Below, piece by piece: positions 1-52,322 of a stretch of 52,322 nucleotides of DNA. How positions within the stretch are numbered: position 1 is the first letter of the stretch; each line of letters begins with the position of its first letter. A model generated the notes under the pieces. That model was not told where the DNA came from. It was given only the letters and a program-made list of their open reading frames with translations, and searched no databases. Made by a program: the position numbers and the translations under genes. This DNA comes from a virus (lineage: Duplodnaviria > Caudoviricetes): the IMG/VR virus record IMGVR_UViG_3300037277_000027, positions 1 through 52,322 of that record. One strand, 5' to 3'.

Positions 1-256
1 GTAACATCTTTGTTTCGATATACTCTTGCGGCACAAATACAAGAGTATAAGCTTTTACTAAAGTAAACACAGTAAAAACTCCATGTAACCCAGTTTCTAA
101 TACTGCTTTGCAGTCTAGATTCTTTATAAAATGTGATTCTTCTTGACCTCTTTTTTTTACATGACCACACAGTGGTTCTGGCCTTCCAACAAAGTCGTTG
201 TCAACTAGGTTGTCCAAAGATAACATCTTGACTCCATTGATTATCATTATTATCAT
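1..256 (-). CDS. Hypothetical protein, runs off the left window edge
   Basis: Hand translation from ATG at 256 (GGGAGA upstream): MIIMIINGVKMLSLDNLVDNDFVGRPEPLCGHVKKRGQEE..., open to position 1; absent from the ORF track. Confidence 0.55.
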   Translation of the reverse strand, partial: MIIMIINGVKMLSLDNLVDNDFVGRPEPLCGHVKKRGQEESHFIKNLDCKAVLETGLHGVFTVFTLVKAYTLVFVPQEYIETKML

Positions 257-307
257 TCTCCCAACTAAAATAGAATTTAAAGGCGACTTCCTTTAATTTC
301 TTATACC

Positions 308-940
308 TTAGTTTTCCATAGGAATTAAAAAATGCTTCCTAAATTCATTATCAAGGACAAATTGTTCAATGACTCTTGTTCTTGCCAGAGAGAGCCTGAG
401 ATTAGCATCTGGAATATCTAAATAAGCCTCGTCTTCCGTCTTGGCTTTAGCTACCCTTGTTATCTTATCTAAGTCATACAGCTTTGAACACTCTGAGCAC
501 AGACCATAAAAACCTAAGTTACCAACAAACTGCAAAGGCGCAAAGTTATCAGCACAATGTAAGCAAACAACAATATTCGCAGCATCAGTTCTCCATTTAC
601 TAACATCGTCCTCATTTCTCCAGTCGTGAGTATCGATAAATTTCTTTACGCCAATTTTCTCAATGATATCTCTGCCATAAGAAAATCTTTCCTTGAAATC
701 AATCTCTTCTTCATTAAGAAATTTAGCCCATATTTTTTCATATTCTTCTTCTGTTCTTTTGTGGATTATTTTATCGCCAACAATTTCGACTTCTATGCCA
801 GCTTCATTTTTTTTGAGTGAACTTAACATTCTGATTGCGTTGTTTGATTTTTCTAATGCTGATTTATCTACATTGAATCTTGGGTCATGATCATCAATAG
901 GATTAATTTGTAACTTATCCATAATTACCTCCATAATCAA
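308..940 (-). CDS. Hypothetical protein with CxxC...CxxC zinc-ribbon motif
   Basis: 210-aa ORF with CLHC and CSEC; GGAGGT RBS suggests the true start is MDKLQ at 922. Confidence 0.7.
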   Translation of the reverse strand: MIMEVIMDKLQINPIDDHDPRFNVDKSALEKSNNAIRMLSSLKKNEAGIEVEIVGDKIIHKRTEEEYEKIWAKFLNEEEIDFKERFSYGRDIIEKIGVKKFIDTHDWRNEDDVSKWRTDAANIVVCLHCADNFAPLQFVGNLGFYGLCSECSKLYDLDKITRVAKAKTEDEAYLDIPDANLRLSLARTRVIEQFVLDNEFRKHFLIPMEN

Positions 941-1030
941 GTGATACTATAAGTTATACCACACTTTTGAGCCAATGTATATACGAAAACGCTAAAAAAT
1001 ATATATTTTCTAAAACCCTGACTGGTGGCT

Positions 1031-1723
1031 AAGTGTCCAAGATTTTAACTGAGTGTCCAAAAAAGTGCCCGAAATGTCCAAGAAATAGTCCTATTTGTCC
1101 AGCCTTTAGTCCTATTTGTCCAAGGATTTTTTGGAAGTGTCAACCTAAATTTCCCCAAGCTATAACTAAAGTTCAAAATAAAGGAAGGGAAATAGGGTGT
1201 ACGGGAGCTTGTTCTTCGCCCTGGTACTTACTATATATATAATATATATAAATTATTTATTATTATATTATATATAATAATAACGGTTCTGATAGATAAA
1301 AAGCCTATATAGTAAAAAAAATTGTTTTGGGTACTTTTTGTTCGTAGTTTTTTAGATTTCATATTCTTACCCCCCGCCTTTTATTTAACGGTTCTGACTG
1401 ACTTTTTCTGGGAGTTGTTTGTTCATGCGTGCTTGAGGGCATTTTTGGATAATTCTAGGTGGACATTCGAGCTATTTTGCGTCCATAAGGGCACTTTTTT
1501 TGGACACTCAGAAAAACTTTTGGACATTTATTGCCGTTTGGTGGACATTTCCAGTTTGGGCGAAAAGTGCTTCAAGCCTTAGAGCAGTGTGGCTTTGAAG
1601 GTGTTTTTTTGACTTTTTATTGTAAGACACTTCCAATTTTGAGGACGAAGTGTGTGTAAGCCTTTTGACTCTAAGTTTTGAAGGTGTTTTTAGAGCTATT
1701 TTTTGGAAGACACTTCCAAAAAA
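1031..1723. repeat. Origin-like element: inverted iteron arrays flanking a 52-bp pure-AT core
   Basis: TGTCCA at 1034, 1054, 1075, 1096, 1117; TGGACA at 1460, 1501, 1521, 1542; near-perfect inverted repeat 1049-1070 / 1489-1511; no G or C in 1232-1283; lies at a divergent gene boundary. Confidence 0.75.
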
Positions 1724-1775
1724 AGTTATGTTGACCAAATGGTATTTACAGACAATTTCGACTATACCCCTCTCG

Positions 1776-1804
1776 TTTACTTGAATTTTAAAAGATGATA
1801 TACT
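1776..1804 (+). promoter_or_regulatory. Putative sigmaA-type promoter with extended -10 for the head operon
   Basis: TTTACT-17bp-TATACT with TG-N before the -10 (TGATATACT 1796-1804), about 25 bp upstream of the protease start. Confidence 0.55.
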
Positions 1805-1828
1805 TTTTTTAGAACATATAAGGGGTTG

Positions 1829-4153
1829 ATGCGATTGTTTAGTAAATACACAACTTTCTCTTTGTCAAAAGATGATGTTGAAATTTTAGATGGTGAGCTA
1901 ATAAAAACAGCTTCTATAAAGTTGCCTGACGGCATTGCTTATGACCCAGAATTCTTTTACATGAGAGTTAGGGGTGTAAGTGCTGGAGAATATTATGGGT
2001 GCAACAAAAATGCTGACTACTTTCCAGAAGATGAACTTGTTAAAGGTCATCCTACGTTTATGCAAGCACATGCCTTTAAGAATCATGAGAACAAAGATGT
2101 TGCAAACGCTATAGGCGACGTACTCGCTGCCCATTGGGATAATAAGATGAAGAGCGTAATTCTTCTACTTAGAATAGACAGAAGACTTGCTCCAACAGTA
2201 GTTAGAGGATTTGAAAAAGGTTACATGACTGATGTGTCTATGGGTTGCAGGATTGATTATAGTCTTTGCTCTATCTGTGGAAACAAAGCAAAAATACGTT
2301 CAGAATATTGTGACCACATTAATAATATGAAGCATAAAATATTCGCAGACGGACGTAAGGTTTATGAAATAAATATAGGTCCTAAATTCCATGATATTTC
2401 AGCCGTTCTTAATGGAGCAGAAAAAGTTGCTAAAGTAACTGGTATGCTTATCACTGGCAATAAGATAGCTTTTGATATGCAAAGGTCTTTAGAAAAAGTT
2501 GCTTCTATAGAAGAATCTATAAATAAAGAAAATTTAGAAATGAACGTCAAAGCGGCCAGTGAGATTATAGAAGATAATTTAGAGATATTAGAGAAGACAG
2601 CATCGGCTAAAAAAAGTAACTTGCAAAAAATAGCTGAAATCAAAAAAGAGATTCAGTGCAAGATAGAAGACATAGCTAAAGGCGAAGTTATATCGGATAA
2701 GTTCAATCATGCAGATAAGCTTAGCCAATTGTTAAAACTTGTTGGTACAAGATTTTGGGATAGAGAAACTTGTGATGAGATATCTGCTGGAATACGTTCT
2801 ATTGCTACGGAGAAGCTTATCCCTGTGCCTGTAGCTTTTAGTCAGTTCTTAAGAGTGTTAGATTTTGCTGGAATAGAACTTTCTCCTTTAGAGTTCAAAG
2901 AAATCGCAGACAATCTTATGGGCGACGCACACGACGCTGATGTTAGGGATTATGATATGGGTACTCCAGATGATTTAGATTCGGAAGAAGAGTCTGTATT
3001 TAATAATGACATTGGAGATAGTATTAACTTACCAACAATGTTTAACGCAGTAAGAGGCTTGAGAAGAATTCCTCTTGAAGATAAAATTCTCTCTGGTAAT
3101 CCTATGAGTAAGCTTAAAGCTATTATTATTCGTGTTCAAAAACCAATGGTTGCATCAAGCGAAAGTCTTGGAAGTTTTATGAATATGATTAAAGGTTTTA
3201 TGCCAGAGAGAAGCAATCATAGACGCTTCTTAATAAAGAGGATTGTTAATCTCCCAAAAGAAGCTAATTACTCACACTTTGCAATAACTAAAGTAGCAAG
3301 TGACGAGAATGTCAATGCAGACAATATAAACTCTGCATTGACTATGTTATTGTATGCGAAGTACCAAGGCGATAGAGTCAGAAGATTTAATGATGGTGAC
3401 CTAGATTTTGGTCTGAATAAGTTTGCTTCAGTTATAGAAGGAGAGAAGTTCGACAACATTCTAGAAGATGCCATAGAAAAAGAAGCTTTTACTGGCAAAG
3501 GATACACCACAAGAAAAGCATTGCTATACGGTATGCCTTTAACCTTTGGTTACTCTGCTCTGCAACGCTCCAGGATTAAAAACAACGAAAACGTTAGTGG
3601 TTTCAATAGGTATGTCGCAGAGAACCCAGCCAATGCATACGTTGTGCAAGCTTTAGCTGGCCCTCATGCTGTGAAGGCTCTTAAGCGCCTACCTAAGAAA
3701 GTGGCAAGAAAAGCTGAGGAACTATCCGATAAAACATACATGAAACATGCTGATATGTTCAGAGATAGCCAAATTGATGAAGAGGCTAAAAAGATATATA
3801 ATGAATCTCAATTGGTTGCCTTAAAGAAAGCTTGCTTATTAATAGAAGATGAAAGACAAGATTTATCCGAGCATGTCCTAGGAATGAATAAACTAGCAGA
3901 GTCAGATACGGACAGATACTTGCAAATATGCAAGGATTACTTTAAAATTGAATTTGAGAAGGAATTAGAAAAGACTTCAGGCGTAATAAAAGAGATGGCT
4001 CTCGGTGCTCTAGGGAATACCGTCTTTAACAAAAAAGGAACTTCTCTATTAGCCTCAATGCCTGCGGCAGTAATTGATGGAGCGGCGATTACATTGTTAG
4101 CTAAACACCTATCCGAACCTAAAGTAAAATCACCAAAACCTAAAGAAAAGTAG
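1829..4153 (+). CDS. Prohead maturation protease fused to a long C-terminal head-internal region
   Basis: N-terminal motifs NKNADYF, FKNHEN, DVSMGC-x6-CSICG-x8-CDHI, FHDISAV typical of large-phage prohead proteases; first gene upstream of scaffold and capsid genes. Confidence 0.75.
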   Translation: MRLFSKYTTFSLSKDDVEILDGELIKTASIKLPDGIAYDPEFFYMRVRGVSAGEYYGCNKNADYFPEDELVKGHPTFMQAHAFKNHENKDVANAIGDVLAAHWDNKMKSVILLLRIDRRLAPTVVRGFEKGYMTDVSMGCRIDYSLCSICGNKAKIRSEYCDHINNMKHKIFADGRKVYEINIGPKFHDISAVLNGAEKVAKVTGMLITGNKIAFDMQRSLEKVASIEESINKENLEMNVKAASEIIEDNLEILEKTASAKKSNLQKIAEIKKEIQCKIEDIAKGEVISDKFNHADKLSQLLKLVGTRFWDRETCDEISAGIRSIATEKLIPVPVAFSQFLRVLDFAGIELSPLEFKEIADNLMGDAHDADVRDYDMGTPDDLDSEEESVFNNDIGDSINLPTMFNAVRGLRRIPLEDKILSGNPMSKLKAIIIRVQKPMVASSESLGSFMNMIKGFMPERSNHRRFLIKRIVNLPKEANYSHFAITKVASDENVNADNINSALTMLLYAKYQGDRVRRFNDGDLDFGLNKFASVIEGEKFDNILEDAIEKEAFTGKGYTTRKALLYGMPLTFGYSALQRSRIKNNENVSGFNRYVAENPANAYVVQALAGPHAVKALKRLPKKVARKAEELSDKTYMKHADMFRDSQIDEEAKKIYNESQLVALKKACLLIEDERQDLSEHVLGMNKLAESDTDRYLQICKDYFKIEFEKELEKTSGVIKEMALGALGNTVFNKKGTSLLASMPAAVIDGAAITLLAKHLSEPKVKSPKPKEK

Positions 4154-4158
4154 TAATG

Positions 4159-4187
4159 TTGATTTTTACATAGTTTAAAGATAAAAT
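4159..4187 (+). promoter_or_regulatory. Putative sigmaA-type promoter
   Basis: TTGATT-17bp-TAAAAT in the intergenic gap before the next gene. Confidence 0.45.
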
Positions 4188-4238
4188 TAAAGTAAACATT
4201 AGTGTTTCTCGCACAATAAATTATGAGAGGTGACAAAT

Positions 4239-4895
4239 ATGGCAGAAAAAACAGGAAGCAGTTTCTATGAAGAGCTTATAAAAGAAGATTTTTATCAAGC
4301 ATCTACATCGAAACAAGCATCTTCTGGCGAAGAAGGTCTTAGCAAAGAAGCTGCAAAATCAATGCTCGATAGTTTTTCATCTGATCAATTAGAAGCGTTA
4401 GCCCAAGAGTTTGATGATATGATTGGGAAAACTGCTAGTGATTCTACTTTGGAAGATGACATCCTTGAAGTCTTAGCTAAAGAAGATGGCGAAGACGATA
4501 AAGAGAAGGGTGAAAAGAAAGAATTCCCATTCAAGAAAAAAACAGGACAAGAAAAGGAAGACAAGGGCGAAAAAGGTGAAAAACCTGAAGGCTCTAAAGC
4601 TGATGAAAAAGAAGATAAAAAAGAAGGCGAGTCAGAAGACGATAAAGAAAAGAAAGAAGCTGATGAAGACCTCGAAGATCAAATTTTAAAAGAAGCTTGT
4701 GACCAAGCTTTAGCTAAAATGACTGAGATGGGTCTTACTGTTGCGGATTACGCATATAGCAGGTTCGAAGATGCTGAAACAGCAGTCTTTATAGCTGACA
4801 AAGCTGAGAAATTAGCTTTCATCACTGAACAAAATCCTTTGATTGTTGTTGATGACATAATCAATAGCATTGAATCTAAATTCACAGAGGAATAA
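4239..4895 (+). CDS. Acidic scaffold-like / internal head protein
   Basis: Very D/E/K-rich low-complexity centre, repeated K-x-A motifs, GAGGTG RBS before ATG 4239, between protease and capsid genes. Confidence 0.6.
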   Translation: MAEKTGSSFYEELIKEDFYQASTSKQASSGEEGLSKEAAKSMLDSFSSDQLEALAQEFDDMIGKTASDSTLEDDILEVLAKEDGEDDKEKGEKKEFPFKKKTGQEKEDKGEKGEKPEGSKADEKEDKKEGESEDDKEKKEADEDLEDQILKEACDQALAKMTEMGLTVADYAYSRFEDAETAVFIADKAEKLAFITEQNPLIVVDDIINSIESKFTEE

Positions 4896-4909
4896 TTGGA
4901 GGTGTTGAC

Positions 4910-5911
4910 ATGCCTTCAGTAGCAAAAAGTCTTGGACACTTTGTAAGAATCCTTGAACGGCATGGAAAACATTTTCCTAAAGGCGAGTCTGCAAGACAAG
5001 TTGCTGAGAAGATACTGCACAACAAAAATAGCCTTGTAACCGATTTGGCACCTCATACTTTTGGGAAACGCTTTGCTAAAACTGTTGATAAGTATCATTC
5101 GAAAGTACAGTCAAGATTAGCCGATGCCGACATAAAGGCAGGATATAAAGTACACAAACTTTTAAAAAATAACAAAGGTAAGTTGCGAGACAAACTAAGT
5201 AATGCTTTTGTATATAATCATAGTGTACCTTTAAAAGAATCAGTTAAGGGCGAACCAGACAAGGCGATTCACGTAGGAGTTCCTATGTTAACCGCACCGC
5301 TAGAAAAGCTTAGAAAAGGCGCACTGCCCCTTATTGGTTCGTTCGCAGTAGGTTCAAAATTATCAGAGATGCAAGCGGATAAGGGTGGTGGTCATGGAAT
5401 GAAAAAGGAACAAGCTCAAAGAAGCGATTTAATTGAAAAGCTATCTTCAATGATGGGAGCAATTGATCCGTCAATAGATATAACTGAGTCTGCAAGTCAA
5501 ACTCAAATGACTGCAAACCTCGCTTCCATTGCAAGTAAAATGCTTAAGTTTGCTGCAAATGAGAATAGGCGACTAACGAGCGAGAATGAGAAGTTAGCTT
5601 CCGAAGTTCAGGTTCTTAGATCTGAAATGCATAAAAAAACGAAGCTCGAAAGTGCTACAAAGCTTGCTTCGACTATGAACGAAAAAGGTATGCTAAAAAA
5701 AGCAGACATTAACGCTCAAGTTGAAAAAATTATGGAACTCGATGAAGCGGGATTTGAGATGCTTAAAACCGCGATTGAAAATATTAATGGTACGGGCTTA
5801 GATAAAGACGGGGTTGACAATTTGACTTTTCTAGGAACGGGTATTAATATTGATATTAAGGATAAAAAAGCTACACTCGAAGACTCTATCAGCGAGGAAG
5901 TTTGTAAATAA
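4910..5911 (+). CDS. Head protein: basic N-half plus coiled-coil scaffold-like C-half
   Basis: 333 aa; heptad pattern ENRRLTSENEKLASEVQVLRSEM; directly upstream of decoration and capsid genes. Confidence 0.6.
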   Translation: MPSVAKSLGHFVRILERHGKHFPKGESARQVAEKILHNKNSLVTDLAPHTFGKRFAKTVDKYHSKVQSRLADADIKAGYKVHKLLKNNKGKLRDKLSNAFVYNHSVPLKESVKGEPDKAIHVGVPMLTAPLEKLRKGALPLIGSFAVGSKLSEMQADKGGGHGMKKEQAQRSDLIEKLSSMMGAIDPSIDITESASQTQMTANLASIASKMLKFAANENRRLTSENEKLASEVQVLRSEMHKKTKLESATKLASTMNEKGMLKKADINAQVEKIMELDEAGFEMLKTAIENINGTGLDKDGVDNLTFLGTGINIDIKDKKATLEDSISEEVCK

Positions 5912-5935
5912 CATTAAACAAGGGAGGTTAAAACT

Positions 5936-6343
5936 ATGATTAACAAGGAAAATAGGTTCGACGAGTACTCATATAGAATAGCATTCAGAGAACTCGACCC
6001 TTCTGTTACAACTTTGGAAGAAGGCCAGTGGATCACTCTTGCTAACAACAAGATTGTTATCAGTGATGGAACAAAGAAATCTTTCCTTTGCATTTCTTCA
6101 AGCAGACCAGGAAGAGATCAAATCTCAGGTAAGCCAGTAAAGAAGTCTTCTTACTTACTCGGAGCTTTTGAGATTAGCGTTACAAATTTCGACCCAACAG
6201 GTACTTATGTTGATATGACTCCGCTAGTTGTTACAACTGGTGGTATCTTAGCTCCGTTCGTTGCTGGTGGAGATGTTTCAAAAATCGAAGCGTATGCTAT
6301 TAATGCACCGGTTGCGGGCGTTCTTAGAATATGCACTAAATAA
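5936..6343 (+). CDS. Putative capsid decoration/cement protein
   Basis: 135-aa beta-rich protein immediately upstream of the major capsid gene; strong GGGAGG RBS. Confidence 0.6.
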   Translation: MINKENRFDEYSYRIAFRELDPSVTTLEEGQWITLANNKIVISDGTKKSFLCISSSRPGRDQISGKPVKKSSYLLGAFEISVTNFDPTGTYVDMTPLVVTTGGILAPFVAGGDVSKIEAYAINAPVAGVLRICTK

Positions 6344-6359
6344 GGGAGGGGGATGACAA

Positions 6360-7409
6360 ATGGCTGGAATTATGAGAATCAAAACTGCAGCTGAAACACA
6401 GAATGCAGACTACAATTTGGCAAAACTCTTGGATACACCAGGTGGGTTTGAAAAAATTGCTCTTGAAAAGCTTCCCCCTTTCATCAGGGAAACAAGAGAC
6501 TACGAAGCGTTTGGTAGACAAGTTTTACTTGCTCACAACGTAACTTCAGAAGAACTCCACTTAATAAATGGAGAACCATACTTCTACTATCCAAAAGATT
6601 TTAACTCACACGCAGCATTCTATGCTGATGATGGTCAAGTGCCTAGATTACAAATCGAAGGCGATGGAGTTAACATCGGTATCATGACTGTTATGAGTGA
6701 TGATACTACTATTAACCTCAAAAGGTTGATGGTTCAAAAGTACAACTACCTTGAGAGAGTTAGAGAACTAAGCGGTCAAGCTGTCGCTAAGATTGAAGAT
6801 AAGAAAATACTCGACCTTGTTGAGAGACTCTTACTTGGAGCTGGTACAGTTACTGCACCTGAACATGCAGGACAGATCGTTACTACTGCTGATACTCTAT
6901 TGATTAAGACTCACCTTGTGAACCTTAAGAAATGTCTATCTCAGTGGAACATTCCTTTGGCAGCGTACGTTTTAAATCAATCAAGGTTAGATGATATCCT
7001 TGTGTGGGCTCAAAATGAAGTTGACCAATTGACAATGAGAGAAATGCTTGAAAGTGGAGTTAAGTATTCAATATGGGGTAGCGTAAAACTTGTTACTTCA
7101 CCGATTGTAAACATTAATTCTATCTACGCTTTCTCAGAACCTGACTTTGTTGGTAGAATGCCTATCCTCAAAGACTTGACAGTAAGATTGACTGAAACAG
7201 CTAACAAACTTGAAAAAGGCTTGTTCATGTTCGAGTTCCTCGGCATTTACATTGCTTCACAAAAAGCAATAGCTAAGTTAATTCTTTCTTACGTAGCTGG
7301 AGCAGCTAAGATTAGCCTCATCGATGATTCTGTTGGCGTAATGGCTAAAGAAATCGGTAGAGATACTCCAGACCCTGTAGTTGGCTACGGTTCACTAGAA
7401 GGTAATTAA
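6360..7409 (+). CDS. Major capsid protein (HK97 fold inferred)
   Basis: 349 aa; IRETRDYEAFGRQVL...YPKD...DGQV...IEGD...AVAKIED pattern recalled from large-myovirus capsids; strong RBS; followed by a stable hairpin. Confidence 0.8.
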   Translation: MAGIMRIKTAAETQNADYNLAKLLDTPGGFEKIALEKLPPFIRETRDYEAFGRQVLLAHNVTSEELHLINGEPYFYYPKDFNSHAAFYADDGQVPRLQIEGDGVNIGIMTVMSDDTTINLKRLMVQKYNYLERVRELSGQAVAKIEDKKILDLVERLLLGAGTVTAPEHAGQIVTTADTLLIKTHLVNLKKCLSQWNIPLAAYVLNQSRLDDILVWAQNEVDQLTMREMLESGVKYSIWGSVKLVTSPIVNINSIYAFSEPDFVGRMPILKDLTVRLTETANKLEKGLFMFEFLGIYIASQKAIAKLILSYVAGAAKISLIDDSVGVMAKEIGRDTPDPVVGYGSLEGN

Positions 7410-7423
7410 TCTTTACTGTATAA

Positions 7424-7459
7424 TTTAAGGGGTAGGTATCTCGATACCTACCCCTTAAA
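7424..7459 (+). terminator. Perfect 17-bp inverted repeat after the capsid gene (terminator or mRNA stabiliser)
   Basis: TTTAAGGGGTAGGTATC-TC-GATACCTACCCCTTAAA; no U-tract on the + strand. Confidence 0.7.
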
Positions 7460-7484
7460 CAATATTAAGAGGAGGGCGAATTAG

Positions 7485-7922
7485 ATGTTAGACAAAATTA
7501 CAATATTAGGTGAATACCTTGCCAATGATCCACAAGGTACTTGGATTGGTGGCAAAGAATTCAAAAAAGGTAGAATTGTCGAGGCTAATGTTAACGAAGA
7601 TACTTTTTTAAATCTTTTGATTGCTCAAGAGAATAAATGGTTCTCTATAAAGTCTCATAATTATGATGAATTTAAACTCAGTAGAGGACGTTGGACTCCA
7701 GAACAAATTAAAGCTATACCAGCAGTTATCCAAGCGGTAGCAGAGCCTATAGTTCAGAATGTGTCAGAGCCCATCGTGCAAATTGTAGCAGAGCCTATTG
7801 TGCAAACAGTTGAAGAAGCTATTGTGCAGACAGTGGTAGAACCTATAGTGGTAGAACCTGCAGTGGTAGAACCTACAGAAGAAGTAGCAGGCGAAGTTGT
7901 TGAAAAAAGAAGAAGACGTTAA
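7485..7922 (+). CDS. Hypothetical virion-region protein with 8-aa (A/S)EPIVQxV repeats
   Basis: AEPIVQNV SEPIVQIV AEPIVQTV EEAIVQTV VEPIVVEP; ends in KRRRR. Confidence 0.7.
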   Translation: MLDKITILGEYLANDPQGTWIGGKEFKKGRIVEANVNEDTFLNLLIAQENKWFSIKSHNYDEFKLSRGRWTPEQIKAIPAVIQAVAEPIVQNVSEPIVQIVAEPIVQTVEEAIVQTVVEPIVVEPAVVEPTEEVAGEVVEKRRRR

Positions 7923-7942
7923 GTTAAGAGAGGGGTGGAGGC

Positions 7943-8776
7943 ATGTTTCTTAAAATTGGTCAGCCATATACAGCCACTCTGTTAGTAAAAGATATTAATG
8001 GCAACAGAGTGCTAAATGACACTCCTGTTATTGTTTTGCAAGACACACAAAGGAATCTTTATTTCAATGGAATGATGTGGCAAACAATCAGAACAGAACT
8101 TGTTATGCCTCATATCGACAATGGAGTATATTCTAGACAATTTATGTTTTCTGAATCAGGAGTATACAAAGCAACAATATCATCAACAATTTACTCTATC
8201 ATAAAGACTGAAACTATAGAGATTTATGATACCAACCTTATGAGATATAGTTGGATGATTAATAATTCTTTTCTTATTAAATATGTTGGTCAGACAGCTA
8301 ATGAAACAGTTCAAGTTAAGATATCTAGAGATGTTGACGCTATGTATTGGAATGGAACTGATTGGATTGACACAGAAACGTTGTTATCAATGTCTTTGCT
8401 TTCTGATACACTTTATTCATATTCCTTTGTACCTACTATTGAAAGCGAATATTCCATTACTGTTACAAGTGGTGATAATGAAATATTTTATATAGTCACA
8501 GCATCAACATCTTCAGATAATATTGCTCCAGTATATATAGACAGCAAAACCTTTAGAGCTCCTGACGGGACAACGAGTACATTATTGGATGAGAACGGAC
8601 TCGCCCTATATGATGTTCAAATCTCAGTATTTAATATGTCAACAAAAGAAATTGTAGGCAAGGCTATGTCTAATTCAACTGGGGATTGGAACATATTAAT
8701 TAAACCTGGAACCTATTATTTTATGTTCGAAAAAGATGGCTACATGTCAATAAGCATGGAAAGGACGGTGATGTAA
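7943..8776 (+). CDS. Beta-sandwich (Ig-like) virion protein
   Basis: Two internal repeats (YFNGMMW / YWNGTDW) and a C-terminal prealbumin-like pattern (LLDENG...SNSTGDWNILIKPGTYYF). Confidence 0.55.
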   Translation: MFLKIGQPYTATLLVKDINGNRVLNDTPVIVLQDTQRNLYFNGMMWQTIRTELVMPHIDNGVYSRQFMFSESGVYKATISSTIYSIIKTETIEIYDTNLMRYSWMINNSFLIKYVGQTANETVQVKISRDVDAMYWNGTDWIDTETLLSMSLLSDTLYSYSFVPTIESEYSITVTSGDNEIFYIVTASTSSDNIAPVYIDSKTFRAPDGTTSTLLDENGLALYDVQISVFNMSTKEIVGKAMSNSTGDWNILIKPGTYYFMFEKDGYMSISMERTVM

Positions 8777-8777
8777 G

Positions 8778-9299
8778 ATGCCAATTATAATGAAGAAGTT
8801 ATACAGTATAACCGGAAACTACACACCAGACCAACTAACGACACTCCAAGGCTTTATTGATGTTTTTAGAACAAAAATGAAGGATTATGATCCTAAGAAG
8901 AATATCTTAATAGGTAAAATACTTCATTATTCTGATAACGAAGTTATTATGCTATTAAAAGCAGCTATGAGTGATTTGAATGGAGGATATCCAAGAACTA
9001 ACTATAACTTATTCTCTTTCCAATCATTGTTTGACCAAGATGTTCTTATTCATGGAGCAATGGTATTTGCTCTTATGGGAGAGGGTATCTTACAACTCAG
9101 GAATCAGATTGATTACAGCGATTCTGGATTGACTATCGCCATGTTCAATAAGACAACTTTATATCAAGGTTGGATGGGCTTGTTATTACAAGAGTACCTC
9201 AATGATAAAGCTCAAGTTAAAGCGGCAGTTATTCCTACATCTGAGAACGCAGGTTTTGTTGGTATGGGTTCTGAATACTCATATAGATTGTGGTGGTGA
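8778..9299 (+). CDS. Putative head-tail adaptor (neck) protein
   Basis: 173-aa helical protein downstream of the capsid gene; LQLRNQIDYSDSG motif; synteny. Confidence 0.6.
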   Translation: MPIIMKKLYSITGNYTPDQLTTLQGFIDVFRTKMKDYDPKKNILIGKILHYSDNEVIMLLKAAMSDLNGGYPRTNYNLFSFQSLFDQDVLIHGAMVFALMGEGILQLRNQIDYSDSGLTIAMFNKTTLYQGWMGLLLQEYLNDKAQVKAAVIPTSENAGFVGMGSEYSYRLWW

Positions 9300-9303
9300 T
9301 AAT

Positions 9304-10083
9304 ATGGTTGATATTGCTTCAATATCTGTATCAGACCAATTTGGTTTAGACTCATTAGTAATTGATTTTACAATCAAAGATACTAGAGAAGACCTTTCGA
9401 ACTATAGATTTGACCTATACAAGTCAAATCACCAAACAGAACCATACTTTGTTATAGCAGCAGATATTACAACTTTTAATTATAGAGATTTTGATGTAAA
9501 TCTTTACAATATCTCTATTAACTTTTATTACAAAGTTAAAGTTACTGACAAAACTACAGGAGATTCAGTATTATCAGAGACATATGGAGAATACAAACAA
9601 GCTAGAGCAGATGTAAATGCTTTAGCTATTCTTGAAATACACAATATATACTTGGACAATGTCGTTGGCAATAAAATGATTCTGCTAAAGAAGAAGAGGA
9701 CAGGTCAAGTTTGCTCTTGTTTTGATGATGTAAGAAGAAGGTCAAACCCTGTATTTTGCTCAATATGCTATGGAACAAAGTATACTGGAGGATATTACTC
9801 TCCATTTACTGTCCCTGTCAACTTTCTGAACCCTCCTACAAAGGTTGAGTATTTTGCTCCAAACGATGTAGGTGAATGGGAAGGAACACCATTGCAATTA
9901 TGGACACAAAACTATCCATTGATACAAATTCAAGATATCATGGTTGATTACAATAATAATATCAGATATGTTGTAACGAATAGCCATCCAAGTTACATGA
10001 ACTTTTATTTGATTAGACAAACAGTACAGGTACAGCGACTCCCAGACTCTAATGTCGTATATCAGTATCCTATCAGTTTGTAG
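9304..10083 (+). CDS. Putative head-closure/neck protein with Cys cluster
   Basis: ATG 9304 after GGTGGTG (track extends to 9202); FN3-like N-terminus (FYYKVKV); RTGQVCSC...CSICYGTKYTGGY. Confidence 0.6.
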   Translation: MVDIASISVSDQFGLDSLVIDFTIKDTREDLSNYRFDLYKSNHQTEPYFVIAADITTFNYRDFDVNLYNISINFYYKVKVTDKTTGDSVLSETYGEYKQARADVNALAILEIHNIYLDNVVGNKMILLKKKRTGQVCSCFDDVRRRSNPVFCSICYGTKYTGGYYSPFTVPVNFLNPPTKVEYFAPNDVGEWEGTPLQLWTQNYPLIQIQDIMVDYNNNIRYVVTNSHPSYMNFYLIRQTVQVQRLPDSNVVYQYPISL

Positions 10084-10095
10084 AAGGAGGTCTTT

Positions 10096-10692
10096 ATGGC
10101 TGCCGGAACTTTAAATGTCATAGATATAGAAAAAGACATAGAAAAAAGATTCGTTTATGGGCTTAGAGCTATATTTGAAATTGACGATTTTTTCATATAT
10201 AATGAAGATGACACTAAGACAAAGGTTATGATTACTCCAGAGTATCCAGAGAAGGGCTCATCCTTCTATACTCCTCATATCGTTGTTACGAATATTTCGT
10301 ACCAATATAATATGCAAAGTAGCTTTAGGGATAATTATTATTATGACTTGGCTGATACTAATGGAGTACATATTGGTGAAGCACATGCGAATTTAGTACC
10401 GTATACTTTGAACCTAATTTGTTTAGCTGAATTCTATGTGAGCAAAGATTTAGCCAACAAGGTGCTAAATTATATGGGTTACGTGGCAAGAGAAGTGTTC
10501 GATAAAATGAACCTGAACATACAAACCCTGTCTAAATCGCCAACAGTTGCACAACAGCAATGGGCGGAGCATATCTTTGAAACACAAGTTGCTGTCCAAG
10601 GATATGTCCAATGGTATGGTACAAAAACCACTAATATCAGTGCACTAAACATACTAAATAGAATTGAACAAACTTTGAAACTCAAATTCTAA
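10096..10692 (+). CDS. Putative tail terminator/completion protein
   Basis: 198 aa directly upstream of the sheath gene; AGGAGG RBS; synteny only. Confidence 0.5.
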   Translation: MAAGTLNVIDIEKDIEKRFVYGLRAIFEIDDFFIYNEDDTKTKVMITPEYPEKGSSFYTPHIVVTNISYQYNMQSSFRDNYYYDLADTNGVHIGEAHANLVPYTLNLICLAEFYVSKDLANKVLNYMGYVAREVFDKMNLNIQTLSKSPTVAQQQWAEHIFETQVAVQGYVQWYGTKTTNISALNILNRIEQTLKLKF

Positions 10693-10710
10693 AAAAGAGA
10701 GGTGTTAAGT

Positions 10711-12111
10711 ATGGCAGGTTATAGAGAACCAGGCGTATACCTAGAGGTTCAAAACAATCCTCGTGGAGCGATTCTTGCTGGAGTCCAAATGATTCCATTA
10801 GTAATTGGGTCTGGAGCAAAAAAATTAAAGAAAACTGTTGCTATTACTAGGGCTACTAGCGGTCAAGTAGATACATTGCCTGTATCAGTTATTTTGTCTA
10901 TTAGTCATATAGGTAGTTCAAAAGCTGGTGCCAGTCAATGGTTAGCAAGTGATCCTGTTGCTGTTCCAGCTGTAGTTAATGATTACGTTTTTGCAGCAGG
11001 AAGTAATACTATCACTTGGGAAACAGGCAAAGGACCATCTGTAGGTACTACTTACTATGTTACATTCGTTTACACTGTGGAAGCTAGTCAATACAAGCCT
11101 ACACTCTGTTTCGGAGTACAAGATGTTTTAGACAATTACGGCCCAGATATTCAAGAGAATGAAAGCGGAACACCACTTTCTCCTGTATCTCTTGGAGCAC
11201 AAATAATGCTTCTTCAAGGAGCGCAATCTGTGTATGTAATACAGGTAGAATCAGCAGGAGCAGTTCCAACAGCTGCTGAATATGAAACAGCACTTGATTC
11301 TTATGCTAAGTTTTTACCTAACATTTGGAGAATAGTGCCTATGGATGTAACTTTTGATATTCAATCGGTTGTTACAAATCATATCAATTTCATGTCAACA
11401 GTTGATGAGAGAATGGAAAGATGTGCTATCTATTCACGTCCTTACACCAGCACTGATACAGCTCCTACAGATGTTGCAGGAGTTAAAACAAAGATTGGTG
11501 GTTTCGCCGCAGGGATTGCGAATCAGAGAATCACTGTTATATATCCTGATGTAGCTTCTAAGACTTTAAGCGATGGCTCACTTAGAGATTTACCAGGACC
11601 ATATCTTGCGTGCGCTATAACTGGAGCCAAATCAGCATTACCGAGACAGCGTTCAATGACAAAAATGCCATTCACTGGATTCTCAGAACTCAAAGGAGTT
11701 CAAATGGTTCGTAGCGAGAAGAATGCTCTTGCATCTGATGGTGTAATGATTCTCGAACAAACAGCTGTCAATAACCCAATAACAGTTAGGCATCAATTAA
11801 CTACTGATATGTCTACTACTCAAATGAGAGAAAATTCTATCTTGGAAATTCAAGACTATTGTGCTAGACAATACAGAGCCTCATGCGATCCGTATATTGG
11901 CAAGTACAATATTAGCCCTGAATTGATTAATATGATAAGGGGTACTTTAGATAGTACATCTTCTGACTTAATCAAGAATGGTGTAATTCAAAAAGCGAGA
12001 GTTGATAATGTTCAACAGGATGCAAATAATCCAGACACTGTCATCGTTTCACTTTCTGTACTTCCTCCATATCCATGTAACTATATTGAAATCACTCTAG
12101 TTTTAGAATAA
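10711..12111 (+). CDS. Tail sheath protein
   Basis: N-terminal YREPGVYLE; C-terminal GVMILEQ...VRHQLTT...RENSI...YIGK...PPYPCNYIEITL sheath signatures. Confidence 0.9.
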   Translation: MAGYREPGVYLEVQNNPRGAILAGVQMIPLVIGSGAKKLKKTVAITRATSGQVDTLPVSVILSISHIGSSKAGASQWLASDPVAVPAVVNDYVFAAGSNTITWETGKGPSVGTTYYVTFVYTVEASQYKPTLCFGVQDVLDNYGPDIQENESGTPLSPVSLGAQIMLLQGAQSVYVIQVESAGAVPTAAEYETALDSYAKFLPNIWRIVPMDVTFDIQSVVTNHINFMSTVDERMERCAIYSRPYTSTDTAPTDVAGVKTKIGGFAAGIANQRITVIYPDVASKTLSDGSLRDLPGPYLACAITGAKSALPRQRSMTKMPFTGFSELKGVQMVRSEKNALASDGVMILEQTAVNNPITVRHQLTTDMSTTQMRENSILEIQDYCARQYRASCDPYIGKYNISPELINMIRGTLDSTSSDLIKNGVIQKARVDNVQQDANNPDTVIVSLSVLPPYPCNYIEITLVLE

Positions 12112-12131
12112 TGAAGGGATGGTGAATAATA

Positions 12132-12749
12132 ATGGCTAACGAATACGTAACTCAATGGGACTACGCAGATAAGCACGTTGATAGTACTATAGACAGATCA
12201 GAATTCCTGTCTTCTTCAAGGTGTATAATTTATGCGGCTCCTTATAAATCGATATATGATGCTACTACTGGTGGGCAAACCAACGTTAATACAGCTGGTA
12301 GCACCTCTGTAGACTTTAAGCGTATTGGTGTTGTTCAGGGCTGGAACTGGGGAGAAAATCGTCAAATAGAAATGATTTTTGAACTTGGCTCAGACATTCC
12401 TTATCTTGTTCCTGGAAGAACTACTGGTCAGATATCTGTATCAAGAATTCTTTTATTTGGAAAAGATTTGGCGAACATGGTTTACAATCAAACTATCACT
12501 GATGGAGCAGCAGCTCCTACAGCGGCAGATAGCTATATTAAATCCATAAAGGAAATCAATAAGCCTTTCGATTTAATGTTTGCCGCTTACAACAATAACG
12601 ATGCTACTAAAGTTTACTCTAGAGTATTTAGTGGTTGTTGGTTACAGTCAAAGAATGAGAGCCTAAGTGCAGGTCAAATTCTTATAGCTGAGAATGTAAA
12701 TATCATGTATGAGAACATCGTATCTGTAAAATTTGCAACTAACGGTTAA
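12132..12749 (+). CDS. Tail tube protein
   Basis: Follows the sheath; RIGVVQGW...IFELGS...VPGRTTGQISVSR...GCWLQS...ENVNIMYE tube pattern. Confidence 0.8.
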   Translation: MANEYVTQWDYADKHVDSTIDRSEFLSSSRCIIYAAPYKSIYDATTGGQTNVNTAGSTSVDFKRIGVVQGWNWGENRQIEMIFELGSDIPYLVPGRTTGQISVSRILLFGKDLANMVYNQTITDGAAAPTAADSYIKSIKEINKPFDLMFAAYNNNDATKVYSRVFSGCWLQSKNESLSAGQILIAENVNIMYENIVSVKFATNG

Positions 12750-12766
12750 TCATAAATAAAAGACCC

Positions 12767-12798
12767 AAAAGGGGAGTTCATTGAACTCCCCTTTTTTT
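12767..12798 (+). terminator. Rho-independent terminator
   Basis: AAAAGGGGAGTTCA-T-TGAACTCCCCTTTTTTT. Confidence 0.85.
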
Positions 12799-12812
12799 AT
12801 GCCGTAAAAACA

Positions 12813-12821
12813 TGATATACT
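12813..12821 (+). promoter_or_regulatory. Extended -10 element
   Basis: TGATATACT, identical to the element before the protease gene, just after the terminator. Confidence 0.5.
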
Positions 12822-12851
12822 TGAAATACAAATGAAATGGAGGGATTTATA

Positions 12852-13322
12852 ATGTCAAACGAAACTGACAAGAAAGCATCAGATTTAACAGACCCATCGT
12901 TCACTGATGAATTAAATTTGTTCTTCGATAATTTTTTAAAAGAAGGCATAATCATTAAAGAAAAAGAAATCAGTCCTGGATTTAAAGTTAAATTAAAGGT
13001 GCTAAACACCGAAGAGTTATTAGTTGCTGAATCAATTCTGAGCTCTTCGAATCCTCACATACCTTCTGACGTAATAATAAAGGTTAGAGCGGCAAGTATA
13101 CTCTCCCAAGCGATACTGAACCTTAATGATATGGCTATCGAGAGAGAAGACTTGACAGACCAAGAAAACAATAATAGAAGAAACGGTTTATATAAACAAA
13201 TTTTAAAGATGCCTGCATTGTTAATAAAAAAAACTTATGAACTTTACGTAGAAGCTGTGACAGAGCAGAATGCATTATATGAAAATCCTTCAGAGCTTGG
13301 AAAGAAAATAGAAAATTTTTAG
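12852..13322 (+). CDS. Tail assembly chaperone (G-like)
   Basis: Between tube and tape measure; GGAGGG RBS before ATG 12852; ends GAA AAT TTT TAG. Confidence 0.75.
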   Translation: MSNETDKKASDLTDPSFTDELNLFFDNFLKEGIIIKEKEISPGFKVKLKVLNTEELLVAESILSSSNPHIPSDVIIKVRAASILSQAILNLNDMAIEREDLTDQENNNRRNGLYKQILKMPALLIKKTYELYVEAVTEQNALYENPSELGKKIENF

Positions 13323-13786
13323 ACACGCCATTTGGAGATATAGTAGCCACCGTATTATATGAGAAGAATGGCGTTATTACAGAGGATAGATTTAAAAAAC
13401 TTTCAGAAGTACAATGGTGGTTTCACTACAGAGAGATAATTAGGATGAAGAATAAAGAAACTAGTGTCACGGTAGACCTGCTCAAGATGGCTAAAACATT
13501 ATATGACACTTTGCTCGAAAGAATAGAGATGGTTGGTATGATGGCTAACCCAGACATGGGCAAGAAAATTCTGGATGCTAGAGACGCTGAAAAAGCTAAG
13601 GCTAAGAATGCAGAGGCTGGAGGTTCTGGGGACGATTTGCTTGATTTCGCCATGAGCTTAGAAGGTATACCAGAAGTCCTATCAGTAGAAGTGGAACAAC
13701 CAACCGAAGAACAAAAATTCTTCTTACCTAAATATCATCGCAAAAGGAAGTTAGGAATAGAGATAGATAAAAAGGCTGGTGACTAG
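13313..13786 (+). CDS. Tail chaperone -1 frameshift extension (GT-like)
   Basis: Slippery A AAT TTT at 13313-13319; the -1 frame is open (LDTPFGDIVATVLYEKNG...QWWFHYREIIR) into the 13445-13786 ORF. Confidence 0.8.
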   Translation, partial: KFLDTPFGDIVATVLYEKNGVITEDRFKKLSEVQWWFHYREIIRMKNKETSVTVDLLKMAKTLYDTLLERIEMVGMMANPDMGKKILDARDAEKAKAKNAEAGGSGDDLLDFAMSLEGIPEVLSVEVEQPTEEQKFFLPKYHRKRKLGIEIDKKAGD

Positions 13787-13788
13787 GA

Positions 13789-16700
13789 ATGAATATGGAT
13801 CAATCCATAAGGGACACATTAAATCAATTAGTTGCTTTGCAAGCACAACAGCTTAGTGCTATCAATGCTATTGCAAATTCTAATTCTGGGATGGGGGCTA
13901 AGTCACCTCAGCTATCTAGCTATGCTAACTATGCTCCAGACTTTACACCACCAATGGCTCCGTTCTCTCAGAGTACGCAAGCCGCACAACAAAGATTTTC
14001 GAATTATGCAGGGCAAGTAGCAGGTGGCAATAGCTTCTCTGATATTTTCTTTGCAAATAAATCAAAGATGTCAACAGAGAACAGAAATCAAATGGCTACG
14101 GATTATGGAGCAAGATTCACTAATGCAGCTATTGCTGGTGGTGGAGTCGTAGCTTCTGGCGCGGCAGACCTTGGAGCCATGGCTCTTGCTCCAGGATTAA
14201 TAAGTGGAGTCGCAGCAGGTGCAGTGGGCGGAGCTGTTGTTGGAGGACTCTTTGATATAGCCCTGCAACAAAACCAACAGCATTTAGCTTACAATAGCTT
14301 TCTACAAAGGGAATCGTATCGCTTCATAAATCCAATGAATTCTAAGAATGAGAGAGATATATCAGGATTTAGTACAAATGAGCGTTACGCAGCATCTACT
14401 TACCTAAGACATTTCGGTGTAGATAATAAAATATCTTCTGAGGAAACAAGTCAGCTTTTAGAGAAATTCACAGAGGGCAACTTGTTCAAAGGAGTTAAAG
14501 ATTTAGAGGGCTTTAAAGATAAGATGCAGAAGATGACTCAATACGTAAAACAAAGTGCTCTGCTTCTAAATGAGACATTCGGAAGTGTTGCGACTTTAAT
14601 GGCAGATATGCAAAAAGCAGGCATCGACACAACAAACTTCGATTATCTTTCTGCCAAAAGTAAAGTCGTAGGATCTTTCACAGGTCAAGCTGCTGGAGAT
14701 GTATTGAGGAACTCTGTCAATTCTGCGACAGGGATAACACAAGGAACGAACTTCACCAACGCTATACAGGCAGAGCGTATAGGCGATACAACGCTATACA
14801 TGGATGCTTATTATCAGAAAATGAGAGACACGAAAGGTCCTTTAAATCCTAAAGGACAAGAGATGTTTAATCTTATAACTAACATGGGTGGCGTGCAGGG
14901 AGCTACTAATGTTGCGGCACAAAAACAGAATAGCCTTTTGTCTAATTCATCGTTTATGTCGAATGCAGTGTTGTTCTATGACTACAACAAAGATAGCAAC
15001 TCATTCACATTTAATCCTGAAGCTTTTAAGAATTTTTCCAATGGAACTGCTAATGCTAATGAATTATCAAAAGCGGCAGTTGGCAAATTGAATAGTCTTG
15101 GAGCGGCAGGATCTAATGCGTGGATGAGAAATGGTCAATCTTATCTCATGAATTCATTAGACGATGATCAGTCTAAGAAATTTTTGGCCAGAAATCTAAA
15201 AGCCTTACAATCTAGTTCTGGGGTCGATGCAATTAAAAATGGAAACCTATCTTATCAAGATATTATGAGTATGGTTATGGGTGACAATTCGAACGAAGGC
15301 AAACTATTTGGGGGTATGCTTGACTATTATCAACAAGACAATGGTACCCTAAAAAGAAATGCGGCAAATCTTTCTTATCAACAGAATATGATTGCAAAGA
15401 TTAATTCTAACAGAGCAGGTTTTGGATATGAAGTTAAGAATGTTTGGGAAGGCTTTAAGGTAGGTGTTGGTGATGCAACTGTCGGTATAGGAGAAGGTAT
15501 TACAAATCTTACACAAAAAGCTTCTGACTGGTGGTACGGTAAGCAGTATCAAGTGGATAGGTCAGGCTCGTCAATTACTCCAGAGGCAATGAAAGCAGAA
15601 GGGGCCAACATCACTAACAACATTCTAAAGGGCGTTCAAGAAGGGCTTAAGGATGCAAAAGCAAAAGGCTTTAACGTTAAAGACGATGTGCTTAAAATGT
15701 TCTCAGCAAGCGACTCAGATATGAATGACTGGAAAAGCAAAGTAATTGAATATAAAAGAGAAGTCTATAAAAGTATGGATGAGCTTGGCAAGGACGTAGG
15801 AAAATATGCTCAAACAGTAAGGTCTGCATCAGAAGCAGCAAATGTATCAGAAACTACTGTTGCAGGCATGATAAAATATGGTCGCACAACAGGAACAGCT
15901 ATGGGTATGAGTGATACAACTATGGCTGATATCAGTAAAAGCATTAACAAGAATATCTATACTGCTGGCGATGATGAAAAATATCAATCAGGAATAAAGT
16001 ATCTTGGACAACTTGTAACAGCTTACGGAGGCAATCAAGATCTCGCCAATATGGCATTTGCTACCTCTAAGGCACAGGTGGATGCTGCATTACAAAAAGC
16101 AGGAGTCGCAACTGACATAGAAGCTTTGAGACGTTCTGGAAATCAAAATACATTGCAGGGTGTTAAGTTAGGTCAGATAAAGCAGTACTTTAATCAGGGC
16201 GATCAAGAGAAGATGACTACTCTTAACAAGTATATAACTGGTGGAGGAAGAACTACTTTTGATGAAACTCAAAAGCCAGGGCTTGGTGCTCACCCAGATA
16301 CGACCAGAATGATAAGGGAAGCGGCAGCAAAGTTAGGAACTAATGATGAAAACTTGCTTGCTACATTGTTCTCTATAGAGAATGGAGGCTCTGATAAACC
16401 AAATTACAACACTAACGGTAGCGTAGATTATGGTCCAGCACAGTTAAACGATAGAGGTTTTGTTACAGGAATGATTGGTAATAGCTACTCATTACCTAGT
16501 GGCAGGAATGTTACTGTTGGGCAAGATAATTGGAAGACAGACAAAGAATTAAATGTCTATTTAGGTTCAAAGATATTTACTGATAAATTGAATGAGGCTC
16601 AAGGAAACCCTGCGTTAGCTTACGCACTCTACAATGGTGGAGGAACATTTACTGATAGCAAAGAGACTTATATCAATGTAATAAAACAACGCTTAAGAAA

Positions 16701-18576
16701 GAGGGGCGTAAAAGAAGCTGACTTAGATAAAGAAGTTGGAAAGATGTCCAGTGAAGAAGTCTTGGATGTGCTAAGAACTGGTGGCGCTAGCAAAACAGCT
16801 GACAATGTAGGAAGATTCATGGATGTTTATTACAAAGGTCTCCTTCCAGGCAAGGACGCTAGAGCGGCAGAAAACACTGTACTTATGAATGCAAATGGCT
16901 CTAATCTTACTGATGATCAAAAGAAGCAGTATAGAGATTCGCTAATAACTCCAGGATTCAATGACACTACATCATTTAACTTTGAAGGTTTTAAAGAAGC
17001 CTATACTAAATTTACACATGGTCCTGACGAATCTTTATTCAAAAAAGGTTATGTGAGCCCTCTTCTGTCCGCAATGGAAAGTGGTGGAGCTGTAGACCTT
17101 TCAGCTAAAGAGCCAGTATACAAGGGTTTTGCAAAAATGTGGGGTATGGATTATGATGGTTCATCAACATCATTCAGCAAGTTAAGTGAGAGGATGAGAG
17201 ATGAGTTTTCTAACAATAAAAAGATGATGGATGAATTTGATTCAGCAAGCGATAAAGGCTCTACGGCATGGGGCAAACTCACTACTTCTGAAAGAATGGC
17301 GAGAATGTCTACAAATCAGATGATTTCAACGTTACGTGGAGACAAAGCTACTGTAGACCCTGCTAAATATATGACGGCTCAAGATATTGAGGAAAGTAAA
17401 AAGATTGAAACTGCTCCTGGAATGTTCCAAGGCTTTGCTAAATATGGCAAGCTCTTCGGTTACACCACTGGTTTCTTCTCTGGAGATTCTCTTCTTAAAA
17501 ATGAAGGGAAGGCAGGTGGAGAGAACGACCCTGCTAAATTATTGAACTGGATGGTGTCATCAGGAAAATATTCTGTGTCTGGAGACAAAGTTACTGGCAA
17601 TACATCTATAGGGCAATCGATAGGCATCTGGCAGAAACAGATAGACACTCTACAAAGAGAAGAAAAACAAGCAAGAATAGATGCTGACGCTATGGCTTCT
17701 AACGACATTGACTTTGGTAGCAATATATCTTCAGAGAACAAAGCAAAGTACCAAGATATTATCAAAAGAGCACTAACTGGCGATAAAGGTGCTCAAAGTG
17801 AATTGTATAACTTACAAATAAAATTAGGCAAAGATATGAATCAAACAGGAGCCGCATTGTTTTCTCCTGGTTCAGCGGCAGAGAAAGAGTATCAAGACAA
17901 AACAATCTTTGGTCAGGTGAATAAAGCTCTAGGATTATCCTATAAACTTCAAGGAGCGGATATATCTCAGCTTAAAGCAGGTGTTGCTGCTGGAGAAAAA
18001 AGAAAACAAAACCTCACTCAGTTTGGTACTTTTGGAGCAACTCTGATGGGTATGATTACTGGTGATGATAGTGCTGGCGTGGACTTTCAAAAAAGATTCT
18101 TATCTCAGTTTGCAGATAAAGACTTCAACAACGTGAACTGGAATGAAGCTAATAAAATTGTTGTGTCTGGACAACAAGAACTTGTAGACAAATTGGTAAA
18201 TCAGACAGGAGACCAAAGAAAAACCTTTTATGATAGCTTGAAATCTAATATGCCAGAGGCTGATGCGAACAAAATTCAGACCATGATGGAAGATGCCTTA
18301 AAATCTTCCGACAAGAACTCAGGAATGAAAAAAGTTGTTGATGAAATAACAAACATTTGGGGAGCCGCAACAAAGGATCAAACGGCAGATCAGGCATCAG
18401 CAAATAGCGATGCGGCAAAGACTTTAGCTGATTCTACTAAGAGCTTGACAGATGAAATAGTAACCTCAGCTAAAAAATTCAATGATACAGCTATAGCTTT
18501 GCAAAAGAGTCAACAAGATCTAGAGAAACAGCAGAACGTAGTTAAAATGCAAGGTTCTGGAGTTCTTCCTTATTAG
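13789..18576 (+). CDS. Tape measure protein with lytic transglycosylase (SLT) domain(s)
   Basis: 1595 aa, helical, Gly/Ala hydrophobic patch near the N-terminus; SIENGG...DYGPAQLN...ALAYALYNGG; follows the chaperone. Confidence 0.85.
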   Translation: MNMDQSIRDTLNQLVALQAQQLSAINAIANSNSGMGAKSPQLSSYANYAPDFTPPMAPFSQSTQAAQQRFSNYAGQVAGGNSFSDIFFANKSKMSTENRNQMATDYGARFTNAAIAGGGVVASGAADLGAMALAPGLISGVAAGAVGGAVVGGLFDIALQQNQQHLAYNSFLQRESYRFINPMNSKNERDISGFSTNERYAASTYLRHFGVDNKISSEETSQLLEKFTEGNLFKGVKDLEGFKDKMQKMTQYVKQSALLLNETFGSVATLMADMQKAGIDTTNFDYLSAKSKVVGSFTGQAAGDVLRNSVNSATGITQGTNFTNAIQAERIGDTTLYMDAYYQKMRDTKGPLNPKGQEMFNLITNMGGVQGATNVAAQKQNSLLSNSSFMSNAVLFYDYNKDSNSFTFNPEAFKNFSNGTANANELSKAAVGKLNSLGAAGSNAWMRNGQSYLMNSLDDDQSKKFLARNLKALQSSSGVDAIKNGNLSYQDIMSMVMGDNSNEGKLFGGMLDYYQQDNGTLKRNAANLSYQQNMIAKINSNRAGFGYEVKNVWEGFKVGVGDATVGIGEGITNLTQKASDWWYGKQYQVDRSGSSITPEAMKAEGANITNNILKGVQEGLKDAKAKGFNVKDDVLKMFSASDSDMNDWKSKVIEYKREVYKSMDELGKDVGKYAQTVRSASEAANVSETTVAGMIKYGRTTGTAMGMSDTTMADISKSINKNIYTAGDDEKYQSGIKYLGQLVTAYGGNQDLANMAFATSKAQVDAALQKAGVATDIEALRRSGNQNTLQGVKLGQIKQYFNQGDQEKMTTLNKYITGGGRTTFDETQKPGLGAHPDTTRMIREAAAKLGTNDENLLATLFSIENGGSDKPNYNTNGSVDYGPAQLNDRGFVTGMIGNSYSLPSGRNVTVGQDNWKTDKELNVYLGSKIFTDKLNEAQGNPALAYALYNGGGTFTDSKETYINVIKQRLRKRGVKEADLDKEVGKMSSEEVLDVLRTGGASKTADNVGRFMDVYYKGLLPGKDARAAENTVLMNANGSNLTDDQKKQYRDSLITPGFNDTTSFNFEGFKEAYTKFTHGPDESLFKKGYVSPLLSAMESGGAVDLSAKEPVYKGFAKMWGMDYDGSSTSFSKLSERMRDEFSNNKKMMDEFDSASDKGSTAWGKLTTSERMARMSTNQMISTLRGDKATVDPAKYMTAQDIEESKKIETAPGMFQGFAKYGKLFGYTTGFFSGDSLLKNEGKAGGENDPAKLLNWMVSSGKYSVSGDKVTGNTSIGQSIGIWQKQIDTLQREEKQARIDADAMASNDIDFGSNISSENKAKYQDIIKRALTGDKGAQSELYNLQIKLGKDMNQTGAALFSPGSAAEKEYQDKTIFGQVNKALGLSYKLQGADISQLKAGVAAGEKRKQNLTQFGTFGATLMGMITGDDSAGVDFQKRFLSQFADKDFNNVNWNEANKIVVSGQQELVDKLVNQTGDQRKTFYDSLKSNMPEADANKIQTMMEDALKSSDKNSGMKKVVDEITNIWGAATKDQTADQASANSDAAKTLADSTKSLTDEIVTSAKKFNDTAIALQKSQQDLEKQQNVVKMQGSGVLPY

Positions 18577-18603
18577 TAAATTCGACACCATCATCAAAAT
18601 ATT

Positions 18604-18641
18604 ATAAAATAAAGCTAAGATAAATCTTAGCTTTATTTTAT
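18604..18641. terminator. AT-rich perfect hairpin, possible bidirectional terminator
   Basis: ATAAAATAAAGCTAAGAT-AA-ATCTTAGCTTTATTTTAT. Confidence 0.65.
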
Positions 18642-18660
18642 GTGCAAAGTGAGGGATACG

Positions 18661-19317
18661 ATGAATACTCCTAAACAATCATTGGATTTAATAAATGGTA
18701 TTTTAGTTAGAAATAAAAACAATATAGCTAGATTAGCTGAAATCTATACTCTTGTAGAGACTCACGTTAATACTTATATTCATGATCCGGGTAAGCTCGA
18801 TCTTGCTATGCTAAATACTTTGCAGGTGGAGTCTAAGGATTTAGATAAAAGAATTAAGGATAACGTTGTGACATTAAATGACTTGGCCGCAAGAGCTATT
18901 ATGACTCCTGAGTTTTACAGAGATCAGGCTAATCTATTCTTAAAAAGAGTAGCTCATACCTATAATAATATGCCTTCAAGTTCTCACTCCGGTATTACCA
19001 TTGCGGCAGTTGTTACTTTTAGAAACATGGGATTCTTCTTTAGCTGGACTGTAGACAAAGGAATATTCTTAAATGTTGCTCTTATGGACTCAGACAACAA
19101 TGTTATTCTTAATACTGATTATAATTTTGACACAACTCTGCCCGGTAATGAGCCGCTGGATGAAAATACGAATCAAGATTATTTACAGAGCAAAACTTTT
19201 AAATTCAATTTATATATTCCACCTTGTCCTTCGGGAGACTATGTTCTGACCTTTACAGTTAGAGATGCAACTTATTCATTCTTTGATGCATACAGAACTG
19301 GAATTCAAATTATTTAA
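18661..19317 (+). CDS. Hypothetical tail-region protein
   Basis: GAGGG RBS before ATG 18661; helical N-half and beta-rich C-half (GDYVLTFTV). Confidence 0.65.
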   Translation: MNTPKQSLDLINGILVRNKNNIARLAEIYTLVETHVNTYIHDPGKLDLAMLNTLQVESKDLDKRIKDNVVTLNDLAARAIMTPEFYRDQANLFLKRVAHTYNNMPSSSHSGITIAAVVTFRNMGFFFSWTVDKGIFLNVALMDSDNNVILNTDYNFDTTLPGNEPLDENTNQDYLQSKTFKFNLYIPPCPSGDYVLTFTVRDATYSFFDAYRTGIQII

Positions 19318-19329
19318 GGAGGGAAAGCT

Positions 19330-20883
19330 ATGGATATCACCCAAGTAAAGTTAGATTTTAAATCACCTCCTTTCTTAAGGAAGGCAGACTTAATAGCAAA
19401 ACAAGCAGTTAATATCATTATTCTTTCTGAGAATCAGAGCGAAATAGACATAGGACTACTTCATAAGAAACACCAAGACGAAGGACAGCCAGGATTAAGA
19501 TATCATTATGTCATAAAAAATAATGGACAATATGACGGTGCGATCTATTATTGTCGTCCAAGAATTTATCAAAATGGAATCCCTGGAGACAATCCAACTG
19601 GTGAAAATATGGTTAATAACAGCATTTCAATTTGTCTTGCTGGACTATACGGTGATGCGGCAACTAACAAGCAGGTGGCTTCTTGTGTAGATTTATGCAT
19701 AATGCTACTAACGCAAGAAGCTCTTCCCCTTAGTCATATTATTTTTTATCAAGAGATTCCTACTGGCAGTAATAATAAAATAGCCAATTCCCAAGACATA
19801 AAAGATGCTATAAAAACTAAGTTAGAAGGTGTAAATCTTCTTAAGACATTACTTGTTGATCCTACATCAAGTGGGGTTACCGATGTGACAGCTTTCGAAC
19901 AAGATGTATCAAAGAAAGACTTTAATAGCTTTGCTCTTGTTGCTAAATACTACGATATCCCTGTTGACGTTGTGGCTTCTATGAATAAGCACATAACAAC
20001 ACCAGACAATATTCCATATGATACAGTTATTTATATCCCTGCTAATCCTCAAAGGCAAAAACTCAGAGCACTACAGCAGAACGGTACATTAAATACAATA
20101 AGGGCGCAGATAGATGAGCAGATTAAGGTCGCAACAATAGAGCGAGGGAAATACGGACAACCAAACACAGGAGAAGACCTCTATGGTCAAGACTTAACTT
20201 TCCTGACTACTCAATATGGAGGAAAAAAGCAATCTATATGGCAAGTTTCACCTATGGAATTTCCGGGGTATCACAATGCATTTATACAGTTTACGAATAA
20301 TACAACAAATAATGTCGCAACAACAATACCTTTTATGATATCACCATCATCTTCTTCTGAGTCTCGTTCAACTTCTCAGCAGATGAGTAAAACAAATGCA
20401 GGATGGTTTATTATGAGAACAGGTAAAAATCCCGGAACAATGAATATCTCTGGATATATGTTAGACATTAAAAATGCTTTAGAGAGACATCAATTCCTAG
20501 AGAACTACAAGAAGTATATTGAAGACATAAAGAATGAAAGATTAGAGTTTACGAATGAGTATTCTACAAAGCTAAGAGTAGAAGGCAGGGATTACTATGG
20601 ATACATACAAAGTATATCTTTCACCAAGTCAGCTGTACAACCATTTTTATACCAATACAATATTACTCTCGTAGTTCTTAACGATAAAATGATTTACGAC
20701 CCAAGATATGCGGCACAATCATTGGAATCTGTAAATTCTTTATTAAAGACAGGCACAGCCGTAGCTACGGTTTCACCCATAACTAAAATTATGGCGCCAG
20801 CAATGTATAATGCGTTCAACGAGATTCAGCCAACAGCACCAATTTCACTAGCTCCAACATCAGGAAGTACAGTCAACGGATAA
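19330..20883 (+). CDS. Baseplate/tube-initiator protein with degenerate Amidase_2-like and LysM domains
   Basis: YHYVI...SISICLAG amidase fold; LysM-like FALVAKYYDIPVDVVASMN...IPYDTVIYIP; C-terminal tube-like domain (FMISPSS...YYGYIQSISFT...YQYNITL). Confidence 0.7.
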   Translation: MDITQVKLDFKSPPFLRKADLIAKQAVNIIILSENQSEIDIGLLHKKHQDEGQPGLRYHYVIKNNGQYDGAIYYCRPRIYQNGIPGDNPTGENMVNNSISICLAGLYGDAATNKQVASCVDLCIMLLTQEALPLSHIIFYQEIPTGSNNKIANSQDIKDAIKTKLEGVNLLKTLLVDPTSSGVTDVTAFEQDVSKKDFNSFALVAKYYDIPVDVVASMNKHITTPDNIPYDTVIYIPANPQRQKLRALQQNGTLNTIRAQIDEQIKVATIERGKYGQPNTGEDLYGQDLTFLTTQYGGKKQSIWQVSPMEFPGYHNAFIQFTNNTTNNVATTIPFMISPSSSSESRSTSQQMSKTNAGWFIMRTGKNPGTMNISGYMLDIKNALERHQFLENYKKYIEDIKNERLEFTNEYSTKLRVEGRDYYGYIQSISFTKSAVQPFLYQYNITLVVLNDKMIYDPRYAAQSLESVNSLLKTGTAVATVSPITKIMAPAMYNAFNEIQPTAPISLAPTSGSTVNG

Positions 20884-20893
20884 GGAGGTTATT

Positions 20894-23584
20894 ATGCTTA
20901 GACTTAAGGAAAGGTATTTAGAAGGAACACCGGGATTCGCAGTGTTCTTTGATAACATCAGAGTTGACCAATACGTTAAAAGTTTTCAAGTAAATATTTC
21001 TTCTGATGGCTCTATAGGTAATGCCTCGGTAGAAATGATTTATGTTCCAGACTTTTATAAGATTGAAACAACCGACCCAGAAACAGGAGATATTATTTCT
21101 GTCGAAATGGGAATAGAAAATATGACGAATGTAAAAATATTTGTAAGAAATATGTTTAGCCTTAAATATATCATGGTTTTTGACGGAAACATTAGGGGTA
21201 AATCACGAACAAAAAGTCCGTCAGGATATACCCTCGTATTTACTGCTAGTGACTATCTGACATGGCTCAACAGAACGATTGTACCGATAGCAATTCCTCT
21301 AGAGAGTCAATTGGCATTAGGTGATACGCTCAAATGGAAGGCTCAAGGTATAGATATCTTTAATACACCTAGTATATCAAGAGTCGCCAATGGAGTATTT
21401 AGAGGTCAAACTCTTCAGACATTTATAGGCAAAATGCAAGAAACTACATTAAAGCTAAATAAGTTCTATGCAGACACGGCAAGCGTTGCTTACTGGGATG
21501 GCGCACAGGGAAGAATAGATATTATGGGTGATATTAGTGATGAGCTCATACAAAACAAGGTTATAGACTTCGTAGTGACTTCGTCAGCTACATTCGTTAA
21601 TTCTATGTACGTCGGTATTAACGATATAGTAAAAAATCTAATGTTTGAGTTCTATCAGGACAGAGATGGAGTAATAAGAATTAAACCTCCATTCTGGAAC
21701 GAAAAGGTTCTATATGACCACGTTATTGAACCTTTACTTATAATGAACATGGCTGAAAACACAAATTGGAATAATTATATCACTAGAGTAGTTATAACTG
21801 GAGGGCTTGAAGACCAGCAAGAAGACTTTGATAATGTGCAGAAATCCATAGTTACACCTTGCGGAGCTTACGTTGGTGATGATGACCCAGCAAAAGCTCT
21901 CTGGACAGATTATCAGTCTGGAGATACAGGAACTATGACTCAGACAATTGCGACTGGCGGCAAAGGTACTTGGCTGTCTTCGCACGAAATGTTCTCTCCA
22001 TATATGCAATACAGAGGATTGAAGACTGATGGCTCTCCGAGATATCACTTTGGGCAAGACTACGCAATGCCAATAGGAACTCCAGTATACCACATAGGCG
22101 CAAAAGGCGTTGCTGCAAGAGGTAATGACCCTCAGGGATGGGGAGATTATGTTCAGGTGAGACTTGTTGAAGGGCCATTTAAAGGGTACTTCATAGTATA
22201 CGCTCACTTATCTGAAATCATTTGTTCGTCTGGAGATATAATAACTGATGGTTCATTGTTAGGTAAGTCAGGGAAGTCAGGGAATGCAAATACTCCTGAT
22301 AATAGAGACCATCTCCATCTGTCAGTATGCCTTAGTCAGGTTGGCGAACGTGGAGGAACTATAGACCCAGATGATTATTTTCAACGCTCTTTGGGCGAAG
22401 ATAATGGTTCTGTGGCCTTTAAGTCATCTGGAAGTTCTTCACTATTAATACCTAGTACAGACGAAAGAAAGTATGGCGTATCAGTATATGATACAGTCCA
22501 ACCTCTTATTAAGTTCTCAAATTCTGCTGTCATAGACCAGAATAGTCAGGGAAAAAGAGCTTTAGAGAAGTATGCTAAGTTCCTGTACAACATGACTAAT
22601 TCAATGGTTGAAACAGCCACACTTCAAACTGTAGCGATGCCTTGGATAAGGCCAGGCTTTAATGTTTGGGTAGACCCTGTTGCCGTGGACAAAGTATACT
22701 ACGTACACTCTGTTAGCCACTACGGCAGTGCAGAAGGTGGTTGTTTCTCTACTCTGAACTTATCTTTAGGTAGAGAAAGAATCAAGTTCACAAATTCTAC
22801 AGGCTTCGCATCGATGAAAAACCAAGGGGGAGAGAATTTATTCATAAGCAAGTTCAACGTACATTCCTCAGACTTCGGCAAAGTTTTAGATAGCGATGCA
22901 GACTTTGCCAAGATAAGAAAACAAATGGTTGGTTTTTATCAGAATGAAACGACTGGTATGATATCAGCAGATAAGAATTCATATTTTAAGGAACTTTATT
23001 ATATAACTAATTCAGACCCAGCTTATAAGAGTTCTTCACAAGCAACACAAACGACAACCACATCGGCACCAGCGCAAGTGACTATAAATGTTGGTGCCGA
23101 CGAATTCAATATAGATGCTTGGCCTGTATCAATGGGGCAAGGCTATGAAGGTGCTCATGTTGAAGAACTTCAAAAAGCCCTAAAGAGAATGGGGACTTAT
23201 ACGGAAGGTTATACCGATCAAGTCTTTGGACAAATAACAAAAAAAGCAGTAATAGATTTTCAAACAAAATTTTCATTAGATTCAGACGGTGTTGTTGGCA
23301 AATTTACTAAAGCTAAACTCAAAGAAGAACTTGGAAAGTTAGGAACAACAACTACAGCAACGGCATCAGGTTCGACAACATCAACAGCAACAAGTGTAAC
23401 AAAACTATCACCCTCGCTGTTTATAGCAGAAAATACTATTGAAGATATACAAACGATATTAAATAGTGCATACGAAAATGCACCAACCGTAGTTAAAGAT
23501 AGAATATCAAAAAACAAAAAAATAATAACTAATTCAGCAGAATATATAAAATTGCACTATATATCCGAGCTAACAAATAAGTGA
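20894..23584 (+). CDS. Baseplate hub protein with inserted M23 peptidase and peptidoglycan-binding domain
   Basis: Hub motifs FEFYQDRDGVIRIKPPFWN and PWIRPGFNV...YYVHSVSH; M23 HFGQD, YAHL, HLHL; PG_binding_1 VEELQKAL...FGQITKKAVIDFQ...DGVVG. Confidence 0.85.
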   Translation: MLRLKERYLEGTPGFAVFFDNIRVDQYVKSFQVNISSDGSIGNASVEMIYVPDFYKIETTDPETGDIISVEMGIENMTNVKIFVRNMFSLKYIMVFDGNIRGKSRTKSPSGYTLVFTASDYLTWLNRTIVPIAIPLESQLALGDTLKWKAQGIDIFNTPSISRVANGVFRGQTLQTFIGKMQETTLKLNKFYADTASVAYWDGAQGRIDIMGDISDELIQNKVIDFVVTSSATFVNSMYVGINDIVKNLMFEFYQDRDGVIRIKPPFWNEKVLYDHVIEPLLIMNMAENTNWNNYITRVVITGGLEDQQEDFDNVQKSIVTPCGAYVGDDDPAKALWTDYQSGDTGTMTQTIATGGKGTWLSSHEMFSPYMQYRGLKTDGSPRYHFGQDYAMPIGTPVYHIGAKGVAARGNDPQGWGDYVQVRLVEGPFKGYFIVYAHLSEIICSSGDIITDGSLLGKSGKSGNANTPDNRDHLHLSVCLSQVGERGGTIDPDDYFQRSLGEDNGSVAFKSSGSSSLLIPSTDERKYGVSVYDTVQPLIKFSNSAVIDQNSQGKRALEKYAKFLYNMTNSMVETATLQTVAMPWIRPGFNVWVDPVAVDKVYYVHSVSHYGSAEGGCFSTLNLSLGRERIKFTNSTGFASMKNQGGENLFISKFNVHSSDFGKVLDSDADFAKIRKQMVGFYQNETTGMISADKNSYFKELYYITNSDPAYKSSSQATQTTTTSAPAQVTINVGADEFNIDAWPVSMGQGYEGAHVEELQKALKRMGTYTEGYTDQVFGQITKKAVIDFQTKFSLDSDGVVGKFTKAKLKEELGKLGTTTTATASGSTTSTATSVTKLSPSLFIAENTIEDIQTILNSAYENAPTVVKDRISKNKKIITNSAEYIKLHYISELTNK

Positions 23585-23593
23585 GGTGACGAC

Positions 23594-24718
23594 ATGGCTA
23601 TAGACAATGTTCTTTCATCGATACAAAGTGGTATTAGTAAGATTAATTCTGCTGCCTCAGCAACAGTCTTGCCTTGCGTAGTTGTTAAGATATACAGAGA
23701 AAATATGACTGCTGATGTTTATCTTAAAGACAATTCTGGCCTAAAATATAATGTCCCTCTTTGTTTTCCAAGCAAAGGTAAAGGGTACGGCTCATACTTT
23801 ATTCCAAAAGAAGGTGCTACTTATCTTCTCTTGTATACAAGTCAGAGTAGACCTTACCTTTTGGCGTACGCTCCTGTATCTCCTACTTCTGACGCAAGTG
23901 GAGTAGCAACAAATGAGAAACTTATGCCAGGAGAAAATTTAATACAATCTTTTGGTGATGCTAATCTTAGGCAAGACATTATTGGTAATATAATGAGCTT
24001 CTCAGGATTTTCTAATAGCAATATCCAAGACGCACAAGGAGTTAATAGAGCTTATTCTTTAGGTTCTAAAAGGTTAGACATTGCCTCAAAGCATATATCT
24101 GGATTTGGACTAAATTCAAGTAAGGCAACGACGAGTACAATGCTAACATCTATAGAACAGAAAGTCTCAGACTATAGTGAATTTTACAGTGCAATAATTT
24201 CTCCTAAAATCTATAAGCCAGCAGAAATCTTGGTCAGTGGAGAAATTTCACAAACTATAAAAACAACAGTAATTTCTGCCGCAAAAAATATACTTGACAA
24301 AGTTGCAAGTTTCAAAACTACTTTTTTGAATATAAAAACTCAAATGCAAGACATGACAATTTCTGATACCGCATTAGCTTCACTTACAGAGCAGTTGTAT
24401 GCTCAGATGAAAAGTTTCAATATAGAAAAGAAAGGTGTTAAAATAATAATAGAGAAAGGCAATGCAATAAACAAAGCCAAGCGTCCTTCCGATATCTCAG
24501 ACATAAACAATTTATTGCCTACTGATTATGACAAACTTGATGGCATAGATATTTGTTACAGGATGATAGTCGAGAATGACTCTGGAACATTAGGGAAAAT
24601 AGAGATTGATACTTTGGGAAATTGCAATGCTTCGTTTAACAGCTTAACAGTAACTGGGGCTCTAAACTTTACAAATACTGCAACCGATGTTCTTATCGAC
24701 GGAGGAAGTTGGGATTAA
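23594..24718 (+). CDS. Putative baseplate spike protein (gp5/gpV-like OB fold)
   Basis: N-terminal VVKIY...ADV...NVPL...GSYFIPKEG pattern; follows the hub. Confidence 0.6.
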   Translation: MAIDNVLSSIQSGISKINSAASATVLPCVVVKIYRENMTADVYLKDNSGLKYNVPLCFPSKGKGYGSYFIPKEGATYLLLYTSQSRPYLLAYAPVSPTSDASGVATNEKLMPGENLIQSFGDANLRQDIIGNIMSFSGFSNSNIQDAQGVNRAYSLGSKRLDIASKHISGFGLNSSKATTSTMLTSIEQKVSDYSEFYSAIISPKIYKPAEILVSGEISQTIKTTVISAAKNILDKVASFKTTFLNIKTQMQDMTISDTALASLTEQLYAQMKSFNIEKKGVKIIIEKGNAINKAKRPSDISDINNLLPTDYDKLDGIDICYRMIVENDSGTLGKIEIDTLGNCNASFNSLTVTGALNFTNTATDVLIDGGSWD

Positions 24719-24729
24719 AGGAGTGATTG

Positions 24730-25620
24730 ATGATGGATAGCTTTTTAGAAAAATTAATAAAACTTGCTCAGGATAAAGATTGGGAAGATGAACTTGATGA
24801 GAGAGGGAAAAGAGACCGAGATTTAATAAAAATAATTCAGTCTCATCCAGAAGGAAGCCTTAGACACAATGAAGCTTTCAAAAAACTCCATAGGGATTAT
24901 AAAGCTGTTATCGCCAAACAAGCTGTTAAATCTCAATTAGCGACCGTAATGCCGAGCAAAGAACACGCAGAACTTCAAGGCCTTGCAATGTTAAAAGATG
25001 TTGTTAAGAAATTTGACCTCAACAAAAAGAATAAGCCCATCACTTATATACAAGACAATATATATAGGCTGATGCAAAAAGAGAAAGACAACCATGTTGA
25101 TTTTACGGCAGGTAAATCAGCAGAACTAACCTATAAAACAGGCATCATAAATCAAGCCATCCCTCTTCTTAAGGGCGAACTTAATAGAGAACCTAACGAT
25201 GATGAAATACATGATTTTATAAAGAATACAATGGGTTACACAAGCGTAACGAAGGGCAATATTAAAACGATTAAAAATCAAAGTCGTAAAGACTTTAGTA
25301 GTGACAGAACTATCGGTAGCTCAGACTCAGGAGCCGAACAATTGACTTGGTCTGACATCCATGATGTTGAAGAGGGTACTGCCATATCATATAGACATGA
25401 GCAAGCTATGAAGAAACGTATAGAAAAGTATTTAGACAAATTCAACAGGCAAGAAAGAACTTTGATAAGAAGATATTTTGCATTAGGGCAATTTTCTAAC
25501 AGCGAAGCGAAGAACTTGCATGAAGCAGCATCAAATACTGGAATGACCAATTATGCAGCTCAAAAAGTCATCAAAAGACTTAAAGTTATGGCTAAAGCAG
25601 ACTATCCAGCAGATTTTTAA
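24730..25620 (+). CDS. Divergent sigma-70-family RNA polymerase sigma factor-like protein
   Basis: Region 2 EAFKKLHRDY...QGLAMLKDVVKKFDLNKKNKPITY; region 3 LKGELNREPNDDEI; region 4 LDKFNRQERTLIRRYFAL...KNLHEAASNTGMT. Confidence 0.75.
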   Translation: MMDSFLEKLIKLAQDKDWEDELDERGKRDRDLIKIIQSHPEGSLRHNEAFKKLHRDYKAVIAKQAVKSQLATVMPSKEHAELQGLAMLKDVVKKFDLNKKNKPITYIQDNIYRLMQKEKDNHVDFTAGKSAELTYKTGIINQAIPLLKGELNREPNDDEIHDFIKNTMGYTSVTKGNIKTIKNQSRKDFSSDRTIGSSDSGAEQLTWSDIHDVEEGTAISYRHEQAMKKRIEKYLDKFNRQERTLIRRYFALGQFSNSEAKNLHEAASNTGMTNYAAQKVIKRLKVMAKADYPADF

Positions 25621-25629
25621 GGAGGTCCC

Positions 25630-26421
25630 ATGCTAACACAAACAGATATTTTAACTGCAGATAATAACCCTTATCTTGATAAGAGGATGCTAGATTCCGT
25701 AGCGATAATAGATGCCTTAGCTCTTGCCCAAACGCAAGAGCTAAGTTCAATTATAAAAAAATACAGTTCTGAAACATTGTCAGAAGTATCTCAACTTACA
25801 GTGTTTACTACCTTTATTTTAGACAACGTAGCCAACATGCAAAGAGATATTTATATAAAAACTATTTTAGATTCAATCGAAGATATAAGACATACAACCT
25901 TTGATGCTTTATCTGTAAATGAGCTTCAAGTGTTAATAAATACAATGGTAGCTACTTTAGACAAATCTAAAGTAGCATTAGAGTCAGCTTACGATTTACC
26001 GACGAATTCTATATCCATATATAATGATGCAAATATAGAACAAGGTATTGACTATGAGAACAAAAAGAATGATTCTCCAATTATTTTAAAATACTACGAA
26101 GGAAAGCTTTTCTTTAAAAAAGTTGTATCCATTGTTGAGGACTTTACAGTCACAAAATCTTTGTATGATGATATAGATTTTAGTGAACAATATTCATTTG
26201 TAGATAAGTTCAGCAATGTGCTGGATAGGAATACTAATGCTATGCAAAATAAAATACTTTTAAATAACAAACTAGATGAGATAATTGATTCCTGCACTGT
26301 TGCAGAGAGTGTATTCGCTGAGTATGCCCTCACTTCAAGACAGAGCAAGGATTTATTTCTTGGGAGAAAGTATAGTAAAATAAGAGAAGATATACTGATT
26401 GCATTGAAAAATCATTTATAA
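25630..26421 (+). CDS. Hypothetical helical protein in the baseplate cluster
   Basis: 263-aa ORF with AGGAGG RBS. Confidence 0.65.
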   Translation: MLTQTDILTADNNPYLDKRMLDSVAIIDALALAQTQELSSIIKKYSSETLSEVSQLTVFTTFILDNVANMQRDIYIKTILDSIEDIRHTTFDALSVNELQVLINTMVATLDKSKVALESAYDLPTNSISIYNDANIEQGIDYENKKNDSPIILKYYEGKLFFKKVVSIVEDFTVTKSLYDDIDFSEQYSFVDKFSNVLDRNTNAMQNKILLNNKLDEIIDSCTVAESVFAEYALTSRQSKDLFLGRKYSKIREDILIALKNHL

Positions 26422-26434
26422 AGGCGGTGATGAT

Positions 26435-27172
26435 ATGCTTAACACTCCAAAGATAGTATACTCTTGTGATCATAATATTATAGATTTGCTTAAGAATGTT
26501 GTGAGTGAGCAACACGCTAAAACCACTGGTGTTTATGATTTGATATGTGATGACGGTTTCGTTATAACTACAATAGTGGCTTTATATCAAACATCTGGAG
26601 ATACAACAAAAAGTTACTATGAAGATGTGAATTTTATTAAAAATCCAGACAATACATCTATAACTTGGATAACTCCAAGCAGTGTCCCATCTCCAGGAGA
26701 GATATACACCATAGAATACCTTAAAACTAAACTGAATTCTACTCAGTTCGAACCAGAAGACTGTCCTAGATGTGCGGCTACAGGATGGTATGTGGGACTG
26801 TTTGAAGAGAATGGTACTGTTGCAAAAAAAATTACTGGAATAACTAAACTTGTTCAAGGATACATTAAGATACTTTTAACTACTAAAGCTGGAAATTATG
26901 GCTCTACTCTTAAGGATATATCGGGAACCGAAGTTTACGATTCACAAGCATTATCATCAATGATTGTTGCCACTGTTTTAGAGTGTGAAACTAACTTTAG
27001 AGCATTGCAACTGACCGACATCAATGCCGGAGTGTTGATGAGCAATGCAGAAAAATTAAAGTCTGCAACCGTTAGTTCTGTAGAGTTTGATTCATCTGTG
27101 GGTGCGGTGTATTTATCAATAATACTTCTTAGTGAAGATAATACACAGTCCGTACTAAATTTAATGATATGA
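26435..27172 (+). CDS. Baseplate wedge protein, gp25-like C-terminus
   Basis: CPRCAATGWY then KLVQGYIKILLT...YGSTL; upstream of baseplate J. Confidence 0.65.
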   Translation: MLNTPKIVYSCDHNIIDLLKNVVSEQHAKTTGVYDLICDDGFVITTIVALYQTSGDTTKSYYEDVNFIKNPDNTSITWITPSSVPSPGEIYTIEYLKTKLNSTQFEPEDCPRCAATGWYVGLFEENGTVAKKITGITKLVQGYIKILLTTKAGNYGSTLKDISGTEVYDSQALSSMIVATVLECETNFRALQLTDINAGVLMSNAEKLKSATVSSVEFDSSVGAVYLSIILLSEDNTQSVLNLMI

Positions 27173-27183
27173 GGTGATAGGCT

Positions 27184-28953
27184 ATGGCATCCGTAAACGT
27201 TCTTGATTTTAATACATTTGTAAGAAGCTATATGATATACAGTATCAAAAAATATATACCTGACCTTGATACTTCGGATAATTCAGCTTTTGACGATTTG
27301 TTTGTGAAGCCAATGCTTCAAATACTTCCTCCAGTTAGTGATACAGTTACAAGCCTTGAATTCAAGATGAACTTAGATAATGCTCCTAACATGACTGTGG
27401 AAGATTTGGATGAGATAGGCAACGGGAATTACTTAATACCTAGGCTTGCTGGTAGCAAAGCTACAGCTGCTGTGACTTTGTCTTACCTAAAGGTTGATCC
27501 GAACAATAACTTAATAATACCTGCTGGCACAACTTTTACAACCGACTCTGGACTCCAGTACCAAGTAAGCCAAAAATATGAGTTCACACCGACTGAGCTT
27601 ATGACAAAATATAATGTGTCTCGCACAACATACGATGTTGTCGTCCCTGCCGAAGCTATTGAAGTAGGCACAGCTTACAATGTAAGTGAAAATCAAATAA
27701 AAAACACAACTACAAAGCTCGGGATAACTCTCGCAAGTATCACAAACAAAGTGCCTGTCACTGACGGTGTAGACTCAGAAACTAACATAGATTATGCTCA
27801 AAGACTCAGAGAATACTATGTATCAAGACAACTAGGGACTAAACCTGGATACAAACAGTTTATATTCTCTAATTTTTCCGAGGTCAACGATATCTACATC
27901 GCAGGCTTTGGGGACGATGAAATGATGAGAGACATAGTCACAGTTGTAAGAAATGGAATTCCACAAACAATGCACATTGGGGGCAAGGTTGATTTTTATA
28001 TAAAAGGCTCTATATTCTCATCAACATCCACAACGTTAACGCTGAACACAGGTAAGCTTAAACTGTCTCAACCCTATAGTCTGATTAGTGCAGGAAGTAT
28101 CACTATAGACAACTTAGGAGATAACTTAAAAACACCTGTTGGAGCATATACAGTAGGTTCTTCAAACGATGCATATATTACTCTTGATAATACAGGGAAT
28201 CAATCCTATGACCCAGCGCTTGTCAATCAGATTAAAGTTACCTATACCTATACTGGAGGATTGGCTCCAATGGAAGAAATCTTCCAAGTAGGTTTGACTC
28301 AAACTAATTTAGATTCTCCATTTAAGAGTATCATACTTGTTTATGAGTCAAACAATGACTCAGTGACTTATGATATTACAAAATATCAGATACTGAGATA
28401 CGATTTGTATGGCAATCCAATAACATTACCAACAGATACTTACTACGGAACATCTCAAGAGTCAGTTAAGTTTCATTGGACAGACATGGATCTTGTTATT
28501 AATGGAACTCCAATAACTATAAGCTATACAACAAATAAGACCTTAAATGACTTGAAAGTGGCTTTTAATGTATCTGAGAATAGAATAATCACTACGGACT
28601 TATTGTTTAAGGAAGCGACACCTTTGTTTATAAATATCGCTTTCGGTGTTAAACTAAGAAGTGGGCAGACTCTCGATGATGTCAAGATAGCGTCTATCAA
28701 CAATTCCATAGCAAATTATTTTAGTATTTTAGCTATGGGGAGTAAAGTGGACGAATCTGATATTATTGGTAATCTGTATAAGGATGCTTCAGTCAATACT
28801 TTTTTAGAATATATAATGTTACCTTTTGATAGCTTTTATGTAGCCACAGACCCAGCAGCACCAATAACACCTCAGAGAGATGGAACATTTATAAAGTCCA
28901 CAAACTTGCAATATCCATCGCTTAATAAGGTATCAATCACAGCAATTCCATAA
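27184..28953 (+). CDS. Baseplate J-like wedge protein
   Basis: IPRLAGSKAT, IIPAGTTFTT, AEAIEVGTAYNV, DGVDSETNIDYAQRL, GGKVDFYI. Confidence 0.9.
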   Translation: MASVNVLDFNTFVRSYMIYSIKKYIPDLDTSDNSAFDDLFVKPMLQILPPVSDTVTSLEFKMNLDNAPNMTVEDLDEIGNGNYLIPRLAGSKATAAVTLSYLKVDPNNNLIIPAGTTFTTDSGLQYQVSQKYEFTPTELMTKYNVSRTTYDVVVPAEAIEVGTAYNVSENQIKNTTTKLGITLASITNKVPVTDGVDSETNIDYAQRLREYYVSRQLGTKPGYKQFIFSNFSEVNDIYIAGFGDDEMMRDIVTVVRNGIPQTMHIGGKVDFYIKGSIFSSTSTTLTLNTGKLKLSQPYSLISAGSITIDNLGDNLKTPVGAYTVGSSNDAYITLDNTGNQSYDPALVNQIKVTYTYTGGLAPMEEIFQVGLTQTNLDSPFKSIILVYESNNDSVTYDITKYQILRYDLYGNPITLPTDTYYGTSQESVKFHWTDMDLVINGTPITISYTTNKTLNDLKVAFNVSENRIITTDLLFKEATPLFINIAFGVKLRSGQTLDDVKIASINNSIANYFSILAMGSKVDESDIIGNLYKDASVNTFLEYIMLPFDSFYVATDPAAPITPQRDGTFIKSTNLQYPSLNKVSITAIP

Positions 28954-28964
28954 GGAGTGAGCAT

Positions 28965-30533
28965 ATGGATCTTTCAAATTTTTATAAAGATTTTTCTTTT
29001 AAGTATGAGCATTTTGAAGCTTTATTTCAAATTTACTCAGACCTTATGCTTGCTACTAATGACTACATAGAGCAAGTTAAAAGAAATACAGTTATACCTG
29101 ACATAGAGACATATAGGATATTCCCTTTCCAGAGAATCCTTGCAGATAGTGCTACTTATGTTTTAGAAGAAGTTCTTGATGATACAAGGGTTGTAACGAA
29201 ACTTGGACTTGGAAGTATCACTTTAACACAAAGAGTTATTAACTGGAATACAGGACTTATCACAAAAGACCAGAAGATTGATGCTCTCAGTCTTCTTAAT
29301 CTTTATATTCCTCTTGCTGCAATAAGGGGTTATCCTAATGAGCCTTCTTACAATGTTATTGATTTTTCTTTTTTTGATGGAGAGAAAAAATTAGGCAGAA
29401 ATGCTGACTTTGTTTTGCAGTCAAACAGAATTTATCTCCTTGATGAAATAGCAAAGAAGACACAGGGCAAATATCTAGTAATGACTAACATTGCTATAGA
29501 CCTTAGAGAACCAGAAGACCTTATAGGTAAATTCGTAGACATCCAGTATAACGATGGACTTACTAAGAATGAATACAATGAGATTGTTAAGGCCTTAATT
29601 GTTTCGGCTCTTGGTGGTCCTACAATTGCCAATTTAAAGAAAGCTATCCGTTCCATATCAGGCTTTGACCAAGCCGATTTATATGACAAATACGTTGCAG
29701 ATCCAGTAAAACAAAAAAGATGGACTAAAGTTAACTACACAGAATTTGACTTTGTTGTAGTCTTTCCAGAAGAATATTCTGCTCATACGGATAAGCTACA
29801 AATAGTCATTGATTATTTAAAGATGGTAAAACCTGCGTACACTAAGTTCTTTATTGTTTTGCAGTCTTTGTACAGTGATTTGTATAACATCTTACTTAAA
29901 GCTAATGATGCTGAGCATTTAGATGTTATTCGTGAACTAGGGGAAGATACTTTTACAAATCCAGTCTTTGATGAAGTATTGCCAGACTTGCTCAGAGATG
30001 CTTTCGACGAAATCTACGCCCCTATAGCTCCAATTGCTCAAGCATATTATCTTAATGGCCCAGAGAGATTAAACCAAGGCGTATTCACATTCAATGAAAT
30101 ATTTGTCAGTACACAAGATTGGAACTTTGATTACGTTAAGGAACACACTGATGAAATTTATGCTGGTGCAGATGATGAAAGTCATACAGTTATGACGGAC
30201 AACGCAGACGATGCATATACTGCAGTTATTGCAGACTCAGAGTTAGACATTGTCAAAGAAGATATAGAGGAAACATATTCCACCGTTATTTTGGAGGAAA
30301 GCTCTGAGACTTTAGCCGAAGTCTTCTCCGATAATTACACTGGTGCAGAAGACGAGGAGCAATCCACCTTGGTTGAAACTCCTACAGAAGAAAGTTATAA
30401 TAATAGTGACGACACTTATGTCTTATCAACGGCACTCAATACTACGCCACACTACAGGTTAAACGGACCCCAAAGATTGAATGTTGACCTGATGATTGAT
30501 AGAATTACAGATACAGAAACCTACAATTATTAA
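28965..30533 (+). CDS. Baseplate wedge protein with acidic repetitive C-terminus
   Basis: GPTIANLKKAI and LKMVKPAYTKF motifs typical of the gene following baseplate J; acidic tail. Confidence 0.7.
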   Translation: MDLSNFYKDFSFKYEHFEALFQIYSDLMLATNDYIEQVKRNTVIPDIETYRIFPFQRILADSATYVLEEVLDDTRVVTKLGLGSITLTQRVINWNTGLITKDQKIDALSLLNLYIPLAAIRGYPNEPSYNVIDFSFFDGEKKLGRNADFVLQSNRIYLLDEIAKKTQGKYLVMTNIAIDLREPEDLIGKFVDIQYNDGLTKNEYNEIVKALIVSALGGPTIANLKKAIRSISGFDQADLYDKYVADPVKQKRWTKVNYTEFDFVVVFPEEYSAHTDKLQIVIDYLKMVKPAYTKFFIVLQSLYSDLYNILLKANDAEHLDVIRELGEDTFTNPVFDEVLPDLLRDAFDEIYAPIAPIAQAYYLNGPERLNQGVFTFNEIFVSTQDWNFDYVKEHTDEIYAGADDESHTVMTDNADDAYTAVIADSELDIVKEDIEETYSTVILEESSETLAEVFSDNYTGAEDEEQSTLVETPTEESYNNSDDTYVLSTALNTTPHYRLNGPQRLNVDLMIDRITDTETYNY

Positions 30534-30548
30534 AAGGAGGTATGAACT

Positions 30549-31139
30549 ATGGCTTTTTCAGATAAAAGAGTGAAACAAATCGTTGATGACAGCGCACTAA
30601 AAGCTAGAGATATTAATGAAGAAAGAGCTCACTCAGGGATAATAGGTGAAGTTACTGATTATCTTATTTATGCTGACGGAAGAAGAGAGTTAGCTCGTCC
30701 AGTTGACCACAACTTGATAGTAAATAACTGTTCTGTGTTAATTGCGTGTCTAATGAAAGGTGAAGTAGGATATTCAGGAGCCGCATACTGGGCAGTAGGT
30801 TCGGGAAGTGATACTTGGAGTGATACAGTACCTCCGTCCCCACTCATTACAGACTCACAACTCACAGCAGAAACATATCGCAAAGCTATCGTACCAGCTA
30901 CAGACATTGTGTTCTTGGATAGCTCAAACGTTGTTTCTGCAACACCTACAAACAAGATTCAAATAACAGTGACATTCTTCGAAATAGAAGCTAATGGCCC
31001 ACTTAGAGAGTTCGCAATATTTGGTGGTCTTGCTAGTTCAACATTAAATAGTGGATTCATGATAAATCATAAAATACATCCACTTATCTACAAAACAAAT
31101 GCATTACAACTTGAAAGGATTCTGCGCATAACTTTCTAA
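30549..31139 (+). CDS. Baseplate/tail-fibre attachment protein
   Basis: HNLIVN...YWAVGSG...QLTAETYRK...EANGPLREFAIFGG...IYKTN pattern. Confidence 0.7.
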   Translation: MAFSDKRVKQIVDDSALKARDINEERAHSGIIGEVTDYLIYADGRRELARPVDHNLIVNNCSVLIACLMKGEVGYSGAAYWAVGSGSDTWSDTVPPSPLITDSQLTAETYRKAIVPATDIVFLDSSNVVSATPTNKIQITVTFFEIEANGPLREFAIFGGLASSTLNSGFMINHKIHPLIYKTNALQLERILRITF

Positions 31140-31156
31140 GAAGGGAGGATAAATAG

Positions 31157-32533
31157 ATGCCTAATTTTACGTATTACAGTAACTTTGACCCCAATGCAGC
31201 TATTGAGTCAGTAAAATATGCCTCTAATGCATTAGTTCTTGAAGTTGAACTCAATGAAGCTCAGAACATTCTTGATAATAAGATTAAAACTCTTATCAAA
31301 GATAGATTTGGAGATGGCTTCTACAAGACAGGTAGCACTCTTACTTACTCAGGCGGGAATGTTACTCTTTCTAATGACAAGGCCTTCGCTAGTGGAGATA
31401 TAGTTACAATTTCATCATTGACACTTGCTCTTGCAACGGGCGAAAGTGCTTACCTTGATGTCTGGGAACAAGAACTTAATTATACTAACACTATCAAAAA
31501 ATATGGTAACCAACAAGAAGCAAACACTATCACTAACTATATACAAGATGCTAGAACAGGTGAAGAAACAACAAGACGTACTCAGGTTCAATACAATATA
31601 GTGAAGACAACTGGAGTTTCTGGACATACCTACTTGCCTTTGTGCTCTATTGTGTCTGGTTCTCTTGTTGACAACAGAGTCATAGTTGGTAGTTTAGGGA
31701 GCGGAGGTTCTGGTTCTACCAAGAAGCTTTATAGTTCATTCACTGCAACGTTAGCAGGAACTACAAATTGCTTGATAAATCAGCCTGATTACAACCCAAC
31801 CACAGATTATTTAGATGTATTCTACCAAGGTGGAAAACAAACACCAGGAACACATTATACTTTAAATGCTAACAATATCTCCATAGATCTGGCTTTTTCA
31901 ATAGGTGTAGGGGAAGTTATCAATTTTGAAGTAGTTAAAAATATTGCTGTTAGTACTTCGTCAGGAATTGTAATATCTTCGTACCGTAATTCAGTGACGA
32001 CTTCTGGAGCTCAGAGTACAGTAACTATCGGTATTCCTCAGTTCAATCCGACAACAGACTTACTTACTGTTGCTGCAAACACAACACTCCCTCTTCAATC
32101 TGACTTCACTGTCACAGGGACGGGCTCTTCGTCAGCAATAGTTAAAGCATCTGGAACATGGGCTAGTGGTACTCAGTTCGATTTCTTAGTGATAAAGAAT
32201 GTTATTCAGTCTGCAACCGTTGATGGTTCTATACTTGTTGCAGGAACTGTTCCTGTGAGTGCTTTGAATGATGAATTACAAAGCAGACTTGAAGTTTCAA
32301 TAAGCACTTACAGGTCTGCAAAAGATTCTAATGGTAAATTCACTCAAATTGATAAAAAAAGGTCCAATGGAACTTTATTTTCAAGATCAATATTATCCGG
32401 TGGTACAAGTCCTCTGTATACATCAAGGACAGAAACTCTTTATGCTACAAATGGCTCGACAGTCACAGGGACTAAAATATATACACTCAGCTATGACTCA
32501 GACGGAGATATGATAAGCGAGGTGTTAAACTAA
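31157..32533 (+). CDS. Tail fibre (proximal) protein
   Basis: VLEVELNEAQ, AYLDVWEQE, ETTRRTQ N-terminal motifs; two repeats (YNPTTDYLDV / FNPTTDLLTV). Confidence 0.7.
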   Translation: MPNFTYYSNFDPNAAIESVKYASNALVLEVELNEAQNILDNKIKTLIKDRFGDGFYKTGSTLTYSGGNVTLSNDKAFASGDIVTISSLTLALATGESAYLDVWEQELNYTNTIKKYGNQQEANTITNYIQDARTGEETTRRTQVQYNIVKTTGVSGHTYLPLCSIVSGSLVDNRVIVGSLGSGGSGSTKKLYSSFTATLAGTTNCLINQPDYNPTTDYLDVFYQGGKQTPGTHYTLNANNISIDLAFSIGVGEVINFEVVKNIAVSTSSGIVISSYRNSVTTSGAQSTVTIGIPQFNPTTDLLTVAANTTLPLQSDFTVTGTGSSSAIVKASGTWASGTQFDFLVIKNVIQSATVDGSILVAGTVPVSALNDELQSRLEVSISTYRSAKDSNGKFTQIDKKRSNGTLFSRSILSGGTSPLYTSRTETLYATNGSTVTGTKIYTLSYDSDGDMISEVLN

Positions 32534-35500
32534 TGGGCGATAAAAATATTCTATATGAACACGGTATCGTTGGTGGTGGAATCAATTCGAGTACCGTTAG
32601 AGGGTATAAAAAGCAAATAGCCAATCTTACATCTATTGCAGATATATACGACAGAGTCCCTTCTGGAGCGCAAGCTGTTATGTATGATTTGTTTGACGGA
32701 ACAAACGACAGATCTGCTGGGCTCATAGAGAATTATAAAGGGATAGCTCAGTCGGCATATAGTTCTGGAACTTCAACGTTCACTGTTGACACTGTTACTG
32801 GCTTGGCTGTTGGCGAAGAAGTCACTGTTCAAGATGACGTAAATAAAGAAGTTAAAATTGTTCAGAGTTTTGCAGCAGGCACTACTGGAATAAATGTCGG
32901 AGGAGCAAAAACTGTTACTGCTACAGGAGCGACAGTTGCTACAAGTGGAACATTTTCTAGGACTGCAAAAACCATGACAGCAGTTGGTAATGCTCAAATA
33001 GCTACAGCTCAATCTGTTATAGGGTCTTCAAGTATATTTCTTGATGGGTCTGGGGATTACGTTACAGCTCCAGACGATAATGACTGGAATTTAGGTACTT
33101 TTGATTTTACATTAAGTGCTTATGTTAAATTCGCAGCATTGCCCTCAACGTTGACAGCTATGACTATATTTTCTCAGTATGCAGATACAAATAATTATTG
33201 GAGAACAGAAATATATAATAATGCAGGAACATATCAGATTAGCTTTGTAGCCAGATCTGGAGGTACTTTGCTAATTAACAATACTCAAAACATAACTTTG
33301 ACTACTAATACTTGGTATCATTACGAGGTTTGTAGGACAGGAACTGTTTTAAAATACTTCTTAAATGGTATTCAGCAAGGAGCAGATGTACCCTTTAACT
33401 TCACACTTCCAGATGTGGCAAGTACACTATCTATAGGCAGATACAACTCTGTTGTAGGCAATGAATATTACGTTAATGGATACTTGGATGAGATGCATAT
33501 TTCCAGAGGTATTGCTCGCCATACGTCAACGTTTACACCGTCAGTTGTGGCTACTATCCCTGATCCGTATACAGTGCTTTTGCTTCATTGCGAAGGAACT
33601 AATGGCTCAACAACTTTCACTGACGACAATACAACGTATACAGTGCCTCCTAAGTTTGGAGCTGGGATGGCTACAATTGGAGCATCGGCGCAATATCTAA
33701 GCACTCCGCACAGCACAGACTTATCTCTGACTACAGGGGACTGGACTATAGAAGGGTGGCTTTTTGGTCAAGCTTCAATAAGTAAGATTCTTGTTCACAA
33801 AGGTAGCAACGGTTCCGCAGGGACATATTCTTTCATATTGTTTATTGATAGTGGAAATCTTTTAGATTTTCAGCTTTATGATGGTGTTGAAAAATCTGTG
33901 AATATAGCAAGAGCCTCTGTATTAACAACTGGATGGAACCATGTCGCTGTTGTGCGTTCTGGCAACACAGTAACAATGTATGTTAATGGTGTTAGCGTAG
34001 GAACACCTCTCACTGGTGTAGGAACATTATCTGATAATGCGGCATGGCCTTTGTCTATAGGTGGAGCATCTTATGCTTCAATATATTCAATAAATAGTTA
34101 TTTAGATGAGTTCCGAATATCAAAAGGAATCGCAAGATACACAGCAAATTTTACACCACCATCCTTGCCAAGCACAACAGACACATATACTAAGCTTCTT
34201 TTGCACATGGATGGAACGAATGGTTCCACATCATTCCCAGACTCTAGCGAGCAAGTTGGTACAGGAACTACAGTAACGTTTACAGCGGCAACAACAAATT
34301 CTTACAAAAATAAAGCTGTGGTGTATCGTTCACTTTATAATATTTCCAATTACAAGCTCAAAATGGGAGACTGGGCAAGTCTTAGAGCTTTTGGTGGGAA
34401 GACAGTTACTGCTGTTGGAGATGCTAAAATTGCAACGACCACACCACTTAGGCTCGCCACAAAAACAGTGACACCAGTAAATGTAACAACTATTACCAGT
34501 GGCGCAGTTAGAGGGGCTAAAACATTAACACCTCATGGTAATGCTCAAGTGTCAACATCACAGTTTAAGTTAGGGACAGGATCAGCACTTCTTGACGGTA
34601 CTGGGGACTATATTTCAACACCAGACCATACAGATTTCGACTTCGGCTCTAGCGACTTTACTATAAGATGCTTTATTTATCCTGTAGCTAAAGGCTCTAT
34701 GATTGTGACTCACGGTGGTGCAGGGTATGCTTCTGCAAATCAAATAGGTTGGTACTTTCAGATAGATGTAAACTCTTTGACATTCGCAAAAATAGATACG
34801 TACAACGGAAGTCCAGTGTCCTCAACATTTTCATACACAGTTCCTCTCAGTCAGTGGACACACTTGGAAGTTGTGAGAACTGGAAACACACTGAAATTAT
34901 TTGTAGATGGAACACAACAGGGTGGAGATAAAGCTTTTACTGGCTCTATAGTGGACTCAACACAGATATTATCTATTGGTAGTGATATGGATGGCAACGG
35001 TGGATTCAATGGTTACATTGATGAATTAGAGATATCTAAAGGGATAGCAAGACATACTACAAATTTCACTCCGCCAACAACAGCATTAACATCAGATCAA
35101 TATACTGTTCTTTTAATGCACTCAGATGGTACTAATGGCTCGACTACATTTGCAGATGACGTGACTGGAGGAACTATAGGACCTAAATTTGGTACTGCAA
35201 TGGCGACATTTGATGGAACAGGTGATTACTTGTCAGTTCCAGACAGTACAGACTTCGCATTCACCAATGGCAACTTTACAATGGAAGGTTGGGTATGGCT
35301 AGGTTCCTTACCTTCAACCAGTGTCGATATGATGGTCTTTACACAAAAGACAGCATATAACTCGAACAATCAGATATCTGTATATATCAGTAATCTTGCA
35401 GGTGTCATGAACATGAGGACAATATTCACATATGATGGAGTTACTGGAATTTCTCACAACACTCCGATACCTAGCATAAATGCTAACACTTGGTATCACA

Positions 35501-36570
35501 TAGCTTCTGTGAGAAATGGCACTAGTGTTTTAAATTTCTTTAATGGTATCCTTCTTGGGACTTATAACATAGGAACTAACTCACTATTTGACAGCACAGC
35601 AACATTTAAGATTGGTGGATTATCAGACGGTGCATTCGTAGCAGACTTTTTTGGCTACATGGACGACGTGCATATATCCAAAGGAATAGCTAGATACACT
35701 GCTGACTTTACGGTGCCGACATCTCCAGCAAGTGCTGATGCTTACACAGTTCTGCTACTTCATATGGATGGAACTAATGGAGGTACGACATTTACAGATG
35801 ATGCAGGTTCTTTAACTCCTAAGTTTGGGACAGGAATGTTAGTTCTCGATGGTAATGGGGACTATTTGACAATCCCAGACTCAGCTGACTTCTCATTCGG
35901 GAGTGCAGACTGGACTATTGAGGGTTGGTTTAATTTTGCCTCGTTCGCATCGTTTGCAGACCCTTCACTATTTGGTCAGTTTGTTGACTTAAACAATAGA
36001 TTTCATATAGGTTATCACTCAGGTTCTAGTCAGATATATGTCATAGCTTATTCTGGAGGAACCGCAATTTTAGATGGGACAGCGAGTGCAACGTTAGCGC
36101 TGAATGTTTGGTATCACATAGCTGTGCAGTCACGGTCTGGAGCTATCGAAGTTTATTTGAACGGAACTAAACTTACGAACTCTGGAGACATGACCAGTGG
36201 TACTTTGCTTGATGTTGCAGCTCCTGTGGAGATAGGTAGACTTAACTATTCGTCAAACTACGGATACGTTTATGGCAGGATGGATGATTTAAGAGTTTCG
36301 AAGGGTATCGCAAGATATACGTCGAATTTTACGGCTCCATTATCACAACTAACACCAGACGACTACACTGTTTTATTGCTTCATATGGACGGAACTAACG
36401 GATCAGTATTGTTCTCGGATGATTTAGGAACAGCAATCCCTCTTCTTTCAACAGATATACGTTACTCTGTAACACCACCACTTGGAACGGCTAAGGAATT
36501 GGCTGTATGGGTAGAACACGAAACAGACACAACAGCAGCAAGTTACACTGTTAACATAGTGGAAAACTAA
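32533..36570 (+). CDS. Receptor-binding/tail fibre protein with five LamG (concanavalin A-like) domains
   Basis: Five copies of DFT/DWT...W(Y/N/T)H...Y(L/I/M)D(E/D)xxxS(K/R)GIAR(Y/H)TxxFT...LLLH. Confidence 0.85.
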   Translation: MGDKNILYEHGIVGGGINSSTVRGYKKQIANLTSIADIYDRVPSGAQAVMYDLFDGTNDRSAGLIENYKGIAQSAYSSGTSTFTVDTVTGLAVGEEVTVQDDVNKEVKIVQSFAAGTTGINVGGAKTVTATGATVATSGTFSRTAKTMTAVGNAQIATAQSVIGSSSIFLDGSGDYVTAPDDNDWNLGTFDFTLSAYVKFAALPSTLTAMTIFSQYADTNNYWRTEIYNNAGTYQISFVARSGGTLLINNTQNITLTTNTWYHYEVCRTGTVLKYFLNGIQQGADVPFNFTLPDVASTLSIGRYNSVVGNEYYVNGYLDEMHISRGIARHTSTFTPSVVATIPDPYTVLLLHCEGTNGSTTFTDDNTTYTVPPKFGAGMATIGASAQYLSTPHSTDLSLTTGDWTIEGWLFGQASISKILVHKGSNGSAGTYSFILFIDSGNLLDFQLYDGVEKSVNIARASVLTTGWNHVAVVRSGNTVTMYVNGVSVGTPLTGVGTLSDNAAWPLSIGGASYASIYSINSYLDEFRISKGIARYTANFTPPSLPSTTDTYTKLLLHMDGTNGSTSFPDSSEQVGTGTTVTFTAATTNSYKNKAVVYRSLYNISNYKLKMGDWASLRAFGGKTVTAVGDAKIATTTPLRLATKTVTPVNVTTITSGAVRGAKTLTPHGNAQVSTSQFKLGTGSALLDGTGDYISTPDHTDFDFGSSDFTIRCFIYPVAKGSMIVTHGGAGYASANQIGWYFQIDVNSLTFAKIDTYNGSPVSSTFSYTVPLSQWTHLEVVRTGNTLKLFVDGTQQGGDKAFTGSIVDSTQILSIGSDMDGNGGFNGYIDELEISKGIARHTTNFTPPTTALTSDQYTVLLMHSDGTNGSTTFADDVTGGTIGPKFGTAMATFDGTGDYLSVPDSTDFAFTNGNFTMEGWVWLGSLPSTSVDMMVFTQKTAYNSNNQISVYISNLAGVMNMRTIFTYDGVTGISHNTPIPSINANTWYHIASVRNGTSVLNFFNGILLGTYNIGTNSLFDSTATFKIGGLSDGAFVADFFGYMDDVHISKGIARYTADFTVPTSPASADAYTVLLLHMDGTNGGTTFTDDAGSLTPKFGTGMLVLDGNGDYLTIPDSADFSFGSADWTIEGWFNFASFASFADPSLFGQFVDLNNRFHIGYHSGSSQIYVIAYSGGTAILDGTASATLALNVWYHIAVQSRSGAIEVYLNGTKLTNSGDMTSGTLLDVAAPVEIGRLNYSSNYGYVYGRMDDLRVSKGIARYTSNFTAPLSQLTPDDYTVLLLHMDGTNGSVLFSDDLGTAIPLLSTDIRYSVTPPLGTAKELAVWVEHETDTTAASYTVNIVEN

Positions 36571-36586
36571 TGGAGGTGAGGAACAA

Positions 36587-39346
36587 ATGGCTTTAAGAAA
36601 TGGCATACAAGTTTTAAGTGGAAATTACACATTGCAAACTACATTAGGAGATGGCGGACGCAAGATTGTCCGCCTAAGCAATGGTTGGTTTGTGACGGCT
36701 ATCTTGGGGACTTCAAGCATACTCTACTATGTTTCCAAGGATGACGGAGCTACATGGACTCAACTTTGCTATTCCACTGCATCTTCTTTGTCAGGATGGG
36801 CATTGGCGAGTTACGGCACAACTGTTTATTGTATAATTAGTGTTGCTGCAGCAACAACTATCACTTTGAGAAAGTTTGATGCATCGACAGTATCCAATAT
36901 CGATCAGACAGCAGCGTCAACAATAGACACTGCCCAAACAGCATTTGGAAATGGATGTTCGATCGTGTCAGATTCAACAGGGATATTACATGCTTGTTGG
37001 ACAAGCAAAAATTCCAATTACCCAAACTCTTTCAACTTAAGATATTCTAAGAGCACAGATGGGGGTATTACCTGGGCAACACCTACGCAATTATATACAC
37101 TGAATACTGCTGGACAAAATGACACTAATCCATCAATAGCAGTAAGATCTAATGGCTATCCTTTTATTGCTTTTGAATATGTCATAGGTTCAACTTACTT
37201 TATAGCTGAAGAACGTTGGAATGGAACAACGTGGAACAGCAGTCCTGATGTAACCCCTTCAGGATTAGCTTATGCTCAAAGCAATGCTTGCACATGTATA
37301 ACGTCTGATGATGTTATACATGTGGTGTGGCAAGGTAAAGATGCTACTGACTCCAGTGTTTATAATATAAGATATTCAAAATCTACCGACCTAGGAGTCT
37401 CTTGGTCAACACCATTAAAACTTACTAGTGGCAATACGTATGACCAAACAGCACCAACTATCACTCGTGATAAAAATAATGTTCTTTATGTTACATGGAG
37501 TGGTAATGATTCATCCACAAAGGGTCAGATAAAGAAAATGGCATATGTCAATGGATCTTGGAGTGGAATAACAACATTTACTAACAATGCGACATATAAG
37601 ACTTATCAAGTTTCAAGTTGCATGAACTATACAGATTTTACAGATCCTATCTGCGTCTACATTGAAGATGGAGTATCAGTTAAATTTAGAGGTGGTTTCG
37701 TTGGTGCTGATGCGAGTGTTACGGCAGATACTTACATTGCAAACACTGCGTACGACACTAGCGATAATGGTCAAAGGAAGCTTGTAAAGCTCTCTAATGG
37801 TTGGCTAATTGCTATGGTTGTTGAATTGAACACAAGAATAAGATTCTACAAATCAACTGACAACGGTGTTACTTGGACATATCTATGTTTTAGAACAATA
37901 ACAACTTCAACATATTTTACATCCATAACATCTTACAATAACACTGTATATTATGCATTGACCACATCGACATCTAGTGGTGCATATATGGGTAAGTTTG
38001 ATGCAACTATAGTGTCCAATGCAGATCAAACATCAACAGAAGTGACAATGGACACCTCTCAAACTGCATTGAATGATATTTGTATAATTTCTGATGCAGT
38101 GGGAACATTATATTCTGCATGGACGAGTACTAATGCAACATATCCTAACTCTTGGAATATTAGATACTCAAAAAGTACTAATGGAGGAGCTTCGTGGGCT
38201 GCCCCAACACAAATTACAACGCTCAACACTAATAACTTTAACTACGCTTCATGTCACATGGTTCTTACTTCAGCGAACAATCCAGTCATAGTATCGTCGA
38301 CCAGAGAAGGCGCTTCAGCTTATTATGTGAGATCGTTCACTTACACAGGGTCTGTTTGGAACGCTGTTGTTACTGTAGAGTCAGCAGGTATTTACCCTCG
38401 CGGAAGAAATTCTGTAGTTACAGATACTAGTGGCATTATACACGCTGTATTCTTTGGTGCTGACTCTACAGATTCTGCAAAGAACAATGTAAGGTATAGT
38501 AAATCTACAGACAATGGAGCTACATGGTCTTCAGCATTAAAACTCACATCTGGTAATGCTTATGACCAAAATGTTCCATCTATATGCTATAACTCAGCAG
38601 GAGATCTTGCTGTAGTGTTCTCTGGAGGAGCTTCTGGATTTGCCGCAAGAAATATAAAGGTAATCAAATATTCTGGGGGGAGTTGGGGTTCTGCAGCTCA
38701 AGTAACAAATGAATGCGGGGCTTCAAACTTAACAGATCCTTCAACGATATCTTACTTTGGAAGTTTAACCGACCCAGCATTTATTTATGCTGACACTAGT
38801 GTAGGGGCCGTGAAGTATTTCAATTCTTATCTAGCAGTAACTGCGACAGTTACTATGAATAGCTTGAATTATGCAGCATTAGCTTGGACTATTTCTAATC
38901 CTGTTGGAGGAGCAATAACAGCTTGTAGACTTAAAATAAATGGAACATTGAAACAAACTTACACAACTGGACTTACAAGTCCTCTATCGTATACAATAAA
39001 TATAAGTGATCTGAATGTAGGCTCGAACACTATAACTATAGAGGCTGATGTTGTCAGTGTATTAGCTACAACAAAGAGTTTAACAGCTTCAAAAGTAGCG
39101 AATTCGTGGAGCGTAGATGAAACAACATTCAGTGTCAATGGATATCTTAGCATTGTCGGAGCTTCATCTAATGAGAGCTATATAGCTGCAACCAAAACAA
39201 ACTCAGGACTTACAGCCAATACAGGAGAAAATCAGCTCATTGCAGTTCCTGGGACTGGTGCTAAAATCACTGAAAAATTAACGCTAACAAGAAGTTCATC
39301 GAGTATAGACAAAGGCTTAACAAAAATAACAGGTGCTCTGGGTTAA
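36587..39346 (+). CDS. Tail fibre/spike protein with two BNR (Asp-box) beta-propellers
   Basis: Repeated YSKSTDxGxTW; duplicated RK(I/L)V(R/K)LSNGW start; Ig-like linker; C-terminal LTRSSSSIDKG. Confidence 0.8.
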   Translation: MALRNGIQVLSGNYTLQTTLGDGGRKIVRLSNGWFVTAILGTSSILYYVSKDDGATWTQLCYSTASSLSGWALASYGTTVYCIISVAAATTITLRKFDASTVSNIDQTAASTIDTAQTAFGNGCSIVSDSTGILHACWTSKNSNYPNSFNLRYSKSTDGGITWATPTQLYTLNTAGQNDTNPSIAVRSNGYPFIAFEYVIGSTYFIAEERWNGTTWNSSPDVTPSGLAYAQSNACTCITSDDVIHVVWQGKDATDSSVYNIRYSKSTDLGVSWSTPLKLTSGNTYDQTAPTITRDKNNVLYVTWSGNDSSTKGQIKKMAYVNGSWSGITTFTNNATYKTYQVSSCMNYTDFTDPICVYIEDGVSVKFRGGFVGADASVTADTYIANTAYDTSDNGQRKLVKLSNGWLIAMVVELNTRIRFYKSTDNGVTWTYLCFRTITTSTYFTSITSYNNTVYYALTTSTSSGAYMGKFDATIVSNADQTSTEVTMDTSQTALNDICIISDAVGTLYSAWTSTNATYPNSWNIRYSKSTNGGASWAAPTQITTLNTNNFNYASCHMVLTSANNPVIVSSTREGASAYYVRSFTYTGSVWNAVVTVESAGIYPRGRNSVVTDTSGIIHAVFFGADSTDSAKNNVRYSKSTDNGATWSSALKLTSGNAYDQNVPSICYNSAGDLAVVFSGGASGFAARNIKVIKYSGGSWGSAAQVTNECGASNLTDPSTISYFGSLTDPAFIYADTSVGAVKYFNSYLAVTATVTMNSLNYAALAWTISNPVGGAITACRLKINGTLKQTYTTGLTSPLSYTINISDLNVGSNTITIEADVVSVLATTKSLTASKVANSWSVDETTFSVNGYLSIVGASSNESYIAATKTNSGLTANTGENQLIAVPGTGAKITEKLTLTRSSSSIDKGLTKITGALG

Positions 39347-39348
39347 AC

Positions 39349-39370
39349 GGAAGAGGCTAAACCCTCTTCC
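39349..39370 (+). terminator. Hairpin between fibre genes
   Basis: GGAAGAGG-CTAAAC-CCTCTTCC; weak U-tract. Confidence 0.45.
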
Positions 39371-39397
39371 TAAAATTAAAAAGGAGGCGATCCTTGA

Positions 39398-42022
39398 ATG
39401 CCAAAGATTACTATGCAAGAGTTAGACCCTAGCGTTTCTTCACAAATAGCTGCCATAGGTCAATCGAGTGCTATGATTCTTGAGATGAATAGAGAGCTCG
39501 CAAACGTCCAAGCCATCTTAGATGTAGATAATCGTTGTTTGCCTAATACAGGTAAGTTCTACGATTTGATGGATGGTACGAATAATTATAGTAATGGGTT
39601 GCTTGATACATCAGCGACAACTTTAAGTTCAGCGCCAAGTGTCGGAGCATCTTCATTAAGCGTTGTAACGTCTTCTGTATTCACGGTAGGCGAAAAAGTC
39701 ACTGTATACGACGATGCTGGGCAGGAGGATGTGACAATTCAGACGGTTACTCCTGAAACTATTATAAATCAGGGAGCAACAAAAACCTTGACTCCGATAG
39801 GTAGTGCAGTGATATCTACAGCTCAGTCAAAAATAGGAACAGCGAGTGGACTTTTTAATGGTACTTCGAGTTCAGTGTATACTCCAAAATCCACAGATTT
39901 TGATTTTGGCACGGGAGACTTTACTATAGAAATGTATCTTTACTGCACTAGTTTGACAATACAAGGTGGTTACTCTAGAAGAATCGTCGAATATGTCGCG
40001 AGCCCATCTACTGGTGCTGTCAGTGGCGAATATCATCTTTATATTGATCAAGCGACAGGCAAGTTGGCTTTCGAATCAAACACAACTGTAGTTTTGGATA
40101 CAACTGCCTTCCCAACTAATGCCTGGACACACATCGCTATAGTGAGAAGCGGGACTACTACAAAAATGTATGTTGGAGGAACAGTAAAGGCAACAGCTAC
40201 TGATACTTATAATTATTCTAGCTCCACAGCATATATGTATCTAGGATCAGCAAATAATATAGGAGGCTTCTATAGTGGATATATTGATGAGTTAAGGATT
40301 TCTAAGGGAATTGCAAGATATACCTCAAACTTTACCCCACCCACAGTAGCATTGGTTACAGATGCATTTACGAAGCTACTTCTTCATTTTGAAGGAGCTA
40401 ATAATTCAACAGTGTTTGTAGATTCTGAAGAATTTGTTGTCTCTGGGGTAATGACATTGGTTTCACCAACAGTTAATGCTTACAAAGTTACGGGGAAGGT
40501 AGCTAGAAGTAATGTTATTATCTCTGGAGGAAAGATGAAATGCGGAAACATTACATCTGTAGGCCCTCAAGATAAAAGCGCTGGAGTTATCGTGTCAACA
40601 GGAACCCCAGTAATATCGTCTAATGCACAAAGATATTTGGTTAGGGATATTTATGGGTATCTCTATACTGTTATGGAAAAGACAGTAAGTACTTTTACCC
40701 AGATTTTTTGTTTGAAATCTACTGATAATGGAGCAACGTGGACAGATTTAGGTTTTCCACAAGTAGCATCTTACAATCAACACAATCCATCTATTGCTAC
40801 TGACTCACTAGGTAATGTTTATGTTGTATGGAATGGAATGGATTCTGTAGATACTGCTTTCTATAATATAAAATATGCAAAATATTCATCAGGAGCATGG
40901 AGTGCAATAACGAAGTTAACTAGTGGTAGCACTCTAGGACAACAACAGACTCCAGCTATAATGGCAGATTCTTTAAACAACATACATGTAACATGGACTG
41001 GTGGGGACACTATAGATCCAGGTAAATTTAATGTCAGATACATCAAATATAACGGAACTTCATGGGGAACTCCAGTGAAGATTACTAGTGGTAACTCTTA
41101 TGACCAAATCAATCCGTCTATCGCTATTGACACAACAAATAATATACACATTGTTTGGTCAGGAATGGATGCCACAGAAGCAACTTATTCTAATATAAGA
41201 TACAGTAAAAGTGCAGACAATGGGGCGACATTCTCAGCTCAGGCTAAGATTACAACTGGTATTGCTGGACAGAGTCTTACGCCTTGTATTATCGCAGACT
41301 CAACCAACGCTCTCCATGTTGCATTCTCTGGATGGGATGGTACAGATGTTGCTTACAACATCAAGTACATTAAATACAGTGGTTCTTGGGGCGCAATAAC
41401 AAAGCTCACATCAGGTGCGACGTATGCGCAGAGTGCGCCATCTATCACTGTTGACAGTAGTAACAACGTATACATTGTGTGGTACGGTACTCATGGCGCA
41501 AGTACCAGCATAAACCAAATAAGGAAAATAGTTTATGCAGGATCTTGGGGTTCAGTTATAAATGTAACTAGTGCTGCTTCGGATCAGACATTACCATCAA
41601 CGTGTGCTAACTATCAAGTCTTTACAGACCCTCTTTTAGTCTGGAAAGATAATGTCAATTCTAGCATAGATTTTAGAGGTATTTTTACAGGGAATATACT
41701 GTCTCCCCTTCTTGTCTCTAAAGCACGATATAACATAACCTCTCGCTCAGGCATTGCTACAGAACTTGCAGCGTGGGTGACGCACGAAAAAGACGCGGGA
41801 TTCAATACCTCAGCTAATGTTTCTATCGTAGATACTTTAGCCAACGAGAGTTTTGCATCAGCAACGAAAACAACATATAATATAGATAGTTCTTCTGAAG
41901 AAGATGCTTACTATGCAAGTGTTGGTACTGCACAAGAACGAATCACTTTTGAGCTTGTCTTAACAAGAAGTTCTGGAGCAATCGACAAAGGTGTTCTAAA
42001 AGTTCTTGGAGCTGTAGATTAA
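39398..42022 (+). CDS. Tail fibre protein: one LamG plus one BNR propeller
   Basis: N-terminal anchor paralogous to the 32533 ORF (YDLxDGTN...VGExVTVxDD); LamG; KSTDNGATW repeats. Confidence 0.8.
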   Translation: MPKITMQELDPSVSSQIAAIGQSSAMILEMNRELANVQAILDVDNRCLPNTGKFYDLMDGTNNYSNGLLDTSATTLSSAPSVGASSLSVVTSSVFTVGEKVTVYDDAGQEDVTIQTVTPETIINQGATKTLTPIGSAVISTAQSKIGTASGLFNGTSSSVYTPKSTDFDFGTGDFTIEMYLYCTSLTIQGGYSRRIVEYVASPSTGAVSGEYHLYIDQATGKLAFESNTTVVLDTTAFPTNAWTHIAIVRSGTTTKMYVGGTVKATATDTYNYSSSTAYMYLGSANNIGGFYSGYIDELRISKGIARYTSNFTPPTVALVTDAFTKLLLHFEGANNSTVFVDSEEFVVSGVMTLVSPTVNAYKVTGKVARSNVIISGGKMKCGNITSVGPQDKSAGVIVSTGTPVISSNAQRYLVRDIYGYLYTVMEKTVSTFTQIFCLKSTDNGATWTDLGFPQVASYNQHNPSIATDSLGNVYVVWNGMDSVDTAFYNIKYAKYSSGAWSAITKLTSGSTLGQQQTPAIMADSLNNIHVTWTGGDTIDPGKFNVRYIKYNGTSWGTPVKITSGNSYDQINPSIAIDTTNNIHIVWSGMDATEATYSNIRYSKSADNGATFSAQAKITTGIAGQSLTPCIIADSTNALHVAFSGWDGTDVAYNIKYIKYSGSWGAITKLTSGATYAQSAPSITVDSSNNVYIVWYGTHGASTSINQIRKIVYAGSWGSVINVTSAASDQTLPSTCANYQVFTDPLLVWKDNVNSSIDFRGIFTGNILSPLLVSKARYNITSRSGIATELAAWVTHEKDAGFNTSANVSIVDTLANESFASATKTTYNIDSSSEEDAYYASVGTAQERITFELVLTRSSGAIDKGVLKVLGAVD

Positions 42023-42030
42023 TAAAATGT

Positions 42031-42050
42031 GGGGTGGCAACACCCCTTTT
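42031..42050 (+). terminator. Rho-independent terminator
   Basis: GGGGTG-GCAA-CACCCC-TTTT. Confidence 0.7.
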
Positions 42051-42067
42051 GTTAAGGAGGATAAGGT

Positions 42068-42247
42068 ATGAAAATCAGAAATGAAGAAGGCATTATGACT
42101 CCTACAGAAAATCAAATTGCTAAGGATCAGGCTCTCCAACAACTCAAGCAAGATGTTCCTTCTAAAGATACAATCGCATCTTTAAGAGCCGACATGGAAG
42201 CTATGAAAATCTTCTTAGGAATAAAAGGAGGCGGTACAAATGGCTAA
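42068..42247 (+). CDS. Small coiled-coil protein (59 aa), possible fibre chaperone
   Basis: Hand translation MKIRNEEGIMTPTENQIAKDQALQQLKQDVPSKDTIASLRADMEAMKIFLGIKGGGTNG; AAGGAGG RBS; not in the track. Confidence 0.7.
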   Translation: MKIRNEEGIMTPTENQIAKDQALQQLKQDVPSKDTIASLRADMEAMKIFLGIKGGGTNG

Positions 42248-42431
42248 GGAAATACTCAATCAGCATTTAGACGATACGAACCGTCATATCCCTACTGGGG
42301 TAGGTTCAACTGGTCAGGTTTTAGCAAAAGCAGTGTCAGGATATACTTTTGTTGATTTGCCGACTACATCGCAGACAGTAGCTACAGGAGCAACAGTTTA
42401 TGCTTATAATAATATAGGAGGTGCGTTCTAA
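42240..42431 (+). CDS. Small tail-fibre-associated protein
   Basis: HLDDTNRHIP...GSTGQVLAK fibre-like motif; AGGAGG RBS. Confidence 0.6.
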   Translation: MAKEILNQHLDDTNRHIPTGVGSTGQVLAKAVSGYTFVDLPTTSQTVATGATVYAYNNIGGAF

Positions 42432-42868
42432 TGCCAGCTAATACTATTCCAATTTTTCCAGTTACACCTAAAGTTTCATGGGGCACAGTAACTACAGCAA
42501 ACACATCAAAAGATGGTACAGGAACAGTAGTTACAGTTTTCACAGCAGGGGCTAATGGTTCTAGAATTGACCAGATTAAAGTTCGTTCATTAGGAACAAA
42601 CGTTGCAACAGCGCTAAGATTTTTTATTAATAATGGAACAACAAATACAACAGCAACTAACAACTCATTAGCTCACGAAGTAACTGCACCTGCTACAACT
42701 TTGAATGAAGCTGCGGCTCTTGCAGATCTTGATGTAACTATTACTAAGAATAGCACAGAAACAGCATGTCCTATTCCTTATTTGCCAGCAGGATATAAAC
42801 TTAACGTTACTGTAGGTACTACGGTCGCTGCTGGACTTCAGATAACTGTTTCAGGTGGGGACTACTAA
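42431..42868 (+). CDS. Tail-fibre-associated beta-rich protein
   Basis: 145 aa Thr/Ala-rich; TAATG coupling; AGGAGG RBS. Confidence 0.65.
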   Translation: MPANTIPIFPVTPKVSWGTVTTANTSKDGTGTVVTVFTAGANGSRIDQIKVRSLGTNVATALRFFINNGTTNTTATNNSLAHEVTAPATTLNEAAALADLDVTITKNSTETACPIPYLPAGYKLNVTVGTTVAAGLQITVSGGDY

Positions 42869-42889
42869 TAACAAGGAGTTGATAAAGGC

Positions 42890-43816
42890 ATGGCTAGTTT
42901 CGATGTAGGATTTAAAAAAATGAATAATTCTGCCTCAGCCTTCAATTCTTTTAATGTAAAAAAGAAGAAATCTGGCTCAAATAATGCTACTTGGATATTT
43001 ACTACTCCTGGATCTGCATCATTTACTGCACCCACAACTGGCTCTTATAGAGTCGTTGTTGTTGCGGGTGGTGGCGGCGGTGGTGGCGGTAATAATTTTT
43101 CTGGTGGTGGCGGTGGTGGCAGAGGTGACATAAAGAGACAAATAGTATCTTTAAACGCCAATACTGTTTACGCTATAACTGTAGGTGCTGGCGGTGCTGG
43201 CGGAACAGGAAATAGTGGTTCTGGTGGTACTTCGGGATCTTCGGGTGGAGTCTCATCTTTTTCAACACTTATTACTTGTAATGGTGGTGGTGGTGGAGGA
43301 AAAGGCAATCCGTCTAATCCAAATGGTGGCTCTGGTGGTGGAGGTGGAGGTGGAGCCTTCTCAGGCTCTACATATGTTGGTGCTAGTGGAGCTGCTAATG
43401 GTTATGGTGCTGGGGGTGTGGGAAGTTTAGTGGGCGGATTAGGCACTACTGGATCTGCTGGAGTTAATACTACATCGTTCATGGGCATTAACACTGTAGG
43501 TTATGGATCGGGAGTCGGTGGCACCACAACAGGTAGTGGAGGCGCTGGAGGCGGAGGCTATGGTGGTGTTGGTCAAAATGCAGATAATGCTACTTATGGA
43601 GGTGGCGGCGGCGGTGTAGGTGGTGGTGGCGGTGGTTACGGAGATATATCTGGACTAAAGCCTGCGTCACCAATAAACTGCGGATCTGGTTATGGAGCTG
43701 GAGGATCAGGCATGGGAGGAACGTCAACACCTGTCGATGGCTCAGTTATTTTGGCTGGTGTGTCTGGGATTGTTATAATATATCTCAATATCACTGATGG
43801 AGGTACTTTTCCATGA
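42890..43816 (+). CDS. Glycine-rich adhesin-like protein 1
   Basis: FTTPGSASFTAP...VVVVAGGGGGG...YAITVGAGG...GIVIIY glycine-rich domain. Confidence 0.75.
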   Translation: MASFDVGFKKMNNSASAFNSFNVKKKKSGSNNATWIFTTPGSASFTAPTTGSYRVVVVAGGGGGGGGNNFSGGGGGGRGDIKRQIVSLNANTVYAITVGAGGAGGTGNSGSGGTSGSSGGVSSFSTLITCNGGGGGGKGNPSNPNGGSGGGGGGGAFSGSTYVGASGAANGYGAGGVGSLVGGLGTTGSAGVNTTSFMGINTVGYGSGVGGTTTGSGGAGGGGYGGVGQNADNATYGGGGGGVGGGGGGYGDISGLKPASPINCGSGYGAGGSGMGGTSTPVDGSVILAGVSGIVIIYLNITDGGTFP

Positions 43817-44694
43817 GTCTACAAAGTTTTAGTAGTGGTTTTTTAAAACCAAAAAAAGATGATAAAAAAGTTAATAGTTTTGGTGTTTCAAGTGGCGATA
43901 CATTTATATATGACTCTCCAGGAGCTTACACTTTTACACCTAGCATATCTGGCTCATACAATGTAATCGTTGTGGCTGGTGGTGGCGGTGGTGGCGGTGG
44001 TAATAACTACTGTGGCGGTGGCGGCGGTGGGCGAGGTGAAGTCAAACGTCAAATATTAGCTTTAAGTGCTGGGACTGGCTATTCGATAACTGTAGGATCT
44101 GGAGGCGCTGGCGGAACAAGCAATAGTGGTACTGGAGGGTCTAACGGCTCAGCAGGAGGAACATCATCGTTTGCAGCATTAATGTCATGTAATGGTGGCG
44201 GCGGTGGGATGAATTACAACGGCGTACAAACTCCAAACGGAGGCTCTGGCGGTGGCGGTGGCGGTGCTGACAGTGGTGTTAATAGTTCTGGAGGATCTGC
44301 GGGTCAGTATGGTGTTGGAGGCAATGGCGTTAGCGCTGGGCATGGGGTTGCAGGAGGAAATGGTCTTGATACTACGAATATAATAACCCTCGGCATGGCT
44401 GGGTATGGCGTGGGAACAGGTGGAGTTCCTGTCTCAGGATCAGGTTCTGGTGGTGGTGGTGGCGGTGGCTATGGTGGAGTTGGAGGGGCTAATTATAGTG
44501 ATGCTGGTGGTGGAGCTGGAGGCTATGGCAACACACAACTCACAATAGCTGGCGGCGGAGGCTTTGGGTACGGAGCAGGAAATACAGGAATGGGTGCTCA
44601 CGGTTCTTTTGAAGACGGCTCCGTAAACTATAAAGGCGCTAACGGTATCATCATTATTTACTTTAACAAAACAGATGGAGGTACATTCACATGA
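43813..44694 (+). CDS. Glycine-rich adhesin-like protein 2 (paralog)
   Basis: Same skeleton as the previous gene; ATGA overlap. Confidence 0.75.
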   Translation: MSLQSFSSGFLKPKKDDKKVNSFGVSSGDTFIYDSPGAYTFTPSISGSYNVIVVAGGGGGGGGNNYCGGGGGGRGEVKRQILALSAGTGYSITVGSGGAGGTSNSGTGGSNGSAGGTSSFAALMSCNGGGGGMNYNGVQTPNGGSGGGGGGADSGVNSSGGSAGQYGVGGNGVSAGHGVAGGNGLDTTNIITLGMAGYGVGTGGVPVSGSGSGGGGGGGYGGVGGANYSDAGGGAGGYGNTQLTIAGGGGFGYGAGNTGMGAHGSFEDGSVNYKGANGIIIIYFNKTDGGTFT

Positions 44695-45056
44695 TAGTAC
44701 AAGTAGTTGAAGGTTATGTACATTGGCTAACTCAATATGTTTCTTTGGATGATGTTCCCGATATGGAGCCTTCATACAAAGAACAATTCAAAGAAGCTCC
44801 TGACAATGTACATGAGAATTGGTTTTACAATTATGATACAGGAGAGTTTTCAGCTCCACCTATCCCTACTGGATGGGCTTATGATGCAAATGGAGTTCCT
44901 TATGCTGTGGACGTTGCAATCATTGCTGCAATACAAGCACAAGAAGCAACGTTTGCAACGAATGCTAAGCAACAAAGAATAGACACCAATAAAGATATCA
45001 TCCAAGAAGCTGTTGATGCTTATACACTCCAACTAATAGAGGAGGGGCTGTTATGA
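44691..45056 (+). CDS. Tail fibre assembly-like protein
   Basis: APDNVHENWFYNYDTGEFSAPP motif plus C-terminal helix; ATGA overlap. Confidence 0.55.
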   Translation: MIVQVVEGYVHWLTQYVSLDDVPDMEPSYKEQFKEAPDNVHENWFYNYDTGEFSAPPIPTGWAYDANGVPYAVDVAIIAAIQAQEATFATNAKQQRIDTNKDIIQEAVDAYTLQLIEEGLL

Positions 45057-45184
45057 GTACATTGGTTGAAAGCTTAAAAAGGCTTTATCTTGCAGGCAAA
45101 GTAACTATTGATAAACTTAACACTATGCTTTCACAAAACAAGATAACTCAGGAAGAATATGACTACATCATAGCGGGAGTGTGA
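45053..45184 (+). CDS. XkdX-like small protein (43 aa)
   Basis: Hand translation MSTLVESLKRLYLAGKVTIDKLNTMLSQNKITQEEYDYIIAGV; KITxEEY motif; GAGGAGGGG RBS. Confidence 0.7.
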   Translation: MSTLVESLKRLYLAGKVTIDKLNTMLSQNKITQEEYDYIIAGV

Positions 45185-45190
45185 TAACTT

Positions 45191-45346
45191 ATGAAAATAA
45201 GAGAGCGTGATGTTTATGGTGAGCTTTGCAAAGATTGTGTGGACACAGAAGCTAGAATCTTTGCAGAAAAAGTTAGGGCAGGAGAGCTAAAGATTGCAGA
45301 TGTTCCTGACGAATTTAGAGAACAAGTCAGTATATTATTAATATAA
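45191..45346 (+). CDS. Small protein (51 aa), CD1375-like
   Basis: Hand translation MKIRERDVYGELCKDCVDTEARIFAEKVRAGELKIADVPDEFREQVSILLI; G-x3-I-x-DVP-x3-R-x2-V motif. Confidence 0.55.
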   Translation: MKIRERDVYGELCKDCVDTEARIFAEKVRAGELKIADVPDEFREQVSILLI

Positions 45347-45368
45347 AAGGAGCCGAAAGGCTCTTTTT
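45345..45368 (+). terminator. Rho-independent terminator
   Basis: AAAAGGAGCC-GAAA-GGCTCTTTTT. Confidence 0.75.
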
Positions 45369-45383
45369 ACTAGGAGGGTAACG

Positions 45384-45830
45384 ATGGAGCAAAGACCGTC
45401 ATGGAGTGAGTACTTTATGAACATAGCAGACTTAACAAAGACTCGCTCAACTTGCATTAGAAGACAAATTGGAGCCGTAGCTGTAGTGGACAAAAGAATT
45501 ATAACTACTGGCTATAATGGAGCGCCAAAAGGCTGCGCACACTGTTTAGATTTAGGATGTTTGAGAAATGAATTAGGCATACCATCAGGAGAACGACAAG
45601 AGATATGTAGGGCTGTTCATGCTGAGCAGAATGTTGTAGCTCAAGCAGCTTCTAATGGTCAAAGTCTTAAAGGTGCTACTTTGTATGTTACAGAAAAGCC
45701 TTGCATGATTTGTGCTAAGATTATTATAAACTCTGGCATAAATACTGTGATTTATAAAGGAAACTACCCAGACACCCTGTCTTTAGACATAATGCAAGAA
45801 GCTGGATTGCAATTGTTTAAAGTGGACTGA
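45384..45830 (+). CDS. dCMP (deoxycytidylate) deaminase family protein
   Basis: RPSWSEYFM, RSTC, TGYNG, HAEQN, PCMIC. Confidence 0.92.
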   Translation: MEQRPSWSEYFMNIADLTKTRSTCIRRQIGAVAVVDKRIITTGYNGAPKGCAHCLDLGCLRNELGIPSGERQEICRAVHAEQNVVAQAASNGQSLKGATLYVTEKPCMICAKIIINSGINTVIYKGNYPDTLSLDIMQEAGLQLFKVD

Positions 45831-45836
45831 TATAAT
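45807..45836 (+). promoter_or_regulatory. Putative promoter of the lysis operon
   Basis: TTGCAA-18bp-TATAAT with extended TG (TGATATAAT). Confidence 0.55.
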
Positions 45837-45857
45837 AATTGAGGAGGGTGATGTTTT

Positions 45858-46235
45858 ATGAATCCAGAAGCTGTCATAACAAGTAAGGATGTATTAAACT
45901 TCTTTGCTAATACTACTCTTGACAGGATAGTTCTCTTCATATTTTTTACTCTCATCGTCCTCATTCTTCTGAATGGGCGTAAGGACAGAAAAGAGTTCTC
46001 CAACAGCTGTAAGGGTCTTGAGGTTAGTGTAGGTAAGCTCTCCACAAGCATTACAAAAAGTCTAACTACTGACGAGGAGAAAGACAAGAAGTACATGCAA
46101 GAGTTTAAGAACTTGAATGTTACCCTGTCTAAACTGGACTCATCGATAAACCAGCTTAGAACTTCAATCGCAGGATTGCACAATTACTGCATGGGTAGGA
46201 ACGGATTCCCAACACACCGGGAGGGGGACGAGTAA
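45858..46235 (+). CDS. Single-TM coiled-coil membrane protein (holin/lysis accessory candidate)
   Basis: IVLFIFFTLIVLILL then coiled coil; upstream of the endolysin. Confidence 0.55.
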   Translation: MNPEAVITSKDVLNFFANTTLDRIVLFIFFTLIVLILLNGRKDRKEFSNSCKGLEVSVGKLSTSITKSLTTDEEKDKKYMQEFKNLNVTLSKLDSSINQLRTSIAGLHNYCMGRNGFPTHREGDE

Positions 46236-46236
46236 G

Positions 46237-46551
46237 ATGTTCAAAGTATCCTCGATTGTTTCAAGCGTGGCAATGTTTTTATACATTTTATTCTGTATCT
46301 TTGCCGTTGAAGGTTCATGTATCTTTCTCGTGCTAGTTACTATGCCGTTAATCGGCATGGTAACTTTTGCTATAATCGCAACATTTCATCATATATTTTG
46401 TAGAGAAGATCACCGGCGAATAGAACATTGTCAAAATTCAATACAACAATGTGTTATTAAGATTCGAATGGTCAAATCTCTTACCACAACGAAGAGTGAG
46501 ACTCACGTAATAGATTCGAATTATCAAATCCAAACAAAACCAGGAGGTTGA
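46237..46551 (+). CDS. Two-TM membrane protein
   Basis: Hydrophobic residues about 4-55; GGGGGA RBS; in the lysis cluster. Confidence 0.5.
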   Translation: MFKVSSIVSSVAMFLYILFCIFAVEGSCIFLVLVTMPLIGMVTFAIIATFHHIFCREDHRRIEHCQNSIQQCVIKIRMVKSLTTTKSETHVIDSNYQIQTKPGG

Positions 46552-46556
46552 TTAAC

Positions 46557-47351
46557 ATGCTAAAGATTTTATTGGACCCAGGACATGGTGGTAGCGAAAC
46601 GGGCGCTGTGTTCAATGATTACACAGAGAAAGACTTGAATTTGCAATTAGCTTTACTACTAAGACCAGAGCTAGAACGATGCGGAATCACTGTAGCAATG
46701 ACCCGCGACGCAGACATTGCTGTCTCTCTTTATGATAGAGGCATGATGGCTAAGAGTTTGGCGTGCAACGCACTTATATCCATTCACTTCAATGCAGACG
46801 ATGAAGAATCTTCTGGACCAGAAATATGGTATTCGTTCTTGCCCCAAGTATCAGAATCTTCAAGGTGGATAGCTGAATGTATATTCAATGAGACCATCAA
46901 ACTCGGTGGAGTTTCTTCCCGCGGTGTAAAGACTTACGAGAGCACTACTTATTCTGGACACAATTATTACGGAGTGCTAAGAAATGCAGAGCCAATAGCA
47001 GGAGTCATATGTGAAGGTTTGTTCTTAGACAATGCTAGCGATGTGGAGAGACTTAAAGAGCCAGACTTCTTGAAGAACTTAGCTATAGCTTACGCTAAAG
47101 GCATATGTTCTGCTTACGGCATAACTTATGTTCCAGATCACGATGTAAAAGAAGCAAGTATTCTTAAGCCAGTATTTCCTTTTAAAGATTGGGACACTAT
47201 CTCTGAATATGCTCAAGAGTCTGTAAGAAAACTTAAAGATTTAGGCGTGTTCGTTGGAGACAAGGAAGGTAACTTCAACCCTAAGAACCCAATCACAAGG
47301 GAAGACTTAGCTACAGTTTTAGTAAAAATCTTAAACCTAGGAGGTAAATAA
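46557..47351 (+). CDS. Endolysin: N-acetylmuramoyl-L-alanine amidase (Amidase_3) plus SLH domain
   Basis: LDPGHGG, EKDLNL, ISIHFNA, ICEGLFLDN; SLH FKD...GVFVG...FNPKNPITRED. Confidence 0.92.
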   Translation: MLKILLDPGHGGSETGAVFNDYTEKDLNLQLALLLRPELERCGITVAMTRDADIAVSLYDRGMMAKSLACNALISIHFNADDEESSGPEIWYSFLPQVSESSRWIAECIFNETIKLGGVSSRGVKTYESTTYSGHNYYGVLRNAEPIAGVICEGLFLDNASDVERLKEPDFLKNLAIAYAKGICSAYGITYVPDHDVKEASILKPVFPFKDWDTISEYAQESVRKLKDLGVFVGDKEGNFNPKNPITREDLATVLVKILNLGGK

Positions 47352-47353
47352 TC

Positions 47354-47938
47354 ATGAAAGATGTTCTTAATCAAGTTTTACCAGTCTTTATGCAAGCTAT
47401 AGTCTCAATACTTGGAATATTGATTTCTATAATTGCGACGAAAGCCATGAGTTATCTGACAGCAAAGAAAGCAGAAGTTGTTGGAAAAATAGGGGCTGAC
47501 CAGTACAATCTTAGCGTGTCTGTTGCTGAGTCTATCTTTTACGGAATTGAACAGCAAATGAAGACTGCATCAGGGACAGCGAAGAAAGACGAATTCAATA
47601 AACGTATTATGGCTAAGATACCAGGAATAACTAGTGATGATATTGACCATTTAAGAGAAGCTATCGTTGGAAAAGCTAAAGGATTAACTAAAATTATTAC
47701 TGAACAAGTCCCCGTTCAAACTGTACAGCCTTGGCCTATACCTACAAGCCCGGGAACACCTTGGAACAATCCAATTATTTATGGGAATTCAGTGACACAT
47801 CCTATAGCAAGTACTAATTCTACATCGACCACAACTACCACAACGGCCAATGAAGGGGTCGTATCTATAGATGCTAACTCTGGTGTTGTAACTTACGCAG
47901 ACGAAATCCCTCCAGAGAATGCGAACAAAGACGTTTAA
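47354..47938 (+). CDS. Holin, LL-H-like, with low-complexity C-terminal tail
   Basis: N-terminal TM helix; GIEQ...GTAKKDE...IDHLREAIV; follows the endolysin. Confidence 0.7.
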   Translation: MKDVLNQVLPVFMQAIVSILGILISIIATKAMSYLTAKKAEVVGKIGADQYNLSVSVAESIFYGIEQQMKTASGTAKKDEFNKRIMAKIPGITSDDIDHLREAIVGKAKGLTKIITEQVPVQTVQPWPIPTSPGTPWNNPIIYGNSVTHPIASTNSTSTTTTTTANEGVVSIDANSGVVTYADEIPPENANKDV

Positions 47939-47948
47939 AGACAAAACA

Positions 47949-47973
47949 AAAAGAGCCCTAGTCGGGCTCTTTT
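47949..47973. terminator. Bidirectional terminator at the convergence point
   Basis: AAAAGAGCCC-TAGTC-GGGCTCTTTT. Confidence 0.8.
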
Positions 47974-48164
47974 ATTATTACTCCGTTAGTGTCAACAATG
48001 ATGAACTTAATTACATGGCATTTCACAACAAATTCCAAACAACATTCTTTACAAAAAAATCTTTTGCTCGCACTTCCACCCAAAAAACCAATAGTATCTT
48101 TCCTGTTGCAGTCGGGACATAGCATTCTGAATTTAACTTTAAGTCTATCCTTTGTTGCTGCCAT
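47958..48164 (-). CDS. Small zinc-ribbon protein
   Basis: CPDC...FFCKEC; AGGAGGA RBS. Confidence 0.65.
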   Translation of the reverse strand: MAATKDRLKVKFRMLCPDCNRKDTIGFLGGSASKRFFCKECCLEFVVKCHVIKFIIVDTNGVIIKEPD

Positions 48165-48179
48165 TAATAATCATCCTCC

Positions 48180-50066
48180 TTAAGAAGAAAATCCGTTCAA
48201 CATATCTAGTTGTGCACTCATCTGGTCAATACTTTTATTTAGCGTTACTGTTGTCTTGCTTTGCCTTTTTAAAGCATTGCTGTCTGTACAATGTACTCTG
48301 CTTTTGCCGAACTCGTCTCTTGCGTTGTAATAACGATTAAGAGCTTGTTTATGAAAGAACTTAGCATTAATGTCCATAATGTCTATAACTTTAGTAACCT
48401 TTTTACCGTGAGACTCTTTCATGAAGTCTGGAATATATCCAAGCAAATCTCCGTAGTCACAGTTTCTAGCACCTCTACCTATTCTTTGAATAAGTGTTAT
48501 ATCACTGTTCCCTGCACCACCAAGAACAACTCCTGAGATTATAGGGATATTTACTCCTGCATCAAAAATAGTTGAGCCTATCATTATTTTAAACTCACCT
48601 TTTCTAAATTCGGTAATTGCACTTTGTCTCATTTTGTCAGGAGTGTCTCCCCAGATAAACCGGATGTCGCCAAGAGGTATTCCGTTGTCTACAAACATTT
48701 CTCGTAGTCTGTGCCCATGATCTATGTGTTGTATGAGTACAAGAACGTGTCTACCTTCATTTAAAAGTTCAATGGTGGGAGTTACTATCATTGTTTGATT
48801 ACGTTCTTCATTCTCGGTTATACAAGCTTTGTACATCTCTTGATAATTAAGATCAGCATCAAAATCATTATAAAGTCGTTGATTATAAGTTTTGTAAAGA
48901 ATTTCTAATTCGCAAAGCCTACCTTTTTCAATTTGTTCCTCAGCAGTTGTCGTAAAAAGTATTGGTCCACTTCCTGCCATTAATTTTATAGTTGCTCCAT
49001 CTGTTCTTCTTGGAGTTGCAGAAAGGAATATCCTATAAGGAGCTTTACATTCGTTGAGTACTTCATCCCAAGTTTCAGTTCCAACTGCTTGTGATTCATC
49101 AACCATTAAAAGTTTACACGTATTTCGGAGCCAATCAAGCAAAAACGGCTTAGTTTTCTCATCTTTTAGCCTTGCTGAGAGCGATTGTATCGTAGCGACC
49201 ACTACAGGGGTGTCTAGAGGCAAGATGTTTTCCGAAGGTAACTTTACATTACCGAACCATCCATCTTTGATTGTAGAGCATCCTGTGAGACCAATTATTC
49301 CAGACTCAAATTCTTTTTTTGCATCATCAAGTAAAGTTTTCTTATTCGCAACAAAAAGAGCAGGAACTCCATGAGCAGCTACTAATCTCTTAGCAAGAAT
49401 TGCTGTTTTGCCAAATCCTGTAGGTGCTTTACAGATTCCTCTTTTTCCTGAGACACATTTTAAAACTGCTTCAACTTGATCTGGATCTGGAATAAGTCCA
49501 TCATCAACGACCCAACTAAATTGAGGTTTTGGATTTGTGTCATACATTTCCATAACTTTGAATTCGATGCCTTTTTGAATAAGAACAGATTTTACTTCAC
49601 TAAGTAAGCCTGTGGGAAATGAACCATCAAATTTATGATATAAATTTATGTACCCATCCCACTTACCTGATTTATATTTTGCTGAATGCAAGGCCCCTTT
49701 GAAAAAATATCGGGTGACTGCTTCAATTTCTTTATAAGGTAATTCTTGTGAACCTTTCTTTAAAAAAGATGTAATAACTCCACACCTTATGTTTGCTGGT
49801 AAGAAACCTGTATCTGTTGGAGCTGTTACTCTGGCTCTCCATTCTTTGAAGGACTTATCTATGTATAACAATTTTTTGACTGGAATTAAAGCGATGTTTA
49901 TCCAGTCAACTTTGTCTTCATGACAATACCAAGAACCTTGCCTATAAAAAACATCCGACCCTGCAAATATTTGCATTAGTTCGGAGTTTTCATCAGAATT
50001 ATCAGGTTTTATTTCGATGTGCTTAAAATCAGTGTAACTTACGCTGATCACTAGTATCCTTACCAC
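48180..50066 (-). CDS. Superfamily 2 DExD/H helicase (UvsW/XPB-like)
   Basis: APTGFGKT, VDESQ, LSATP, FDAGVNIP, QRIGRGAR. Confidence 0.92.
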   Translation of the reverse strand: MVRILVISVSYTDFKHIEIKPDNSDENSELMQIFAGSDVFYRQGSWYCHEDKVDWINIALIPVKKLLYIDKSFKEWRARVTAPTDTGFLPANIRCGVITSFLKKGSQELPYKEIEAVTRYFFKGALHSAKYKSGKWDGYINLYHKFDGSFPTGLLSEVKSVLIQKGIEFKVMEMYDTNPKPQFSWVVDDGLIPDPDQVEAVLKCVSGKRGICKAPTGFGKTAILAKRLVAAHGVPALFVANKKTLLDDAKKEFESGIIGLTGCSTIKDGWFGNVKLPSENILPLDTPVVVATIQSLSARLKDEKTKPFLLDWLRNTCKLLMVDESQAVGTETWDEVLNECKAPYRIFLSATPRRTDGATIKLMAGSGPILFTTTAEEQIEKGRLCELEILYKTYNQRLYNDFDADLNYQEMYKACITENEERNQTMIVTPTIELLNEGRHVLVLIQHIDHGHRLREMFVDNGIPLGDIRFIWGDTPDKMRQSAITEFRKGEFKIMIGSTIFDAGVNIPIISGVVLGGAGNSDITLIQRIGRGARNCDYGDLLGYIPDFMKESHGKKVTKVIDIMDINAKFFHKQALNRYYNARDEFGKSRVHCTDSNALKRQSKTTVTLNKSIDQMSAQLDMLNGFSS

Positions 50067-50196
50067 CCTTCTCTATTTTCTCGCCATTGATTAAGGATTC
50101 ACCGATCTGCTTTAGAACATGACCTGCGGCATTAATTGTTGCAGTTATAACTATCTCTAAAAGTTCTGCTTTAAATTGTTTGCTCAATCTCGCCAT
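50029..50196 (-). CDS. Small hypothetical protein
   Basis: MARLSKQFKAELL...; GGAGG RBS before ATG 50196. Confidence 0.55.
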   Translation of the reverse strand: MARLSKQFKAELLEIVITATINAAGHVLKQIGESLINGEKIEKGGKDTSDQRKLH

Positions 50197-50229
50197 TGTA
50201 TATGACCTCCGCATCTTCTATATATATCT

Positions 50230-50257
50230 ATTGTACACTATATATATAAAAAGTCAA
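50230..50257 (-). promoter_or_regulatory. sigmaA-type promoter for the helicase operon
   Basis: TTGACT-16bp-TACAAT on the minus strand. Confidence 0.6.
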
Positions 50258-50258
50258 G

Positions 50259-50296
50259 TTTAAATATAGAAGAGGGGAAACCCCTCTATATTTAAA
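50259..50296 (-). terminator. Hairpin/terminator
   Basis: TTTAAATATAGA-AG-AGGGG-AAA-CCCCT-CTATATTTAAA, bulged stem. Confidence 0.55.
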
Positions 50297-50561
50297 CGTT
50301 GTCAATGTTTCTAAAATCTATGTCCGATTCCTCTTGCAAATCGTTTTCTTCTGCGACAGTGTGTAATTTCTCATAAACATTTGATGCAGTCCGTTCAAGA
50401 CCTTTCCAAACTACTAAGTAGAACAATGCCTTCATAGCCTTTTCAAGCATTTTGTGACACTCTCTTTTGATTACTTCTTTAAGACTGTCAGGTATCTTCA
50501 ACCTGTTCACTTCCTTTCTCTCGTTGACACGAATAAAGATTCCATAGCGCCTTTGATGCAA
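50292..50561 (-). CDS. Hypothetical protein (true start probably near 50510)
   Basis: GAAAGGAAG precedes VNRLKIPDSLKEV; overlaps the upstream stop codon. Confidence 0.55.
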   Translation of the reverse strand: MHQRRYGIFIRVNERKEVNRLKIPDSLKEVIKRECHKMLEKAMKALFYLVVWKGLERTASNVYEKLHTVAEENDLQEESDIDFRNIDNV

Positions 50562-51109
50562 GCTAAAATCATTTGATACATAAATATTTTTGCTCTTGCT
50601 TGTCCTTTGGTGAGCTTTTTCTTCTTTACTTTTTTACCTTCTCTTTTTGCTAAGTCGCATTCATCGATAGATTGAAGCATAGTCCAATTCGTGACATTCG
50701 CCTTACTTCTATTAGTAACTCTAGCTTTAGCTCTTTCGTCGAGTTTCTTAAATAGAGCTGATGTTGACTCACATGCTTTCTGGTCTAATGTTTCTACTTT
50801 AGTCATGTATGGACTTGTTGGATATGATTGATAAGGTTTGTACGTATTTGATGTATTGTACGTACTTGATGAAGAGCTTGTTGTCGTTGAAGTTGTTGTT
50901 TTTGATGGGATAGATGCTTGTTTCAATCCTTCTCCTGTTACTCCTTGACGTTCCATCGATACGAATACTCTGGCTTCTTCAATCTTCTTTATAGTTTCCG
51001 TGTTATCAATTATCTGCCCTTTAACTTCTTCGAGAGGAATATCTTCGTCCATTTCAGCAAAAGCTCCAGCTCTTATGCTGTCTAGTAAATTATCTGTAAC
51101 TACTGTCAT
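50507..51109 (-). CDS. Hypothetical protein with Ser/Thr linker and basic C-terminus
   Basis: 200-aa ORF, GGAGGG RBS. Confidence 0.65.
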   Translation of the reverse strand: MTVVTDNLLDSIRAGAFAEMDEDIPLEEVKGQIIDNTETIKKIEEARVFVSMERQGVTGEGLKQASIPSKTTTSTTTSSSSSTYNTSNTYKPYQSYPTSPYMTKVETLDQKACESTSALFKKLDERAKARVTNRSKANVTNWTMLQSIDECDLAKREGKKVKKKKLTKGQARAKIFMYQMILACIKGAMESLFVSTRERK

Positions 51110-51904
51110 TTATTTCCCTCCCTCAGGAAGACGTTTGTACCAAGAACTTTTCTTTAAAATCGCTATTTTATCTTGGAACTTCTGGAATGCTAACCTCTTC
51201 TCATCATCATCTCCAGTTATGTCAGTATGCAATTTCTTAGACAACATTCTAAACGCTGCTTTGAAGCTTTGTTTTGTTGATACTTGCAAGTCTGGAAACT
51301 TTCTAAAAATTGCATCTATTCTTTTTTGCTCTTCCTCCCTCATCTTATCCAAGAAACTAAACCTGTTCTTTTTCCCCGTATCACGATTTACTTTTCTTTC
51401 AATGGCATACCTCATCTTTATGCTCATACCTACAAACACTGGCACCTTTAGCTTTGTGAGTTCATTGCCAAACAACGCATCAAAATCTCTTTCCTTAATA
51501 TTATCGATTATGACTCTTTTCTTGAAGTTTCCTGAAGAATCTTTTGACTGAAGTTCTACGAAAGCGGACAAATTATTTTTAGCAAAGATATTCTTTATAA
51601 AGTCCTGCTCTTCTTCATCAAAGAAAAGATACTCAACTTTTTTAGTTATGAAGTATCTTTCTATTCTGGCCCTTAAAAATTTGTCCCTAAAGCTTGAAAC
51701 CTTTTTGTCAAAATTCTTACATGCAAAGACATCATTTTTCTCCATTAATTCCTTTATAGAGAACTGTCTACCAACATCATCCTTGATGTCCTTTATTACT
51801 ATTGCTGATTTGTGTGACAGGAATAGAAGAAGATCATCCTCGTTGTATGGCATAACTCTGGCTAGAGGTATCTTATTAATTCCTTCTGCTAACATCATTA
51901 ACAC
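51110..51904 (-). CDS. Protein with C-terminal DnaJ-like J-domain (HTD variant)
   Basis: FKAAFRMLSKKLHTDITGDDDEKRLAFQKFQDKIAILK matches J-domain helices II-III. Confidence 0.7.
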   Translation of the reverse strand: MLMMLAEGINKIPLARVMPYNEDDLLLFLSHKSAIVIKDIKDDVGRQFSIKELMEKNDVFACKNFDKKVSSFRDKFLRARIERYFITKKVEYLFFDEEEQDFIKNIFAKNNLSAFVELQSKDSSGNFKKRVIIDNIKERDFDALFGNELTKLKVPVFVGMSIKMRYAIERKVNRDTGKKNRFSFLDKMREEEQKRIDAIFRKFPDLQVSTKQSFKAAFRMLSKKLHTDITGDDDEKRLAFQKFQDKIAILKKSSWYKRLPEGGK

Positions 51905-51973
51905 GACTCTTTCCCTCCTTAGTAAATCAAAGAAAATGTATCACGATTTCGTGATACTCTCCTCGTTAGATTT

Positions 51974-52180
51974 TCAATCTCTGTTCTTCCAGATATAGAT
52001 TATTGCCCTTGTAGATTGTACTAAAACTGCCCAAAAGCTTGACCCCATATTTTTTACTGTCATTGTTGCAATTTGTATGAGAAATCCGAAGAACGCCATT
52101 CCAAAAAACGTTGCTATCAACTTCCTAAAGAAAGACCAATTCAAAACTTCTTTAAAAATTCTTTTAACTATGCTCCACAT
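51974..52180 (-). CDS. Small membrane protein
   Basis: LIATFFGMAFFGFLIQIA hydrophobic segment; GGGGGTG RBS. Confidence 0.55.
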   Translation of the reverse strand: MWSIVKRIFKEVLNWSFFRKLIATFFGMAFFGFLIQIATMTVKNMGSSFWAVLVQSTRAIIYIWKNRD

Positions 52181-52221
52181 TTCATTCTCACCCCCATATT
52201 ACTTATACCTAAAAAGTTCAT

Positions 52222-52263
52222 TAAAATAAGCAAGCACAAGGGATTTTGTGCTTGCTTATTTTA
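52222..52263. terminator. 18-bp stem terminator
   Basis: TAAAATAAGCAAGCACAA-GGGATT-TTGTGCTTGCTTATTTTA. Confidence 0.8.
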
Positions 52264-52272
52264 TATGAATTC

Positions 52273-52322
52273 TTATTCAGCAGAGTCAGTGTCGTCTGAT
52301 TCGACTGAATCATCTTCTTCTG
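52273..52322 (-). CDS. 3' end of an acidic-tailed protein (partial)
   Basis: ...EEDDSVESDDTDSAE* ending just before the terminator. Confidence 0.5.
   Translation of the reverse strand, partial: EEDDSVESDDTDSAE

Follow-up and report, generated by a model that had tools for sequence, protein, structure and literature searches.

The protein P0001, encoded in the window (the whole 52,322-nucleotide stretch of DNA analysed here, a virus record), contains five LamG bodies, five closing 'LLLH' strands and five lead hairpins of the form KTxTxxG/N. The hairpins are stacked as two plus three ahead of two blocks, and three of the bodies begin with PKFG and have no hairpin of their own. Nested insertion of LamG domains at the junction between hairpin and KFG is the reading that fits these observations best and, although not proven, the one we consider probable. 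Throughout, A denotes the lead hairpin (KTxTxxGNAQIxTxQ), B the body (KFG to GIARYTxNFTPP) and Z the closing strand (YTxLLLHxDGTNGSTTF). In these terms block 1 reads A2[A1-B1-Z1]B2-Z2 and block 2 reads A5[A4[A3-B3-Z3]B4-Z4]B5-Z5 (Table 1), and both of them show the sequence pattern of a nested insertion, a complete guest domain with putative host segments on either side of it in the chain.

Table 1 Features of the P0001 gene and its product; positions refer to the window and residue numbers to P0001.
Feature	Residues (aa)	Position (nt)	Strand	Basis and remarks
P0001 gene	1-1345	32533..36570	+	ORF list, translation; 1345 aa, stop codon included in the coordinates
N-terminal domain	1-125	32533..32907	+	common to P0002; no PHROG match
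A2, orphan hairpin of block 1 (KTVTATG...)	126-145	32908..32967	+	motif; proposed first strands of B2
A1, hairpin directly joined to B1	146-160	32968..33012	+	matrix 34.8; AlphaFold2 strands, construct residues 28-32, 36-38
B1, LamG body 1	161-345	33013..33567	+	body HMM 2.4e-80; Pfam
Z1, closing strand YTVLLLHCEGTNGSTTF and short crossing segment NTTYTVP	346-372	33568..33648	+	motif, body alignment; AlphaFold2 strands, construct residues 228-232, 242-244, 249-252; belongs to DNA repeat family D1
B2, LamG body 2, PKFG start, without own hairpin	373-551	33649..34185	+	body HMM 5.5e-73
Z2, closing strand	552-580	34186..34272	+	motif, body alignment; AlphaFold2 strand, construct residues 434-438
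Middle segment	581-622	34273..34398	+	alignable with post-LamG segment of P0002
A5, outermost orphan hairpin of block 2	623-643	34399..34461	+	matrix 28.8; proposed partner B5
A4, second orphan hairpin, degenerate	644-662	34462..34518	+	matrix 8.0; proposed partner B4
A3, hairpin joined to B3	663-677	34519..34563	+	matrix 34.8; confident AlphaFold2 strands, construct residues 99-103, 107-109
B3, LamG body 3	678-856	34564..35100	+	Pfam, body HMM, AlphaFold2
Z3, closing strand and crossing segment	857-883	35101..35181	+	motif, body alignment, AlphaFold2
B4, LamG body 4, PKFG start, without own hairpin	884-1070	35182..35742	+	body HMM
Z4, closing strand and crossing segment	1071-1095	35743..35817	+	motif, body alignment, AlphaFold2
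B5, LamG body 5, PKFG start, without own hairpin	1096-1277	35818..36363	+	body HMM
Z5, closing strand	1278-1305	36364..36447	+	motif, body alignment, AlphaFold2
C-terminal tail	1306-1345	36448..36567	+	by eye like C-terminal stretch of P0002

Pfam analysis assigned five Laminin_G_3 (PF13385) stretches to P0001 (4.7e-84, 280.5 bits against a curated cut-off of 27.6; 56.5-78.2 bits per stretch), out of six in the whole record including one in the 39398 protein, P0002. PHROG matches were to the LamG-bearing families 'baseplate wedge subunit' and 'virion structural protein', and the gene lies within a tail/baseplate module, with genes for the major head protein, tail sheath, baseplate wedge (27184-28953) and a tail protein (31157-32533) upstream on the same strand. 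P0001 is best explained as an adhesin in the tail, or associated with the baseplate, of a contractile-tailed phage virion; from the PHROG family names and the lectin-type fold, it is a putative receptor-binding part of the virion. AlphaFold2 models of block 1 (aa 120-585; mean pLDDT 88.0, pTM 0.81) and block 2 (aa 566-1345, without the N-terminal domain; mean pLDDT 75.4, pTM 0.48) consist of beta strands and show the jelly-roll beta-sandwich fold. The best Foldseek matches among solved structures were laminin LG and neurexin LNS entries (5xau, E = 2.7e-15; 2wjs; 3qcw), while the solved relative closest by sequence was the single-domain S-layer protein 4qvs (3e-20); the Foldseek comparisons with solved and viral structures bear on the fold only. 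Close relatives of P0001 were found neither in phage records nor in viral contigs, and its best protein matches, within the best 120 of 1123, reached 36-41% identity over part of the length; a second LamG protein search contributed the best 120 of 2345 matches.

Translation and motif scanning of 32533..36570 reproduced every element position given by the first-pass annotation and confirmed its count of as many strands as bodies in each block, two and three, respectively. The scan located KT.T..[GN] at the start of all five hairpins and PKFG at the start of B2, B4 and B5 (Table 1), together with LL[LM]H at aa 349, 555, 860, 1074 and 1281 and five copies of GIAR[YH]; the five bodies are mutually alignable over about 180 aa. 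In 5000 shuffles of P0001 the lead motif occurred 0.10 times on average and at most three times, none reaching the observed five, and the same shuffles gave means of 0.0085 for PKFG (3 observed) and 0.0105 for LL[LM]H (5 observed), so that chance is not the explanation for these counts. The individual hairpins are of unequal quality when scored with a position matrix built on 298 canonical lead hairpins (99.99th percentile of the null, 7.3): A1, A3 (34.8 each) and A5 (28.8) score strongly, A4 (8.0) and A2 (7.0) lie at the edge of noise. A2 can be aligned with A4, and the KTxT repeats follow a regular period of 19-21 aa.

The neighbouring P0002, which the first-pass annotation had taken as carrying the complete module consensus, agrees with it only approximately, reading KTLTPIGSAV...NGTSSSVY. 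BLASTP aligned aa 12-125 of P0001 with aa 17-124 of P0002, inside an alignment of 32% identity, and aa 566-617 with aa 343-388, and the last segment scored 41 bits. A4 resembles QTVTPETIINQGAT, which precedes the hairpin and single LamG body of P0002; the A4-like stretch is thus present in a protein that nevertheless has one body. The segments common to both proteins presumably form a scaffold: the two ends of each block would rejoin, leaving the block lodged between the shared N-terminal domain, middle segment and C-terminal tail.

Aligned into a consensus, 143 canonical spacers from related proteins give ...VSLLLHMDGT-NGSTTFT-DSS-KTV-TANG-NA-QI-STT-QSKFGGSSAYFDG. In this canonical order, Z-A-B, the end of Z adjoins the start of A, so an A-B-Z unit has its ends side by side; by this chain connectivity, the unit of hairpin, body and closing strand is a natural guest at the turn between hairpin and KFG. 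From the Z window to the start of the body there are usually 19-24 residues, compared with 9 for B2, 9 for B4 and 7 for B5. The distance is 21-24 residues in 558 of the 888 bodies with an upstream Z and at most 10 residues in only 21, three of which are B2, B4 and B5; at the sequence level, a lead hairpin is nearly universal among these LamG bodies.

A survey of homologs for matched strand and body counts, proposed with the original idea, identified six proteins in which extra hairpins match hairpin-less bodies. P0159 consists over its entire 450 aa of A A B Z B Z and shares 39% identity with block 1 over 96% of its length; P0118 (the same as locus L109) reads A A B Z B Z, P0128 reads Z A A B Z B and P0076 reads Z A A A B Z B Z B. 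In P0052 the matrix finds three hairpins and visual inspection a fourth, all of them preceding three bodies without hairpins, and P0071 likewise carries extra hairpins. A scan of viral contigs with P0076 as query gave no matches. In an automated tabulation of 336 proteins or ORFs with at least two bodies, seven show both a hairpin stack and hairpin-less bodies, eight only the latter, two only a stack and 319 neither (Fisher p = 2.5e-9, the examples being mutual relatives and not independent events). On inspection by eye, four of the eight without a detected stack (P0053, P0059, P0069, P0120) proved to be false calls caused by compact loops; the other four comprise a missed stack (P0076), a bacterial-type strand pair (P0006), a reverse order (P0026) and L027, which begins at the contig end. 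A parallel pattern holds at the Z|A junction, where 25 of 41 short spacers lacking Z come after a spacer with at least two Z (24 proteins).

The structure predictors gave opposite answers for the two blocks, depending on alignment quality. For block 1 the alignment was clean, its A2 columns containing nested rows only, and A2 was modelled as strands (construct residues 10-13, 15-17 and 20-23) with block pLDDT values of 94 and 91; in the model, A2 could pack on domain 1 instead of B2. For block 2, 30-55% of the alignment over the orphan hairpins was occupied by misaligned residues, and in the model aa 566-658, comprising the middle segment, A5 and most of A4, had pLDDT <50 and formed no strands. 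The C-terminal tail also had pLDDT <50, in a construct without the N-terminal domain. B4 and B5 reached pLDDT of about 80-95 although A5 and A4 were unplaced. PKFG bodies folding completely without the orphan strands had been named at the outset as one of two observations that would refute nesting, and this is literally what the block 2 model gives, from an alignment that is misaligned at this point.

Split-chain docking with ESMFold2 of A5 and A4 (aa 615-662) against B4-Z4-B5-Z5 (aa 878-1310) scored 0.46 (runs 0.32, 0.46 and 0.49), with contact agreement of at least 77% and partner pLDDT of at least 60, whereas the controls gave 0.01 as the best of three. Solved complexes attain the pass mark in 58 of 80 cases and mismatched pairs in 2 of 110, but passes at or below 0.60 comprise only seven of the 80 solved complexes and both of the passing mismatches. 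Since the pieces come from one chain of a well-known fold, the pass may also partly reflect likeness to solved LamG structures. The result lends weak support to a predicted docking of A5 and A4 onto the hairpin-less bodies.

The unplaced A5 and A4 beside confident B4 and B5 would suit an arrangement of beads on a string with a separate stalk, in which the PKFG bodies simply lack a hairpin and the stacked KTxT repeats form a beta-hairpin linker or shaft of their own, perhaps only in the oligomer and with little contact to the bodies. The regular repeat period, the degeneracy of A2 and A4 and the A4-like stretch of P0002, which has no second body, point the same way. Such a stalk, however, provides no reason for the matched extra hairpins in the six relatives, leaves the near-universality of the hairpin elsewhere unexplained and predicts neither the high pTM and confident A2 of block 1 nor the docking pass obtained against bodies alone, and we regard it as unlikely.

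Three relatives show the reverse order, a hairpin-less body followed by a double hairpin (P0011, twice; P0026; L054), for which a simple nest is no explanation. These cases need backward donation to the preceding body and would thus agree with hairpin donation without nesting, where each body has one hairpin, exchanged with an adjacent domain or with another subunit of an oligomer, and Z goes with the body that follows it, the canonical Z-A-B order. Canonical arrays do occur both as (Z A B)n and as (A B Z)n, which means that Z can belong to either neighbour, and trimers are common among tail fibres and receptor-binding proteins. Against donation, the last Z of P0002 comes after its body, as it does in 71 of 119 proteins, all with the exact order A B Z A B Z A B Z, and the block 1 model is already confident as a monomer; we would assign this explanation a quite low probability. 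That the arrangement has no structural meaning, with local duplications of a short motif and independent hairpin losses producing equal counts by accident, is highly improbable: in its favour are the small counts (two and three), the two weak hairpins and the common ancestry of the surveyed relatives, and against it stand motif counts far beyond shuffles, the co-occurrence of stacks with hairpin-less bodies and the parallel rule for the Z strand.

Covariation between hairpins and bodies was also computed for 873 canonical units and rejected as a line of evidence for want of usable power, as the positive controls failed once chain-adjacent positions were removed. In a split test the hairpin's own body ranked first for 150 of 335 hairpins (89 expected by chance). 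Within-block best partners in P0001 and P0159 agreed with the nest for both hairpins of P0159 and for A1, A2, A3 and A5; A4 was the exception. Most of the signal stemmed from chain-adjacent positions; without them A1 and A3 preferred B4, and the own hairpins of P0052 and P0076 placed their bodies last.

The nested arrangement proposed by the first-pass annotation draws on the element order, the chain connectivity, the counts in relatives, the confident A2 of block 1 and the weak docking pass, while the unplaced A5 and A4 of the block 2 model, the two degenerate hairpins and the reverse-order relatives count against it. In a nested P0001, A-B-Z units would sit as guests in the tight A|KFG turn of a host LamG domain, and each inner domain would be tied to its host via two short crossing segments. 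The outcome would be two stiff, branched lectin arms that likely bind host surface glycans; the sheet joined by each orphan hairpin, the stiffness of the arms and the glycan binding are what we infer from this arrangement.

The annotation had further proposed a recurrent insertion hotspot. One junction is indeed used at different depths in several proteins, but block 1 and the two inner domains of block 2, at 41% identity, the highest of 43 rows, resemble copies of a single two-domain nest by sequence. A weak tree, a quick maximum-likelihood analysis of 54 bodies from 16 chosen proteins (nested plus seven canonical) with most forks unresolved, likewise groups hairpin-less bodies from separate proteins together. 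Inheritance and duplication of a nest can thus explain much of the pattern. As a tentative generalisation, which we hold to be slightly more apt to fail than to stand, LamG arrays in phage tail proteins may follow a grammar of one lead hairpin and one closing strand per body, located anywhere along the chain. Three sites could then accept whole units: the turn between Z and A, giving Z Z A B A B; the turn between A and KFG, giving A A B Z B Z with as many as three or four levels; and a body loop, as in P0006. A body might even take its hairpin from the spacer that comes after it (P0011, P0026, L054). Same-family insertion and strand donation would in this way give rise to stiff, branched multi-lectin arms, with nests such as that of P0159 duplicated and re-inserted as modules.

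If nesting is correct, a simple sequence rule would identify discontinuous LamG domains which profile searches report as ordinary tandem repeats, and the nest would explain how a phage packs five lectin domains into two rigid arms that start and finish at a common anchor. P0159, with its 450 aa, would offer a compact natural system on which same-family domain insertion could be studied and structure predictors tried out. The general understanding of phage receptor binding would remain unchanged.

The nearest known systems are the tandem Laminin_G_3 arrays of the cyanophage 'gp7 baseplate wedge initiator' and 'virion structural protein' families, virion tail or baseplate proteins which share the domain family and the same three elements. 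These arrays repeat whole units in order, whereas in P0001 the hairpins form stacks apart from their bodies. In its two-domain geometry, the block 1 model superposes poorly on structures of such arrays: among the top 50 predicted viral structures found by Foldseek, near-full-query matches (at least 392 alignment columns) had rmsd values of at least 10.9 Å and TM of at most 0.43, while one-domain matches fitted at 2.0-5.2 Å. Laminin LG and neurexin LNS domains have the same fold at 10-13% sequence identity and are consecutive along the chain. Concanavalin A is a circularly permuted jelly-roll lectin, in which the strand order differs from that of its relatives and the fold is kept; it represents the permutation of one domain, whereas in P0001 permuted units are proposed inside other units. 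Among the literature records searched, none dealt with nested LamG domains of phages. Nested insertion of the type A1-B1-C-B2-A2 is described as a general though uncommon pattern, with a six-level nest in cyanobacterial RNA polymerase (PMC13114784), and the passages of that paper considered here name no concanavalin-like or LamG case ('concanavalin', 0 occurrences). A LamG nest would be an unusual but not unprecedented route to a rigid multi-domain arm. Judged by those passages, the nests of PMC13114784 and the one proposed for P0001 have in common an interrupted host whose guest is itself a host; P0001 would differ in three respects: its hosts and guests would be of one family, each guest would be a permuted unit that ends with the strand following its body, and insertion would occur at the turn of the first hairpin.

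A motif scan of P0001, the 1345-aa LamG-bearing tail/baseplate-associated protein, located KT.T..[GN] lead motifs at aa 126 and 146 and again at aa 623, 644 and 663, confirming every motif position named in the first-pass annotation. Pfam identified five Laminin_G_3 stretches, whose bodies align with one another throughout their length and are each followed by a conserved YTxLLLHxDGTNGS strand (5/5). Bodies starting at aa 161 and 678 immediately follow a lead motif, while those starting with PKFG at aa 373, 884 and 1096 have none before them. With lead hairpins designated A and numbered after their proposed bodies, bodies designated B and closing strands Z, the N-terminal domain is followed by A2 A1 B1 Z1 B2 Z2 (block 1), middle segment, A5 A4 A3 B3 Z3 B4 Z4 B5 Z5 (block 2) and C-terminal tail. 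Shuffled sequences never matched these motif counts, and the observation of stacked lead motifs and hairpin-less bodies is real. Against a scoring matrix derived from 298 canonical hairpins, A1, A3 and A5 reached 28.8–34.8, whereas two of the five, A4 (8.0) and A2 (7.0), were weak against a null 99.99th percentile of 7.3. DNA identity between the copies is 60–70%, and the copies are old.

Relatives were collected in two protein searches, with 120 matches listed from each. Among the matches listed in the second, 119 proteins were new; the order was strictly A B Z A B Z A B Z in 71 of them and a threefold Z A B in 13. In the consensus of 143 canonical spacers, Z leads by a short loop to A, which passes directly into KFG. 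As the distance from the Z window to the body was 21–24 residues for 558 of the 888 bodies with an upstream Z, and at most 10 residues for only 21, the lead hairpin is a nearly constant component of the LamG domain. From this connectivity, the two ends of an A-B-Z unit would lie side by side, as a guest domain requires, and the host A|KFG junction would be a tight turn able to take a guest. Members of the (A B Z)x3 family (e.g. P0124, P0130, P0135, P0149) share an N-terminal stretch of about 25 aa, …SFTVAAxAxVLRxKKG, right before the first hairpin, with a weak hairpin score in a few.

The 21 short-spacer cases were classified by eye, with P0118 entered twice, the second time as locus L109. Five are compact loops still holding a hairpin (P0053, P0059, two bodies of P0069, P0120); the others fall in P0001 (3), P0052 (3), P0076 (2), P0011 (2), P0128, P0118, P0159, P0006 and P0026, and every protein with a true hairpin-less body among them carries extra hairpins. 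The survey of homologues for matched counts, proposed in the first-pass annotation, thus yielded balanced extra hairpins in P0159 and P0118 (both A A B Z B Z), P0128 (a normal first domain, then Z A A B Z B) and P0076 (Z A A A B Z B Z B); the whole 450-aa P0159 is 39% identical to block 1 across 96% of its length. In P0052, the matrix finds three hairpins and inspection by eye a fourth, all upstream of three bodies that lack one; two ordinary domains lie between. P0071 has an extra front hairpin and a late body preceded by neither A nor Z. Both features occurred together in 7 of the 336 entries (proteins or ORFs having two or more bodies) of an automated table; 8 entries had hairpin-less bodies alone, 2 had a stack alone, and in 319 neither was present (Fisher p = 2.5e-9, related proteins being treated as independent). 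The table counted one duplicate and overlooked P0076's compact stack. Hairpin and body counts also balance in P0011 (twice), P0026 and L054:1438-3507, where the order is reversed: a hairpin-less body, the next closing strand, a double hairpin and the next body. A simple nest does not account for this order, as the hairpin would need to be supplied backward.

Closing strands are displaced as well. In a frequent family, Z Z A B is followed by a 29-aa spacer that has A and lacks Z, and then by another B (P0010, P0017, P0020, P0023, P0030, P0035, P0048, P0066, P0123; loci L057, L059, L097); of 41 such Z-less spacers (24 proteins), 25 come after a spacer holding two or more Z. In P0006, a bacterial-type LamG body contains lodged A-B-Z units. 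With these parallel patterns, displaced strands balancing bodies are a wider habit of the family. P0005, P0009 and P0022 show several stacked closing-type strands followed by several strand-less domains. The interruption in P0006 occurs twice (about aa 965–1364 and 1416–1794), the phage-type unit breaking the bacterial-type LamG near profile position 30 before the body resumes.

Block 1 (aa 120–585) was modelled with AlphaFold2 from a 44-row alignment in which nested relatives only filled the A2 columns, the other rows being two-domain segments from viral contigs trimmed to begin at their own hairpin (mean pLDDT 88.0, pTM 0.81). A2 formed strands at construct residues 10–13, 15–17 and 20–23 (block pLDDT 94 and 91). 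Strands predicted behind Z1 (residues 242–244, 249–252) would fit the two-stranded connector proposed earlier. Within the 50 top-ranked predicted viral structures, near-full-query matches (at least 392 alignment columns) superposed at rmsd of at least 10.9 Å and one-domain matches at 2.0–5.2 Å. For block 2 (aa 566–1345; 30 full-length homologues; mean pLDDT 75.4, pTM 0.48), A3, the three bodies and Z3–Z5 were confident, but the opening 93 residues, covering the middle segment, A5 and the greater part of A4, remained below pLDDT 50 without strands. The AlphaFold check proposed in the first-pass annotation thus placed the bodies and not the outer hairpins, which counts against nesting, though not decisively, because 30–55% of the stack region in the alignment is occupied by misaligned residues.

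In a split-chain test, A5+A4 (aa 615–662, no alignment) against B4-Z4-B5-Z5 (aa 878–1310) scored 0.46 (runs 0.32, 0.46, 0.49; best of three controls 0.01), with contact agreement of at least 77% between runs and partner pLDDT of at least 60. Of 80 solved complexes, 58 reach the mark, as do 2 of 110 mismatched pairs; at 0.60 or below it is reached by both passing mismatches but by just 7 of the solved complexes. The result weakly supports docking, and the pass may partly reflect likeness to solved LamG structures, as the pieces come from one chain of a familiar fold.

Overall, insertion of the inner A-B-Z units between A and KFG of a host LamG is the best explanation and probably correct, the pairing of hairpins to bodies being a prediction; element order, balanced homologues, the confident A2 and the weak docking fit it, and the unplaced block 2 hairpins do not. 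The recurrent insertion hotspot proposed alongside it fared less well. Because the A4–Z4 segment is 41% identical to block 1 (top of 43 rows) and A2 can be aligned with A4, block 2 looks like a two-domain nest that was copied and placed inside a third LamG. As hairpin-less B2 and B4 also cluster with those of P0076 and P0011 (SH-aLRT 87 in a fast tree with poor resolution), much of the hotspot may be due to nests that were inherited or duplicated.

The N-terminal domains of P0001 and P0002, a downstream tail protein, align, as do their segments behind the first LamG block, and the C-terminal stretches of the two are similar by eye; the P0001 LamG blocks and the P0002 LamG and propeller therefore look like interchangeable modules in a shared anchor. 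An A4-like stretch upstream of the single LamG of P0002 cautions against relying on counts of weak hairpins. The 52,322-base record, with an estimated completeness of about one third, carries all large genes from about 1.8 kb to 48 kb on the plus strand, and PHROG matches including tail sheath and baseplate wedge subunit indicate a contractile-tailed phage; none of the phage records searched at the DNA level resembled it. BNR/Asp-box repeats suggest two propellers in P0003 and one in P0002. The 896-aa protein, with a metallo-endopeptidase-like (aa 369–515) and an endolysin-like stretch (aa 714–858), is probably a tail-associated cell-wall hydrolase. The terminal strand and skew change marks the end of the structural module.

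Features of the virus record and the basis of their assignment
Feature	Coordinates	Strand	Basis or remark
Major head protein	6360-7409	+	PHROG match
Tail sheath	10702-12111	+	PHROG match
ORF, 1595 aa	13789-18576		PHROG search without match
896-aa protein	20894-23584		
Baseplate wedge subunit	27184-28953	+	PHROG match
Tail protein	31157-32533	+	PHROG match
P0001, 1345 aa	32533..36570	+	ORF and translation
P0003, large tail gene after P0001	36587..39346		BNR-type propeller repeats
P0002, large tail gene after P0003	39398..42022		BNR-type propeller repeats
Terminal region	~48000-52322		Sign change in GC skew and AT skew; large ORFs turn to minus strand
Large ORF	48180-50066	-	
Large ORF	50507-51109	-	
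Large ORF	51110-51904	-	

No paper on LamG nesting in phage proteins came up in the literature searches; tandem LamG arrays are common in phage structural proteins. By structure match, the P0001 bodies share the fold of laminin LG and neurexin LNS domains, and by sequence the closest protein of solved structure is a single-domain S-layer protein. Insertion of domains within inserted domains is a known general pattern, with as many as six levels in cyanobacterial RNA polymerase (PMC13114784).

Follow-up and report, generated by a model that had tools for sequence, protein, structure and literature searches.

The fastening of accessory receptor-binding proteins to phage tails is known for a few model phages only. 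The principle that may apply at the locus described here is familiar from chaperone-usher pili, in which the incomplete sandwich of one subunit is completed from another chain by donor-strand complementation, producing a very stable non-covalent joint. A single C-terminal strand is missing from the pilins and a single N-terminal strand is supplied to them, in a process catalysed by a chaperone and an usher.

The closest known case is the baseplate of Lactococcus phage Tuc2009. According to the description of the tripod crystal structure, a 25-residue stretch at the C-terminus of the baseplate-anchored protein BppU (residues 296-321) folds into a beta-hairpin and completes one beta-sheet of domain 2, the C-terminal beta-sandwich, of the accessory carbohydrate-binding protein BppA, in such a way that the composite is recognisable as a single domain (mBio 2016, PMC4742702).

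The window analysed here, meaning the whole stretch of 52,322 nt, comes from an uncultured, contractile-tailed peat phage. The features of relevance are the following:

32533-36570, plus strand: gene of P0001 (1345 residues; ORF list and translation), the A-type or 'plug' protein.
36427-36531, plus strand: the b1-b2 strand hairpin of a beta-sandwich module in P0001, residues 1299-1333 (HMM nodes 18-51, E 8e-10), the strand positions being taken from the model of P0003.
36532-36567, plus strand: the 'clasp' of P0001, residues 1334-1345, a putative short extra strand TAASYTVNIVEN (conserved tail pattern and co-fold).
36573-36579, plus strand: ribosome-binding site GGAGGTG of P0002, 7 nt 5' of its ATG (read from the sequence).
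36587-39346, plus strand: gene of P0002 (919 residues; translation), the B-type or 'socket' protein.
38837-39115, plus strand: Ig-like domain of P0002 with its last strand and linker, residues 751-843 (HMM of four B-type proteins).
39074-39097, plus strand: KSLTASKV of P0002, the predicted partner strand of the clasp (co-fold interface residues 830-848).
39116-39343, plus strand: strands b3-b7 of the module in P0002, without b1 and b2, residues 844-919 (HMM nodes 49-124 over residues 844-918, E 8e-22).
39398-42022, plus strand: gene of P0003 (874 residues; translation), the unsplit paralogue.
41645-42019, plus strand: intact C-terminal module of P0003, residues 750-874 (HMM nodes 2-125, E 1e-43).

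P0001 consists of an N-terminal region common to P0003 (residues 12-130 align with residues 17-125 of P0003, inside an alignment of 32% identity), followed by five Laminin_G_3 (LamG) domains (PF13385, 280.5 bits in 5 stretches, Pfam gathering threshold 27.6) and a short C-terminal tail. P0003 is built of an N-terminal region, one LamG domain, one propeller and the intact C-terminal module, and its Pfam matches (PF13385, 69.2 bits; PF13088, 32.6 bits) are both above the gathering thresholds. P0002 has no N-terminal anchor: its first propeller starts at about residue 20, and two BNR/sialidase-like beta-propellers (PF13088, BNR_2, 44.7 bits, gathering threshold 31.4), both of which align with that of P0003, are followed by the Ig-like domain and the partial module.

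The module belongs to a family of C-terminal beta-sandwiches in propeller proteins of Bacillota phages and prophages, of which P0003 is a full member and for which neither a Pfam model nor a named Atlas cluster was found. A 125-node profile was built from 40 outside members, leaving out the proteins of the window. Its nodes 2-125 were matched by P0003, nodes 18-51 by P0001 and nodes 49-124 by P0002, so that the whole module (approximately nodes 18-125) was matched by P0003 and, only jointly, by P0001 and P0002, neither of which matched it alone. The two pieces are therefore complementary at the profile level. When compared with the end of P0003, the last 60 residues of P0001 gave a local alignment score of 85 (500 shuffles, 27.1 ± 4.9, maximum 51) and the last 180 residues of P0002 a score of 138 (shuffles 38.0 ± 6.6, maximum 70), far in excess of chance. 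In a tblastn search of the whole record with the end of P0003, exactly three places were detected, namely itself, 39068-39340 (E 7e-12) and 36436-36564 (E 6e-6). The proposal of the first-pass annotation that one C-terminal domain is split over two genes was thus borne out by the profile, the shuffled scores and the tblastn search.

In the AlphaFold2 model of P0003 residues 745-874 (mean pLDDT 94.7) the cut falls in the surface loop (KDAG) between strands b2 and b3 of the sandwich. Joining P0001 and P0002 at the Thr-Thr pair gives HETDTT|FSVNGYLSIV, which matches HEKDAGFNTSANVSIV of P0003 without a gap, as had been claimed earlier. The pairwise alignments extend slightly beyond this proposed junction on both sides, and the two pieces are not strictly non-overlapping because a b3-like strand is present in both. 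Upstream of node 49, the family profile found no match in P0002. A fragment, P0018, combines an Ig-like domain like that of P0002 with an intact module, and compared with it P0002 is shorter by a block of some 26 residues, in which b1-b2 lie. Regarding conservation, four residues are invariant in the family (R33, S65, E91 and R113, numbering of alignment A2) and five are near-invariant (Y34, I36, W49, E73 and G127). P0001 and P0002 together keep all four of the former and four of the latter, with R, Y and W kept in P0001, where the fourth position has changed from I to V, and S, E, E, R and G kept in P0002.

The comparison with Tuc2009, as far as the published account of its tripod goes (PMC4742702), reveals likenesses and differences. 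As with BppU, the putatively anchored P0001 ends in what the model of P0003 indicates to be a short hairpin (residues 1299-1333, b1-b2), and as with BppA, the anchor-less accessory protein P0002 has an incomplete C-terminal sandwich (nodes 49-124 only). The composite fold described for Tuc2009 is titin/Ig-like, whereas the present module is a sandwich of about 105 residues with seven main strands and P0001 has, in addition, a predicted clasp strand. Unlike the case described there, the module also exists intact in a single chain, in the neighbouring gene as well as in 110 outside proteins, and it is because of this intact form that the split is visible as such. Furthermore, the Tuc2009 joint was solved by crystallography, whereas here, in a contractile-tailed phage, the joint is predicted. 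The module profile gave no match at E <= 1 among all PDB chain sequences, and hence no homology to BppU or BppA; P0001/P0002 is an analogue of that pair and not a member. The difference from pili is that P0001 would donate two C-terminal strands, plus one, that the strands missing from P0002 are the two at the start of the module, and that nothing points to a chaperone.

The best structural neighbour of the intact module was a chain of the phage 812 baseplate (residues 1044-1150; PDB 9eui_Q and 9euj_G), with VIA Z scores of 8.4 and 8.2 and an rmsd of 2.6 Å over 102 aligned residues at 10% identity (Foldseek E 9e-3, TM 0.61). Like the module, it is a C-terminal sandwich of a baseplate protein from a Gram-positive myovirus, but a Z of about 8 is just above those of generic sandwiches (diphtheria toxin R domain, about 7; CBMs, about 6), and no split has been reported for this chain.

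The gene layout bears on whether P0001 and P0002 are made as two proteins at all. P0001 ends at a TAA stop (36568-36570), and 16 nt further on P0002 begins, shifted by +1 with respect to the P0001 frame. Both ORFs could be fused by a +1 frameshift close to the end of P0001, the propellers then being an insertion in the b2-b3 loop, and the P0002 frame is indeed open from 36560, after a TAG at 36557-36559, overlapping the last 8 nt of P0001. However, no recognisable slippery site was found within these 8 nt, the ribosome-binding site ahead of the P0002 ATG is strong, and two A-type proteins from other sources (P0100 and P0110, see below) likewise stop right after the same tail pattern, so we consider this recoding highly improbable.

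It appears barely credible that the arrangement is an artefact, whether of chimerism or misassembly of the contig or of a sequencing error by which a single long gene was interrupted. The record, a viral contig derived from a metagenome, has an estimated completeness of 34%, and contigs of two runs stop near 36518-36534. Nevertheless, both junctions are crossed by contigs obtained independently in other runs, with a 281-nt contig of run X5 covering 36440-36720 and contigs of runs X2 (3554 nt) and X4 (951 nt) crossing 39122-39127, all of them at least 99% alike to the window. The run marked as a possible source of the record is not among these three. The different frames, the strong ribosome-binding site and the second stop also argue against such an error, as does the same partial-domain layout in unrelated database proteins.

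The module is present in 116 of the 191 outside proteins that were fetched and intact in 110 of them, and all 110 end 0-5 residues after the match. In the window, the distance from the match to the C-terminus is 0 residues in P0003, 1 residue in P0002 and, for the partial match of P0001, 12 residues. The same cut was detected in five of the six other carriers, counted as individual proteins and not as gene pairs. Two of them (P0100 and P0110) end with the first part only and then a tail of about 13 residues, and three (P0088, which is an N-terminally truncated fragment, P0105 and P0114) have a propeller, an Ig-like domain and the last part only, without an N-terminal anchor. The remaining one (P0034) is of another kind. 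P0100 and P0114 share no more than the length given for the 'longest contig', 96,834. Although the identity among the three A-type tails does not exceed 30-31%, all of them retain P, D, R, Y, P, E and V, together with two tail residues (Y49 and E55, invariant in 3/3 aligned tails) that the P0001 tail SYTVNIVEN has in common with the EYQVSISEI and EYVLNFTEV of its relatives. As judged from this alignment, the 12 post-junction residues of P0001 are a conserved feature and not debris. In the four B-types, K-x-L-x-A-x-K is invariant (4/4) in the strand predicted to pair with the A-type tail.

To model the joined halves, residues 747-919 of P0002 and the last 56 residues of P0001 were co-folded, and the earlier suggestion that the halves may reassemble in trans held in prediction. 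The ipSAE was 0.69 (runs 0.68, 0.70 and 0.69) against 0.00 for the best of three controls, with a contact agreement between runs of at least 87% and a partner pLDDT of at least 69. The mark used for ipSAE is reached by 116/157 solved complexes and 2/215 mismatched pairs, counts that hold only roughly here because our own alignments were used, and these were small (3 rows for the plug). In the model, b2 of P0001 (VWVE) touches b5 of P0002 (ENQL), strand b3 and the last strand of P0002 are also at the interface, and the clasp (YTVNIV) pairs with LTASKV of P0002, where the expected error is least (0.4-0.6 Å). The pLDDT of P0002 was 82-92 with the P0001 tail, compared to 50-66 with unrelated partners, whereas the P0002 end modelled alone reached a mean of 73.5, with 56-65 in the linker and the last strand not formed. 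The predictor may recognise the halves of one known fold, and the result therefore supports compatibility rather than affinity; moreover, it is a 1:1 model, of which the stoichiometry may be wrong.

The most likely explanation for these data appears to be the one raised in the first-pass annotation, i.e. reassembly in trans as a clip, to which the complementarity at the profile level, the retained invariant residues, the anchor-less P0002 and the predicted co-fold all point. P0001 would be fixed to the baseplate through the N-terminal region that it has in common with P0003, and would end in a 47-residue plug made up of b1, b2 and the short extra strand. P0002, which starts 16 nt further on, would be made as a separate chain from a ribosome-binding site of its own and would end in a socket formed by the Ig-like domain and strands b3-b7. 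After translation, the P0001 hairpin would stand in for the b1-b2 strands that P0002 lacks, thus rebuilding the sandwich, while the extra strand would lie along the last strand of the Ig-like domain, so that the double-propeller P0002 would hang from the tip of the five-LamG P0001. We infer that both chains bind by this route and that P0002 is attached to the virion thereby, and we consider it probable, with some reservation, that P0001 and P0002 constitute a two-gene receptor-binding unit joined by a split beta-sandwich domain.

The tail of P0001 could instead be the leftover of a truncated module, with the partial module of P0002 being stable by itself or closed by its linker and P0002 contacting the virion in another manner. 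The partial module alone was modelled with a pLDDT of 79-95 across most of b3-b6, the segment KVANSWSVDE of P0002 is weakly similar to strand b2 of P0003 in pairwise comparison, and the binding of both proteins is a prediction, all of which would fit such a relic. Against it stand the invariant core residues kept in a 47-residue tail in three lineages of such low identity, the recurrence of the cut point in outside proteins, the lack of a profile match in P0002 ahead of node 49, its shortness relative to P0018 and the last strand left unformed in the P0002-alone model. A relic thus seems unlikely, though it deserves consideration.

Regarding the origin of the split, a single domain may have received an insertion, or two domains in tandem may have lost complementary parts. 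A test for the common origin of both halves had no power to decide (0.34; real domains, 0.42 ± 0.16; mismatched domains, 0.19 ± 0.22). It had been proposed that a foreign cassette bounded by ACAACA was inserted by microhomology and could be excised as a host-range switch. The coordinates and sequences on which this was based are correct, with ACAACA at 36529-36534 and at 39122-39127, 2593 nt apart. However, this hexamer occurs 75 times in the window (41 ± 5 in shuffled sequences) and simply encodes Thr-Thr, a further copy lies at 39068, 54 nt away from the second one, and no flanking direct repeat longer than 6 nt was found in a repeat search. ACAACA was consequently rejected as the boundary of an insert, and insertion through its microhomology lacks support, given also the same cut in 2 + 3 distantly related outside proteins and the tail pattern shared with the first two. 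Neither was support found for excision, as the 36534/39128 deletion joint was absent from the Logan contigs of four runs (depth 2-7), in which rare variants are dropped.

A cassette origin can be formulated without that hexamer: the clasp, stop, ribosome-binding site, propellers and Ig-like domain would have been inserted into an intact module, or exchanged between intact modules, whose halves served as recombination arms, which would be compatible with docking. A single such event would account for two exactly complementary pieces. In addition, the flanking halves are nearer to intact members than to other split systems, the identity of b1-b2 of P0001 being 53% with the best intact relative and 30-34% with the other A-types, and that of the P0002 part 49% compared to 39% and 30%. 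Halves taken from different split systems thus resemble one another no more than they resemble intact members, which does not speak for a common descent of the split, and what these systems have in common is internal, i.e. the Ig-like domain and the tail pattern. On the other hand, besides the irrelevance of ACAACA and the lack of a deleted form in those contigs, the 2.6 kb hold no recombinase or other gene, and as the Ig-like domain of P0018 precedes an intact module, a B-type protein can equally arise by loss of b1-b2. We regard the cassette origin as decidedly doubtful. A broader version, in which the same kind of segment, with one or more propellers, repeatedly entered or was exchanged among the modules of different receptor-binding genes, the halves serving both as DNA homology arms and as a protein dock, is offered as a tentative and rather unlikely idea; if true, phages could supplement a receptor-binding protein with a second one in one recombination step.

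Whatever its origin, the joint at this locus can be read from the sequence, as the intact domain is found in one gene and the same domain is cut in two in adjoining genes. Were the docking false, the recurrent complementary truncations would still require an explanation. If it is true, the two parts (47 + 76 residues, with the Ig-like neighbour) would constitute a small natural split-domain pair, a candidate for a protein-joining tag, and a simple rule would allow 'orphan' tail proteins in metagenomes to be matched to their carriers. Also, the principle of hairpin completion described for Tuc2009 would extend to contractile-tailed phages and to another fold.

The window covers the whole of an IMG/VR virus record (52,322 nt; estimated completeness 34%), and its structural genes (major head protein, tail sheath, baseplate wedge and tail lysin) are those of a contractile-tailed phage. 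After the baseplate genes, three large genes are found in a row, as listed below.

Large genes after the baseplate genes (window coordinates; product; length; Pfam domains)
32533-36570; P0001; 1345 aa; five Laminin_G_3 domains
36587-39346; P0002; 919 aa; BNR/sialidase-like propellers
39398-42022; P0003; 874 aa; one Laminin_G_3 domain and one BNR/sialidase-like propeller

An N-terminal region is common to P0001 and P0003, and P0002 opens directly with a propeller, whose named relatives belong mostly to Bacillota, e.g. Paenibacillus and Brevibacillus; the sequencing runs that contain window DNA are labelled as peat metagenome. The P0001 and P0002 genes are separated by 16 nt and lie in different reading frames, with the sequence GGAGGTG placed 7 nt upstream of the P0002 ATG. 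A terminator scan revealed no site between both genes, nor directly 3′ of P0002, and detected a terminator-like hairpin with a T tract after P0003 (42031-42046). An inverted repeat without T tract, GGAAGAGG-n6-CCTCTTCC, lies directly 3′ of the P0002 stop codon (39350-39373); no comparable inverted repeat or hairpin was found between P0001 and P0002.

Other features of this region were also recorded. In P0001, every LamG domain is followed by the same linker (ISKGIARYT...YTVLLLHxDGTNGS), as is the only LamG of P0003, and at the DNA level the linker appears as 6-copy repeat families with unit lengths of 53 and 67 nt and 60-81% identity (33484-36422 and 40283-40425). Further on, two tandem glycine-rich paralogues of 308 and 293 aa (42890-43816 and 43813-44694) carry long G runs after VVVAGGGG, have a GC content of ~0.48 vs. 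~0.38 in their surroundings and weakly match phrog_863 ('tail fiber assembly') among the PHROGs. The window also encodes an 896-aa tail protein with peptidase and endolysin-like domains (20894-23584) and a 1595-aa ORF without PHROG match in the tape-measure position (13789-18576).

The first-pass annotation had described one C-terminal domain, intact in P0003, as being split between the ends of P0001 and P0002; the peptides that it quoted, the ACAACA copies at 36529-36534 and 39122-39127 and the gap-free join between them were all recovered as described. The similarity to the paralogue was well beyond chance, both for the P0001 tail (score of 85 vs. 27.1 ± 4.9 in 500 shuffles) and for the P0002 end (138 vs. 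38.0 ± 6.6 in shuffles), and tblastn of the P0003 end against the whole record matched three places only, the ends of P0003, P0002 and P0001. Among 1.84 billion proteins, the last 130 aa of P0003 matched 85 cluster representatives with E ≤ 0.001, 34 of them with E ≤ 1e-10, always at their extreme C-terminus. A word-index protein search returned only the query itself with the P0003 end, and only the query and the database protein P0088 with the P0002 end. When an HMM of this module was built from 40 outside representatives, with the window proteins excluded, nodes 2-125 were matched by P0003, nodes 18-51 by P0001 and nodes 49-124 by P0002. Therefore, the two genes hold complementary parts of one module, confirming that it is divided between P0001 and P0002.

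The AlphaFold2 model of the intact module (P0003 residues 745-874, 35-row alignment) was all-beta with a mean pLDDT of 94.7, with strands b1 (29-36), b2 (43-53) and b3 (58-67) followed by four further ones (residue 1 being P0003 residue 745), and the cut falls in its b2-b3 loop, which is four residues long. Pfam has no family for the module, the PDB no sequence relative and the Atlas no named cluster or family in either of two queries, and Foldseek against the PDB gave nothing at E ≤ 1e-3. The best structural neighbour was found at the C-terminus of a baseplate chain from phage 812 (9eui_Q, residues 1044-1150; 102 residues aligned with a Z of 8.4 and an rmsd of 2.6 Å), followed by generic sandwiches such as the diphtheria toxin R domain (Z ~7) and CBMs (~6). 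Judged from these neighbours, the module would be a common sandwich fold that is plausibly, and no more firmly than that, glycan-binding.

An HMM scan of 196 proteins, 191 of them from outside the window, detected the module in 116 of these 191 and in intact form in 110. Unsplit forms include the adjoining P0003 and the database protein P0018. P0018 is a 166-aa fragment in which an Ig-like domain, 65% identical to that of P0002 over 40 aa, is followed by an intact module, and in a global alignment with it P0002 is short of a single block of ~26 residues that contains b1-b2. The same Ig-like domain also stands immediately before the module in many intact members. Thus, P0002 and its like (B-type) correspond to a propeller-Ig-module protein minus b1-b2. 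In the A-type counterpart, a carrier protein comes to its end behind b1-b2 and a single short strand. The idea that a pairwise overlap meant that P0002 owns b1-b2 was dropped, as such strands were invisible to the family profile and the comparison with P0018 shows a gap.

The same scan revealed that the cut is also found elsewhere. Two outside proteins hold only the first part plus ~13 residues (P0100, 1006 aa, nodes 1-62; P0110, 618 aa, nodes 5-49), and three hold only the last part (P0088, nodes 49-124; P0105, nodes 54-125; P0114, nodes 53-125). In the latter three, the order of propeller, Ig-like domain and partial module is the same as in P0002; P0105 and P0114 open directly with the propeller, and P0088 is an N-terminally truncated fragment. 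The 90-aa P0034 (nodes 38-125) is of another kind, an ORF of strands b2-b7 only that may reflect a second position of the cut or a fragmentary gene call; its Atlas cluster (90 aa) has 335 members. The first-part proteins P0100 and P0110 end in EYQVSISEI and EYVLNFTEV, and P0001 in SYTVNIVEN; in the alignment of these three, the tail Y and E and seven hairpin residues were invariant despite an identity of 30-31%. Thus, the post-junction residues are conserved and the arrangement is old and recurrent, which speaks against a chance event of recent date at a microhomology. For P0100 as for P0114, the longest contig listed has 96,834 nt, which is just a hint of adjacency.

According to the first-pass annotation, a foreign cassette bounded by ACAACA could have been inserted by microhomology and might still excise. 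ACAACA is present in 75 copies in the window, codes for Thr-Thr and has a third copy 54 nt from the right one, so it has no meaning as a boundary; the cut recurs in other proteins, and a joint that bypasses the 2.6 kb was not reported in contigs of four sequencing runs, from which rare variants are dropped. This reading of insertion and excision lacked support. Contigs of runs that are not the possible source bridged both junctions, the left one in X5 (36440-36720) and the right one in X2 (36534-39900) and X4 (38892-39842), and all placed contig pieces agreed with the window to 99% or more. Logan contigs stop near the left junction in two independent runs (X2 at 36471 and 36534; X3 at 36518 and 36530), which is no evidence of a variant because the depth was 4-7 and there were many other breaks.

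When related loci were searched for, megablast of positions 31000-43000 against phage genomes gave no match, and P0002, P0114, the B-type alignment and P0110 found no confirmed relative in viral contigs. P0114 matched just three distant propeller loci in metagenome contigs, none of them with the module, and the B-type alignment gave one irrelevant 21-residue match in genome contigs. A smaller module alignment detected two loci in viral contigs, both with an intact module. In tblastn against phage genomes, P0105 matched three records only in the propeller, and the P0002 end matched a single one, KY038360.1, with the module intact. This record (L007), without annotation, has a 606-aa frame with the intact module at 7759-9576, and is labelled 'UNVERIFIED_ORG: Staphylococcus phage MRSA107' yet has Brevibacillus phage in its organism field.

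Regarding the origin of the split, the data fit a single insertion that interrupted an intact module in its b2-b3 loop, and they also fit two tandem genes, each once with an intact module, that lost complementary parts. The halves in P0001 and P0002 are closer to intact members than to other split systems, and split systems have the Ig-like domain and the tail pattern in common, as expected from a portable cassette or from later recombination. A test for a common origin by the agreement between both halves in how they rank intact relatives was without power (0.34, compared to 0.42 ± 0.16 for real and 0.19 ± 0.22 for mismatched domains).

Across both proteins, none of the four invariant family residues is lost, and only one of the five near-invariant ones (R, Y and W are kept in P0001; S, E, E, R and G in P0002); such retention would not be expected for a decaying remnant. 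When the P0002 end was folded alone, it was modelled with less confidence: the mean pLDDT was 73.5, with 56-65 in the linker, and the last strand was absent from the model. When the last 56 residues of P0001 were co-folded with P0002 residues 747-919, the multimer check proposed in the first-pass annotation, the result was an ipSAE of 0.69 over three runs (0.68, 0.70 and 0.69) compared to 0.00 for the best of three controls, with a contact agreement of at least 87% and a partner pLDDT of at least 69. This mark was reached in 116 of 157 solved complexes and in 2 of 215 mismatched pairs, counts that hold only roughly because our own alignments served as input. With the same program, the pLDDT of P0002 was 82-92 with the P0001 tail vs. 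50-66 with unrelated partners. In the predicted complex, b2 of P0001 (VWVE) lies against b5 of P0002 (ENQL), the interface includes b3 and the last strand of P0002, and YTVNIV in the tail of P0001 is paired to LTASKV, the final strand of the P0002 Ig-like domain, whose K-x-L-x-A-x-K is invariant in four of four B-types. As a familiar fold can be rebuilt from its halves by a predictor, the co-fold speaks for the fit of the pieces and not for binding. With that limit, the complementarity, the kept residues and the co-fold make reassembly in trans as a clip the best explanation, and one that we consider reasonably probable.

Pilus donor-strand complementation is a looser analogue of the proposed joint. 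Literature searches for phage tail fibres with complementation of strands or folds gave none among the top 12 matches listed, which leaves absence from print unproven. In Tuc2009, the 25-residue C-terminal extension of BppU forms a hairpin that completes a sheet of the C-terminal sandwich in the accessory protein BppA, in a composite resembling a titin domain (PMC4742702). BppU/BppA is the nearest published case, and the P0001/P0002 clip, proposed here from sequence and models, follows the same logic. The P0001/P0002 pair differs from it in fold, phage type and sequences, in having an intact single-chain homologue and in the third, clasp strand predicted at the end of P0001.
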